From: Macrostomum lignano
Lineage: Eukaryota
DNA: 64,000 nt
Assembly (NCBI GenBank): GCA_002269645.1
Contig: NIVC01000518.1
Location: 1-64,000, forward strand
Direction of reading: 5' to 3'
Shown here: one piece after another, positions 1 to 64,000 of the stretch
Numbering within the stretch: position 1 is the first letter of the stretch
Layout: every line of letters begins with the position of its first letter
The notes under the pieces: model-generated
Databases searched by the model: none
Seen by the model: only the letters and a program-made list of their open reading frames with translations
What the model was told of the DNA's origin: nothing
Translations under genes and position numbers: made by a program

Positions 1-1500
1 GAGAGGAGAGACAGGTGAGTGACTGGGGGTGAGACTACTTTGACATGTGAGAGTCAGGTAGCTGATAGAGTGAGAGTCAGGTAGCTGATAGAGTGAGAGT
101 CAGGTAGCTGATAGAGTGAGAGTCAGGTAGCTGATAGAGTGAGAGTCAGGTAGCTGATAGAGTGAGAGTCAGGTAGCTGATAAAGTGAGAGTCAGGTAGC
201 TGATAGAGTGAGAGTCAGGTAGCTGATAAAGTGAGAGTCAGGTTGCTCATCGAGTGAGAGTCAGGTTGCTCATCGAGTGAGAGTCAGGTTGCTGATAGAG
301 TGAGAGTCAGGTTGCTGATAGAGTGAGAGTCAGGTTGCTGATAGAGTGAGAGTCAGTTGCTGATACAGTGAGAGTCAGGTTGCTGATAGAGTGAGAGTCA
401 GGTAGCTAGTGAATGATATGTGAGCTGAGAGTCAGGTAGCTGATAGAGTGAAAGTCAGGTAGCTAGTGAATGAGATGTGAGGAGAGAGTTAGGTAGCGGA
501 TAGAGTGAGAGTCAGGTAGCTGATAGAGTGAGAGTCAGGTAGCTAGTGAATGAGATATGAAGAGGTGAGAGTCAGGTAGCGGATAGAGTGAGAGTCAGGT
601 AGCTGATAGAGTGAGAGTCAGGTAGTAGAGTGAAAGTCAGGTAGCTGATAGAGTGAGAGTCAAGTAGCTAGTGAATGAGATGTGAGGTGAGAGTCAGGTA
701 GCTAGTGAATGAGATGTGAGGTGAGAGTCAGGTAGCTAGTGAATGAGATGTGAGTGAGAGTCAGGTAGCTGATAGAGTGAGAGTCAGGTAGCTGATAGAG
801 TGAGAGTCAGGTAGTAGAGTGAAAGTCAGGTAGCTGATAGAGTGAGAGTCAAGTAGCTAGTGAATGAGATGTGAGGTGAGAGTCAGGTAGCTAGTGAATG
901 AGATGTGAGGTGAGAGTCAGGTAGCTAGTGAATGAATGTGAGGTGAGAGTCAGGTAGCTAGTGAATGAGATGTGAGGTGAGAGTCAGGTAGCTAGTGAAT
1001 GAGATGTGAGGTGAGAGTCAGGTAGCTAGTGAATGAGATGTGAGGTGAGAGTCAGGTAGCTAGTGAATGAGTGAAGTGAGAGTCAGGTAGCTAGTGAATG
1101 AGTGAGGTGAGAGTCAGGTAGCTAGTGGGTGAGATGTGAGAGTCAGGTTGATCCACCCCATCATCATCAGGCAAGGCCAGTCTGAACGCGGAGTTAAAAG
1201 CCGCATCCTGCAGACGCTGCAGAAGTGCCACCGCTGCGACACTCAACAGTCAGATTGGTTCAAGTCCTCAGCCGACAATCGAGACAGGGTGCTCATAGGG
1301 CGGCGCGATATTGCTCAGAGGTATTTGGATTTTGCCGAAGACTGCCCGCAGAGTCTGCTGTCGGCCAGGCTGATGCTTACCGGCCTGCTGGCTCGCCGGC
1401 TGGAAGATGGGCCGCCCATGCCGCCGCCTCCGCTGAGCTGATGCAGCGTCTGCGAGAGCAACTGGAGTCGATCAATTCGCTGTTGAAGCCGGCGGTTTAA
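1..1500 (+). CDS. 3' end of an unknown gene entering from the left: exon end 1-14, repeat-filled intron 15-1170, terminal exon 1171-1441 (or to 1500 with a 1-nt frameshift)
   Basis: Canonical donor acag|GTGAGT at 15. Pyrimidine-rich acceptor ccaccccatcatcatcAG| at 1169-1170 is phase 2, compatible with the donor if base 1 starts a codon. The exon is GC-rich and open (QGQSERGVKSRILQTLQKCHRC...LSARLMLTGLLARRLEDG). Only 14 nt of the upstream exon are visible and no family was recognised. Confidence 0.5.
47..1146. repeat. Minisatellite with ~23-bp unit GTGAGAGTCAGGTAGCTGATAGA and a longer variant containing GTGAATGAGATGTGAG
   Basis: Tandem copies read directly; two unit types are interleaved; the array lies inside the predicted intron. 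Confidence 0.95.
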
Positions 1501-1517
1501 GACTAAATATTGGCGGA

Positions 1518-2860
1518 GCCATTTCCAATCTATTAGGGTGCCATTTCCAATCTATTAGGGTGCCATTTCCAATCTATTAGGGTGCCATTTCCAATCTATT
1601 AGGGTGCCATTTCAATCTATTAGGGTGCCATTTCCAATCTATTAGGGTGCCATTTCCAATCTATTAGGGTGCCATTTCCAATCTATTAGGGTGCCATTTC
1701 CCTCTATTAGGGTGCCATTTCCAATCTATTAGGGTGCATTTCCAATCTATTTGGGTGCCATTTCCAATCTATTTGGGTGCCATTTCCGATCTATTAGGGT
1801 GCCATTTCCAATCTATTAGGGTGCCATTTCCAATCTATTAGGGTGCCATTTCCAATCTATTAGGGTGCCATTTCCAATCTATTAGGGTGCCATTTCCAAT
1901 CTATTAGGGTGCCATTTCCAATCTATTAGGTGCCATTTCCAATCTATTAGGGTGCCATTTCCAATCTATTAGGGTGCCATTTCCAATCTATTAGGGTGGC
2001 CATTTCCAATCTATTAGGGTGCCATTTCCAATCTATTAGGGTGCCATTTCAATCTATTAGGGTGCCATTTCCAATCTATTAGGGTGCCATTTCCAATCTA
2101 TTAGGTGCCATTTCCAATCTATTTGGGTGCCATTTCCGATCTATTAGGGTGCCATTTCCAATCTATTAGGGTGCCATTTCCAATCTATTAGGGATGCCAT
2201 TTCCAATCTATTAGGGTGCCATTTCCAATCTATTAGGGTGCCATTTCCAATCTATTAGGGTGCCATTTCCAATCTATTAGGGTGCCATTTCCAATCTATT
2301 AGGGTGCCATTTCCAATCTATTAGGGTGCCATTTCCAATCTATTAGGGTGCCATTTCCAATCTATTAGGGTGCCATTTCCAATCTATTAGGGTGCCATTT
2401 CCAATCTATTAGGGTGCCATTTCAATCTATTAGGTGCCATTTCCAATCTATTAGGGTGCCATTTCCAATCTATTAGGGTGCCATTTCCAATCTATTAGGG
2501 TGCCATTTCCAATCTATTAGGGTGCCATTTCCAATCTATTAGGGTGCCATTTCCAATCTATTAGGGTGCCATTTCCAATCTATTAGGGTGCCATTTCCAA
2601 TCTATTAGGGTGCCATTTCCAATCTATTAGGGTGCCATTTCCAATCTATTAGGGTGCCATTTCCAATCTATTAGGGTGCCATTTCCAATCTATTAGGGTG
2701 CCATTTCCAATCTATTAGGGTGCCATTTCCAATCTATTAGGGTGCCATTTCCAATCTATTAGGGTGCCATTTCCAATCTATTAGGGTGCCATTTCCAATC
2801 TATTAGGGTGCCATTTCCAATCTATTAGGGTGCCATTTCCGATCTATTAGGGTGCCATTT
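1518..2860. repeat. 22-bp minisatellite GCCATTTCCAATCTATTAGGGT, about 60 copies
   Basis: Nearly homogeneous tandem copies, each containing one TTAGGG. Confidence 0.97.
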
Positions 2861-3479
2861 TAGAAACCTTATGTGCCATCTGAGGTGATAAAAAAATAAT
2901 AATGCCCTTTTCTAAATCCGTATTAGACGAAATCCCTTAATTGCCTTTTAAATGTGACGTGTCATCTTAAAATAAGAATGGCAATAAATATCTATTCGAA
3001 AAAACAGTGTCCCTCTTTCCAAAATGAGTGATTCTATTTAAATTAGCATTTTTCTCCGATCATGCGCTACTTTGCAATGGCTGCTTAAGTTTGTCTATGT
3101 TTCTACTTTTAGTAGTTTACTATGAGCGCGTAGCTTACACTGTACCTTTGACTTTATTGCCTATTTTAAGACACTGAAACTGCCTTTAAAGTTAAATAGT
3201 TATAAACAAGATTTGGAGTGAAAATATTTTTTACAGAATTACTCAGAATTGTATGTTTCTTTTGTTTTTAATTTTTGCTAAAAATGTTATGATTTAAACC
3301 GGGAATCAGTACTTGTTTAGTCGATTAAATAGTATTTCACCTGTCCCATTGTGTCTGCTATATTTTATTAATAAAATATATATTACTAAGCCCTGAAATA
3401 ATTCACCATTCCTTTAATCTGGTTCACAATTACTTAACACTGCTCATTGATTCGTTAAATCGGTAACTTTCACTGACAT

Positions 3480-3870
3480 AGTTCACCATTAGTTCACTGA
3501 TTCACTTCCCTTCACAATTCACTCGTTTAATTTTCACCGATTCACTTCCCTTCACAATTCACTCGATTACAATTTTCACCGATTCACTCACTTTATTTTA
3601 CCGATTCACACACTTAGTTCACCGATTCACACGCTTAGTTCACCGATTCACACACTTAGTTCACCGATTCACACGCTTAGTTCACCAATTCACACGCTTC
3701 GTTCACCGATTCACACGCTTAGTTCACCGATTCACACGCTTCGTTCACCGATTCACTCACTTAGTTCACCGATTCACATACTTTGTTTAACGATTCACAC
3801 ACCTCGTTAGCTATTCACTCAGTTCACCAATTCACTCATATAGTTCACCAATTCACCCACATGATTCACC
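3480..3870. repeat. Degenerate ~21-bp minisatellite TTCACCGATTCACACGCTTAG
   Basis: Tandem copies ending about 40 bp upstream of the RPS17 ATG. Confidence 0.9.
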
Positions 3871-3909
3871 ATTCATGCCGCTAAGTCCCCATCGTGAACA
3901 ACCGTAGCC

Positions 3910-4976
3910 ATGGGTCGAGTCCGCACCAAAACTGTGAAGAAGGCCGCCCGGGTGATCATCGAGAAGTACTACACCAGGCTGGGCAACGATTTCCACATCA
4001 ACAAGCGCGTCTGCGAAGAGGTCGCCATCATCCCGTCCAAGGCGTTGCGCAACAAAATTGCCGGCTTCCTCACCCACCTGATGAAGCGAATCCAGCGCGG
4101 CCCGGTGCGCGGCATCTCCATCCGTCTGCAGGAGGAGGAGCGCGAACGGCGGGACAACTACGTGCCCGAGGTGTCCGCTCTCGACGCCGAACAGCTGGAA
4201 GTTGATCCTGTCACCAGCCAGATGCTGCGGGCGATGGAGCTGAGCGTTGAGGTGCTCACTTATTTATGGCATTCACGCTGCCTGCATCTCGCTTTCCTGT
4301 GTCTGTTGGTGGCACTCAAGTCTCCCCCTCCCACCGTGTCACTGTCCACGTCTCGGAAATCCGGGGACTACTTCACCTCTTTCTGCTGTTCTCTTTGTGT
4401 CACCTCCCACTTTCCCTCTCTCACTCTCGCTTTCCTCTCCTCACATTCCTCTCCTCTGCCTCTCCTCTCACTCTCACTCTCCTCTCTCTCACTCTCCCTC
4501 TCCCTCTCCTCACCCCCCTCACTCCCTCTCCCTCTCCTCTCACTCTCCTTTCACTCTCCCTCTCACTCCCTCACTTCCTCTCTCTTCCTCTCTTCTCCTC
4601 TCCTCCCTCTCCTCTCACTCCCCTCTTCCTCTCTCTCCCTCTTCTCTCTCACTCTCTCTAGCTCACTCCCTCTCCCCTCCTCTCACTCTCCTCTCACTCT
4701 CCCTCTCCTCTTCTCTTCTCCCTCTCCTCTTTCTCTCCTCTGACTCCCCTCTTCCTCTCCTCTCACTTTCCCTCTCACTCCCTCTCCCTCTCTTATCCTT
4801 CTCTCTCCCTCTATCTTCTCACTCTCCGTCCCCCTCTCACTCTCCCTGTTCTCTCCTTCCCCTCTCCTGTTTTTTTCCCACTCATCCCACTGATCTAGGA
4901 ACGTCACTCCTTTGCTCAATTTGGTAATTCATAGTCTAAAATACATTCAAATTTTCAGGTGACTGAAATCCAATGA
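3910..4976 (+). CDS. RPS17: 40S ribosomal protein S17 (exon 3910-4251 plus predicted terminal micro-exon 4959-4976; 119 aa)
   Basis: [44 protein letters not shown]...[30 protein letters not shown] is the eS17 signature. A phase-0 donor gag|GTGCTC at 4252 and acceptor attttcAG| at 4957-4958 give ...ELSVE-VTEIQ-stop. The second exon is inferred. Confidence 0.95.
4385..4875. repeat. CT-rich low-complexity tract inside the predicted RPS17 intron
   Basis: Almost pure C/T with CTCTCA and CTCC motifs; it explains the S/L/P-rich read-through of the ORF track. Confidence 0.9.
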
Positions 4977-5544
4977 GCATTAATTAGAAGACCGACTGTG
5001 CGACGGTTGCCATGGAAACGACTGTACGACGAGCGAGTCAGGAATGTTATATAAAGAATTTGACGCTAATAACGTTATGTAACAATCTTAATTATATAGT
5101 TTGATTGGCTTGTTAGAGGAGTGCTTCTGTATCGGCTGATGGCTGTTAATGGAGCAAAATATCCTGAAATAGTTGAGATTTTTGTTTTTTTCCTTTGTTT
5201 AATACATATGCACTAATCAGATGGCGAAGCATGCCCAAATGAAGTTGCAGCGATATTTACTCCCGCCGTTTACCCTGTCAGTCGCATGTAGCTACAAGAG
5301 TAGATCAGAGAGATCTGTCGAAACAGAAATGTAGCGTCTGTAAATATAGGTTAAACTATAGAAAATATATAATTTCTACGACTTTACTATCAGATGAGTA
5401 TAGAACATTGAAGTCAGCTGTGCCGGGTGCCTTTTGATTTGCCTAGATAACATCCCCTCTCCTCACCCACAATTAAAACTTAAAAATTAGTAGAATCAAA
5501 ATGTATGGCGATCTGTCAAGACTTCGTCATCTGGAATTACCAAG

Positions 5545-6540
5545 GCCAACTAGTATATCTATAAGTGTCCCTGGGGTAGCTACGTGTACCAAGGACGACT
5601 GGATAAAGTGTCCCTAGGGTAGCTACGTGTACTAAGGAAAACTAGATAAATACTTCCCGGGGGTAGCTATATGAACCAAGGTCAACTAGATAAAGTGTCC
5701 CTGGGGTAGCTACGTGTACCAAGGACAACTGGATAAAGTGTCCCTGGGGTAGCTACGTGTACCAAGGACAACTGGATAAAATGTCCCTAGTGTAGCTACG
5801 TGTACCAAGGACAACTGGATAAAATGTCCCTAGTGTAGCTACGTGTACCAAGGACAACTGGATAAAATGTCCCTAGTGTAGCTACGTGTACCAAGGTCAA
5901 CTAGATAAAGTGTCCCTGGGGTAGCTATATGTACCAAGGTCAACTAGATAAAGTGTCCCTGGGGTAGCTATATGAACCAAGGTCAACTAGATAAAGTGTC
6001 CCGGGGGTAGCTATATGAACCAAGGTCAACTAGATAAAGTGTCCCGGGGGTAGCTACGTGTACCAAGATCAACTAGATAAAGTGTCCCTGGGGTAGCTAC
6101 GTGTACCCAAGGTCAACTGGATAAAGTGTCCCTGGGGTAGCTACATGTACAGAACAACTAGATAAAGTGTCCCTGGGGTAGCTACATGTACCAAGGTCAA
6201 CTGGATAAAGGGTCCGTGGGGTAGCTACATGTACCAAGGTCAACTGGATAAAGTGTCCCGGGGGTAGCTATATGAACCAAGGACAACTAGATAAAGTGTC
6301 CCTAGGGTAGCTACATGTACCAAGGTCAACTATATAGTGTCCCTAGGGTAGCTTCGTGTACCAAGGTCAACTGGATAGTGTCCCTAGGGTAGCTACGTGT
6401 ACCAAGATCAACTAGATAAAGTGTCCCTGGGGTAGCTACGTGTACCCAAGGTCAACTGGATAAAGTGTCCCTGGGGTAGCTACATGTACCAAGGACAACT
6501 AGATAAATACTTCCCGGGGGTAGCTACATGTACATGTACC
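5545..6540. repeat. 43-bp minisatellite (AAAGTGTCCCTGGGGTAGCTACGTGTACCAAGGACAACTGGAT), about 23 copies
   Basis: Period 43 measured between 5701 and 5744; variant units are present. Confidence 0.95.
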
Positions 6541-6589
6541 AAGGAAATGTACACTGCGTGTCCATGTATTGCAGCCTAATTTTTACTAG

Positions 6590-7360
6590 TGTTGTGTAAT
6601 GCAAAATCTCCGGGGGGCGGCTCGTGATCCTCGAGCAGCTACGGCCTCCTAAGACTAAATACCAGGGTACAAGTACCCCTTCAGGGTGGCGAGCCAGTGA
6701 TGGCGTCCGACACTCTGACCGAGCTGCCGGTGTCGGGCGGTGCGTACCATCGCCTCTCGTTCCTAGCCAGCAGCTCGTCCCTACGGCAGTACCCGATACA
6801 GTATGTCTCGTACTGAACAATGAACAACACAACGAGACTCAAGTTCTTACTGAGGAATGAACACGGCGGCGAATTAGGACTAGCCGGTAGCGCGGATTCT
6901 CAGACGTTGCGTACCCGTAGGGGCGTCTCGGTTCTAATCGATATGGGCAGTGGAATCTCAGAGCTGAGTTGGGTTGGAAGGTAGCAGCCAAAGTTGGTCC
7001 CTCACTGCCGCTACACCGCGCTAAATATATATTTGGGTTGGCCGGCTAGGCCGCGGGGAATCGCCCCCCGCGCCCACCCGACCAGCCACACAACCAGCTT
7101 AGCACATTACAGCGAGAAAGCTGCTGATTGGCCGGCGCGTGAGAGAGGCGGCCCGTACCAATCAGCAGCTGCGCAAGAGACGGAAAACTTGGGGGGGGAC
7201 GCGCTGAGAGGGGTGGCGCAGCCAGCCAAAGCCGGCTGGCTCAGACAGACTGGGGTGGGTGGTGCATAAACAACTGAGGAGGGAAAGTGCAGTGTCCCAG
7301 TGCGCCAATTAACTGCAAGCCTGAGATCGCTAGGCAGTGAAATTACACTACGGCACAACA
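6590..7360 (-). repeat. 3' LTR of the Gypsy element
   Basis: Begins TGTTGTG and ends CACAACA (7-bp inverted termini). By eye it differs from 14271-15047 by about 13 substitutions and about 4 small indels. Confidence 0.95.
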
Positions 7361-7373
7361 CCCTCCCCCTCCC
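7361..7373 (-). promoter_or_regulatory. Polypurine tract (GGGAGGGGGAGGG on the minus strand)
   Basis: Directly abuts the 3' LTR. Confidence 0.9.
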
Positions 7374-7508
7374 AAAAGAGAAGGAAACAAAAATGAAAAA
7401 AAATTACTATAAAGTACCATAGACGAACCATACAAAAGATTAATAGTGCAAGGACAGTGCAATGGCGAGACGAGCATTTGTATTTGTCTGCTGGCATTTT
7501 GCACACAG

Positions 7509-9158
7509 TTAAATATTATAAAATTCACGCGCAGCCGCAGCCAGTCGACCAGGTAGAGCCCCGTCGCTTCGCTCCTCAGTAAGCCAGGTCGCCGCCTTCC
7601 GGACATCAGTCGGCTTGCCCGGGTTTCCCGCGAATGGTGCTGATGATGCGACTAGCAGCCGGTCGGACGGTATCGCTGCGACGCATCGGGCATGCCATCG
7701 GCTGTTGGAGACCCGGGCGGTGACTTCAAATATCAGTCTTGGCAACGACGCTAGGTACAGGCTGAGGGTGTCTTTGGGCCAGTCGGAAGATTCGACAACT
7801 AGAATGCGACAGTTTGCAAAGTCCGACGACACTAGCAACCGTAAGAACTGGTGCCAGGCCGAGCCACCGGGTTCGACTGGGCTACGTCTACGCTCTCGCA
7901 AACGAACCAGGAGGGGTAGATCTCGTTTATTTGCTAGCCCAACCTGTAGCTCCAGGGCTGCCATTTGTTGCTCCACACTGATTGCAGTATTCTGGACGTC
8001 CAACTCGGCTTCACCGACAGCCACTACCCTTGTCCATTCGCCCGCTATGAAACGCTGCAGGTCGGCAGCCAGCGTGGTCATGAGCGGTGCCGCTGACGCC
8101 CTCAATCCGAGCGCAAAGTGGATCCGAGAGTCACATGAGCCGGGCAGTTGCGGGGTTTGACGGTCTCAAATAGAACGGTGAATTCACTACCGACACACAG
8201 GCTTCTACGCGACTACGCCGTCCAGGACAACTGGGGCAACTAGGGCATCTAGGTCTTCTTGAGGGCATTCTGGGTCGAGGAAATCCGCTTCATCGACGGC
8301 CTTCTCTGCCTGGTCTTTGGACTTCGAGTCCGGGGCCACTAGTACCGTTAGCTCTCGGAGTTTTGACAGGAGTGCCCCGCCGTTCAGCAGGCTCATTTTC
8401 TTGATGCATGTCATTACAAATCCGATTGATGCAGTCAGCGCTTCGTTCGACAGCACTCGAAGGCCCCGCCTAGATGACCCTGGGCGGCGCTTTCGAGGTG
8501 ACACATCAGACGCTATGAAACTCAGCGCAACCCCTAGAGAATCGGAGACCCATCGCCGAGATTCCAGGCCTGCCAAAAGGAACAGTTCTTCCAGTCCTGA
8601 TATGCATTCCTGCGCCTGAGCGATCCGACCGATCCGCAGATGCTGGGCCAGGTGATTCCGGAGGCTTCTGTATCTGACCTCAATCGACTCAGGGACTCTT
8701 GGTGGGCCTGATCGCGCGACCATTAAGACTCCACCCGCCGGCGCAATTGGGGTCGCATCAACGGCGGGAGGTTCGTCTTCATCGTCACTGATGACCACGA
8801 TCCCCATGCTCTCGAGTCCGGCTCTTATTTCGTCCGGAAAACTGACTCCGGGTGGCGGGCTGAAGAACTGCGCGTACGATAGCGTGTTGCTCAGGGCTGC
8901 TTAACCGAATTTGTCGTATAGCGCTCTATAAAACGGGTCGCTCAGGACTGAATACGCGAATACCACCCGTTGGTAGGCCCCTGTGCTTCCGACGCCCACC
9001 TTGTCGGGGCGAAGTAGTAGTGAGCGCCGACGGAAGGCCACCTTTATGTCTCTCGGTGAAGCTGATTGAGCTACGCCGAGCAGGTCGTGCAGATCCGACA
9101 CTGCAAGGCCAGCGTTCAACTTGCAGGCACCCCAAAAAATGGAACTTGCTAAACGCAT
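7509..9158 (-). pseudogene. Accessory ORF of the Gypsy element (~549 aa reconstructed): J-domain, SIM-like, NLS-like and TatD/TATDN2-like domains; one nonsense codon and two compensating 1-nt indels
   Basis: Track ORFs 8901-9158, 8205-8807 and 7509-8105 are all in the same frame. TAA at 8901-8903 is followed by 31 open codons into MGIVVISDDEDE. J-domain: DLHDLLGVAQSASPRDIKVAFRRRSLLLRPDK...AYSVLSDPFYRALYDKFG. TatD motifs: RVVAVGEAELD, LQVGLANKRDLPLLVRLRE, AIPSDRLLVASSAP. Confidence 0.8.
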
Positions 9159-9451
9159 GAAAATACAATTACAACTGGATGAAAATACGAACCCGTACTG
9201 TACTCAGCAACTTGGAGGCGCGATGAGAAGGGTGAGAAAATGCACATCCCAGAGCGATTGATGGACAGATTGGCTCAGATTAATAGAGGATTGGGTCTCC
9301 GAATCGACGTGGCGGAATTCCTCGATTCGCACGAACAGGGCGACAATTGAAATCCTGCTCGGGAGGAGCGGCTACACGAGGCTGATGGTGTGTGATGCGC
9401 TGTGCCCAAATGGGCTCTGGGTCCAATTCAGCGTCACTGTTCTGCTCAGAT

Positions 9452-12400
9452 TCAAAAAACTGGCATTGGGGGATTAGGAGCTTCCGGGCGGGAATATCGC
9501 TCACGTGACCTGGTTCCCGCCGTTGCCTGAGTCCTCCTTTGAGCAGGAACGTGGGACCTAGAGCTGGCATCGATTTTCCTTAGGTTGTTGAAATGGACTA
9601 CCCTAGGCCTTCGCGCACCATCGTGCAGGATTCTGTAATTGACATCGGAAAACTTTTTTAGGACTTTGGCCGGGCCTTTCCAATAGCGGTGGAACTTCGG
9701 GATTTCATTCGGTTTAATCACGGGATCGTATTCTAGAACAAGATCACCTTCATTGATCTGAGCGCCACGAGCTTGGCTGTCATAAAGCTTCTTTTGCTTC
9801 CTCTGATAGGTTCTGAGATTCTCCCTCACAGCCTCGTGTGCTTGCTGAAGGTCTTCAGTCAGTCGACGAGTGAACTTGGAGAAACTCTCTGGCACCCTCT
9901 CAGTCGGATTCTCAATGTCGATCGGGAGCTGCATTTCCCTACCAAACAGAATGTAGTGCTAGCCTGTGCCTCTATGCACGCTAGAACGATAGGCTAGCAA
10001 ACCGGGCGCAATGCAGTCTTCCCAATCCTTGTCCTCCTGCTCTAACTGACACGTTAACATGTGCTTTAGAGTCCTATTAAAGCTTTCTGCTTGCCCATCC
10101 GCCATCGGATGATACGGAGTGGTTCGACACTTGCGGATGTCTAGCAGAGAACAAAGGTTCTTCATCAATGCTGACTCAAAATTTGATCCCTGATCAGTGA
10201 CTATCTCCTGTGGACAACCGAATGATGAAATCCAGTGCGTGAAGATTGCACGGGCTACTGTTTTGGCACGCTGATTTGCTAACGGGATTGCACACGGCCA
10301 TTTACTGAATGCGTCTTGGATTGTCAAAACAAATCTCGACCCATGCTTGGACTTCGGCAAAGGACCAATGATGTCGCACATGATTCTTTGAAACGGAAAT
10401 GAGCTCGGGATGGGTTGCAGTGGTGCCCTGCCTCTTGGCGATGGTTTGCACTTTGAGCACACTAGACATGTTCGGCAGCACTCCTCAACTCTACGAGACA
10501 GACCAGGCCACAAAAAGCGTTGCTTAAACTTTCCTTGAGTCTTCTTAACTCCGAGGTGGCATCCACTGACGCCATCATGAAGGATTTTGGCGGCTTCTTC
10601 TAACAGGGAATTTGGTAGGAGGATTCTCTTCTGTGAGTTCTCTGGCACTGTCAGGAGCAGTAGCCCATCTTCTAAGACTATTCGAGTCCTATGGGCCCAG
10701 ATCTCTCTCTCTCAACTAAACTACTGATCGGTTCATTTTGCAGCGCTTCACCTTCAAGTAACTGCCTTACTCGTTTCAGAGCTGGGTCAATTCTCTGAGC
10801 CTCTCTGATGCACTTGACGCTGAGAGGTGATGCTAACACAGCGTTCACTTGTTCAGGTGTTTGTGGCGAACTGTTACAGGAAGGGCACGACTCTTGGGCC
10901 CAATGCTTTCGAACTTTACGAGACACTGTCCGCATTCTGGTGAAAAATCCCTTTCCTGTGAACTATTTCAAACTCAAAACGCTGTAGCGTCTCTAGCCAT
11001 CGAGCGCACTGTCCTTCCACATCTTTGAGGTTCGTTAACCATGACAACGCACTGTGATCTGTTCGGATTTTAAATTTGCGCCCCAAGAGGTAATATTTGT
11101 AGGCCTTGACGAAGTGCACGATCGCAAGAAGTTCTAGTCTAGTCGTACAGTAGTTCTTTTCACACTCTGTCAGGGTCCTTGACCCATAGACAATCTCACT
11201 TTTTCGGAGCCGTCGGCTTGCACCTGAGACAGGACAGCTCCAATTCCTATTTTGGAACTCGCGTCGGTGTCAAGCACATACTGTCCAGCTGTTTCGGAAA
11301 AATCTGGGTAAGCCATCACTCCAGTCGAAATCAGAAGTCTCTTTAATTCACAGAATGCTCCTTGCTGCTCCCGGCCCCACTCGAACTTGGTGTTCTGGCG
11401 CAGGAGTTTGTACAGCGGAGCTGCTATGATCGAGAAATCACGGATGAAATTTCTGTAATAAGAACAGAGACCAAGGAATGATTGTAGCTCTTTGACACAA
11501 CTCGGAATAGGCCAATCGCTAATCTCTTTCGTTTTCGCTGGATCTGTAGCTATTCCTTCCGCTGAAACTACGTGGTCTAAAAACTTTGCCTCTTTGGACA
11601 GAAAATGGCACTTCTTTGCTTTCAGACGGATTCCTGCAGCTCGCAATCGGTCGAACCGGTCGAACACGTGCTGCAGTCTCTTAAAATGCTCTTCATAGGA
11701 CTTCGCAAAAACTATAATGTCATCAAAGTACACAAGGCACTCCTTCCATGACAGGCCAGTCATAACTAGGTTCATGAGCTTTACAAATGTGGCTGGGGCA
11801 TTTTTCAGCCCAAAACTAACATAGCGCCACGCGAACTGACCGCGGTTTGGGATGACAAACGCTGTCTTCAACTGGTCTCTACGGTCCAGGGGGCACTGAT
11901 GGTAGCCTGACGCTAGGTCCAGAGTGGAGAATACAGCGTTTCCTGATAGAGCTTCAAGCGTCTCGTCCATCCTAAGTGGAGGGAAAGGATCAGGAACGGT
12001 GACGTCATTTAGCCTACGATAGTCCAAGCATAAGCGGATAGAGCCGTCTTTCTTCCGAACAGGTACAACCGGGCTGACCCAAGGAGACTGGCATTCATAG
12101 ATCCTGTCGCATTCGAGCAGTCTATCAATCTCCTTGTCGATCTCCGGGCGCAGATGAAGTGGGATGCGCCGCGGGGCTCGCGGGTCGGCTTCGCTGAGCC
12201 GGTGTCAATGGTGTGCATTGCTAAATCAGTGGCGCCTAACTCACTGTCATCTTTTGCAAAAACGTCTCGATTTCGGCGAATCAATTCAGTGAATGAACCT
12301 TGCTGCTCTGGTGTCAAATCTGTTGACTCCCAGCTGCCGAGATTACTGACTGGGTCCCAACTGGTGTCAAGGGTAACCAAGTTAGCCTGTGCTGCAGGTT

Positions 12401-13259
12401 TCACTTCCTGAGCAGGAGGTTGGCTATCGTTTACAGGGGTGAACCAACCAACTTGCCTTCCTCTGGGCAGGGTCACTGGTTCGCCTAAGATGTTGGTTAC
12501 TTTAATCGGCAAAAATCCTTCAGCTGATGGGATGCCAATGGCTCTGGCCAATAACACTAATCCTTCATTCTGATAACGAGTCTCTGTTATTCCTGTGAAC
12601 TGGAAATTCCGGACACCTTTTCGACTTAATTTGGCCTGAATGATTTGGGATCTATTGTTGGGGACCGTTACCGATTTCGGGATGACAATCCGGCAGAGAA
12701 TAGGTCGCTCAGTTGTCATCCGAAATTGGAAGGTACCGTTCGATGTGGTGACTTGAAAGTTTGCAAAATCTAGCGTAGCTGCTTGACGACGAAATAAATC
12801 TGCTCCGAGGATGCATGGATTCAAGAGACTGGAGACGATTGTAAATTTGTGACTGAATTTTAGAGAGCCAATAAAAAATTCCACAACGCACTCGCCCAGC
12901 ACATCAATCGCATCACCATTAGCAACTTAAATGTTTGGTCCGATGGAACTCGGCACTAGCATGGATCTAGGCAGATTATTTTTCCAAACTCTCTCACTCA
13001 ACAGGGGTGTACTGGCACCCGTGTCGAGCAAACACGTGATCTTGGCTTTCTCGGAAAAGCGGATGTCAACAAAACCGAGTTCTGTACTGGATTCATGGGC
13101 GGGCTGGCTCGGTGCGCTGGGTTGGGCCTCTACTAGTGACTGGCTTGGGACCCTGGATGGCCCTGCCTCCAGGTCCCTCTCTCGTTTCCCATCTGTTGAT
13201 CCCTCGCTAGCTGCTGACACCTGGCTTTGACGTGGTTCGGCCTTCTGCAGTAGCTGCAC
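9452..13259 (-). pseudogene. Gypsy pol (protease, dUTPase-like spacer, RT, RNase H, integrase), broken by several frameshifts and stops
   Basis: Protease CLLDTGAST (12927-13259); RT FSTLDLASGYHQ...CLVYFDDIIVF (11170-12027); RNase H VLDTDAS and IRTDHSALSWL (10916-11119); integrase LHDGVSGCHLG...CRTCLVC, CDIIGP, VTDQGSNFES, GQAESFNRTL (9959-10648). Confidence 0.95.
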
Positions 13260-14100
13260 ACTATTGGGTTCCTACACTGACGGGTCACGTGATTGGTCCC
13301 AAAGCGTCGACCACACTGAACAGCTCTATGAGTCGGTGCTGCGGCCTGGGTAGGTTGGGGATTTGGGTGCTCACGATGGCTGACTCCTGCACCCGGCCTA
13401 GCCTTCAAGGCCTGCAGCTCCAATCTCAGCTCTTTCAGTTCTTCGCGGAGTCTGACTGTCTCATCTTGCGTAGTGGACGAGTTCACTGAGGGCCATGGCT
13501 TCTCGGTGCTTGCCTGAGCTGTGCGGAGGGATGCCACACTCTGTCTTACCCGCCTACAAGTTGCGTCGAGGGTCTCTGGCTCCTGCAGTAGCAAGTGCTC
13601 ACGAACTCTATCGGCAATTCTAGCACCTAGCAGGAACCGGTCCCTGGCCAACTCATCTCTCTGATCTGCCGGCAGGTTCGGATAGGCCCGACGGACAATT
13701 TCGCGAAGGGCGTCGGCATAGCTTTCCACTGACTCATCCTTCTTTTGGTCCCGACTCCTCAATTCGATCTTACTGTCTTGCGGGGTGTGATGCTGGTTGA
13801 ATCGTTGTGAAAGGCGTTCAACAAAATCTTCAAACTCTAGATCGTCCGACAGTTCAAGATTGGCAATAGCTCGATAAGCTGTATTGAAGTCCATCAGGCT
13901 AATTAGGTGCTGCTTCCTGTCTTCTTCAGGGATCTCTGCAATCAATCTCTGATCTCACAATACGCTGTAAACTGCTGCATCCACAGTGCAAAATCCTGAC
14001 TCAGCACAAACTTGGATGGTCGGGGCACTCTTTGCCCTACGTTCAAATTATTCTGCACTCTAGCTGTAAGCGCATTGATGAGGTCGTCAACGTTGGCCAT
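13133..14100 (-). pseudogene. Gypsy gag with a frameshift near 13945
   Basis: ATG at 14100 gives MANVDDLINALTARVQNN...DFALWMQQFTAYCE. It continues in the 13133-13945 frame with RDQKKDESVESYADALREIVRRAYP and zinc knuckles CGRRFGTNHVTRQC and CSYCRRPNHVKARC. Confidence 0.9.
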
Positions 14101-14250
14101 CGGGATTCGAAAGACAACTTAACAGGGAGAAAAGACTAAGAGATTGACCGGGATAGAGAAAGTGACAGATTAACAGTGCATAGATCTAAGAGGCGCGCAA
14201 GCTGCTGACAAATAAAAATACAACCCAGGTTACAGTAAACTAAACTCCTA

Positions 14251-14269
14251 AATCCTGGTCACGGCACAA
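14251..14269 (-). promoter_or_regulatory. Primer-binding site resembling the tRNA-His 3' complement
   Basis: Minus strand TTGTGCCGTGACCAGGATT follows the 5' LTR. It resembles TGGTGCCGTGACTCGGATT, the tRNA-His complement recalled from memory. Confidence 0.7.
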
Positions 14270-14270
14270 G

Positions 14271-15047
14271 TGTTATGTAATGCGAAATCTCCGGGGGGCG
14301 GCTCGTGATCCTCGAGCAGCTACGGCCTCCTAAGACTAATACCAGAGTACAAGTACCCCTTCAGGGTGGCGAGCCAGTGATGGCGTCCGACACTCTGACC
14401 GAGCTGCCGGTGTCGGGCGGTGCGTACTATCGCTTCTCGTTCCTAGCCAGCAGCTCGTCCCTACGGCAGTACCCGATACAGTATGTCCCGTACCGAACAA
14501 TGAACAACACAACGAGACTCAAGTTCTTACTGAGGAATGAACACGGCGGGAGCGGCGGCGAAGGACTAGCCGGTAGCGCGGATTCTCAGACGTTGCGTAC
14601 CCGTAGGGGCGTCTCGGTTCTAATCGATATGGGCAGTGGAATCTCAGAGCTGAGTTGGGTTGGAAGGTAGCAGCCACAGTTGGTCCCTCACCGCCGCTAC
14701 ACCGCGCTAAATATATATTTGGGTTGGCCGGCTAGGCCGCGGGGAATCGCCCCCCGCGCCCACCCGACCAGCCACACAACCAGCTTAGCACATTACAGCG
14801 AGAAAGCTGCTGATTGGCCGGCGCGTGAGAGAGGCGGCCCGTACCAAACAGCAGCTGCGCAAGAGACGGAAAACTTGGGGGGGGGACGCGCTGAGAGGGG
14901 TGGCGCAGCCAGCCAAAGCCGGCTGGCTCAGACAGACTGGGGTGGGTGGTGCATAAACAACTCAGGAGGGAAAGTGCAGTGTCCCAGTGCGCCAATTAAC
15001 TGCAAGCCTGAGATCGTTAGGCAGTGAAAGTACACTACGGCACAACA
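14271..15047 (-). repeat. 5' LTR of the Gypsy element
   Basis: TGTTATG...CACAACA, a direct repeat of 6590-7360. Confidence 0.95.
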
Positions 15048-16096
15048 CGAGCTAGTCCATATTTTATCGGTCTCTATAATTGTCTATAATCGGTCCCTAT
15101 AGACCGATTAAATCTGGACTATTAAAGAAGCTGCGATTACGCCATGCAGTAATGATAAAGTAAACGAGAGTGGCTAAATACGAGTAAAAGAAACCCACGA
15201 GCTAACAAATGGATGAAAGAAACTGCTGTACAACTCAAATGGAAAATTTGTGCAAAAGCAAGGTCGGTTAAAATTGGTCCTTAAAATTGGGAAAAGAGAA
15301 AAACTAAACTGTAGAAAATTATGTTTGCTTCTCAGTTAATAGCTACCATTGTTGTTTGCATAGCATAACACATGAACTATTCAATACTATTAGTTATTAC
15401 AGCAGGTAACCAATGCAAAGTAAGAAATAATAAAACTATTTCAGAACACTTTGAGATTTGAATTTCTTCAAGTGAGAATAATAGAAAAAACCATACTAGA
15501 TGGCTTATGCAAAGATTTTATAAAATTTTATAATGACAACAGTTGTGATATTACCTACTGTCTTCTAACAATATACGTGAAAAATTGATAGAAAATTGAA
15601 TAGTTATCAAAGAGCATAAACAAGGATATCCAGCAAGAGATCTATAAACATTTCTAACAAGCATATACATTTTTGATAAAAAAAGTTTGAAAAATCTGAA
15701 ACTTATAGATTTGGATGCAGTGACATAATAAAGTCATGACTCATGATCTCTTATAAGTTATGCATCTTAATTGTTTCTTGTAAGTATAGATCTAACTTCA
15801 ATGGGGCAAACTTTAATTCAATTATTTGTTCATTTATTTGATTTTAATTTTAGTTTCCTACTTTATTTGTAACTTATCAAATAAAAAAATTATTTAATTT
15901 ATGCCACTATGCCACCATCGCAAAAAATCTTTGAATAGCTTCTTAATCTCAATATTACTTCGGATTACTGGTAGAGTTATCAGAGAAACAGATCCAATTT
16001 TACATAGCTGTCTTTCTTCGTGTAGTTTACTATTTTATAAATGGTATGTTTTTAATGCAATGGGATAAACAATGACTTGATAAATCCACTGGGTCT

Positions 16097-17266
16097 CTAT
16101 GCGTGAGCAAACTGCGACCTGATTACCAGCTTCATGGCTGGGTCAATGTAGATCTCCTGTAGCCGCCTTGCCAGCGTGTTGTGCTCGCAGCTTCGTTCCT
16201 CAGGCACCGGGTAGTGTCTCAGCCGGCTCGTCGCAATACTCCTAGCCCTATAGATGGCGAAAGCCGAGAAGCAAGACTCAACCTTGACAGGTATGCTGTT
16301 TTGGACTGTAGCAATTTTATCAGTTATAATGCTGCGATCATATTCCGTGACGCTGGTGTACCGTTTCTTGCTGAAGTAGGAGCGGGCGCACGGGTCATAC
16401 AGGTCGTTGTTGAGGCGGGTATTAGCGCACAGGATGTCCAGTTTCGGCTTGGCGCTAAAGTAATACATTCCCTGGGCGATATTATCTAAACTCCAGGGTT
16501 TCCATTCAATATCCGGGTCGGTGACAATGACTAGATCCGCGGTTTCCTTTAAGTTGTCGTATATATAGTCCAAGTACATGTTTCTTAGAACGCTCATTAC
16601 AACACCGCGATCTATACGATCCTGCTCTGTGCGTTTCTGGCCCCATCCGGGTCTGTGAAGCTTACCAGACCGATATTTAATATTCATTTTGCAAGGCGCT
16701 CTTGAATTAATGGGCTGACACCCAAGAATCACTGTTTGGTTGTTTTTTTGAAGAACTTCATGGAGCAACTCGCGCGTGCCATCGGTTGAATCGTTTTCGA
16801 CAAAAATCAGCCAGTAGTCGTTGAATAGCTTTCCCAATCTGTGCATGCTGTCGATGTTTTTCCGCAAGCGTACTCTGGCATTCTGCACTGTTGCCACAAA
16901 AACCACGTTCTTACGTAGCATCCACTGTCTACCGATCTGCGCCCGGTAGCTAAAGTTACGTTCTTGATCCTCTAGGCGCATAAGAGGCATTCGTGTCCGT
17001 CTTTGAATGAAAAACATTGAGCTGTCTTGCAGCCGCAGGAGTTCGGCATATTGTTTATTAAACTCCGATGAATTCGATTCAATGCGTGCATTCAGTTGCG
17101 CTGGCTCTTGTAATTCCTCCAGGCGGTCGCTGATAGATTCATAATCCCCAGAGCAGTCTGATGGAAAAGTTTTTATCAAAAGTATTATGCAAGAAGAGAC
17201 GACGATGCAGCACATGAATAGCGTTTTTCGCCGCAAGCAGAATAGGCTTTGCTTTCTGAAAAACAT
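16097..17266 (-). CDS. Intronless type II membrane GT-A glycosyltransferase (GT2-like / CAP59-like), ~389 aa from the ATG at 17266
   Basis: N-terminal basic tail and TM helix (KTLFMCCIVVSSCIILLIKTF). Motifs LIFVENDSTDGTRELL, VMSVLRNMYLD, VIVTDPDI (DxD), PVKVESCFSAFAIY and SCEH. Open for 1.17 kb. Confidence 0.8.
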   Translation of the reverse strand: MFFRKQSLFCLRRKTLFMCCIVVSSCIILLIKTFPSDCSGDYESISDRLEELQEPAQLNARIESNSSEFNKQYAELLRLQDSSMFFIQRRTRMPLMRLEDQERNFSYRAQIGRQWMLRKNVVFVATVQNARVRLRKNIDSMHRLGKLFNDYWLIFVENDSTDGTRELLHEVLQKNNQTVILGCQPINSRAPCKMNIKYRSGKLHRPGWGQKRTEQDRIDRGVVMSVLRNMYLDYIYDNLKETADLVIVTDPDIEWKPWSLDNIAQGMYYFSAKPKLDILCANTRLNNDLYDPCARSYFSKKRYTSVTEYDRSIITDKIATVQNSIPVKVESCFSAFAIYRARSIATSRLRHYPVPEERSCEHNTLARRLQEIYIDPAMKLVIRSQFAHA

Positions 17267-18455
17267 TTTCGAAGAAGTTCTGCAGTAGATAATTGGTACT
17301 TTTGCTAAAAATGAATAGTTATAAACTCTATTCTTATAGCTACTCGTAGTTTCGTACACGATAAAAAAACAAGAAATTAAAAGTCGCACCTAATTGCATA
17401 TTTATGCAAGAAGGTTTCTTAAAAACACTTAAACGTCGTTAATAGATATAATTCTTGTTTGTATAATAAACTGATTGTATATTTACTTAAAGTCTACATA
17501 AAAAAGCAATTTATTTTTGTTAAACTTACTACTTTTCGGATTTACTGCAAGATGTTGCCTAATTTACATGCGCATTTATTATAATTTTTTTAAACTTGTC
17601 TTAGTATTATTCAGTAAGTAATTGTAATATTTGAAACAGAAACGTTTGTGGTACTTAATGCGCTATTCTTTACGAATTTGCTAATTAAATTTGTTAATTC
17701 CTACATACAGGTTATATTATATATAATTAAATAAGTTTTAAGTTCTATAACTTTTGTAGCGTTGTACGGTATATAGATAATAATATGAATGGAAATTTTG
17801 TATTTTTTCATTTATATTTTAATGATTTTAGGCGTTTAAATTGTCCTTAATTAGGAATCTGTACTGCATTGCATTGGTGGTCACTAATTTTTTTACATTT
17901 ATATATTAAAATGTGCATATAAGCTTGGTATAGTAATTTAATTTAGTGATTTAGTAAAATGTAGTAATGTAGTAAGTAACGCAGTAAAATGCAATAATTG
18001 TATACAGTACGGTAAAATATTTTTCAAAATTCAAATGTACATAATTCATGAGACTCGCGATCAGTACCAAATAGTATACTGCACACTTCATAAATCATAA
18101 ATGTAATTAGACAAAGACACGCCTACCCGATAGAAAAACGTTGAAAACTTTCGAAGTCAGCACTGGTACTTTGTACTTGGATTGACTTTTAAAGTACTCA
18201 ATGCTTGGCGTTGCTGGTACTTGGAGAGTTTATTATGTTTTTAGCTACTTTCTATGGCTTTCAAAGTATTCAATGTTTTTTTACCGGGTAATCTGTAAAA
18301 GTTTTTCGTCTACCGGTACATTTGCAATTTTATCTTTAAGTTCGCTCATAGAGCATGGTGTGAGCCTTTTGGGCTCTCGGGCCCTAAAAATAGTGCCCGG
18401 AAAATAGCGTGCTTTATCTCATATAGAGCATATATATAATAGCATATATATGATT

Positions 18456-18496
<41 letters not shown>

Positions 18497-18952
18497 GGAG
18501 TTGGGATCGAGCCATAGACAAATGGTTGAAAAGTAAAGCCCGCAACTTGACTAACTGCTTGGAATAGCGGGCAATATAAGGCTCACACCGTGCTCTATCT
18601 TCTACATAGATCACAATTAGTTGTTAAGTAAGTAGCCCTTGATTCATACGTGTGGAACTGTGAAACTAGAGTATTACGTACGTGTTATAGCTACATAGCA
18701 CACGACTCGTGAAAAAGATCATAAATAGGAGAATAAAGTTAAGAGTTTCATTGTCAAACTGAAGGTAGATCTACACTATACTGTATCTGTTTCAGAACTT
18801 CTTTTAAGCCCGATAACTTGCGTTGATTACGTTTGTTTGTATTTGGATGGCGTTGTTTTTTGTTCTTTGCTAAACATATTCAAACACGAGCCCCCCGTGG
18901 GGTATTCATGACGAAGTTCCTGATTACCTAACTGCACCGGCAACTCTCGCCC

Positions 18953-21900
18953 TGTAGTGACTGTGCATCAGGCCTAGGTGTTGTAACTAACTAACTTTGA
19001 GGCTAGAATTGTTCAATTACCTTATATGCATCGTGCGTTCAATCATGGTATCGTTGTTTCGATTGCGTAACACTGTTTTCAACGTGCACATGAGTATAAA
19101 TATATTGAGCGAGACTCAAGTGTCTCCAACTGAATTGAATTTAATCAATCAACTAGAACACAACAAATGGCGACGAGCGGACTCCCGTACCCAGCGGAGT
19201 TTCAACCAGTACCAGGCGAACCTCCTGTGCCATGGGCAAGGTGGATCAAGTCATTTGAGAACTTCCTGGTAGCTGGAGCTCTCGAAGAGGCATCAGAGAG
19301 TCGGAAAAAGGCGATCCTCCTGCATCTGCTTGGTGAGGAAGGACGCCGCCGAGCTGCAAACGTCGATGCAAGCAAGTCGCTTCAGGAGACCAAAACGGCA
19401 CTGAAGGCGATTTTCAGCTCGTCGAGAAGCGTCATAGCAGAGCGCTTCGCCTTTCGGCAGCGAGCCCAGCACGACGGCGAGAGCATCGGAGACTACGTGA
19501 TGGCCCTGAGAGAACTGGCAACAAACTGCAAATTTGGCACCTTTCACGACGAAATAATTCGAGACCAACTTGTGGAGAAAACCTGCGTACCTCGCATTAG
19601 GGAAAGACTCCTGATGGAGGAGGACGATCTGACGCTAGATGACGCCATCAAGAAGGCTGAGCGAATCGAAGCAGCCATCAGAGATGCCAAGCAGGTCAGC
19701 GGCCCAGAGCTCCACGTGAAGGCGCTGAGCAAGAAGCCGAAGCCAGCTGCTCGCCATGAGAAGACCGCAGCAGCAGGTCCAAAGTGCACTCGATGCGGAG
19801 GCAACCACGGACACAAGGGCGAATGCAAGGCGATGGGCCAGAAATGCAGACGATGCGGCAAGACGAACCATTTCGCGAAAATGTGCCGCATGAAAGCGGT
19901 CTCTGCGATCGACACCAAAGAGCCTGCAGAGTCCAGTCTGACGGTCCTGGCCGTGAACAACAAGAGCACAGACAGCTTATTCTGCGAATGCCGTCTGGGC
20001 GGACAGCTGATTCGACTGCAAATCGACTGCGGTGCTGCCGTTTCGTTGCTCAACATGGAGACGTTCAAGAAGTCCTTCGCTAGGCACCCGCTGCTTCCGA
20101 CGAGCACAAAACTGGAGGCATACGGCGGATCTGCGATCAAGACCATCGGCAAGGTCGAGCTTCCAGTGACGTTCAACGGCATCAGGACAGAAGCCACATT
20201 CTACGTCGCCGACAAAGGAGCGAACATCCTGGGCCGCGACCTGTTTCAGGCCCTCGGATTCAAAATCTTCCAAGGTGACAACAGAGTGATGAGCATCAGC
20301 GAGACTACGATCGAGCGCGACTTCCCCGGAATCTTCGACGGTCTGGGCCGGTCCAAGAGCTTCATTCACCGGACAAAGATCGACGCCTCGGTCAAGCCAG
20401 TGTCTCAGCCAATGCGGAAGCTGCCGATCGGCCTGAAGGACGAAGTGACGTCAGAGATCAGCCGGATGGAGCAACAGGGCATCATTGAGAAGGTCGACGC
20501 GTCCGAGTGGGTTAGCAACGTTGTCGTGACGCGCAAGAAGGAGTCCAACAAGGTTCGTCTCTGCGTGGATCTGCGGCAGGTCAACAAGGCGGTGATCGCG
20601 GACCGCTATCCGGTACCGTCAATCGAGGACCTATCGGCCAGCATCAACGGCTCGAAGTGCTTCAGCAAGCTGGACCTGCGTCAAGGCTACCAGCAGATTC
20701 CGCTGCATCCAGACTCTCGAGGACTGACGTGCTTCATCACCGATGCCGGCCTGTACCAGTTCACCGTGGTGCCATTCGGGCTATCTAGCTCCGGAGCTGC
20801 CTTCCAGCGAGCCCTGCAGACGGTGCTTCGAGGAGCTCCTGGCGCCATCAACATCGTGGACGACATCCTGGTGCACGGCAAGGACGAGACTGAGCACGAC
20901 AAGAACCTCCGAGAAGTCCTAGGGCGGATTCATCGCGAAGGCTTCACACTCAATCGAGAGAAGTGCAAATTCCGGCAGGCGAGCGTGGATTTCTTCGGAT
21001 TGGTCATCTCTGCAGACGGCATCAAACCGACCAAGTGCAACGTCGACGCAATTCTAAGAATTCCTGAGCCATCAACGGTCGCGCAAATTCAATCGTTTCT
21101 CGGAGCAGTGAACTTTTTGCACAAGTTCATACCGCATTACTCAGCAATTGCCGAGCCTCTGAGACAACTGCTCAAAAAGGACGCGGACTGGCACTGGGGT
21201 GAGCGGGAACGTACAGCCTTCCGTACACTCAAGTCAGCCGTAACCAGCAGCCCAGTGTTAGCTCATTTTGACTGCCAAGCTGAGACGTACGTCACCTGCG
21301 ATGCAAGTCTAGACGGACTGGGGGCAGTGCTCAGCCAAGTACAAAACGAAAAAGAGGTGCCAATCGCGTTCGCATCGAGAGCACTCAGCCCAGCGGAAAA
21401 GCGATACTCAGCCGGAGAGCGAGAAGCCCTGGCCTGTGTATGGAGCATCGAACGCTGGCACTACTATCTATACGGCAGACGAGTAACGCTGCGCACCGAC
21501 CACAAGGCCCTGACAACTCTGCTCGACTCGAAAGGCATGGGGCACAGGCCTCTTCGCATTCATCGATGGGTCGAGAGACTTCGCGGCTACGACGTCCGGT
21601 TTGAGCACATCCCTGGCGCTGACAACAAGTGCGCGGACATGCTGTCCAGATGGGCCACGACGGAGCGCGTTCCAGCCGAGGAGACCGACGAGGAGGGCTA
21701 CGTCTACGCAGTCGTCGACTCGAAGACAACGCTGACGGCAGACGCACTGGCAACGGCGACCAAGGAGGACGAAGTGCTGCAGGCGGTTTTGCAGTACATC
21801 TCGGGCGGCTGGCCATCGAAGGTGGACAGCTCTCTAAAGCCGTACTTCAACGTCCGGGACGAGCTGTTCTGCTGGAACAACGGTCAGTGCCTCGGTCGTG

Positions 21901-23277
21901 GTGAACGCGCGATCATCCCGACGAGCCTGCGACTTCAAGTCATCGAGGAGGCCCACGAAGGGCATCCGGGCGTCGTTCGGTCAAAGCAGCGGTGCCGCGA
22001 CACGGTCTGGTTTCCTGGAATTGACCGGCAGGTGGAGGACTACGTCAAGAACTGCACGGCCTGCACTCTGGCGGAGAAGTCCGGCAAGCCTCAACAGACG
22101 ATCGTGACACCAATCGAGTGGCCAGATGGACCGTGGGACAAGGTCGAGATCGACATCTTCGGCGAGGTCGCCGCGGCTCCTCGACACCAGCGGTTTCTAC
22201 TGGTGATCCACGACCTGTACAGCAAGTGGCCGGAGATTGCAGCCATGGAAACCGTCACCTCTGCCAACATCATCAAGACGCTTCGGAAGCTATTCGGCCG
22301 GTGGGGAGTCCCGAAGATGCTGATCAGCGACAACGGACCCCAGTTCGTCAGCGACGAGTTCGAAGAGTTCCTGCGAGCCGAGGGCATCAAGCACAGCCGA
22401 GTGAGCCGGTACTACCCGCAAGGCAACGGCGGAGTCGAGCGATTCAACCGGAGTCTGAAGGAGGGCCTGGCAGCGAACCTGAGGGCGGGAGCGAAGTTCG
22501 AGGACGCCATCGACCTGGTGCTCAAGACCTACAGGACCAGCCAGCACGCTCTCACCGGGCTGACTCCAGCCGAGCTGATGATCGGGCGCAAGCTGCGGTC
22601 CGGACTGCAGCTGCTCAGGCCAACTCCAGTGCAACAGCGGGACGACAGCGACCTGCGAGACAGTATCGCACAGAGGCAAGCCAAGAATGCCGACTACACC
22701 AACAAGCGAAGGCGAGCTCGTGACTCTATGCTCCAGGCCGGAGACTGGGTCTGGCGACAGACGCCGCACCGAGCGCACAAGCTGGCGACCCGACTGAAGG
22801 AACCGCTAAAGATCGCCTCCAAAGCAGGGCGCAACACCTTCGTGCTGTCCGACGGTACAAAGTGGCAAGCGAGTCGGCTGGTTAAGTGCAACAGCCCACC
22901 GGCTGACAACGGCGCGGCCGACCAAGAGGACGACTGGTTCGATTTGCCGCTGCCGCCGGCTCCGCCCCCACGGACGGGCGAGCCGCCACCTCCACCTGAG
23001 CTTCGAAGGTCAACTCGAGCTCGACGGCAACCGGCGCGTTATCCTCTTCCGGAAGGGGGGAGAATGTAGTGACTGTGCATCAGGCCTAGGTGTTGTAACT
23101 AACTAACTTTGAGGCTAGAATTGTTCAATTACCTTATATGCATCGTGCGTTCAATCATGGTATCGTTGTTTCGATTGCGTAACACTGTTTTCAACGTGCA
23201 CATGAGTATAAATATATTGAGCGAGACTCAAGTGTCTCCAACTGAATTGAATTTAATCAATCAACTAGAACACAACA
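18953..23277 (+). mobile_element. Intact Ty3/Gypsy LTR retrotransposon (Mag-like), 4325 bp, with 5-bp TSD CGCCC
   Basis: Identical 213-bp LTRs at 18953-19165 and 23065-23277. TSD CGCCC at 18948-18952 and 23278-23282. PBS TGGCGACGAG at 19168 (tRNA-Ser-like). PPT GGAAGGGGGGAGAA at 23051-23064. Confidence 0.98.
19167..23069 (+). CDS. Single gag-pol polyprotein, 1300 aa
   Basis: Two Cys/His knuckles (CTRCGGNHGHKGEC, CRRCGKTNHFAKMC); protease IDCGAAVS; RT KLDLRQGYQQ...NIVDDILV; RNase H VTCDASLDGLGAVL...RTDHKAL; integrase HEGHPG...CTAC, IDIFG, SDNGPQF, GVERFNRSLK. Confidence 0.97.
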   Translation: MATSGLPYPAEFQPVPGEPPVPWARWIKSFENFLVAGALEEASESRKKAILLHLLGEEGRRRAANVDASKSLQETKTALKAIFSSSRSVIAERFAFRQRAQHDGESIGDYVMALRELATNCKFGTFHDEIIRDQLVEKTCVPRIRERLLMEEDDLTLDDAIKKAERIEAAIRDAKQVSGPELHVKALSKKPKPAARHEKTAAAGPKCTRCGGNHGHKGECKAMGQKCRRCGKTNHFAKMCRMKAVSAIDTKEPAESSLTVLAVNNKSTDSLFCECRLGGQLIRLQIDCGAAVSLLNMETFKKSFARHPLLPTSTKLEAYGGSAIKTIGKVELPVTFNGIRTEATFYVADKGANILGRDLFQALGFKIFQGDNRVMSISETTIERDFPGIFDGLGRSKSFIHRTKIDASVKPVSQPMRKLPIGLKDEVTSEISRMEQQGIIEKVDASEWVSNVVVTRKKESNKVRLCVDLRQVNKAVIADRYPVPSIEDLSASINGSKCFSKLDLRQGYQQIPLHPDSRGLTCFITDAGLYQFTVVPFGLSSSGAAFQRALQTVLRGAPGAINIVDDILVHGKDETEHDKNLREVLGRIHREGFTLNREKCKFRQASVDFFGLVISADGIKPTKCNVDAILRIPEPSTVAQIQSFLGAVNFLHKFIPHYSAIAEPLRQLLKKDADWHWGERERTAFRTLKSAVTSSPVLAHFDCQAETYVTCDASLDGLGAVLSQVQNEKEVPIAFASRALSPAEKRYSAGEREALACVWSIERWHYYLYGRRVTLRTDHKALTTLLDSKGMGHRPLRIHRWVERLRGYDVRFEHIPGADNKCADMLSRWATTERVPAEETDEEGYVYAVVDSKTTLTADALATATKEDEVLQAVLQYISGGWPSKVDSSLKPYFNVRDELFCWNNGQCLGRGERAIIPTSLRLQVIEEAHEGHPGVVRSKQRCRDTVWFPGIDRQVEDYVKNCTACTLAEKSGKPQQTIVTPIEWPDGPWDKVEIDIFGEVAAAPRHQRFLLVIHDLYSKWPEIAAMETVTSANIIKTLRKLFGRWGVPKMLISDNGPQFVSDEFEEFLRAEGIKHSRVSRYYPQGNGGVERFNRSLKEGLAANLRAGAKFEDAIDLVLKTYRTSQHALTGLTPAELMIGRKLRSGLQLLRPTPVQQRDDSDLRDSIAQRQAKNADYTNKRRRARDSMLQAGDWVWRQTPHRAHKLATRLKEPLKIASKAGRNTFVLSDGTKWQASRLVKCNSPPADNGAADQEDDWFDLPLPPAPPPRTGEPPPPPELRRSTRARRQPARYPLPEGGRM

Positions 23278-23636
23278 CGCCCGCTCATCAAAAGTTAGGC
23301 CTCACAGTTTCTTTCGATTATACCTACAGTATGTCGAAGGCCGGAATTAATTAATAATATAAAATAACACAAATAATCTAATCATAAAACCATAGTGAAC
23401 TTTATTCCTCCGGCGATACTGCTCAAAAATCGACCTAGATATATATATAAGCCTGTAATGGCTTGTCATTAATAACTGACTGACTAATATAGGCCGGGCC
23501 AATTAAATTGATCAATATCACACGCGCGCGCGCGCGGTAATTCAGCACACACTTAAGCTACTCTTAACAACGAGCCCCAGCTCGATCAGTGCATTATTAA
23601 TGGCAATAAATCGTTACTTAGCAGCTTCTGACCTTG

Positions 23637-23800
23637 TAATGTAGCCTTGTGGTTAGAGTGTCGGACTCACGACTGAAAGGTCGGGGGTTCGATTCTCGAC
23701 TCACTCGGAACAATTTGTGTCCTTGAGCAAGAACTCCGCATTGCTTCAGTTCACCCAGCTGTGAAAATGGGTGCTAATAGCTGGGGTAATTGAGGGTGTG
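23637..23800 (+). mobile_element. tRNA-derived SINE copy with a CORE/Meta-like body
   Basis: A-box-like TAGCCTTGTGGTTAGAG and B-box GGTTCGATTC, followed by GTGTCCTTGAGCAAG...CACCCAGCTGTGAAAATGGG, which resembles conserved SINE core domains. Confidence 0.7.
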
Positions 23801-23924
23801 TGTGACGACCCCCCATTCCTTGGACTGAACAGTTGTAGGCAGCCTTCAGATGCGCCGCACAATAGAGCAGGTGTAATCAAATATTATTATCATTGAGAAT
23901 TGCAATTCAGTCTCATTGTAAAAG

Positions 23925-24740
23925 GCCTTCAGCATCCTTGAGAATCGCCCTTCAGTATCCTTGAGAATCGCCCTTCAGCGTCTTTGAGAATCGCCCTTCA
24001 GCCTCTTTGAGAATCGCCCTTCAGTATCCTTGAGAATCGCCCTTCAGTATCCTTGAGAATCGCCCTTCAGCGTCTTTGAGAATCGCCCTTCAGCCTCTTT
24101 GAGAATCGCCCTTCAGTATCCTTGAGAATCGCCCTTCAGCCTCTTTGAGAATCGCCCTTCAGCATCCTTGAAAATCGCCCTTCAGCATCCTTGAGAATCG
24201 CCTTTCAACATCTTTATAATAACCGCCCTTCAGCATCTTTAAGAATCGCCTTTCAGCAAATTCTTGAGAATCGCCCTTCAGCCTCTTTGAGAATCGCCCT
24301 TCAGTATCCTTGAGAATCGCCCTTCAGCATCCTTGAAAATCGCCCTTCAGCATCCTTGAGAATCGCCTTTCAACATCTTTATAATAACCGCCCTTCAGCA
24401 TCTTTAAGAATCGCCTTTCAGCAAATTCTTGAGAATCGCCCTTCAGCCTCTTTGAGAATCGCCCTTCAGTATCCTCGAGAATCGCCTTTCAGCCTCTTTG
24501 AGAATCGCCCTTCAGCCTCTTTGAGAATCGCCCTTCAGTATCCTTGAGAATCGCCCTTCAGCCTCTTTGAGAATCGCCCTTCAGTATCCTTGAGAATCGC
24601 CCTTCAGCCTCTTTGAGAATCGCCTTTCAGTATCCTTGAGAATCGCCCTTCAGCCTCTTTGAGAATCGCCTTTCAGTATCCTTGAGAATCGCCCTTCAGC
24701 CTCTTTGAGAATCACCCTTCAGCATCCTCGAGAATCACCA
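23925..24740. repeat. 23-bp minisatellite TTGAGAATCGCCCTTCAGCATCC with a duplicated variant block
   Basis: Period 23. The variant block (CAACATCTTTATAATAACCGCC...GCAAATTC) occurs at ~24205 and ~24370. Confidence 0.95.
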
Positions 24741-25149
24741 TCTTTGAGAGGCGGATGCTGATGTGTATTTAATGATTTGAGTACAAGAAGAATCTAACCA
24801 ACCTCGAAGATGAGGCTGATGAATATTCTACTTGACAAATTGACCTATCAGAGCCTAAAGCTACCGCGGCTGCTTCCTGTATGTAACCAAGCGATTAATG
24901 CCCTGTTTCTGATGCATCAGAGACTGCATCGTGCCGCCATCATCAAATCCAATTTATTCATCGATTAGAGTGGTCTCGTAGTTAAACTACCGGATGCAGA
25001 TTGGGAGTCTGGGGACCAACGTGATTGATGATCTTCACTTCGAGTTTGGTCTGAGAAGAGCCGTTCTACCGTTGGGTCCCTGATTGGGCGAGTCTCCTTG
25101 AAGTAAGACGCAGAGTTTATGGTGACACATCTAAGAAAAGTAGTGATTT

Positions 25150-26085
25150 AGAGGGGGACAGAGATTGAGAGGGAGATTGAGATTGAGATTGAAGTTGCGA
25201 GGAAGACAGACGAGAAGTAGACAGAAATTTAGATTGAGAGGGAGACAGATTGAGAGGGAGACTGAGATTGAGAGGGAGACAGAGATTGAGAGGGAGACAG
25301 AGACTGAGATTGAAAGGGAGACTGAGATTGAGAGGGAGACAGAGACTGAGATTGAGAGGGAGACAGAGACTGGGAATGAGGGGAGACTGAGATTGAGAGG
25401 GAGACTGAGATTGAGAGGGAGACAGAGACTGGGAATGAGGGGAGACTGAGATTGAGAGGGAGACTGAGATTGAGAGGGAGACAGATTGAGAGGGAGACAG
25501 ACTGAGATTGAGAGGAAGACAGATTGAGAGGGAGACAGACTGAGATTGAGAGGAAGACAGATTGAGAGGGAGACAGACTGAGATTGAGAGGAAGACAGAT
25601 TGAGAGGGAGACAGACTGAGATTGAGAGGGAGACTGAGATTGAGAGGAAGACAGATTGAGATTGAGAGGAAGACAGATTGAGAGGAAGACAGATTGAGAG
25701 GAAGACAGATTGAGAGGGAGACAGATTGAGAGGGAGACAGATTGAGAGGAAGACAGATTGAGAGGGAGACAGACTGAGATTGAGAGGGAGACTGAGATTG
25801 AGAGGGAGACAGACTGAGATTGAGAGGGAGACTGAGATTGAGAGGGAGACAGACTGAGATTGAGAGGGAGACTGAGATTGAGAGGGAGACAGACTGAGAT
25901 TGAGAGGGAGACTGAGATTGAGAGGGAGACAGACTGAGATTGAGAGGGAGACTGAGATTGAGAGGAAGACAGACTGAGATTGAGAGGGAGACTGAGATTG
26001 AGAGGAAGACAGATTGAGAGGGAGACAGACTGAGATTGAGAGGGAGACAGAGATTCAGAGGGAGACAGAGACTGGGAGAGGGACA
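25150..26085. repeat. Compound purine-rich minisatellite (GAGATT / GAGAGG / GAGACA / GACT modules)
   Basis: Direct reading. Confidence 0.95.
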
Positions 26086-26685
26086 GAAGATATACTCGTA
26101 GGCTGAGAAAGACCAAGTCAGCATCTCAGCAGAGAAGATGCGCACTGAAGGGTGGAGACGCAGCTCAGAAGTGCAAATCAAACAAAGAGCTGAAAGCAAA
26201 ATCTCCATCACAAAAAGCAAGACAAGCATGGGGAATGGACTTAGGAAACCAGTATTTTATAGCCCTTCGGAATACAATGTACAATTCTAAGGCGCTTTTT
26301 TACTGCCTTCGCCTGAATGAAGCTTAATTAAAGATCACGTGATACTGCTAGCTCGCGAGGTGAGGAGTCCAATCGAGAGGGCACTGGGTGGAATTATATC
26401 TCTCTGACCACTCAAAGGGAATCAAGGATAGCAGCAAGCCTAACGCTCACGCAGCTGCCTCTGACACTTCCACTAAGCCGCGTAGATCTTATCTTTCCTG
26501 TTCTTGACAATTCTCCCAGGGGGTTGAAATGGAATTCTCTATTTTTAGTTCTGCTTCCCCGCGATGTTGGTCCCAAGATTCTGTTGCTTCTTATTTGCCT
26601 GGCCTTTCTTCTTTCGGCAATTCACTGGTGTACTTTTACAGAATAGATATTGTTTGCTAACAGGAACTGTACAGAACGACAGATT

Positions 26686-27072
<387 letters not shown>

Positions 27073-27895
27073 AAATAGATTGAATATAGCAATATTATAT
27101 TTATTACAGCATGGATATTATACTGTTATTGTCTCATAGACATTTTTGGCTCAGCAAGGCTGCGAGAGAAAGAATGACCAATCTAACCAATCTAAATGTA
27201 CACTTTACGATGAGATTTCGTCAATCCAGATATCTATTGCCTCAATAACAATCCTTGGATATTTGAACTCCATGGAGAATTTCAATCTCCCCTGAATGGA
27301 CGGACTTAGAGCAGTGCCAGTTGACCAAATGCAACGTAGGAAACTGCAAACTGGGTTGGTGGCCCCGAGGGTAGAGGAGGGGAAAAATGGACGGCGCGAT
27401 TGAGAACCGCATTTTATACGGTTGCTTGGGGAGACGCTATCGGCACTGCTGGGGTTGGAATTAAAAGCGACTGTTGGGCGGGGGAGGAAGATGGAGGCTG
27501 AACAGGGGGACTCAGAATTGAGAGAAATGAATGGCCTTAGCTCGTGTGGGGATTCAGTTTCCTAACCTAAATCTGGTAGATTAGCTGCAACTTTTGGAAA
27601 GAGCCAGCCTAGAAATAGAAAATGTCTTTATAGTGAACTCTGAGGCATGCAGCAGTATGGCTGTGTACTCGACTATGGGATGAGATGCGCTAAAAATATT
27701 GATTTAACATTACTCATCATGGCAAACTGGATGCCTGCCTGCTATAGCTCTCTGTGGGTTCAGAGTTATAAACTTCTTTCTCATCCCAATTTCGCTTTTG
27801 AGCTTTGAACTCCCATCGGGCCTACAAACAATGAATCCGATCGTTAATCATGTTTTGCGTTGCGAGCTTCTTGTCTACCGCATCTCTGTGGCTCC

Positions 27896-28403
<508 letters not shown>

Positions 28404-29223
28404 ATTCCTGGCTAAACTAACTCGCTGTTTTTGTGAATGCCAAGCAGCAATACAGGTGGGAAGTACTTGTTTAGGCTTTGAATTGTTCCCTATTCAAGCT
28501 TTCAGTACCTGCGCAACGCTCGTCAATGGGCCTCCTGTCACTTCCCGTTCCCTGTATCCCAGTTTTTTTCTCCCTTTCCCCATTGGGGCGCGTTAACGTC
28601 GTATTAAAGTCGCCCCAACCCCCGGTAGGAAGCGAGAGGGAGAGAAAAGGAATGGAGGACGGGAGAAAACCCTGCCCCATGCATTTGTGTACGCGAGAAT
28701 AAAAGGAAAGGATAGAGAGGAGAGGAGAGACTTAGTGGGGTAAAGCTGTGAGTCACACTCTCAGCTGAATACGCCAACTTGTCCGCATTGTACAGTACAG
28801 ACGCAACCCACCCTTAGGATAGATCGATTCCTAAACCAAGTCCTAGAAACTCCCCTTCAACCCCTGAACCCCAAGGCTCACAGTTCCATTTGGTAGACAT
28901 CCAATCCTGTCCAGGGCAGCGTGTTGGGGTGTGCTCTGGGGTTGGGGTTTAGTCTATTTCCAGCTCCTAGGGGGAGGGGTATAGGGTAAGGGATTCTTGT
29001 TTACCAAGTCCCCCGCTCCTCACACACACTACAAATCTCCTTTGCCTCTGGGGTTTTTCTCCAGGCCGAGGCCCTTCCATTCCTGACTGGTTTAAGTCTC
29101 CACTGTTATAATCCACGGCTGGGCAGCCTCAGGAAGCAAGCTCAAACTTCTAACCTAAATCTCTGAAGCCCGAGAAAAACCAAACAGAGAGAAAATTCGC
29201 CCGGTCAAGAAAGCCGCTGCACA

Positions 29224-29580
29224 ATGCGAACCGGTCAAGTTTGGGTATTCCTAGAAATCGGCCTAGGCGTCGTGTTCATCATCACGCTGTTCTGCCTGTG
29301 CCGCTTCTTCGACATGCGCAAATCTCGGCGAAGGAAGAACAAAGCTAAAGCCGCTGATGAGGATTGCTACCAGAGGCAGCTGGCCCAGCAGCGCGAACGG
29401 GCCCTGTCAATCAGGCGGGAGAGTCTGATGAACGAGACGGCTAGCAATCCGGAGAACGCGGCCGCCAAAGAGCCGCTGACCTCTGTGCAGGAGAAGCCAA
29501 CTGAGGAGGGCGGCGGCGGCGGAGAATCCGCGGAAAAACCGGCTGGCGACACTGGGAAAGGCGACGCTAAGAAGGAATAA
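29224..29580 (+). CDS. Small intronless single-pass membrane protein, 118 aa
   Basis: ATG start; hydrophobic helix VWVFLEIGLGVVFIITLFCLC followed by basic RKSRRRKNK; GC-rich coding composition; AATAAA overlapping the stop; AT-rich 3' flank. Confidence 0.7.
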   Translation: MRTGQVWVFLEIGLGVVFIITLFCLCRFFDMRKSRRRKNKAKAADEDCYQRQLAQQRERALSIRRESLMNETASNPENAAAKEPLTSVQEKPTEEGGGGGESAEKPAGDTGKGDAKKE

Positions 29581-29894
29581 ATAAACAATTTATAACAAAT
29601 AATTTCTTTTTAAATAACAATATTTATTATTAGACGAAAACAAAAAAATACTAGTCGCACTAAAACAACAAATAATTAACAAATAAAATAATGGCATTCA
29701 TCGACATTATTTGCAAGTTGTGTAAGAGATTCTGCAGATTGAAGAACCAGACGTGACCAATTGACTGATAGAGGTAAGACGTCTGTTAAAACTGAATTTT
29801 CACCTCATTCAGTTACTTCATTTTTCATTTTGCCAAATCCGTATAGGCTTGACTCTTTGTGTCTCCGTTCCGACTAAATGTGTCTCATGCTTAT

Positions 29895-30062
29895 CAGATG
29901 TGTCTCTTGTCCTGTCCGATCCCATGTGTCTCTTGTCCTGTCCGATCCCATGTGTCTCTTGTCCTGTCCGATCCCGTGTGTCTCTTGTCCTGTCCGATCC
30001 CATGTGTCTCTTGTCCTGTCCGATCCCATGTGTCTCTTGTCCTTTCCGATCCCGTGTGTCTC
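29895..30062. repeat. 26-bp minisatellite CCCATGTGTCTCTTGTCCTGTCCGAT
   Basis: About 6 copies. Confidence 0.9.
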
Positions 30063-30993
30063 ATCATGTGACTCCTATGCGATCAAGTATGCCCCGTTTC
30101 TAAATGTGTCTCATTTTCAAATTCAACTTAAAACTTTATCATTCGAATTTCTAATTTTCGAGTATTGGTGGCATGGCATCATTCCGATAATTATGTAATT
30201 TCAGCTTAATCAAGACTGCAGCAGCTGGACACTCGAGTAGTGAACAATCTCAAACTATGAACAGTTAAACTACAACACTTTTTGTATCAATATTTCGTCT
30301 TACGCATGTCTATTATCATCATTGTCTGCATCTATAAACCCGGAAAAATGCGCTCACTATAACAAACTAGGCAATAATGACCCATTGTTTTAATGAATTA
30401 ACGTATCTCTAAATTGATGCGTGCGTGTGTGTGATTACCCTGTAATATAGGCATATTTTGCTTCGTACATTACCATAAATTCTTTTCTCTGTAGAGCAAC
30501 AACTTTAGACAATTAGATCTTCTAGGCTCAGCAGCTTATCAAGTAGTTTTACTTCGAATTCAACAATTTAACCATAGAAATTCATTTTTGGTCTGTGTAA
30601 TAAATTTTCATGTTTGGCAAATTCTTTTAAAATCATTTTTTTTATTCCATCAAGTTTAGTTTGTAGCCGTCTTCGAATAAATATTTGAACATGATTGCCT
30701 ACTTAACTACTTTTATTATTTGCCTTAAGCTTCTAAACAACTGACAACTGAGGTTTTTGTTCGTGATTTCTGTAAAATATTTTTTTGATTGCAGGAACTG
30801 GCTTGCAATGCTGTGGTAGTAGTGGGTCAGAGAGCATTTTGAGTTCCGCCGGAGCTACACACATAATGATACTCTGAACTCATGGGCAATAACTTTTATG
30901 CCATAATGTATGGCTTCGTTTGATGATGGGCTGTGTTTTCTGCTTTTGAAGCCACAGCGTTAATTTCTCTCTTGCTGCCGTAGTGCCTCTAGT

Positions 30994-31035
30994 CGTCTGT
31001 CTGTCTGTGTGTCTTAGTGTCTGTCTGTCTGTCTA

Positions 31036-31072
<37 letters not shown>

Positions 31073-31073
31073 G

Positions 31074-31134
<61 letters not shown>

Positions 31135-31155
31135 TAGTGTATATCTGTCTGTCTA
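30994..31155. repeat. (GTCT)n microsatellite
   Basis: Direct reading. Confidence 0.95.
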
Positions 31156-31639
31156 TATGAATAAGACAGTAATGTACCCTGAAATCGTACACTACTTACA
31201 GAGGGATAAGCGCACATATTATTGTATAAATGTACATATATTTCCACGTATTCTACATCGATCCAATATTGCTATACAAAACATTATCCACGATACATAA
31301 AGCATAAATAATGTCCTTCGATATATATTCGACATCTGTTATGCGATTGAATTTGCGGGCTTGTTTTGCACTTGTTTATTCGTATTGGGGCAGGTACGGC
31401 AATGTACTTTTAATTAAAGTTTCACAGCTGTTTCTATCGATATCAGGCCTTCTGCATGCAGTGGGGAGGGCAGTTCAGCACAAACATAAGAAACCAGCGC
31501 GGCCAACTGCAGGCGTTGGTCATCGACAGAAAAGTCAGAGAGAGAGACAGGAATTGCATCTGTGTTTAAAAGCACTGGATACCGGTGTGGCAGAAAGGAA
31601 GGTAGAAAAACTATTAAATTGATTGCTTAGATACGGACA

Positions 31640-32357
<718 letters not shown>

Positions 32358-32746
32358 TGAAGCCATTGATTTCCTGTCAGATGAAATCATGATGCATTGA
32401 CCCCTGTCATCATCGTGCGAGAGGTTGATCGAGCTTTTCTGCTTCAGATACATGTACATTGATATAGTGCAGAACAGCATAGGAAGCACAGTACTGCAGG
32501 CGTAATTAGTTAGAGCCAATCCCTCCTTTGCAAACAGATGTCTACGTGTATGTTCAAAACTGGGTGGATAAAGCGTAAAAAAGGCTTCTCCAGTCCAAAC
32601 ATTAGCTAGAGAAGTCCATGGCCCATTCTAAATACCCCATAGACAACGTGAAGATGTTGCATGACAACGAAGTTAAAATTCCAATGCAGTAAATTACTTT
32701 TCAAGTGTATGCTTGACAATTAACCTGCATCTTCAATAAAGCAGAA

Positions 32747-35700
32747 ATGTCCTCGACGAACGCAGCCTCAGTCGGTGACTGCAACAACAAAAGCAGAGTC
32801 AAAAGCAGACCAATTGAATCTTCTGCAACAATTCTATCGAAAAATGGTTACGATTTAGAGGGCAGAAGCGCTGAGTTCCTTCGCCGCTACACAGGCCTCC
32901 GAGGGCAGTACAACCTCGACCTGATCGGCTGCACCCAGCAACTCGTTGCTGACGAAAGATCGGCTGTTGAATCCGACTATGCAGCAGTGTTCAAAGCTCT
33001 GAAATGGACTCACGTTGACTTCACCAGCCGACTGGAGAAATTGGTCCCGGATTCGAGGACGCCGTTTAAGGACTGTTGCACTTTCTGCTGGTACGCCTAC
33101 TGTCCCTACAGCCGGCGCGGCTCAAGGATGAGGGCATTGTACCAGAATGTCCTGTACAAGGACTCATCGACCTGGTACATGACAAATAAACAGGTAATTA
33201 GTGCGACTTGTTGCTTCCAAAACACCTGACTCCCGTTTCCGACATAGTTAGTCCCGTTCCGACATAGTTAGTCCCGTTCCGACATAGTTAGTCCCGTTCC
33301 GACATAGTTAGTCCCGTTCCGACATAGTTAGTCCCGTTCCGACATAGTTAGTCCCGTTCCGACATAGTTAGTCCCGTTCCGACATAGTTAGTCCCGTTCC
33401 GACATAGTTAGTCCCGTTCCGACATAGTTAGTCCCGTTCCGACATAGTTAGTCCCGTTCCGACATAGTTAGTCCCGTTCCGACATAGTTAGTCCCGTTCC
33501 GACATAGTTAGTCCCGTTCCGACATAGTTAGTCCCGTTCCGACATAGTTAGTCCCGTTCCGACATAGTTAGTCCCGTTCCGACATAGTTAGTCCCGTTCC
33601 GACATAGTTAGTCCCGTTCCGACATAGTTAGTCCCGTTCCGACATAGTTAGTCCTGTTTCCGACATAATTAGTCCCGTTCCGACATAGTTAGTCCCGTTC
33701 CGACATAGTTAGTCCCGTGGCCGACATAATTAATCCTGTTTCTAACATTCTACATGCTACGCCCTAGGCCATGCTACGTCGACTACTGTTAGCGGAAGCG
33801 ACCACCCAGGTGGCCATGGACGCTGGTCTGGTTCTGCCTCCGCCGCCGGTTGCAGCGGGGTCCGCAGACTCGATGTCCGCACTGCCGTGCGTCACCAGCC
33901 GGTGCTTTATCCCGCCCAGCCAGGTGTACAGTCTTGGCAGAGAGGCGGCGCTGGTCGCCTCGTGGGGCATCCTGACGCCTGGCACGTCGACAGGTGCGAA
34001 TTTTCCATAAAACTCTTTCAGATTATTCATGTACATGTAGATCTTAGGTTTGTTAATTGATTTAGAAGAACGCCCCGGTGTTTTTGTTGACGTTTGTCTG
34101 TGTCTAAATAGATGCAGAGTAGACACACTGGAGTGTTTGAGTAGACACACTGGAGTGTTTGAGTAGACACACTGGAGTGTTTGAGTAGACACACTGGAGT
34201 GTTTGAGTAGACACACTGGAGTGTTTGAGTAGACACACTGGAGTGTTTGAGTAGACACACTGGAGTGTTTGAGTAGACACACTGGAGTGTTTGAGTAGAC
34301 ACACTGGAGTGTTTGAGTAGACACACTGGAGTGTTTGAGTAGACACACTGGAGTGTTTGAGTAGACACACTGGAGTGTTTGAGTAGACACACTGGAGTGT
34401 TTGAGTAGACACACTGGAGTGTTTGAGTAGACACACTGGAGTGTTTGAGTAGACACACTGGAGTGTTTGAGTAGACACAGTGGAGTGTTTGAGTAGACAC
34501 ACACTGCACCGCCATCCCGCAGCCTGCTACATTGTAAAGCCAACCAACGGTCTGAAAGGTCGCGGAATCCGGCTCTACCGACCTCCCAAGTCTCATCAAG
34601 TTGATGAAGCTGCAAAACGTTTGACAGCTAACGACTTCTCCAACTTCATGCTAGCCGAATATGGCGAGTCTCAGCTCCGTTCGAGTTTCTACATAGTTCA
34701 ACGGTACATCGAACGGCCTCTGCTTATCGACGGCAGAAAGTTTGACCTTCGAGTGTACCTTCTACTCGTACCGAATATGGCTTGCAGCATCGGCTGCGAC
34801 AGCAATCCCGGTCGGCGGGGATTCTACGCGTTCTATCATCCGGGATTCGTTAGACTATCCGGCAGGCAATACAACCGCGTTAGCGTCGACATGAGCGTCC
34901 ACCTCACTAACAGTTGCGTGCAGCAGCAGGAGCAGACTGCACTGGGGCAGTCGCGTCGAAAGGTTGAGCCGAAACTCGGTGATAACAGCTGGACGCCCGA
35001 TCGGGTTAATCAATATTTTAATCAACGATTTTTAGACGGATTAGACGGAATTCCGTGTCACGATTGGTTTCGGGTGAGAATTCTGTACCAGTGTTAATCA
35101 GAAAGTGCATCGACTTTGAAATGAAAGTCCCTTCAACAACTTGAACCAACGTACTATTTACAGTTTCAACAAATGACATCCTTGGGTTAAGCAACACATC
35201 GTTAATTGGGTTAAAAAGTCGTGTGGATAGCGCACCACGATGCACACCATCATTAGGTACTTGTAGTTAAACACCCAGTAGTTGAACACAAAGCATCATG
35301 CTCAGGTTAAACAACACAACACATCGTCCTCAGGCTTATCAATGCAACGTATCGTTCTTAGGTTGCCCAACACAACGCATAGGTGAAAAAAACACAACAC
35401 ATCATCCGTCCTCAGGTTAATCAACACAACCCATCGTCCTAGAGTTAATCAACACAACCCATCGTCCTAGAGTTAAACAACACAACCCATCGTCCTAGAG
35501 TTAAACAACACAACCCATCGTCCTAGAGTTAAACAACACAACCCATCGTCCTAGAGTTAATCAACACAACCCATCGTCCTAGAGTTAATCAACACAACCC
35601 ATCGTCCTAGAGTTAATCAACACAACCCATCGTCCTAGAGTTAATCAACACAACCCATCGTCCTAGAGTTAAACAACACAACCCATCGTCCTAGAGTTAA

Positions 35701-36665
35701 TCAACACAACCCATCGTCCTAGAGTTAAACAACACAACCCATCGTCCTAGAGTTAATCAACACAACCCATCGTCCTAGAGTTAAACAACACAACCCATCG
35801 TCCTAGAGTTAAACAACACAACCCATCGTCCTAGAGTTAATCAACACAACCCATCGTCCTAGAGTTAAACAACACAACCCATCGTCCTAGAGTTAAACAA
35901 CACAACCCATCGTCCTAGAGTTAATCAACACAACCCATCGTCCTAGAGTTAAACAACACAACCCATCGTCCTAGAGTTAAACAACACAACCCATCGTCCT
36001 AGAGTTAATCAACACAATCAATCATCGTTAGGTTACACAACAGAACGCATCGTCCTCAGGTATAAAAAACACTCCTTAACGTACAAAAACAATTTTTTAA
36101 GTTAAACAAAAATTAGCAACACAGCAATGCTCTCAAAGTTCTCAAACGCCAAATGCAAAGTGAGCAAACCTACCACCTCAAACAGCTGACTGCACAAGCG
36201 GACATGCAGGGAATCCTAGCCTACATAGTCGCAAGATTCTCCCATCAGCTGACTAACAGTCAGCAGAGATCCTACAACGCTTTCAAACTACTTGGCTGTG
36301 ATTTTCTAATCGACGCCAATCTCCGGGTATGGCTGCTAGAATTGAACTCGTTGCCGTCGTTGCGTCTAGTCAACACCTGTCATCGGGCGGTGAAATCGCC
36401 GATGCAACGGGAAGCTCTGGCCCTGTCAATCGAGGTGGTCCATCGGAGCGCCAACGGACTTCCCGTGACATCGCATTCGCTGGCTATGCGACAAAATTTT
36501 CGACTAATAAGCAGCGCCTCGGGCAGCGGTCGGATACAGTCGCGACTGGTCCGAGGGTACGGGCAGAGGCTGCTGGCCGCTGGTGTCACCGGCGGAGGCT
36601 GTGGCGTCCTGGAGAACACCACGCCTGGAGCTGGTGGCACAACATTTACCTCGGTAGACGAGTGA
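32747..36665 (+). CDS. TTLL10: TTL-family ligase, TTLL10-like (polyglycylase-like); exons 32747-33193, 33768-33993, 34523-35073 and 36186-36665 (567 aa)
   Basis: Three GT-AG introns in phases 0, 1 and 0 splice to a continuous 1704-nt frame. Motifs: TNKQ, YIVKPTNGLKGRGI, QRYIERPLLIDGRKFDLRVY, HLTN, LLGCDFLIDANLRVWLLELNSLPSL. GCDFLID and WTPDRVNQYF...DW resemble TTLL10 as recalled; the subfamily is less certain than the family. Confidence 0.85.
33231..33730. repeat. 20-bp minisatellite GTCCCGTTCCGACATAGTTA filling TTLL intron 1
   Basis: About 24 almost perfect copies. Confidence 0.97.
34117..34503. repeat. 22-bp minisatellite GTAGACACACTGGAGTGTTTGA filling TTLL intron 2
   Basis: About 17 copies ending ~20 bp before the acceptor. 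Confidence 0.97.
35415..36020. repeat. 28-bp minisatellite AACACAACCCATCGTCCTAGAGTTAA(T/A)C in TTLL intron 3
   Basis: About 21 copies with one binary T/A variant position. Confidence 0.97.
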
Positions 36666-37066
36666 CAGAGTGTAGCAGTGTATTGTGTCGAGCGTCAGAC
36701 GGTTGACAGCGAGAATAGTGACAAATGGTTGACATAAGAAGATTGACAGCTTGGAGAGCGACAGCTATTACTGGTCATTCGCATAGGATGTCATGAAAGG
36801 ATGCTTAATTTAATCTGACTATTGACCGTAATTTATTATTACCGTATATACGAGTATTACAGTTGATTTTTTAAAGTAAAAAAACTTCCGATAAAGTGCA
36901 TAAAGTTAAGTTGGTACGCTTTTTAATTGCTTATCTAAACAAAATTCTTTAACGTATTTTAACTCTATTTTCTACAGAAGCAGATATTCATAAAATCAAG
37001 TCACGGAAAATAACTTCAGTTATCCGGATATAAATTAGTGGCAAAATTTTTGTAGATGTTTCGCGA

Positions 37067-39511
37067 TCACGGCACCCGATGGTGCGGCAGAGTGGGCGGC
37101 CAGCCCGCATGGATGCTGTAGTCTCCCCGCTGACGCGTCGGCTGAAACACCAGCCCGTCCGGGTGACGGTCGCAGCTCGGACTGGTGCCGTCGTTCGCAC
37201 CAGTCGATGACGCGCGATTGACGACGCCAATCGGGTTGCCGCGCTGTTTGAAGCGTCGGGAAAATCTGCTACCATTTGTGCCGATTGCGCCGATCTGTGA
37301 CTGCATTGGAGGGATAGTGGGATCCATGTCTATCGCTCTGACCTTCCTTGGATCAACCGATCTGACATCCCTGAGTATTAATCGGTCTGAGGGTGTTCTG
37401 ACATCCCTGAGTATCAATTGGTCTGACATTCCTATGTATCAATCGGTCTGAAATCCCTAAATATCAATCGGTCTGACATCCCTGTGTATCAATCGGTCTG
37501 ACATCCCTGTGTATCAATCGGTCTGACATCCCTAAGTATCAATCGGTCTGACATCCCTGAGTATCAATCAGTCTGACATCCCTGAGTATCAATCGGTCTG
37601 ACATCCCTGAGTATCAATCGGTCTAACATCCCTGTGTATCAATCGGTCTGACATCCCTGTGTATCAATCGGTCTGACATCCCTAAGTATCAATCGGTCTG
37701 ACATCCCTGAGTATCAATCAGTCTGACATCCCTGAGTATCAATCGGTCTGACATCCCTGAGTATCAATCGGTCTAACATCCCTGTGTATTAATCGGTCTG
37801 ACATCCCTGTGTATCAATCGGTCTGACATCCCTGTGTATCAATCGGTCTGACATCCCTGAGTATCAATCGGTCTGACATCCCTGAGTATCAATCGGTCTG
37901 ACATCCCTGACGTCAATCGGTCTGACATCCCTGCGAAGAACCCGCGTAACCTCTCGCTATCTAACTAGTGATACTTACCCTATCTTTGTCAGTTTCTTCC
38001 CTGAATGAATTTTCTGGCTCGCTTGTTTGAACTGAAAATTGATCAGAAAATTGCAATCAATTTTGAATTTGTAGCTCGTAATTGCATTTTAGACTAAGAA
38101 AGACCATGCGGTAATTATTACCTTCTTTGTCTGCCTGACAAGTTGAACAGTTATAATCCGGAACAAAGTGTAACCGACAGGTCATAAACAATCTAAAAAA
38201 CCATTTGGGTGCAAAGACCCAAGTTATGAGTTATTTCGAAAGGGGTGGCTTTAGACACCTACATGTAAGTCACGCGCTCACAAAGGGGTACAGAGCGGCC
38301 CTGACTTTCAGGCGGTTTATCTCGTACACACTCTGTTCCTTGACGGATTGATCCAAACACGGATGTGAATCGCATACAAAGTGACGTGTTGTTTTAATGT
38401 GGCAATTCTTAATCAACGAGGGCGTGACAGAAAATAGAACCAAGAGCTAAGAACCAAGAGCTAAGAACCAAGAGCTAAGAACCAAGAGCTAAGAACCAAG
38501 AGCTAAGAACCAAGAGCTAAGAACCAAGAGCTAAGAACCAAGAGCTAAGAACCAAGAGCTAAGAACCAAGAGCTAAGAACCAAGAGCTAAGAACCAAGAG
38601 CTAAGAACCAAGAGCTAAGAACCAAGAGCTAAGAACCAAGAGCTAAGAACCAAGAGCTAAGAACCAAGAGCTAAGAACCAAGAGCTAAGAACCAAGAGCT
38701 AAGAACCAAGAGCTAAGAACCAAGAGCTAAGAACCAAGAGCTAAGAACCAAGAGCTAAGAACCAAGAGCTAAGAACCAAGAGCTAAGAACCAAGAGCTAA
38801 GAACCAAGAGCTAAGAACCAAGAGCTAAGAACCAAGAGCTAAGAACCAAGAGCTAAGAACCAAGAGCTAAGAACCAAGAGCTAAGAACCAAGAGCTAAGA
38901 ACCAAGAGCTAAGAACCAAGAGCTAAGAACCAAGAGCTAAGAACCAAGAGCTAAGAACCAAGAGCTAAGAACCAAGAGCTAAGAACCAAGAGCTAAGAAC
39001 CAAGAGCTAAGAACCAAGAGCTAAGAACCAAGAGCTAAGAACCAAGAGCTAAGAACCAAGAGCTAAGAACCAAGAGCTAAGAACCAAGAGCTAAGAACCA
39101 AGAGCCAGGACCGCTGTACACCCAGTGTGCAGTATCGTACAGTAGCTTTTATGTCCTCAGAAGTCAGAAGTCAGGTTTGTGGGACGAAGTCGCGCCGAAG
39201 GCGTTGTTGCGCTATAGGGTCTTATATTATCTCAAGTCAGCTCACTGCGATGGATGCGGTCTGTTACGCCTTGGCGATGGATCTCGCGATCTTCTCTTCA
39301 GCTTCGGTATCATCTGAGCCTGACTGCAGTGCTCGTTGTCGTTAGAATCTGTCCGTCCTGGTCGGCCAAAGTAACCACGATATGTAGTGCTGCTGCTGCT
39401 GCCCTCATTGTCCTGAAGGGACTGGTGCTTCTGCCACAGCTGGCGAGCTTGCAGCCGAATTGAGGCCAGCTCTGCTGCCGATGCGGCTGCCTGATTCGAC
39501 TTGGTTGCCAT
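37067..39511 (-). CDS. Putative small multi-exon gene of unknown product (first exon 39511-39246; terminal exon ~37310-37067); internal structure unresolved
   Basis: MATKSNQAAASAAELASIRLQARQLWQKHQ... ends at donor tcgca|GTGAGC. An acceptor ccctccaatgcAG precedes a GC-rich open segment (...RFSRRFKQRG...HPDGLVFQPTRQRGDYSIHAGWPPTLPHHRVP*). Phases do not join directly into that frame. Confidence 0.4.
37400..37935. repeat. 25-bp minisatellite ATCAATCGGTCTGACATCCCTGAGT
   Basis: About 21 copies. Confidence 0.95.
38436..39105. repeat. Perfect 14-bp array AGAACCAAGAGCTA, about 48 copies
   Basis: No variant unit was seen by eye; the unit has 7+7 substructure. Confidence 0.98.
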
Positions 39512-40048
39512 GCTAGGACTACTAGTGTGAGTTATTACTGTGTTCTCTAGCGGGTCCGCTGGTCTTATCATCTAGCTCTTTTGCGTTAACGAGTATAAAA
39601 GATAGCCAGCTATTATACTTGGATACTTCGCTGGCTATAAGATGGGGCTTCCGTTAAAGTTGAATGACCTTCTAGAGTAGTCCTTAGACAGGACTCAGAC
39701 TAGACGCCGCCAGTTATTTGAGCGCAGCATACGATCGCGCATGACAGCTCACAGGAAGAGTAAAAAACTCTTGGGAGGCATAAATAAACCCCTCAACGCA
39801 TTGAGATTGGGCGGATTGTAAAGTGCAAGGACTGCAAGTCGCCTTGTTGTGGCGTAAAATACAGTCCCCGCTCTTCAACTCTTCTTGCTGAAAAGCAAAA
39901 TTGCGATGCTTCATCGCTGGAAAATCCAATAGAGATTTCTGCAGCAGCAGAACTGAGTCTATAGATTAATTAAGAAAAAAGCTAGAGAACCCAGCGCATG
40001 ATTGCACGCCAGATGAGTGAGGAGAGGGAAAGGTATAGAGGAGAATAA

Positions 40049-43000
40049 AGGAGAGGAGAGGAGAGGAGAGGAGAGGAGAGGAGAGGAGAGGAGAGGAGAG
40101 GACAGGAGACGAGAGGAGAGGAGAGGAGAGGAGAGGAGAGGAGAGCAGAGGAGAGCAGAGGAGAGGAGAGAGAGGAGAGGAGAGGAGAGGAGAGCAGAGG
40201 AGAGCAGGAGAGGAGAGGAGAGGAGAGAGAGGAGAGGAGAGGAGAGAGAGGAGAAGAGAGGAGAAGAGAGGAGGAGAGGAGAGGAGAGGAGAGGAGAGGA
40301 GAGGAGAGGAGAAGAGAGGAGAAGAGGAGAGAGAGGAGAAGAGAGGAGAGGAGAGGAGAGGAGAGAGAGAGGAGAGAGAGAGGAGAGGAGAGAGAGGAGA
40401 GGAGAGGAGAGGAGAGGAGAGGAGAGGAGAGGAGAGGAGAGGAGAGGAGAGGAGAGGAGAGGAGAGGAGGAGAGGAGAGGAGAGGAGAGGAGAGAGAGGA
40501 GAGGAGAGAGAGGAGAGGAGAGAGAGGAGAGGAGAGGAGAGGAGAGGGAGGAGAGCAGAGGAGAGGAGAGAGAGGAGGAGAGGAGAGAGAGAGGAGAGAG
40601 AGAGGAGAGGAGAGGAGAGGAGAGGAGAGGAGAGGAGAAGAGAGGAGAGAGAGGAGAAGAGAGGAGAAGAGAGGAGAGAGAGGAGAGGGAGGAGAGAGAG
40701 GAGAGAGAGAGAGAGGAGAGCAGAGGAGAGGAGAGGAGAGGAGAGGAGAGGAGAGGAGAGGAGAGGAGAGAGAGGAGGAGAGGAGAGGAGAGAGGAGGAG
40801 AGAGAGGAGAGAGAGAGGAGAGAGAGAGAGAGGAGAGAGAGGAGAGGAGAGGAGAGGAGAGGAGAGGAGAGGAGAGGAGAGCAGAGAGAGGAGAGAGAGG
40901 AGAGAGGAGAGGAGAGGAGAGGAGAGGAGAGGAGAGAGGAGAGGAGAGGAGAGAGAGGAGAGGAGAGAGGAGAGGAGAGGAGAGGAGAGGAGAGGAGAGG
41001 AGAGGAGAGGAGAGGAGAGGAGAGGAGAGGAGAGGAGAGGAGAGGAGAGGAGAGGAGAGGAGAGGAGAGGAGAGGAGAGGAGAGGAGGAGAGGAGAGGAG
41101 GAGAGGAGAGGAGAGGAGAGGAGAGAGAGGAGAGAGAGGAGAGGAGAGAGAGGAGAGCAGAGGAGAGAGAGGAGAGGAGAGAGAGGAGAGGAGAGGAGAG
41201 GAGAGGAGAGGAGAGGACAGGAGAGGAGAGGAGAGGAGAGGAGAGGAGAGAGAGGAGAGGAGAGGAGAGGAGAGGAGAGGAGAGGAGAGGAGAGAGAGAG
41301 AGGAGAGGAGAGGAGAGGAGAGGAGAGGAGAGGAGAGGAGAGGAGAGGAGAGGAGAGGAGAGGAGAGGAGAGGAGAGGAGAGGAGAGGAGAGGAGAGGCA
41401 GAGGAGAGGAGAGGAGGAGAGAGAGGAGAGAGAGGAGAGGAGAGGAGAGGAGAGGAGAGGAGAGGAGAGGAAGGAGAGGAGAGGAGAGGAGAGGAGAGGA
41501 GAGAGAGGAGAGGAGAGGAGAGGAGAGGAGAGGAGAGGAGAGGAGAGGAGGAGGAGAGGAGAGGAGAGGAGAGGAGAGGAGAGGAGAGAGAGGAGAGGAG
41601 AGGAGAGGAGAGGAGAGGAGAGGAGAGGAGAGGAGAGAGAGGAGAGGAGAGGAGAGGAGAGGAGAGAGAGGAGAGGAGAGCAGAGGAGAGGAGAGGAGAG
41701 GAGAGAGGAGAGCAGAGGAGAGGAGAGAGAGGAGAGGAGAGGAGAGGAGAGAGAGGAGAGGAGAGGAGAGGAGAGGAGAGGAGAGGAGAGGAGAGAGAGG
41801 AGAGGAGAGGAGAGGAGAGGAGAGGAGAGGAGAGGAGAGAGAGGAGAGGAGAGGAGAGGAGAGGAGAGAGAGGAGAGGAGAGGAGAGGAGAGGAGAGGAG
41901 AGGAGAGGAGAGAGAGGAGAGGAGAGGAGAGGAGAGAGAGGAGAGAGAGGAGAGCAGAGGAGAGGAGAGGAGAGGAGAGGAGAGGAGAGGACAGAGAGAG
42001 GAGAGGAGAGGAGAGGAGAGGAGAGCAGAGGAGAGGAGAGGAGAGGAGAGGAGAGGAGAGGAGAGGAGAGGAGAGGAGAGGAGAGGAGAGGAGAGGAGAG
42101 GAGAGGAGAGGAGAGGAGAGGACAGGAGAGGAGAGGAGAGGAGAGGAGAGGAGAGCAGAGGAGGAGAGGAGAGGAGAGGAGAGGAGAGGAGAGGAGAGGA
42201 GAGGAGAGGAGAGGAGAGGAGAGGAGAGGAGAGGAGAGGAGAAGAGAGGAGAAGAGAGGAGAAGAGAGAGAGAAGAGAGGAGAGCAGAGGAGAGAGAGAA
42301 GAGGAGGGGAGAGAGAGGAGAGGAGAGCAGAGGAGAGAGAGGAGAGGAGAGGAGAGGAGAGGAGAGGAGAGGAGAGGAGAGGAGAGGAGAGGAGAGGAGA
42401 GGAGAGGACAGGAGAGGACAGGAGACGAGAGGAGAGGAGAGGAGAGGAGAGGAGAGGAGAGCAGAGGAGAGGAGAGCAGAGGAGAGAGAGGAGGAGAGGA
42501 GAGGAGAGGAGAGGAGAGGAGAGGAGAGGAGAGCAGAGGAGAGGAGAGGAGAGGAGAGGAGAGGAGAGGAGAGGAGAGGAGAGGAGAGGGAGAGAGAGGA
42601 GAGGAGAGGAGAGGAGAGGAGAGGAGAGGAGAGCAGAGGAGAGGAGAGGAGAGGAGAGGAGAGGAGAGGAGAGGAGAGGAGAGGAGAGGAGAGAAAAGGA
42701 GAGAGAGAGCAGAGGAGAGCAGAGGAGAGGAGAGGAGAGGAGAGGGAGGAGAGGAGAGGAGAGGAGAGGAGAGGAGAGGAGAGCAGAGGAGAGCAGAGGA
42801 GAGGAGAGGACAGGAGAGGAGAGGAGAGGAGAGCAGAGGAGAGAGGAGAGGAGAGGAGAGGAGAGGAGAGGAGAGGAGAGGAGAGGAGAGAAGAGGAGGG
42901 GAGAGAAGAGGAGAGGAGAGCAGAGGAGAGGAGAGGAGAGCAGAGGAGAGGAGAGGAGAGGAGAGGAGAGAGAGCAGAGGAGAGAAGAGGAGAGGAGAGC

Positions 43001-45867
43001 AGAGGAGAGGACAGGAGAGGAGAGGAGAGGAGAGGAGAGGAGAGGAGAGGAGAAGAGAGGAGAAGAGAGGAGAAGAGAGGAGAAGATAGGAGAGGAGAGG
43101 AGAGGAGAGAGAGAGGAGAGGAGAAGAGAGGAGAAGAGAGGAGAGAGAGGAGAAGAGAGGAGAAGAGAGGAGAGGGAGGAGAGAAGAGGAGGGGAGAGAA
43201 GAGGAGAGGAGAGCAGAGGAGAGGAGAGGAGAGGAGAGGAGAGGAGAGGAGAGGAGAGGAGAGGAGAGGAGAGGAGAGGAGAGGAGAGGAGAGGACAGGA
43301 GAGGAGAGGAGAGGAGAGAGAGCAGAGGAGAGGAGAGCAGAGGAGAGGAGAGCAGAGGAGAGGAGAGGAGAGGAGAGGAGAGGAGAGGAGAGGAGAGCAG
43401 AGGAGAGGAGAGCAGAGGAGAGCAGAGGAGAGGAGAGGAGAGGAGAGGAGAGGAGAGGACAGGAGAGGAGAGGAGAGGAGAGGAGAGGAGAGCAGAGGAG
43501 AGGAGAGGAGAGGAGAGGAGAGGAGAGGAGAGGAGAGGAGAGGAGAGAGGAGAGGAGAGGAGAGGAGAGGAGAGGAGAGGAGAGGAGAGGAGAGGAGAGG
43601 AGAGGACAGGAGAGGAGAGGACAGGAGAGGAGAGGACAGGAGAGGAGAGGAGAGGAGAGGAGAGCAGAGGAGAGGAGAGCAGAGGAGAGGAGAGCAGAGG
43701 AGAGGAGAGGAGAGGAGAGGAGAGGAGAGCAGAGGAGAGGAGAGCAGAGGAGAGCAGAGGAGAGGAGAGGAGAGGAGAGGAGAGGAGAGGACAGGAGAGG
43801 AGAGGAGAGAGAGGAGAGGAGAGCAGAGGAGAGGAGAGGAGAGGAGAGGAGAGGAGAGGAGAGGAGAGGAGAGGAGAGGAGAGGAGAGGAGAGGAGAGGA
43901 GAGGAGAGGAGAGGAGAGGAGAGGAGAGGAGAGCAGAGGAGAGCAGAGGAGAGGAGAGGAGAGGAGAGGAGAGGAGAGGAGAGGAGAGGAGGAGAGGAGA
44001 GGAGAGGAGAGAAAAGGAGAGGAGAGCAGAGGAGAGCAGAGGAGAGGAGAGGAGAGGAGAGGAGAGGAGAGGAGAGGAGAGGAGAGGAGAGGAGAGGAGA
44101 GCAGAGGAGAGCAGAGGAGAGGAGAGGACAGGAGAGGAGAGGAGAGGAGAGCAGAGGAGAGCAGAGGAGAGGAGAGGAGAGGAGAGGAGAGGAGAGGAGA
44201 GGAGAGGAGAGAAGAGGAGGGAGAGAAGAGGAGAGGAGAGCAGAGGAGAGGAGAGGAGAGCAGAGGAGAGGAGAGGAGAGGAGAGGAGAGGAGAGCAGAG
44301 GAGAGAAGAGGAGAGGAGAGCAGAGGAGAGGACAGGAGAGGAGAGGAGAGGAGAGGAGAGGAGAGGAGAGGAGAAGAGAGGAGAAGAGAGGAGAAGAGAG
44401 GAGAAGATAGGAGAGGAGAGGAGAGGAGAGGAGAGGAGAGGAGAAGAGAGGAGAAGAGAGGAGAAGAGAGGAGAAGAGAGGAGAAGAGAGGAGAGGGAGG
44501 AGAGAAGAGGAGGGGAGAGAAGAGGAGAGGAGAGCAGAGGAGAGGAGAGGAGAGGAGAGAGGAGAGGAGAGGAGAGGAGAGGAGAGAGAGAGGAGAGGAG
44601 AGGAGAGGAGAGGAGAGGACAGGAGAGGAGAGGAGAGGAGAGGAGAGCAGAGGAGAGGAGAGCAGAGGAGAGGAGAGCAGAGGAGAGGAGAGGAGAGGAG
44701 AGGAGAGGAGAGGAGAGGAGAGGAGAGCAGAGGAGAGGAGAGCAGAGGAGAGCAGAGGAGAGGAGAGGAGAGGAGAGGAGAGGAGAGGACAGGAGAGGAG
44801 AGGAGAGGAGAGGAGAGGAGAGCAGAGGAGAGGAGAGGAGAGGAGAGGAGAGGAGAGGAGAGGAGAGGAGAGGAGAGGAGAGGAGAGGAGAGGAGAGGAG
44901 AGGAGAGGAGAGGAGAGGAGAGGAGAGGAGAGGACAGGAGAGGAGAGGACAGGAGAGGAGAGGACAGGAGAGGAGAGGAGAGGAGAGGAGAGCAGAGGAG
45001 AGGAGAGCAGAGGAGAGGAGAGCAGAGGAGAGGAGAGGAGAGGAGAGGAGAGGAGAGCAGAGGAGAGGAGAGCAGAGGAGAGCAGAGGAGAGGAGAGGAG
45101 AGGAGAGGAGAGGAGAGGACAGGAGAGGAGAGGAGAGGAGAGGAGAGGAGAGCAGAGGAGAGGAGAGGAGAGGAGAGGAGAGGAGAGGAGAGGAGAGGAG
45201 AGGAGAGGAGAGGAGAGGAGAGGAGAGGAGAGGACAGGAGAGGAGAGGACAGGAGAGGAGAGGACAGGAGAGGAGAGGAGAGGAGAGGAGAGCAGAGGAG
45301 AGGAGAGCAGAGGAGAGGAGAGCAGAGGAGAGGAGAGGAGAGGAGAGGAGAGGAGAGCAGAGGAGAGGAGAGCAGAGGAGAGCAGAGGAGAGGAGAGGAG
45401 AGGAGAGGAGAGGAGAGGACAGGAGAGGAGAGGAGAGGAGAGGAGAGGAGAGCAGAGGAGAGGAGAGGAGAGGAGAGGAGAGGAGAGGAGAGGAGAGGAG
45501 AGGAGAGGAGAGGAGAGGAGAGGAGAGGAGAGGAGAGGAGAGGACAGGAGAGGAGAGGAGAGGAGAGCAGAGGAGAGCAGAGGAGAGGAGAGGAGAGGAG
45601 AGGAGAGGAGAGGAGAGGAGAGGAGAGGAGAGGAGAGGAGAGGAGAGGAGAGGAGAGGAGAGGAGAGGAGAGGAGAGGAGAGGAGAGGAGAGGAGAGGAG
45701 AGGAGAGGAGAGGAAAGGAGAGGAGAGGAGAGGAGAGGAGAGGAGAGGAGAGGAGAGGAGAGGAGAGGAGAGGAGAGGAGAGGAGAGGAGAGGAGAGGAG
45801 AGGAGAGGAGAGGAGAGGAGAGGAGAGGAGAGGAGAGGAGAGGAGAGAAGAGGAGAGGAGAGGAGAG
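40049..45867. repeat. 5.8-kb (AGGAG)n polypurine satellite with variant pentamers
   Basis: Direct reading; the plus strand is nearly all A/G with sparse C. Confidence 0.98.
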
Positions 45868-46698
45868 TGTTTGGTGTGGTCATAGACGACTCAGTCGCAC
45901 ACATATCCAGTCATGAGCTGTTGAAGCAATGCATCAAACTTGGAAATCAAAAAAGAAAACTAATGATAAAATTAAATAAGACGCTCGGTTAAGAGTGCAA
46001 ATATTACGCGACCCTGTTGGTCTTGACACACTCTTCCGCTAGAGTAGACGTCATAACAGAGAGGAGAGGAGAGGAGAAGATGAGGGTAACGGCTACTGCA
46101 GTTACGAATCTGCAGTAGCCGTAATAGTTACTAATAGTTACTATTAGTGATAGTTACTAATCTCATAACTACCATGGTAGTTGCTAAGTTCGCTACGCAC
46201 TTTCGAATATACGAGGTAATAAACATATTGTGAAGATTGTTCTATAAAGTTATATTAGAAGATCCGCATCAAGAATTCGTTGCCAATCCAGATTTTTGTT
46301 AAATTGAAGCGTCCCTGGCAGTAATCCTTGGTTGCTGTTTACTCGACCTTCCAGTGTCACCACCGCGTCTGCCAATGTAGTTTCTTAACAGATTTTCTAT
46401 TTTTTTAGTCCGTGCGTTCACTCTCTTCCCTTCAAATAAAATGTACAGCTCCACCCACCTCAAGCTGGTTTTGGACTAAGGAAATGTACATTCAGTTTAA
46501 AGTGTACAGCTGAAATGTACAGCTAGAGCGAAGAGAAAACACAGTTTTGAAGTAAAAAAACGGCGAAAACTGTTGGAGTGGATTAAAAAGATTTGATACA
46601 TATAAATAATTTCTCTGCATCTAAACAAATTTTAAACACGAGTTTTACTGTTTCTAATAGCTTAACAACACAGAAAGCGAACCAAACAGCCCAATACG

Positions 46699-48237
46699 AT
46701 GCACTTTGTCGGTTACAACGTATCTAACTACTTGATCGGCTGCGTAGCCTTTTTAACAGCTGCTTATGTCTATGGTACCTGGCCGTACAGCTACTGGCGC
46801 AAGCGCGGCATAAAGGGACCACCGATGTACCCGTTCGTTGGCGACCTGCTGTCCATTGTTAGACACGGCTTCATGAAGCAAACTATCGATGACATTAACA
46901 AGTACGGCCGAGTGCACGGCACTTTTCTGACGCGAATTCCAACCCTGGTCGTTGCCGATATTGAGATGGTTCGCCAGGTTTGCATAAAACAGGCTGACAA
47001 GTTCACGGATAGAACTCAGCTGGGCAATCAGCCAAGTCCTTTGGATCGCGGCATCACTGTACTTCGAGGCCAAGAATGGCGTCGAGTGCGCAACCTGATG
47101 ACGCCCTGCTTCACGTCGGGACGTCTCCGAGCCATGTTCCCGTTGATTGATGACTCGGCCAGGGACTTGGTTGCTCAGTTGAGCAGCTACATAGAGCAGG
47201 GCAATCATGACGACGCCGTGTTCCAGCCAAAGAAAGACTTTTCAAACTACACAATGGACGCGATCGCCAGAACGCTGTTCGCAATTCAGATCAACACTCA
47301 CGCCGATCCGAACAATCCGTTCAAAGTGAACGCTGAGATGGTCTTTAACGTCTCCCTCCGTAGTCCAAAGCTAATCCTACTGCTGATGATGCCTAAGATT
47401 GTCGGACCAATCTACAAATTCTTTAACGTCAACCTGCTGCCGCAAAGTTGCATGGACTTCTTCATCAACAGCATTCGCGAGAACCTGAAGATCAGACGGC
47501 AGAGCCCAGACTCCAGCAAGTTCAACGACTTCCTCGCCTCGTGCATCACGGCCGTTGATCAAACCGAAACTATTCACGATAAACAGGTGAAAGGACTCAG
47601 CGAAGACGAGGTTGTAGCCCAATGCTTCACTTTCTTTCTTGCCGGCTTCGAGACAACGGCCAACGCCATGACCTTTGTAGCTTATCTGTTGGCCTTGCAC
47701 CCGGAGAGTCAGACTCGCTGCTTCAAGGAGGCCCAAGCCGCCGCCTCGTCCGGTAAGCTGGACTACGAAGGCGTCCAAGAGTTAAAGTACATCGGTCAGT
47801 GCATCGACGAGGCACTGAGGCTGTACCCGCCAGTAGTGTTTGTCGATCGCATGTGCAACACTACCACAACTATCAACGGCTACGAGATTGAGGCCGGCAC
47901 AAGCGTTCGAATTCCCACGCACTTTCTTGGCACAGACCCCGAAGTTTGGGGAGACGACGCTGCCCAGTTCAATCCCGACCGATTCAGCCCGGAAGTCGCG
48001 TGGGGTCGCGATCCTCTCAACTTTGTACCTTTCGGTATTGGCCAGCGCAACTGCATTGGTATGCGGCTGGCGCAGCTAGAGTTGCGCAAGGGCCTGGCCG
48101 AGGTGCTGCTCAACTTTGAGCTGCTGCCAAACGACGATACGCCAGCGTTGGGCAAGTTAGAACTCAAGACCACGGGGCTCACCGCGACAAAGACGCCGAT
48201 TAATCTGAGACTGAAGCGCCGCTCTGCTGAGAAGTAA
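46699..48237 (+). CDS. Intronless cytochrome P450, CYP3 clan (CYP3A/CYP5-like), 512 aa
   Basis: N-terminal TM anchor and GPP motif; WRRVR C-helix; I-helix FFLAGFETTA; K-helix EALRLYPP; FNPDRF; heme motif PFGIGQRNCIG. Confidence 0.97.
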   Translation: MHFVGYNVSNYLIGCVAFLTAAYVYGTWPYSYWRKRGIKGPPMYPFVGDLLSIVRHGFMKQTIDDINKYGRVHGTFLTRIPTLVVADIEMVRQVCIKQADKFTDRTQLGNQPSPLDRGITVLRGQEWRRVRNLMTPCFTSGRLRAMFPLIDDSARDLVAQLSSYIEQGNHDDAVFQPKKDFSNYTMDAIARTLFAIQINTHADPNNPFKVNAEMVFNVSLRSPKLILLLMMPKIVGPIYKFFNVNLLPQSCMDFFINSIRENLKIRRQSPDSSKFNDFLASCITAVDQTETIHDKQVKGLSEDEVVAQCFTFFLAGFETTANAMTFVAYLLALHPESQTRCFKEAQAAASSGKLDYEGVQELKYIGQCIDEALRLYPPVVFVDRMCNTTTTINGYEIEAGTSVRIPTHFLGTDPEVWGDDAAQFNPDRFSPEVAWGRDPLNFVPFGIGQRNCIGMRLAQLELRKGLAEVLLNFELLPNDDTPALGKLELKTTGLTATKTPINLRLKRRSAEK

Positions 48238-48936
48238 GGGGCAGGTGTCGTTTCCATGAAAAGTGCTGATCGAGTAGAAATTCAATCATTTTTATTAACT
48301 GAATCTACACTACGTTTTTCTTCAAAAATCAAACTGAAATCATGTTTTTAAGAAACTTTTAACACATTGCGGTAAATATTTTTATGGATCTGATGAACGC
48401 CTATTCTGAGAGGTCAAAACTAAAACCGAAAAATATATAATTAACTATGGCAAGTTGTGCTTGATTTCAATCTTTTCTTTACTAAAAAAGTTTTACTACG
48501 AGCGTATATTGACATCCATGCAAGGATTTAACATGTAGTTGATTTGTTAAGTCGCGTAATTTTTTGTTTGAATCGCATCTAATTGTTGCAGAAGCTGAGA
48601 CATTTGCTTACTTCGCGCATTGTATAGAGCTGAGTTGACTGAGACATTTCCCTGAGGCAGCGCTACCTCTGCCCGGTCATAGGGCTCAGTTGTGCAAGTT
48701 GTGCGTGTCGCGCGCTCTCGCGTACGTTGGTTGCCATGGTCTCGGGTGTGCTCACTATACAGTGGGGCAGAGATTCAGAGACCAGAAACTGAAATGTAAA
48801 GGCCTCTTAGTTAAACTGCCAGCTCGCTCGCTGTGTGCAAATACGCTTCAAAGCGATAGAGAAAGCGCCAGAAACGGTCTCTCTGTTCTACTGCGGCAGT
48901 TGGCATAGGAGAGTCTCCAACACTTTCCTTTGGAAT

Positions 48937-51900
48937 ATGTCGAAAGCTGCTGGCAGAAAGCGAGGCTCTGCAGCAGCAGCGGCCACGACTGAGCAGGAGA
49001 AGCCACCAGCACCGCCGCCGCTACTTCCAAACCAAGCGGATGGCAACATTGACGCGGAGCGGCGTCTGTTTGAACGAATCTACGGCATTGTGGCGCTAGA
49101 CCCGATCCCAAGGCCGCCGAGAGATCATCACCTGGGCGAGACGATCAACGAGTTCCAGAAGTACCTCAATGAGACTAGGATTGAGAAGACGTTCTTAGGT
49201 CTATTGAGAATTCTGCTGAAAAAGAAGATGCTACCATACAATCCATATCCACTGTTTCTCACTAATTTGTACCGATTCTCCGAGGGTCGGTACTTGCTTA
49301 GTACGCCAGCTTCAGAGATACTGCCGTCATTTCGCATGGAAACGGAAGACACTAGGATAGACTACGTGTACAAGTCCCGTCATTCGAGTCACATCTGGGG
49401 CCTGCCCTATCTAGTGCAGTGCTGCAGCCCGAACGATATGAAGCTATACGAGTGGCTCGGCAGGGACGTTGTGCCGCCCCCATCAACCACTCGAAGCGCC
49501 GACACTAACTATGTCATACAGCCCTGTGTAGCCATGATCGGACCGGCCGTCTTCCAAGGCTCATTTTATCAGTACGTGCCGATCATTCAGTTTCGAGTTG
49601 AATACCGAATCATGGGACCAGACATGACGCATGCCATTGAAGTCTTCATTAACATTGTCATCAAGGATTTGAACCACACTGAGAAAGAATCGGATCACAT
49701 CCTATTGGGCGTGAGTCTCCCAGTTGATCCTGAGACCGAACCGATGCGCTACTCGTCCAAGTTCTGGCAAGTTGACGAGATCAACACCCGCGGAGACGCC
49801 TTCTGGGATTCCATGGTTGAAGCGGTGACTAACAAAAAATACGTAGTAGCCGAATTAGTGTTTCGAGTCGATCCTAAAATGGGAGTTTACAAGAGAGGCC
49901 GGAAGCAGTATAGCTTTAATTTTGTCCAGCGCTCGTATCGGAATCAGGATGCAGAGCAGCTGACTCCGTTCTCAGAGATGATGGAGGCTTGCCTGTTCGA
50001 GGGCATCTTTATGGATCACATGCACGCGGATTCATATATTTCAACCTTCTGCCCGAGGGAGGAACTGGTTGACCGGGACAAAAACTACCGGCAAGAACCG
50101 CCGGCGCCATTCATTAGAAAGTCTTTGCTACGTCGAGGCGTCAAGGTTGAGAAGGACACGCACACTGATGACAGAATCCGGATTGACGGCTTTCTAATTA
50201 AAGGACCGATCGATTTCTCTCCAGACTCAAGAAAGGTCATAGACCCCGTGAGAATAGCCTGGGAGAGACATATTGCCAGAAGTCATTTCGTCCCAGAGGC
50301 TTTCGATGTAGTTCACCACATGATCCTGCTGATGCTGCTGGATCGAAAGTCTGTCAGCGACGAGCACTTTATTCAAGTCCACAGATTTCTGCGCTCGTCA
50401 GCCGCTCGAATGCACAGCCTCATGATGCAAAATCAGTTCATTCGGGAGATTATTGAGAATTTCGATCGCGCCGAGGAGTCGCAGATTGTTCAGCGTCAGT
50501 TTATGGAATACCGGCACGGCATCAAAGACCTGCTGGATAGTGTGTACCGCGAGTGCAGCAGCGAAATGATCACATGCGGCCGAGCTATTGAGACGCGCTT
50601 GTACGACATGAGTCACAGCGTCGAAGGCAAGGGATCCAACATTATCCTTTCGCCAAAAAGTGTCCTCGATTTGCGATTCATTAACCACTACTGCTACCCA
50701 ATATTTCTTCGACTCGTCGAGGTCATGCTACCGCAGGTGCCGCTGATCACTGCATTCGTTGATAAGCTGCGAAAAGCCTACCCGGAAGAGGTTCTCAGAT
50801 TTGAGGATGCTATGCCGAATCCAAATGTCGAGTACGGTTATGAAGAGCCGCTTATCAGCAAGCAGCATCACCAGTTCATCGACACAGAACTTGCCGAGGC
50901 CGAATGCAACGAGTCAAAAGAAATCGTCAAAGAAACAGTTCTCATGCAATACCTGCTAGATACTCGAGTTGATGAGGTTTGGGAAGGCTTCATGATGGAC
51001 ATATTGAGCAGCAACACGTTTCCGCAGAATCCTTATCCGCGTCTCATCACTGATTTTCGTCGTGCAGCTCTCAAGATGAGCCTGTGCTACGATACAGACG
51101 AAAAGATAGTCAAGGACCTTTACCATTCTGAGCCCCAGCTGCTTGATTCAACTACATTTGTCTATCAGATGCCGGGCTCAGACGCCTATGGGTACAAGAG
51201 CTCACTGTATGCTATCGACACGGCGGCGTATTTCGCACTAAGCTCCTTCCTATTCCCGCTAGTGCACGAGAACTTTACGGAAAAGCGCGGCGTCTATCGC
51301 GCCTCAGTGTGCACCTGCACAGTTGGCGAAGTGTCCACGTACGGCAGATTGGATCCGTATCTGCGGCAGGTGCAAATGGCCGACCATGTGTACATCAAGG
51401 GACCTGTTCGATGTAGCAGAGAGGGTATGGAACTGTTTACGCACATCCTAACCGAATACGCTATGCAGCTTGATCGAGAGCAAGACTTCGTTGTCATGGG
51501 AATCTTTCTCGGATCCCTTTCAAAGCGATGGTCTGTGAAGGAGATAAGTGAGCGCAAGGCCACGTTTATTACTGAAATAGAACGAGTTCTAATTTTGAAA
51601 GAGAACATTTTTCTGAAGCTCTACGCTCAGTACGATTGGCGCTACATCTGCGTCACAAAGTACTTCCGGTATCGCTACGTGAGCTTCGACAAGACCGAAT
51701 ACGTCAAATTCTTCGACGAGATTCCAACGGAACCGTATCAGAGCATCTTCTTCGATCAAGAAAAGGCGGCATTTCACTTCAAGCGAGGCGGCGCTCATGA
51801 GTGCTGCGATCCATTCATTGGCCCGGCCATCCGGCAGAGCATGCTGTACGCCGACGCTCAAATTGCCGAATGCCACCGACGCCAGGACTTCTTCGGCGTG

Positions 51901-52527
51901 CACCGCTGGCTGCTATTGAAATCGTTGGCTAGCAAAGGTGGAAATAACGTAGCAGAAGGCTGGCGCATGATGCATTCAACTGCTTCGGAATTGAATTTTC
52001 TCAATTGCATCAACAAGGCTCTGCAAGATCTGATACTCTACGTACTCTCGGACATGACATTCGCTCAGACTAAAGACGATGAAGAACCAGTGGATCTATA
52101 CCAATATGGCATTGACGAAGCCCTGTTCGCCTCTACTTATGCTGGCTACTATCACAAGCTGATGGAGGTTCTTAGCAACCCGCTATCCTTTGCTCCTAGC
52201 AGTATGTCGGAATTTTTGCGTCGCAAACTCAACTTCATCAGTGTTCAGTCTTATCGAGGCAACTGCGTACTGAAGATTGAGTCGCAAAGTATCCGCGTAC
52301 TGGAGGAGGTCCGCCAAGCCACGATGTCAGTGGAGAACGCGGTGGCTGCGGACATGCACCAGTGCTGTCCGGAGGCGCGCGAAAGCGTAGCCAAAATTCT
52401 GGCGCAGACGGCGCAGAAGCGACCGAGCGCCGAGGAGAGAAGCGACGCCACTGTAGCTGTCCAAGTGCCGAAAGCCACCGCGGCTGATCACCAAAACGAA
52501 TGGCATCAAGATTTGTACAATTTTTGA
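48937..52527 (+). CDS. Intronless ~1196-aa protein of unknown function with two homologous halves, each starting with a Dpy-30/RIIa-like dimerisation-docking segment
   Basis: 3.6-kb open frame with normal protein composition; probable start MSKAAGRKRG at 48937. Repeats KYLNETRIEKTFLGLLRILLKKKMLPYNPYP and QYLLDTRVDEVWEGFMMDILSSNTFPQNPYP. Confidence 0.88.
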   Translation: MSKAAGRKRGSAAAAATTEQEKPPAPPPLLPNQADGNIDAERRLFERIYGIVALDPIPRPPRDHHLGETINEFQKYLNETRIEKTFLGLLRILLKKKMLPYNPYPLFLTNLYRFSEGRYLLSTPASEILPSFRMETEDTRIDYVYKSRHSSHIWGLPYLVQCCSPNDMKLYEWLGRDVVPPPSTTRSADTNYVIQPCVAMIGPAVFQGSFYQYVPIIQFRVEYRIMGPDMTHAIEVFINIVIKDLNHTEKESDHILLGVSLPVDPETEPMRYSSKFWQVDEINTRGDAFWDSMVEAVTNKKYVVAELVFRVDPKMGVYKRGRKQYSFNFVQRSYRNQDAEQLTPFSEMMEACLFEGIFMDHMHADSYISTFCPREELVDRDKNYRQEPPAPFIRKSLLRRGVKVEKDTHTDDRIRIDGFLIKGPIDFSPDSRKVIDPVRIAWERHIARSHFVPEAFDVVHHMILLMLLDRKSVSDEHFIQVHRFLRSSAARMHSLMMQNQFIREIIENFDRAEESQIVQRQFMEYRHGIKDLLDSVYRECSSEMITCGRAIETRLYDMSHSVEGKGSNIILSPKSVLDLRFINHYCYPIFLRLVEVMLPQVPLITAFVDKLRKAYPEEVLRFEDAMPNPNVEYGYEEPLISKQHHQFIDTELAEAECNESKEIVKETVLMQYLLDTRVDEVWEGFMMDILSSNTFPQNPYPRLITDFRRAALKMSLCYDTDEKIVKDLYHSEPQLLDSTTFVYQMPGSDAYGYKSSLYAIDTAAYFALSSFLFPLVHENFTEKRGVYRASVCTCTVGEVSTYGRLDPYLRQVQMADHVYIKGPVRCSREGMELFTHILTEYAMQLDREQDFVVMGIFLGSLSKRWSVKEISERKATFITEIERVLILKENIFLKLYAQYDWRYICVTKYFRYRYVSFDKTEYVKFFDEIPTEPYQSIFFDQEKAAFHFKRGGAHECCDPFIGPAIRQSMLYADAQIAECHRRQDFFGVHRWLLLKSLASKGGNNVAEGWRMMHSTASELNFLNCINKALQDLILYVLSDMTFAQTKDDEEPVDLYQYGIDEALFASTYAGYYHKLMEVLSNPLSFAPSSMSEFLRRKLNFISVQSYRGNCVLKIESQSIRVLEEVRQATMSVENAVAADMHQCCPEARESVAKILAQTAQKRPSAEERSDATVAVQVPKATAADHQNEWHQDLYNF

Positions 52528-54744
52528 GTAACTTTTTGCCTTATTTTCCTTTTAGTTGCTACGTACTAACGCTTACTGCTAATAGTAGAAGGTTGCGATT
52601 GCACTTACTTACTAGAGAATAATTATTTTAGATCGGCATTTGCTCGAAATTTGCGTAGCAACGAAAAAATTTTTTAATTAAAAAATAATTTGACGCGTGA
52701 CAATACCTGAGAAGAGAAATCTCTTAGTGCAACACTTCTTTTCGTAGTGTCTCCAGTGTCTTGTGTCTCGTGAATATTTTTTTATAATCAACTTTTGGCT
52801 AATAAAAAAATCCATATAGACCAGCGGGTAATGTCGTTTTTTAATCACTATTATATAAATAAACTTTATACCGGAATATAGCTTGTATATGTAAGCATAT
52901 TAGCTCGTAGATCTCCTGCTTATTGCTTGCTTACATTTTTCTTGGATACAGACAGCTGAAAGTGTCCTTATTCTTAAACTACTACGATACAATTGGTAAA
53001 ATGATACACTCTAATTAGCTGTGCAGCTATAGCAGAAGTACTTTCCCAGAATGCTGTAGAGTTATCTTTCCAAGTCTGCCTTTCCGAAAGCCCCAAGCAT
53101 CTGAATCGAGTGACTATGGATGACCGCACGTGACCCCAGGAAATCTATTTATGGTAATGTTCAGTTCAGTGCTGAATCTCTTGCTGTCTTTCAGCATTGC
53201 TTTGTTTAAAATTAATTATGTGTCACCTGCTTCAATATGTGAGCGTCATACCGATACCGGAATGTACATTATATTAGCATACAAAAAGATGGAAAAATGT
53301 TTGCACTAACTGATAAACAGGGGCGCATCCAGGGAGAAAGGTGGGACTACTATGGCGCCTGGCGTTAGCGCCCACGATGGCGCCCACGATGACGCCCCCA
53401 CGATGGCGCTAGCTACCGGTAGGTGTACTCCTCCTAGTTCTAATAAAACTTCCGCATATACGCCCCTGCAAAGAAAACATTGAAATCTAGGAATTTTTAT
53501 AGGTATCGCAGTCTCAGAATTCCATCGATTATTTGCAAACATATAGATTAAATATTCTAAACGCTTGGCTTGACTTTTTACTTTGAAAATGATGATGGGC
53601 GAGGAAAGTCTATCCGAAGATTAAGCCATGCGTTAGAATTAGCCTTCAGAATTATAATTAGAGGCTTAAGTCTATAGTCATAGTCAGTCAGCTGATTGAA
53701 TGGAGTCTGGGGTGGGGATGGGCTGGATGTCGGGTGACGGTCCGCTTGCGTTAAGCTGAACTGCGGGAGCGCACAAACAAGCAGCTTCCTGCCAGCCTGC
53801 CCGCGCCCGCCTTGGGGTGGGGCCTGGGCGGACGGGGGGTTGGGCCCGGGAGTGAGGATAGAGAGGTTTGGTTTTGAGGGGCGACCCCGGCGAGAACAGT
53901 CTAAAAAGAAACGGGGGAGTGGAGACTCCCTCGACTATGTACATACGAACCTCCCCCCAGGGGTTCAATGTACACACCGGCGCCCAGGCCAGAAAAGAGG
54001 GAGTGAGTGGGTTAACTTGAACAGCTGAAATTGGATGGGGTGAATGTACACGCTCAACGGGCGTGGTAATATATATTACGCTGCAATGGGCCAAAGCCAA
54101 CGTTATAAAGGCGCTCAAATCGGGGGTGGGGGTTGGGGGCCTTGAGGCAAAGGTTGTGGGTGGGCGGACGCCGGACGCACACGGAGAAGATTAAAGCAAA
54201 ATGGGGAGGCGAGGAGGAGAGAAACAGGGAAGAAAGGAAAGCAGGGCTTGACAGGAGAGCTTGAATAGCAGAAACTTTTGAGTAGCTGTAGGTGCAGTAG
54301 AGAACAGCTGTACATAGCAGAACTCTTTTCAAGCCCTGCTTCTGGTTAGGCCAACAATAGTTCTCAATTCACCCCTTTAATTATATTGCACACGCTATTG
54401 TACTCGACTAACGACCAATTGTTGTAATTCTATATTTTCCTTGCACAAGCAGGACTGTCCTGACATTATTACTTTGCTTTGCTTTTGCGCTTGGTTTCAA
54501 TGCATGTATAAAACGTGAACTACCCCCTAGTCTGCACTGAAGACAACTTTAATTAAAGTATCCAGTGCTATAATTAGGACTATGGCTGATCTCAATAGCC
54601 GATTGGGCAAATTCGTCAGTAGACTTCATTGTAAACTAAACTTAAAAAAACTGTTTTAAATTAACTTTGCGGACTAAGACAGTCGCGTCAGGATGTACGG
54701 TAAGTTATATTTATTAAAATTGCTTATTAACGAATGCTGTATGG

Positions 54745-55548
54745 CTTTAGAAATGGGTTATTAGGTAACCACAAATTGTTTATTAGGCGCAAAAATGGTT
54801 TTTGAGGTGCCGAGCAAAGGTTATTAGGTACTCAAATTGTTTATTAGGCGTTAAAATGGTTTATTAGTCGCCAAAGTGGTTTTTTAGGTGCTAAGATTGT
54901 TTATTAGGCGCTAAAATTGTTTAATAGGCGCTGAAATGGTTTTTGAGGTGCCGAACAAAGGTTATTAGGTACTCAAATTGTTTTTTAGGCGCTAAAGTGG
55001 TTAATTAGGCGCTAAAATGGTTTATTAGGCGCTAAAATAGTTTATTAGGCGCCAAAGTGGTTTATAAAGTGCCAAGATTGTTTATTAGGCGCTAAAATTG
55101 TTTTAGGCGCTAAAATTGTTTTTAGGCGCTAAACTGGTTTACTAAGCGCTAAAATAGTTTATTTTGCGTTAAAATAGCTTATTAGGCAACAAAGAGTGTT
55201 TATTAGGCACAGGAAAAAGTTTATTAGGCGCCGGAAAAAGTTTATTAGGCACTAAAGTGGTTTATTAGGCGCTAAAATGGTTTATTAGGCGCCAAAGTGG
55301 TTTATTAGGCGCTAAAATGGTTTATTAGGCGCCAAAGTGGTTTATTAGGTGCTAAGATTGTTTATTTAATCGCTAAAATTGTTTAATAGGCGCTGAAATG
55401 GTTTGTTTAAAAGTTTATTAGGCGCCGGAAAAAGTTTATTAGGCGCTAAACTGGTTTGTTAGGCGCTAAGTGATTTATTAAGCGTTAAATTGGTTTATTA
55501 GGCGCTAGAATGATTTATTAGGCGCTAAAAACTGTTTTTTAGGCGCCA
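54745..55548. repeat. Degenerate ~20-bp minisatellite TTTATTAGGCGCTAAAATGG
   Basis: Direct reading. Confidence 0.92.
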
Positions 55549-56212
55549 CAGCCAGGGATTATGCATAAACAACACAGTATTAGTTTGTTTTTTAATTTTT
55601 TTGTGAGCGATAAAATTTTCGGTGTGTGTTTTTAAAACAAATTTCTGCATTTTGTTAATACGCTTTTCAATTTATTTTATTCGAATGGCTAAAAAGTTAC
55701 AATGACGAATTATCAAACAATTTTCAAGTATGCCTCAGTCATGCTAAAAATACCTGATTCTCTAAGGTAGAATCAAAGCACCTTGAATTAACTTAGACGC
55801 ACATGAAGTTTCTATTGCAGCAAGAAATTTAAGAAAAAGTCACTAAGAAAGACAGACAGAAGGCAAAAATATCGATCTCTCAAGTCCTGTCCTCTACGAT
55901 CGATTCGCGCGGAGTGAGACGATCACAGGATTAGCAACAGGCCACGTGTCTATCATGCAGGCTATTCTGCGTTTGTCAATTGCTTCTAGAAGCAATGCAA
56001 TGCCAGAATTTTAGCTTCGTTAATAAGGGGGTAGAGCGATTGAGTGTTTCAATAGTCTGCAGTCAGTCAGTTGGTCTACTGAACGTATAACCAACTGAAA
56101 CGTTTACTGCATTAGGCAAACTTTAATTCAACTACGAGCCACACGTAAAATTGTAAGCCTTATCCGGTGCGTTGTTTGGATTTGCATTTGAGCTATAACG
56201 TTATCTATATTG

Positions 56213-59062
<2,850 letters not shown>

Positions 59063-62000
59063 ACAAGCTGTTGAAACCCGCGGATTTTGAACCCGGTGAA
59101 TTCCAATCCCGGAACTATTTTTCCATGTTTTCTGAAATCTGAGGCCATACTCAAACAAAAACTTGTTAATAGTTAGTAGGATAGAGATAGACATCAAATG
59201 GAGTACATTTGTGTAAAATTAGAATTTGAGTCAAACATTGATCTAGTTGGCTGGGGTGCTTTTTACTTTAAATAGGCAGTTAATGTCTGTCTGACTCTAA
59301 AACATGTATCGGCAAACTCTGGCCTCTGCCTCTTACTCTCCCTACGTCCCTTGGATCCTTTGAAACTTCTATCTTCTCTTCTGTTTCCTCTCTTCTCTCG
59401 TCCCTCGTCTCTCCTCTCTGCTCTCTCTCCTCTCCTCTCTTCTCTTTTTCCTCTTTCCTCTCTCCCCTCTTTTCTCTTCTTTTTAATCTCTCTTATCTCA
59501 TGTCTTTTCTCTTCTTTTCTCTTTCCTCTCCTCCCACTCTTCTCTCGTCTTATCCTTCACCTCTCCTCTCTCTCGTCTTTATTTGCTCTCTGATCTCTCC
59601 TTTCTCTTCTCTCTCTTCTCTTTTATCTCTTTTCATTTCTCTCTGCTTCCCCCTCTCTCTGCTTCCCCCCTCTCTCTCTCTGCTTCCCCCTCTCTCTCTC
59701 TGCTTCCCCCCTCTCTCTGCTTCCCCCCTCTCTCTCTCTGCTTCCCCCCTCTCTCTCTCTGCTTCCCCCCTCTCTCTCTGCTCCCCCTCTCTCTCTCTCT
59801 GCTTCCCCCTCTCTCTCTCTGCTTCCCCCTCTCTCTCTCTCTGCTTCCCCCTCTCTCTCTGCTTCCCCCTCTCTCTCTGCTTCCCCCCTCTCTCTCTGCT
59901 TCCCCCCCTCTCTCTCTGCTTCCCCCCTCTCTCTCTCTGCTTCCCCCTCTCTCTCTCTGCTTCCCCCCCTCTCTCTCTGCTTCCCCCCTCTCTCTCTGCT
60001 TCCCCCCCTCTCTCTCTGCTTCCCCCTCTCTCTCTGCTTCCCCCTCTCTCTCTGCTTCCCCCTCTCTCTCTGCTTCCCCCCTCTCTCTCTGCTTCCCCCT
60101 CTCTCTCCCTCTGCTTCCCCCTCTCTCTCTCTGCTTCCCCCTCTCTCTCTCTGCTCCCCCTCTCTCTCTGCTTCCCCCTCTCTCTCTGCTTCCCCCCCTC
60201 TCTCTCTCTCTCTCTGCTTCCCCCTCTCTCTCTCTGCTTCCCCCTCTCTCTCTCTCTCTCTGCTTCCCCTCTCTCTCTCTCTGCTTCCCCCCTCTCTCTC
60301 TGCTTACCCCTCTCTCTCTGCTTCCCCCTCTCTCTCTCTCTGCTTCCCCCTTCTCTCTCTCTGCTTCCCCCTCTCTCTCTGCTTCCCCCTCTCTCTCTCT
60401 GCTTCCCCCCTCTCTCTCTGCTTCCCCCTCTCTCTGCTTCCCCCTCTCTCTCTGCTTCCCCCCTCTCTCTTATCTCTCCTCTCCCATCTTTCTTCTCCTC
60501 TCTACTCTCTCCCCTCCATTCTCCTCTTTTCTCTCCTCTCGCCTCACTCACATCTCTCTCCCTTTATCTCTCCTCTCGTCTCTGTAATCTCTTCTCTCTT
60601 ATCTCTCCTCTGTTCTCTCTACTCTCCCATCTCTCGTCTGTTCATTTTCGTCTCTGCTCTCAGCTCATCCCCCCTCTTTCATCTGTCATCTTTACTGTCT
60701 TATATGTTCTCTCATTCTGTCCTCTCTGTACTCTTTTCTTTCACCTCTTTTGTCTCCTCACTTTCCTTTCTCCTTTCTTCTATTCTCTTCCCTCTTCTAT
60801 ATACTCTCTCCCTCTCTTGTCTCGTCTCTTCTCTCTCCCTCTCCTCCTTTATCTCTCATCTCTCATCTCTCATCTCATCTCTCCTTACACCTCTCTCATC
60901 TGTACAACCTTATCTCTTCTCTCTTCCAAGTTCCATTTACTCTCTCATCTCTCCTTTCTCCTCTTTACTAACTCCTCTCTGCTCTTCTCTCTGCTCTCCT
61001 CTCATCAGCAGCTCTCTGCTCTCTCCTCTCTACTCGCTCCTCTACTCTCTCCTCTCTACTCGCTCTTCTACTCTCTCCTCTCTACTCGCTCCTCTCTACT
61101 CGCTCCTCTCATCGTCCTCACTCCCTCATCTCTCCTATTATCTTTTATCTTTTCTCTTATTCTCTCTCTCACCTCTCCTCTCTTTTCGAATAGTCTATTC
61201 CTTCTTCTCTCCACTCTCAACTGCCCCTCAGCCATAAGCTGGATTCTTTTCTGGCCTTTGAGGTAAAAGTCTGCCCATTCCTGCTTGGAAAGCCAGTTTG
61301 TGGGACGTAGTACTCTCATGGCTGTTCTCATCCCTTGATCATGTCATCTTTCTTGCCAATTTGCAAGCCCTGAAAAGAATTTTTGTATCTTTAGCTCCAC
61401 TACAGTCTGCATCAGTCTAACAACAAAAGGAAATACGCATTTCTTAGGAGGCCATTTAAATTTTAAAGTACTTTTAAGAGAAACTTAAAATTTCCATGGT
61501 GTGCCTAATTTAGTAGGGTTGTTTTTCATTGCATTGCATCGCCTTTTCATAAATATTTCGCTTTTACAAACCATTCTGGTTTGCCTCGATTTGCCAATTG
61601 CCATCCACTGTTAAACTGCTGCAGAGTTTGCCAATACAGAGGGGAGGGCAGTGGTTAGAATTTCTCACTAAACTGTTATGGCTAAACGTAGCCTCTCCAC
61701 TCTCGGGGTGCAGAGAAGGCTATAAATAAAGTTATTCCAAAACACTGTACATTCGCTATGTACATTCAGTCCTATCGCCTGACCCTTCGTCTGGCTCTGG
61801 GGGAATGAGTGAGTGAGTGGCACAAACAACAGAAAAAGCAGACAAACTTCACATGCTTACAGTTTCTTTTTCGGTTGAGTTACAGAGTTGAAACTTTACA
61901 TTAAGATAGAGAATGGGTCAATGAAGAATTGTGTCAAGTTTGAAGTTAATCGCTTCACATGGAGCAAACTTATGGCAGCTGAAAGTTAGTCAATTTTGAA

Positions 62001-62445
62001 ACCCTTTTACACATCTGGGCCCAGATCGGGATCGGGAAAGAGAGGCAGGCGGGTGGAGGTTGGGGTGGTTGCTACGCTGAAAAAAACAGCCAAACTTTAA
62101 AAGTGCACAGCGGCTTTCAGGATTAACTTTGAGATTTGAAATTTTACACGATTGTGTCAAAATAGTTGAAAATTGCCTGTGTCAAATTTGAAGAGAATCG
62201 GTAGAAGTGGAGCGGCGCTATGGAGGAATTAGTGAAAAAATCGCGCATTTTGAGCAGTTTTTTGTACTTTTAGGTAGGAAGACTCAAATTTAGGAAATTT
62301 AAAGGTAGCCTAAGACATTCTCCGTAGTGAGTTTAGGGTGGGTGTAAAATTTGGTGTCATTTGGTTGAGCGGTTTGGGAGTCCATAGCGATCAAAATTGT
62401 CCACACACACACACACACACAGAGTTTTGATTTTTATAGGTAGAG
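59063..62445 (+). mobile_element. Non-autonomous Helitron-like element, copy 2 (3.38 kb), head-to-tail with copy 1
   Basis: Same 5' and 3' ends as copy 1. The 3' ~1.25 kb is highly similar (57790-59062 vs 61190-62445). The internal CT tract has expanded a CTCTCTGCTTCCCC minisatellite (59640-60470). Confidence 0.6.
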
Positions 62446-62589
62446 ATAATAATAAATTTGGAACCAGAAAATCAGAAACTGTTGAGTCACGAGAAACTTG
62501 CCTGTGAAAGCAAACAGTGCGACCGTAAATACGGAGCCCTTTTGCTGACCTTTGTTCATCACTCCTGCTTATCTACGTTGCTTCCAGTG

Positions 62590-63200
62590 TCTCTTTTATT
62601 CTTCTGCCAGAATCTCTTCTTGAATCTCTTCCTGAATCTCTGCCTGAATCTCTTGACTATTCATGAATCTTTGCCTGAGTCTCTTCATGAATCTCTGCCT
62701 GAATCTCTTCCTGAATCTCTTCCTGAATCTCTTCCTGAATCTCTGCCTGAATCTCTTCATGAATCTCTGCATAAATCTCTTCATGAATCTCTGCCTAAAT
62801 CTCTTCCTGAATCTCTTCATGAATCTCTGCATAAATCTCTTCATGAATCTCTGCCTAAATCTCTTCCTGAATATCTTCCTGAATCTCTGCCTGAATCTCT
62901 TCATGAATCTCTGCCTGAATCTCTTCATGAATCTCTGCATAAATCTCTTCATGAATCTCTGCCTGAATCTCTTGACTCTTCATGAATCTTTGCCTGAGTC
63001 TCTTCATGAATCTCTGCCTGAATCTCTTCATGAATCTCTGCCTGAATCTCTGCCTGAATGTCTGCATGAATCTCTGCCGGAATCTCTGCCTGAATCTCTT
63101 CATGAATCTCTGCCTGAATCTCTTCATGAATCTCTGCCTGAATCTCTTCATGAATCTCTGCCTGAAACTCTTCATGAATCTCTACCTGAATCTCTGTCTG
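62590..63200. repeat. 12-bp minisatellite (GCC/TTC/TCA)TGAATCTCT with a duplicated variant block
   Basis: Direct reading; variant block GACT(A/C)TTCATGAATCTTTGCCTGAGTC at ~62655 and ~62975. Confidence 0.93.
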
Positions 63201-63423
63201 AATCTAGCTTAATAGATCTCTACCTGAGTCTCGGCTTTAGTTTATTTAAAATTTCTAAAGTAGGAACCAGCCAGAGCCGAGCATGAACCCAATGACAACT
63301 TAGTGATTAAGTTGTCCTTGGAATGAACCATAAATGAGATTAGTCTATGGCCAAAATCCCTGTATGCTGGAAAGGAAAGCTGCAATGCACGCACGCATGT
63401 CAACTATATATTAGAGTAAAAAA

Positions 63424-63729
63424 ATGACAGCCAATGATGACTCAAACATTCTAAACCCTCAATTTACAAACTCAGTACGCATGGAAGAGCCACCGAAAGG
63501 TGACAGCTCAGAGGAGGACGAGGTGCGTCAGCAGTCTTCCCAAACGCAGTCGTTTCCTTCTGCAAGCCAGCAGCAACAGCAGCAGCAGGAGGAGGTTACT
63601 GCACCAGAAGAAGCAGAACGAGACAGTTCGAACATATCCGGCGATAAAAGCAGGAAAGTGAACGGCGGAAACATGCAGCAGATTCGAACCCTGATGTGGA
63701 AGCACTGTTTAGAAGAGATTCGGCAGCCA
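63424..63729 (+). CDS. First coding exon of an ABCA-subfamily ABC transporter
   Basis: QIRTLMWKHCLEEIRQP matches the ABCA N-terminal motif QLRLLLWKN...R.P. It is followed by a canonical phase-0 donor cca|GTGAGT at 63730 and has an acidic/polyQ N-terminal extension. Confidence 0.75.
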
Positions 63730-63789
63730 GTGAGTCTATTTTTTTCTTTACTGTTGGATTTTAATCAATGGGAAATGAGATCCTAGAAT

Positions 63790-64000
63790 TCGGGATCAGG
63801 ATCTTCAAGGGGCTCAGGTTTGGGATTGGGATATTGGGATTCAGGTTTGGGTTTCGAGGCGACCCTTGAGATTCGGGCCTTAAGCCTTAGTCTTGGCTTT
63901 AGTCTCCGGGATTTGACTCTTGGGATTCGGGAACTGGTGTCTTAGGATTCGGGACTGCTGGGATCTTGGGATTCGGGACTGTTGGGATCTTGGGATTCGG
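63790..64000. repeat. Degenerate GGGATTCGGGACTG / GGGATCTT repeats in the ABCA intron
   Basis: Direct reading; continues past the window edge. Confidence 0.75.

Follow-up and report, generated by a model that had tools for sequence, protein, structure and literature searches.

One lineage of Ty3/Gypsy retrotransposons in the flatworm Macrostomum lignano almost certainly carries a conserved third gene, ORF3, between pol and the 3′ long terminal repeat (LTR). Its core consists of a J-domain, a SIM-like motif and a basic helical domain, to which a TatD-like barrel is joined in one branch. The copy followed up here is a dead mosaic in a stretch of 64,000 nucleotides (assembly GCA_002269645.1, contig NIVC01000518.1, positions 1 to 64,000; hereafter the window).

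The window carries a full-length but dead, mosaic Ty3/Gypsy copy on the minus strand (Table 1). Its LTR pair (13 mismatches in 767 aligned bases), primer-binding site, polypurine tract and target-site duplication, together with the order gag-PR-RT-RH-IN, are those of a Ty3/Gypsy element. The primer-binding-site pattern was found at 13 places, five of them adjoining integrase matches, and none could be identified as a tRNA gene. UniRef attributes near-identical proteins to M. lignano. Compared with the copy on contig C222 (locus L030), identity is 91–99% at 9250–11000 and 69–81% from reverse transcriptase to gag, and the two LTRs can be aligned over 144 nt only; by this comparison two families are joined in the element, which changes from one to the other near 11000 and near 13500. 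Its flank is common to four contigs, which indicates one insertion in a redundant assembly, and match counts therefore overstate the number of insertions. The four Gypsy clades of M. lignano are listed in the published survey (PMC12801592). Elsewhere in the window, another Gypsy element has its gag and pol joined in a single unbroken frame, and no J-, helical- or TatD-like sequence was found near it.

Table 1 Features of the window, with the evidence or remarks for each.
Feature	Position	Strand	Evidence or remark
Target-site duplication, 4 bp, one mismatch	6586-6589 + 15048-15051		Flanks both LTRs
3′ LTR	6590..7360	-	TG...CA ends
Polypurine tract	7361..7373	-	
ORF3 stop codon	7509-7511	-	
ORF3 TatD-like TIM barrel, most metal ligands gone, first strand deleted	7509..8135	-	Pfam, PDB profile, folds of family-B relative
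Damaged ORF3 stretch (deletion and frameshift)	8135..8245	-	Pairwise comparison with sister copies
ORF3 basic five-helix domain, no known family	8330..8690	-	Common to TatD-less families
Lys/Arg-rich loop within helical domain	8466-8495	-	
ORF3 SIM-like motif	8772..8801	-	Hydrophobic core, then acidic run
Premature stop of the window copy	8901..8903	-	Sister copies read through
ORF3 J-domain	8913..9095	-	Pfam DnaJ; HPD position 9003-9011 altered
Predicted splice acceptor (TTGCAG), 5 nt upstream of J-domain	9101..9106	-	Inferred from sequence
Integrase (H2C2, rve, p58_C), one stop inside	9452..10711	-	Pfam
Protease, reverse transcriptase, RNase H, several broken frames	10916..13271	-	Pfam
gag (Retrotrans_gag/PNMA-like, zinc knuckle), broken	13133..14100	-	Pfam
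Primer-binding site	14253..14270	-	Presumably tRNA-His-like
5′ LTR	14271..15047	-	TATA-like box ~330 nt in
Predicted splice donor in 5′ LTR	14524..14531	-	Inferred; exon end A, intron start GTAAGA at 14530
Ribosomal protein S17	3898-4743	+	
430-aa frame	16097-17389	-	GT2 matches and a CAP59 mannosyltransferase match slightly below the cut-off (E 3e-6); unusual in an animal
Second Gypsy element	19134-23069	+	gag + pol, 1311-aa frame
Cytochrome P450	46666-48237	+	Uninterrupted 523-aa frame
1238-aa frame	48811-52527	+	No clear Pfam family
Tandem arrays	5560-6540, 25100-27100, 38270-39000, 39960-45900, 59300-61250		One is a 6-kb near-pure purine tract

The earlier note had joined three ORFs into one interrupted ORF; as stop-to-stop pieces on the minus strand they lie at 8901–9203, 8205–8900 and 7509–8165. 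This outline was confirmed, as the pieces share one reading frame and lie between integrase and polypurine tract, within both LTRs and on the gag-pol strand. Piece 1 matched the DnaJ profile (Pfam E 8e-12, 45.5 bits, cut-off 27.8) and piece 3 matched TatD_DNase (Pfam E 7e-8, 32.7 bits, cut-off 27), so the two predicted domains are both recovered above the Pfam cut-offs; piece 2 gave no Pfam match. The premature stop, which had been suspected to be damage, belongs to the window copy; in sister copies the frame continues past it and takes in all three parts. The remaining damage had been described as two compensating 1-nt indels; pairwise comparison with sister copies revealed instead a small frameshift near 8135 and a ~90-nt deletion near 8220–8245, to which the TatD barrel has lost its first strand. 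The protein of the family thus exceeds the ~549 aa reconstructed. A start at the ATG at 9158 is doubtful, as this codon is absent from a 70%-identical family in which colinearity begins at ~9110. The J-domain stands by its profile, but its HPD motif is gone from the window copy; the SIM-like motif is present as proposed. That the protein is not an envelope was also borne out. The maximum 19-residue Kyte–Doolittle mean is 1.37 for the window's pieces and 1.49 for a natural 571-aa protein, with no hydrophobic stretch of membrane-anchor strength and no envelope glycoprotein by Pfam or fold comparison.

The natural protein comes from family B, a set of 19 loci (38–45% identity) that is distant from the window's family. 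A DNA search gave 29 matches and a search with the TatD part 41, and the family-B loci are among these. An unbroken frame, which the earlier note had suggested looking for, was found in nine of these 19 loci at 571 aa and in one at 575 aa. Among ten fetched loci, gag-pol lies upstream in all ten and the LTR pairs are 99.3–99.9% alike in seven. The dN/dS ratio, which the earlier note had proposed to test, lies below 1, at ~0.08–0.18 between families for all three ORF3 parts. For C471 versus C441 it is 0.12 in the J-domain, 0.075 in the middle and 0.135 in the TatD part, with 0.064 in the integrase C-terminus; all bootstrap intervals lie below 0.3, and the ratios are rough because dS between families (1.5–3) is near saturation. 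Recent copies give 0.27–0.43 and C471 versus a deleted copy 0.81, higher values that are expected after loss of function. ORF3 is thus supported as an accessory ORF of chimeric, non-envelope kind that occupies the env slot under purifying selection, and no one-off insertion. As far as the searches reached, none of the three outcomes that the earlier note had named as refuting it turned up.

Copies that have shed the gene also exist. A young subfamily (L030–L033, on C222, C2475, C150 and C109), with different flanks and LTR pairs 99.3–99.9% alike, has lost the acceptor, J-domain, SIM-like motif, helical domain and half of the barrel; one young ORF3-deleted copy has an unbroken 1307-aa pol. A second, older set of ORF3-deleted copies is also present. 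Six further contigs (C10, C23, C952, C1405, C4067 and C272) have integrases of 54–62% identity, the same primer-binding site in five, and no J-like match among those listed; they possibly represent ORF3-less or ORF3-divergent families. In two UniRef gene models (P0003 and P0004), both chimeric predictions, family-B ORF3 has been taken up as exons; one of the two is titled 'J domain-containing protein'.

The earlier note had treated J-domain plus TatD as the unit, whereas the J-SIM-helical core occurs in many more families and TatD was found in one branch only. When the best 150 integrase matches were paired with 147 of the best 150 J-like matches (three second fragments were left out; the matches are not independent insertions), a J-like match lay 726–1266 nt behind at least 79 of the 150 integrases. 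From at least 44% integrase identity upward, the successive bands had such a neighbor in 6 of 11, 14 of 24 and 59 of 82 cases; below 44%, none of 33 did among the matches listed. The TatD-less families F and H have frames of 322 and 332 aa, whose proteins contain the J-domain, HPD, an FxPP motif, the SIM-like acidic stretch and the basic helical domain, and three more frames, of 327, 333 and 292 aa, point to additional families. The core alone is ~290–330 aa long, and with TatD ~570–580 aa.

The three parts of the core differ in how well they are kept. The DnaJ profile scores 45.5 bits in the window, 48.9 in C471, 47.9 in family F and 65.2 in family H; in family B it falls to 18.3, below the cut-off. 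HPD, the J-domain motif tied to Hsp70 recruitment, is present in the sister copies C471, C513, C441 and C525 and in families F and H, and is missing from the window's insertion and from family B. The closest solved J-domains are those of DNAJB2 and HCG3 (E ~5e-12), by which the ORF3 J-domain appears class-B-like, resembling cellular class-B J-domains. The SIM-like motif, a short and common kind of motif, is kept in five of six families, with family B again lacking it. The helical domain of the TatD-less families corresponds to the middle of the window protein, with five of six pairs scoring above all 1000 shuffles. It has 94 matches in the genome, a net charge of +6 to +17 in four families and a basic loop in all four; it had no match in Pfam or among the sequences of solved structures, and the rows of whole-protein fold searches were mostly taken by the barrel. 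The simplest order of events would be core first, with TatD added later in one branch, and by sequence family B later lost HPD and SIM.

The TatD assignment was examined by structure prediction. AlphaFold2 modeled the barrel of the natural 571-aa family-B protein mostly with pLDDT above 90, and TatD-family chains filled the top 16 Foldseek rows and, for the other model, the top 9 VIA rows, in line with the fold that the earlier note had proposed. The barrel has the fold and profile of TatD but not the metal set HxH (or GxN), Glu, His, His, ExD. Against 90 cellular TatDs, the central Glu is the sole metal ligand kept in every copy; C471 and C441 also retain the first His of HxH. Substitutions affect the ExD pair and four His, namely the second of HxH and three others. 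Of the lost His, three have mostly become Arg or Lys, and a new invariant Glu stands in place of one His. The barrel is likely, not certainly, inactive as a nuclease. The reservation follows from TATDN1, in which the central Glu is the most important residue, single His losses have little effect and ExD loss, damaging in TATDN2 and TATDN3, is not damaging, according to the mutational results available from two reports (PMC10085689, PMC10711561).

In a quick tree, the barrel falls beside TATDN2-like proteins (SH-aLRT 84) on a long branch, and the TATDN2-like profile was best against all 15 control profiles in only two of five sequences; descent of the barrel from a TATDN2-type protein is no more than a lead. 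The host genome has its own TatD-type genes apart from the elements, which we take to be TATDN1-like and TATDN3-like, and no host TATDN2 gene was found with a spider TATDN2 query. Around 80 metagenome TatD loci, no LTR-type reverse transcriptase or integrase was found, a result that is uninformative on whether the barrel came from another mobile element. Four TATDN2-like proteins (P0040, P0046, P0120 and P0154) have an extra Cys/His-rich N-terminal module.

ORF3 is probably read from an env-style spliced RNA that joins a donor in the 5′ LTR to an acceptor before the J-domain. TTGCAG ends 3–31 nt before the J-domain in all eight loci compared, from five families, and occurs in 1–5% of random 40-nt windows. 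An in-frame ATG follows the acceptor in families B, F and H. None does so in the window's family or the 70%-identical one; their predicted exon starts with TG, and a donor with exon-final A is present in three of their LTR types, so that splicing would create the start codon. The motif of the donor is short, a looser form occurring somewhere in 12–14% of LTRs after shuffling, and no donor was found behind C441. Contigs of four presumed RNA runs cover family-B ORF3, one of 7,566 nt spanning the 5′ to the 3′ LTR; among those listed, neither an LTR-to-acceptor joint nor a leader-like loose end at the acceptor was seen, in contigs that drop rare forms. Flatworm spliced leaders can carry an AUG; in families A, B, C and F, this AUG would not be in frame with ORF3, and spliced-leader trans-splicing is therefore not favored.

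The absence of a membrane anchor, the basic loop, the SIM-like motif and the class-B-like J-domain together suggest a nuclear Hsp70 adaptor. SUMO takes part in transposon silencing. We rank first, at somewhat short of an even chance, the reading that ORF3 is such an adaptor acting on SUMO-marked complexes and relieving the element from silencing; its anti-silencing part is put more cautiously still. The protein would be soluble and nuclear, and its basic domain and SIM would dock it on SUMO-marked chromatin or RNA–protein complexes at the element. The J-domain would bring host Hsp70, which may take the docked complexes apart and thereby free element transcription from silencing. The pseudo-TatD would serve as an added binding module without enzymatic activity, a step weakened by the report that the isolated TATDN2 barrel does not bind R-loops (PMC10085689, PMC10711561). 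Because young copies without ORF3 exist, the protein would act in trans or be accessory. Those copies and family B stand against the anti-silencing reading; family B is young and unbroken without HPD and SIM, so Hsp70 and SUMO binding is not an essential function in every family.

The best-surviving alternative, which we consider rather unlikely, is a Rev/CERV-like regulator, in which a product of spliced RNA would bind unspliced genomic RNA through the basic domain, perhaps with the pseudo-TatD, and with Hsp70 license its nuclear export or protect it. Cer1 of Caenorhabditis elegans provides a precedent in a nuclear protein from spliced mRNA that is required for genomic RNA export (PMC10309623). 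The positive charge of the helical domain in four families would suit RNA binding, and TatD proteins are reported to act on RNA and single-stranded DNA ends (PMC10085689, PMC10711561). However, this reading leaves the SIM unexplained, and young copies without the acceptor and most of ORF3 fit it only if help with export is unneeded or given in trans.

A private co-chaperone is improbable. It would supply Hsp70 for Gag/Pol folding, for particle assembly or uncoating, or for bringing the integration complex to the nucleus or SUMO-rich sites. The resemblance to DNAJB2 and HCG3 and the HPD in most families speak for it, but ORF3 has no client-binding domain of the DNAJB kind, its SIM and basic loop suggest a nuclear site, and family B has lost HPD. 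Heat-shock links are published for other M. lignano LTR families (PMC12801592); however, no canonical three-unit heat-shock element was found in the 16 LTR regions scanned, including the window's 5′ LTR, and a heat-shock link of these elements was dropped.

Very improbable is an active TatD nuclease with a rebuilt site that would trim RNA:DNA hybrids or cDNA ends in the manner of the DEDDy exonuclease ORF3 of rotifers (PMC5408684). The invariant central Glu, the new invariant Glu in place of one His, the strong purifying selection and the place beside TATDN2-like proteins in the tree would fit such an enzyme, but against it weigh the loss of ExD and of four His, three mostly to Arg or Lys, and the lack of any TatD match in most J-bearing families. 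A neutral passenger or one-off capture of a host mRNA, to which the broken window copy and the gene's absence from several young copies might point, is largely refuted by the dN/dS of 0.08–0.18, the unbroken frames in many families and the fixed place behind integrase.

On C1874 (L047), a P-loop frame (2033–3097, minus strand), which we take to resemble a small-virus helicase, and a PWWP frame (235–1281, minus strand) lie behind an ORF3 remnant; these ATPase- and PWWP-like frames look like unrelated DNA. The same contig has an aerolysin/ETX-MTX2-like host frame at 8417–9610 (plus strand).

Full-text literature searches, whose scope excluded Repbase, Dfam, GyDB, subscription journals, bioRxiv supplements and the earlier M. 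lignano classification paper, turned up no description of an LTR element with a J-domain or TatD, or of this architecture. In the M. lignano LTR paper, a term search of the main text gave neither 'DnaJ' nor 'TatD', and its five supplements contain no 'TatD', while 'DnaJ' appears there solely where six differentially expressed transcripts are annotated (PMC12801592). By word-index search, no relatives elsewhere were found for the 571-aa protein or the family-F core, and the barrel as query gave one generic TatD. A profile search of 1.84 billion proteins returned two M. lignano gene models, the 166-aa fragment P0005 and then ordinary TatDs; P0005, the sole match beyond M. lignano gene models before the ordinary TatDs, groups with family B. 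No ORF3 relatives were found in metagenome and viral contigs, and ESM Atlas matches, all at most 0.80, are leads only. Captured non-envelope ORF3s in animal Gypsy elements are known; new, as far as no report was found, is a J-domain/TatD gene in the env slot.

Counter-defense or regulatory proteins are known from few animal transposons. A conserved J-domain gene in many active Gypsy families, combined with RNAi and transgenesis in this flatworm, allows a direct test of a possible Hsp70/SUMO hijack. The natural series of core, core plus pseudo-TatD, loss of HPD and SIM, and deletion of ORF3 shows an env-slot gene being built and shed, and both the helical domain and the pseudo-nuclease of ORF3 are new.

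Polyomavirus T-antigen combines a J-domain with an LxCxE motif and a helicase and aims Hsp70 at a host nuclear complex. ORF3 likewise places a genetic parasite's J-domain beside a short linear docking motif; unlike in T-antigen, which belongs to a DNA virus and has LxCxE and a helicase, the flatworm J-domain resembles cellular class-B J-domains, and no T-antigen match was among 50 rows of a viral fold search. By analogy, an LTR element might counter silencing in T-antigen fashion, a SUMO-aimed co-chaperone stripping silencing complexes, a disarmed TATDN2-type barrel shielding or reading RNA:DNA hybrids and ORF3-deleted copies being served in trans; we regard this fuller scheme as unlikely. VANC of Arabidopsis VANDAL and the AlkB ORF of an orchid Gypsy element are also transposon accessory proteins tied to escaping host control, with domains and hosts unrelated to those of ORF3 (PMC5735166, PMC9289625). 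With TatD/TATDN nucleases, ORF3 shares the TIM-barrel fold, the GE motif and, in family A, an HxH-type remnant; it differs from those described in being short of most metal ligands, intronless and element-borne (PMC10085689, PMC10711561).

The closest parallels are by position and by kind of cargo. Insect errantivirus env shares the post-pol position and predicted subgenomic splicing with ORF3, and in fly springer the env start codon is built at the splice junction, as predicted here; ORF3 differs in fold and lacks a signal peptide, a furin site and a membrane anchor (PMC12992720). CERV of C. elegans Cer1 is a nuclear product of spliced mRNA that is needed for the export of genomic RNA and has a probably non-enzymatic G-protein-like domain. 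Like ORF3, it is a non-envelope accessory protein encoded by an animal Gypsy element and includes an enzyme-like domain that is probably inactive, but splicing, nuclear site and function are demonstrated for CERV, the first two being predictions for ORF3, and no J-domain or TatD is reported for CERV in the available text (PMC10309623). Bdelloid rotifer LTR retrotransposons carry non-envelope ORF3s encoding a DEDDy exonuclease or a GDSL esterase, and thus also include a nuclease, of 3′ exonuclease fold. As in the flatworm, a captured cellular domain occupies the ORF3 slot of an invertebrate Ty3/Gypsy element as family-specific, modular cargo; unlike flatworm ORF3, the rotifer enzymes, as far as described, are single-domain and keep their catalytic residues (PMC5408684).

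What the first reader, a model, noticed from the sequence alone, without database searches (positions are those of the whole stretch)
7512..8282. TatD-like domain has lost most metal ligands: probable pseudo-nuclease
The reconstruction aligns by eye to TATDN2-type TatD: FLDPECP vs FIDTHCH (both His lost), VEACVSVVNSP vs GCxxxFCDP, IHFALGLRA vs FGxHP, VAVGEAELD (Glu kept), PLLVRLRE vs PxxIHxR (His lost), RLLVASSAP vs RLLLETDAP (Glu and Asp lost). With LTRs only about 2% diverged, neutral decay after insertion is unlikely to remove so many ligands. The inference is that it was already catalytically dead in the active element and may bind DNA, RNA:DNA hybrids or a partner protein as a decoy.
Basis: partly seen in the sequence, partly recalled or inferred. 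Interest (0 to 1): 0.7.

Follow-up and report, generated by a model that had tools for sequence, protein, structure and literature searches.

The report
Retrotransposon carries a disarmed TatD nuclease
A jumping gene, probably from a flatworm, carries an extra gene that fuses a chaperone-type J domain to a TatD nuclease barrel missing five of its six metal-binding residues, and a distant relative shows the same losses, so the protein was probably kept for binding rather than cutting.

Summary
Confirmed, with corrections. The region is the C-terminal domain of an extra ORF (about 9158-7509, minus strand) between pol and the 3' LTR of a Ty3/gypsy retrotransposon with LTRs 2.3% apart. The ORF fuses a J-like domain lacking HPD, a helical linker and a TatD-family barrel (Pfam E 6.7e-8; Atlas 30 of 30 hits TatD). 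Five of six class II metal ligands are gone; only the bridging Glu remains. Decay after insertion is excluded: at least 15 base changes in 7 codons are needed, and a second J-TatD family from Macrostomum lignano, about 40% identical, lacks the same residues and shares new charged ones. Corrections: the first strand is AVDEADFL (from 8300), not FLDPECP; 'TATDN2-type' could not be tested. This copy is itself broken. Inactivity is likely but not shown: the retained Glu was the only metal ligand whose single loss cut both activities of human TATDN1. Best reading: a selected, non-catalytic accessory protein that binds nucleic-acid ends or a partner; what it binds is inferred. No TatD-bearing retrotransposon turned up in the paper searches; the nearest precedent is rotifer ORF3 exonucleases with intact catalytic residues.

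The parts
14271..15047 (-). 5' LTR (TGT...ACA)
   Evidence: Self-BLAST 96.7% to the 3' LTR; ends read
14252..14269 (-). Primer-binding-site-like sequence; resemblance to tRNA-His is recalled, not tested
   Evidence: Sequence directly after the 5' LTR
13133..14100 (-). gag, split over two frames
   Evidence: Retrotrans_gag, PNMA and zinc-finger Pfam matches, each below its curated cut-off; translation
9452..13100 (-). pol in the order protease, RT, RNase H, integrase with C-terminal p58 domain; interrupted by stops and frame changes
   Evidence: RVT_1 E 1.3e-28, RT_RNaseH_2 E 1.8e-9, Integrase_H2C2 E 1.6e-15, rve E 2.6e-12, Integrase_p58_C E 7.8e-10; protease DTG motif seen only by eye
7509..9158 (-). 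ORF3: J-like domain + helical linker + TatD-like barrel, about 550 codons, same strand as gag-pol, in the env position; broken in this copy
   Evidence: Read through with X at stops; colinear with relative P0004 337-776, tblastn E 8e-38
8904..9098 (-). J-like domain, HPD replaced by RPD (9011-9003); followed by an in-frame stop at 8901-8903
   Evidence: Pfam DnaJ E 3.7e-12; best PDB matches are class B J proteins, DNAJB12 E 1.3e-11; motif and stop positions
8805..8900 (-). Conserved segment after the J-like domain
   Evidence: 15 of 32 residues identical to the relative; 0 of 1000 shuffles reach the score
8346..8690 (-). Helical middle region of unknown family
   Evidence: Helices at 158-220 in the model, pLDDT 82-91 over 161-200; no Pfam match; PDB E>=0.15; Atlas best 0.77; sequence match to the relative not significant, 215 of 1000 shuffles
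7512..8300 (-). TatD-like TIM barrel with five of six class II metal ligands replaced
   Evidence: model-free; ligand mapping; model
8152..8208 (-). Strand-2 segment lying in another reading frame, bounded by two compensating frame changes
   Evidence: Three-frame comparison with the relative
8010..8012 (-). Retained bridging Glu (GE motif)
   Evidence: Invariant in all 52 rows of alignments A3 and A4; codon position
7361..7373 (-). Polypurine tract
   Evidence: Purine run abutting the 3' LTR
6590..7360 (-). 3' LTR; the flanking 4 bases match the 5' flank at 3 of 4 positions, so the target-site duplication is imperfect

Best explanation
ORF3 is a captured accessory gene of a Ty3/gypsy element that encodes a two-part non-catalytic protein. 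SHOWN: it sits inside the LTRs in the env position, fuses a J-like domain to a TatD-derived barrel, and the metal site was dismantled before this insertion, in an ancestor shared with a second family about 40% identical. INFERRED (about 0.8): it does not cut DNA by the two-metal TatD mechanism. INFERRED (about 0.75): the altered barrel is under selection, because the two families share new residues at the active-site face. INFERRED (about 0.4), the mechanism I commit to: Arg or Lys now stand where His residues held metal and phosphate, so the pocket grips a nucleic-acid end or single-stranded stretch without cutting it, capping the element's RNA or cDNA intermediates against host 3' exonucleases such as TatD itself; the J-like domain, unable to trigger Hsp70, serves as a docking or localisation module. 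Expression from a spliced or trans-spliced subgenomic RNA is a guess from two acceptor-like sites.
For: Position and domain order. At least 15 base changes in 7 codons are needed from canonical residues, while 0.25 to 0.47 of those codons are expected to be hit at all at 1.2 to 2.3% divergence. Relatives P0004 and P0005 are the only strong hits among 1.84 billion representatives (E 6e-21, 8e-19; 4 hits in all at E<=0.001) and have the same J + barrel layout and the same losses. Of 174 aligned positions from strand 3 on, 67 are identical between the families and 25 of these carry a residue seen in under 10% of 48 canonical rows, among them His->Arg at strand 5, Pro->Ala at strand 3, Gly->Glu after the GE motif, Glu and Arg at strand 7 and Thr->Ser at strand 8 (the MAFFT register around strands 6-7 is uncertain, so some of the 25 are soft). 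The strand-3 His replaced by Arg or Lys corresponds by alignment (my inference) to TATDN1 His77, which binds the substrate phosphate (PMC10085689 section 15). The three M. lignano-type copies are 97-100% identical over the module and share nothing on either side, as expected for a dispersed repeat. HPD changes abolish Hsp70 stimulation (PMC13254874 passages). Precedent for dead nucleases that keep RNA binding: Maelstrom and EXD1, as cited in PMC5408684 section 14.
Against: No binding or activity data. The one retained ligand is the one that single mutants show to be essential in TATDN1. Both families also add Glu residues around the pocket, which may pair with the new Arg residues and plug it, or bind metal. 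Net charge is only mildly shifted: +3 and +1 against a canonical median of -5, range -13 to +7. It is not shown that the second family lies in an LTR element: only chimeric protein models were available. This copy is broken, and RPD is one substitution from HPD, so that change could postdate insertion, although the relative also has Arg there. Only two families are known, so selection could not be measured as dN/dS.
Confidence: 0.42

Rival explanations
1. Protein-binding scaffold or silencing antagonist: the pocket is plugged by Arg-Glu pairs, and the barrel and J-like domain act together as a surface that sequesters a host partner such as an Hsp70/Hsp40 complex or a small-RNA pathway factor.
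For: Both domains have lost their functional motifs; new acidic and basic residues are shared in pairs by both families; HPD-less J proteins are discussed as competitors or recruiters of Hsp70, and HSV-1 ICP22 recruits Hsc70 without HPD (PMC13254874 passages).
Against: No partner identified. No canonical heat-shock element in either LTR at up to one mismatch, so no link to the heat-induced M. lignano families of PMC12801592.
Confidence: 0.25
2. Remodelled but active nuclease: the bridging Glu plus new carboxylates hold Mg or Mn in a rebuilt site, and ORF3 trims RNA or cDNA ends as proposed for rotifer DEDDy ORF3s.
For: The Glu is invariant; TATDN1 tolerates single loss of H149, H174, D222 or E220; a Glu shared by both families lies 0 to 2 residues after the strand-6 His position, and one alignment puts it on that position; further shared Glu residues at strands 4 and 7.
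Against: All ligands of metal A other than the Glu are gone and an Arg occupies a metal-B ligand position; in class II TATDN3 the single D218A change cut both activities 30-fold; the best bacterial-profile register puts Val or Leu, not Glu, at the strand-6 His.
Confidence: 0.15
3. Passenger: the element retro-captured a host gene that was already a J-like/pseudo-TatD fusion; the second family is that host gene or another repeat, and ORF3 does nothing for the element.
For: The genomic context of the relatives is unseen; the M. lignano assembly is redundant, with a hidden allotetraploid genome (PMC12801592 section 5), so 3 copies could be one gene; the neighbouring intact gypsy element has no ORF3; rotifer ORF3s showed no clear departure from neutrality.
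Against: The three copies have unrelated flanks; 40% identity is too low for a recent capture of that gene; no stand-alone protein of this kind was found at 302-963 aa with the window query or below 675 aa with the relative's module, apart from one fragment.
Confidence: 0.17
4. An active TatD decayed after insertion, or assembly errors removed the ligands.
For: This copy has a stop and two frame changes in ORF3 and more in gag-pol.
Against: At least 15 substitutions in 7 codons, probability about 1e-23 at 2.3% per site; the same losses in an independent family.
Confidence: 0.01

Closest known systems
TatD family nucleases (PF01026): E. coli YjjV, YcfH, TatD; human TATDN1, TATDN3
   Same: Sequence homology and predicted amidohydrolase-type TIM barrel; GE motif, LP before strand 5 and the strand-8 Pro kept. 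The top 16 Foldseek ranks for the window model are TatD entries; VIA Z 20-24.6, rmsd 2.1-2.7 over 212-221 residues for the relative's model.
   Different: No HxH or (G/A)xN motif, no His at strands 3, 5 and 6, no ETD; 16-20% structural identity; fused to a J-like domain; carried by a retrotransposon.
ORF3 DEDDy exonucleases and GDSL esterases of bdelloid rotifer Juno/Vesta LTR elements (PMC5408684)
   Same: Enzyme-derived, non-env ORF3 downstream of pol; a 3' exonuclease fold captured by an LTR element.
   Different: Different fold (DEDDy, not TatD); their catalytic residues are intact (section 3.3); no J domain reported in the sections read.
HPD-less J-like proteins (Pam16, DNAJB13, HSV-1 ICP22; PMC13254874)
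   Same: Recognisable J fold with the HPD motif replaced.
   Different: None is described there as fused to a nuclease fold or carried by a retrotransposon (passages only).
Dead nucleases that keep RNA binding: Maelstrom, EXD1 (cited in PMC5408684); Rpp30 (recalled, from no call)
   Same: Nuclease or metallohydrolase fold kept as a binding module: what ORF3 is proposed to work like.
   Different: Host proteins of other folds or families; no homology tested or claimed.
M. lignano predicted proteins A0A1I8I457 (P0004) and A0A1I8HEH7 (P0008), and unnamed P0005
   Same: Same J-like + linker + ligand-less TatD module, 24 of 62 identical in the J part and 67 of 168 in strands 3-8.
   Different: Annotated only as 'J domain-containing protein'; embedded in chimeric gene models; shorter linker; last helix missing from the models; element context unknown.

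Membership tests
TatD family (descent and fold) | Match to PF01026 above the curated cut-off | tested here: met
   32.7 bits against 27, E 6.7e-8. The relative scores 20.2, below the cut-off.
TatD family (descent and fold) | Eight-stranded TIM barrel of amidohydrolase type | tested here: met
   Models match TatD structures first. Partly circular, as 50 of 52 alignment rows were canonical TatDs; Atlas features, computed from the single sequence, agree.
Active TatD nuclease | Strand-1 HxH (class II) or (G/A)xN (class I) motif | tested here: not met
   AxF in the window, KxY in the relative; motif definition from PMC10085689.
Active TatD nuclease | Bridging Glu at strand 4 | tested here: met
   GE invariant in 52 of 52 rows.
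Active TatD nuclease | His ligands at strands 5 and 6 | tested here: not met
   Arg at strand 5 in both families; no His in the strand-6 region in any register. His in 72 of 72 canonical rows.
Active TatD nuclease | Strand-8 ETD (Asp ligand) and strand-3 GxHP His | tested here: not met
   ASS and TSA for ETD; Arg and Lys for the strand-3 His; canonical 72 of 72 and 71 of 72.
Active TatD nuclease | Metal-dependent 3' exonuclease and AP-endonuclease activity | not testable with these tools
TATDN2 subfamily | Grouping with TATDN2 in a tree of TATDN1, 2 and 3 | not testable with these tools
   No TATDN2 sequence was returned by any search. The weak hits are mixed: YjjV, one class II-like and one class I-like protein tied at E 1e-4 (class labels are my reading of their motifs).
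Functional J-domain co-chaperone | J fold | tested here: met
   PF00226 46.6 bits against 27.8; 49 PDB sequences at E<=0.001.
Functional J-domain co-chaperone | HPD motif | tested here: not met
   RPD in the window, RPR region in the relative.
Ty3/gypsy LTR retrotransposon | Two LTRs with TG...CA ends, PBS, PPT, and gag-PR-RT-RH-IN order | tested here: met
Ty3/gypsy LTR retrotransposon | Clade (Gmr1/Osvaldo, CsRN1, Mag, Mdg3) by RT tree | not tested
   No reference RT set was in hand.
env-bearing elements (errantivirus-like) | ORF3 is a fusion glycoprotein | tested here: not met
   ORF3 is accounted for by J and TatD homology at its two ends, with no env Pfam match in its three pieces; transmembrane prediction was not run.

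The most novel reading that the evidence does not exclude
A lineage of flatworm LTR retrotransposons has built a counter-defence protein from two disarmed host parts, a J domain that cannot fire Hsp70 and a TatD barrel that cannot cut, which shields retroelement intermediates from, or acts as a dominant decoy against, host TatD-family nucleases. That would imply that TatD enzymes restrict retrotransposons, a role not found in the papers searched.
Probability: 0.2. Interest if true: 0.85.

Novelty: new variant of a known kind. Interest (0 to 1): 0.62.

Why it matters
Accessory ORFs show what retroelements must overcome in their hosts. Enzyme-derived ORF3s are known from rotifers, but with intact active sites. 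A TatD-derived one, and a fusion of two motif-less domains shared by families 40% identical, did not appear in the paper searches. It is a candidate natural TatD pseudoenzyme, it points to TatD nucleases or the Hsp70 system as possible retrotransposon restriction factors, and it can be tested in M. lignano, a transgenic model with a catalogued set of LTR families.

Tried and rejected
Homologue searches: the window ORF3 (residues 150-550) found nothing at 302-963 aa; the relative's module found only a 173-aa fragment below 675 aa and only itself at 675-2151 aa; each scored only the 8000 candidates sharing most words. No prokaryotic relative of the window domain: 249 pattern matches in GTDB contigs, none confirmed. 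Viral structures gave one match at E<=0.001, an uncharacterised Yasminevirus protein at 18% identity: no sign of a viral donor. The middle domain has no assignable family; a by-eye likeness to the TFIIS N-terminal domain is recalled and unsupported. Heat-shock elements: none in either LTR. My own first idea that strand-6 His became Glu is not settled: three registers compete. A likeness of the post-J segment to the class B autoinhibitory helix is recalled and was not shown by the alignments. No complex prediction was run, as no partner was motivated. No tRNA genes in the window. Repbase, Dfam and Biryukov et al. 2020 (cited in PMC12801592, not read) were not searched and could already list this ORF.

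Full report
Setting. The window is repeat-rich animal DNA. Positions 6590-15047 hold a Ty3/gypsy LTR retrotransposon on the minus strand: two LTRs of about 775 bases with 18 mismatches in 776 aligned positions and 3 gap events, a primer-binding-site-like sequence and a polypurine tract. Pfam finds RT, RNase H and integrase domains above their cut-offs and gag-type matches below them. Gag and pol are split by several stops and frame changes, so this copy is dead or poorly assembled. The host is not given; the only close relatives come from Macrostomum lignano, so a macrostomid flatworm is my inference.

The observation. Between the end of pol (9452) and the polypurine tract lies a further reading frame of about 550 codons (9158-7509). 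Its start is a J domain (Pfam E 3.7e-12) and its end a TatD-like domain (Pfam E 6.7e-8, above the cut-off). The TatD assignment also comes from phmmer against the PDB (3 of 3 matches, weak), NCBIfam (5 TatD-type models, all far below their cut-offs) and the Atlas (30 of 30 hits). ORF3 has an in-frame stop at 8901-8903, and the strand-2 segment 8208-8152 lies in another frame; that frame, not the other two, matches the relative.

Ligands. As a canonical set I fetched 80 bacterial TatD loci; 72 of 81 sequences (with P0007) passed an N-terminal motif filter and 9 were dropped, so the strand-1 counts are circular, but the other columns are not: Glu, both His, and ETD in 72 of 72, strand-3 His in 71 of 72. 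In the window the strand-1 His pair reads Ala and Phe, strand-3 His reads Arg, the strand-4 Glu is kept, strand-5 His reads Arg, and ETD reads ASS. Strand 6 has no His, but its register is open: the bacterial profile puts Val there, a class I-like protein puts Glu there. Five of the six class II metal ligands are therefore absent.

When were they lost? Seven canonical codons need at least 15 base changes, against 0.25 to 0.47 codons expected to be touched since insertion. A search of 1.84 billion representatives gave 4 hits: two ordinary TatDs at E 1e-4 and two proteins, P0004 and P0005, with a 440-residue module that is 97% identical between them and colinear with ORF3 from the J domain to strand 8. 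A third, partial copy is P0008. The module is about 40% identical to the window and lacks the same ligands. It also shares replacements: 25 of 67 identical positions carry residues rare in canonical TatDs, including Arg at strand 5, Glu two places after the kept Glu, and Glu and Arg at strand 7. The site looks rebuilt and then conserved, not eroded. The three copies have unrelated flanks, which suggests a dispersed repeat, but their DNA context could not be seen.

Structure. AlphaFold2 models of the relative's module (mean pLDDT 74) and of the window ORF3 with X at stops (mean 64, barrel core 80-95) show an alternating strand-helix barrel; Foldseek and VIA rank TatD structures first. The alignments were rich in TatDs, so this is partly circular, and the window model carries off-frame residues at strand 2.

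Is it dead? Probably. PMC10085689 (abstract, passages, sections 14 and 15 read) shows two-metal catalysis with Glu112 bridging both metals, His149 and His174 on metal B, and Asp222 on metal A. Only the Glu-to-Ala change cut both activities of TATDN1; single His or Asp changes were tolerated, whereas the Asp change in TATDN3 cost 30-fold. Here everything but the Glu is gone at once and an Arg sits at a metal-B position, so I put canonical activity at about 0.15 to 0.2, not zero. The J domain has likewise lost HPD, which PMC13254874 (passages) describes as essential for Hsp70 stimulation.

Mechanism. I favour a non-catalytic binder that grips nucleic-acid ends with the Arg/Lys-lined pocket and so protects element RNA or cDNA (0.42). 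A protein-binding scaffold (0.25), a passenger gene (0.17) and a remodelled nuclease (0.15) remain open; decay after insertion is excluded. Charge gives only weak support, no heat-shock element links the J-like domain to heat induction, and two acceptor-like AG sites at 9175 and 9149 are the only hint at how ORF3 is expressed.

Comparison and novelty. Rotifer LTR elements carry DEDDy and GDSL ORF3s with intact catalytic residues (PMC5408684: abstract, results part 1 of 2, discussion). PMC12801592 (abstract, passages, results part 1 of 2, supplement 1 read, five supplements searched) catalogues M. lignano LTR families and has no mention of TatD; DnaJ occurs only in its expression table, of which I saw one row. 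PMC6338049 and PMC6431247 (passages) list accessory domains without TatD or DnaJ. Full-text searches gave 0 papers for TatD + retrotransposon + gypsy and 21 for TatD + retrotransposon, none on this by title or abstract start; (listings only) added nothing. Repeat databases and subscription journals were not searched. Verdict: a real, apparently undescribed accessory ORF; a TatD family member by descent, not an active TatD by motif; TATDN2 origin untested; function inferred. New variant of a known kind, interest 0.62.

Noticed in passing
window 18953-23277 (+): A second Ty3/gypsy element with identical 213-base LTRs, a 5-base target-site duplication and one intact 1300-aa gag-pol ORF, no ORF3: a very recent insertion.
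   Followed up: partly
window 48937-52527 (+): Uninterrupted 1196-aa ORF with no convincing Pfam match (best E 0.047). Unexplained.
   Followed up: no
window 16097-17389 (-): 430-codon ORF with a CAP59-like mannosyltransferase match just under the cut-off (E 2.8e-6), set in AT-rich DNA; a family named from fungi.
   Followed up: no
window 46699-48237 (+): Intronless cytochrome P450, 512 aa (E 1.9e-89).
   Followed up: no
window 5563-6533: 43-base minisatellite, about 22 copies, ending 57 bases from the 3' LTR.
   Followed up: no
window about 8470-8500 and 7880-7900 (-): Two basic clusters in ORF3 (PRKRRP in the linker, RLRERRR after strand 5) that look like nuclear localisation signals by eye; the second lies in an 8-residue insertion absent from the relative.
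   Followed up: no
P0004 330-766, P0005 2429-2868, P0008 119-173: These database proteins look like chimeric gene models joining the module to unrelated exons; P0005 also holds two RNase H domains. Both long models leave the module at the same residue, before the last helix.
   Followed up: partly
window 39959-45990: About 6 kb of purine-rich short repeats that give several spurious ORFs of up to 2000 codons.
   Followed up: no
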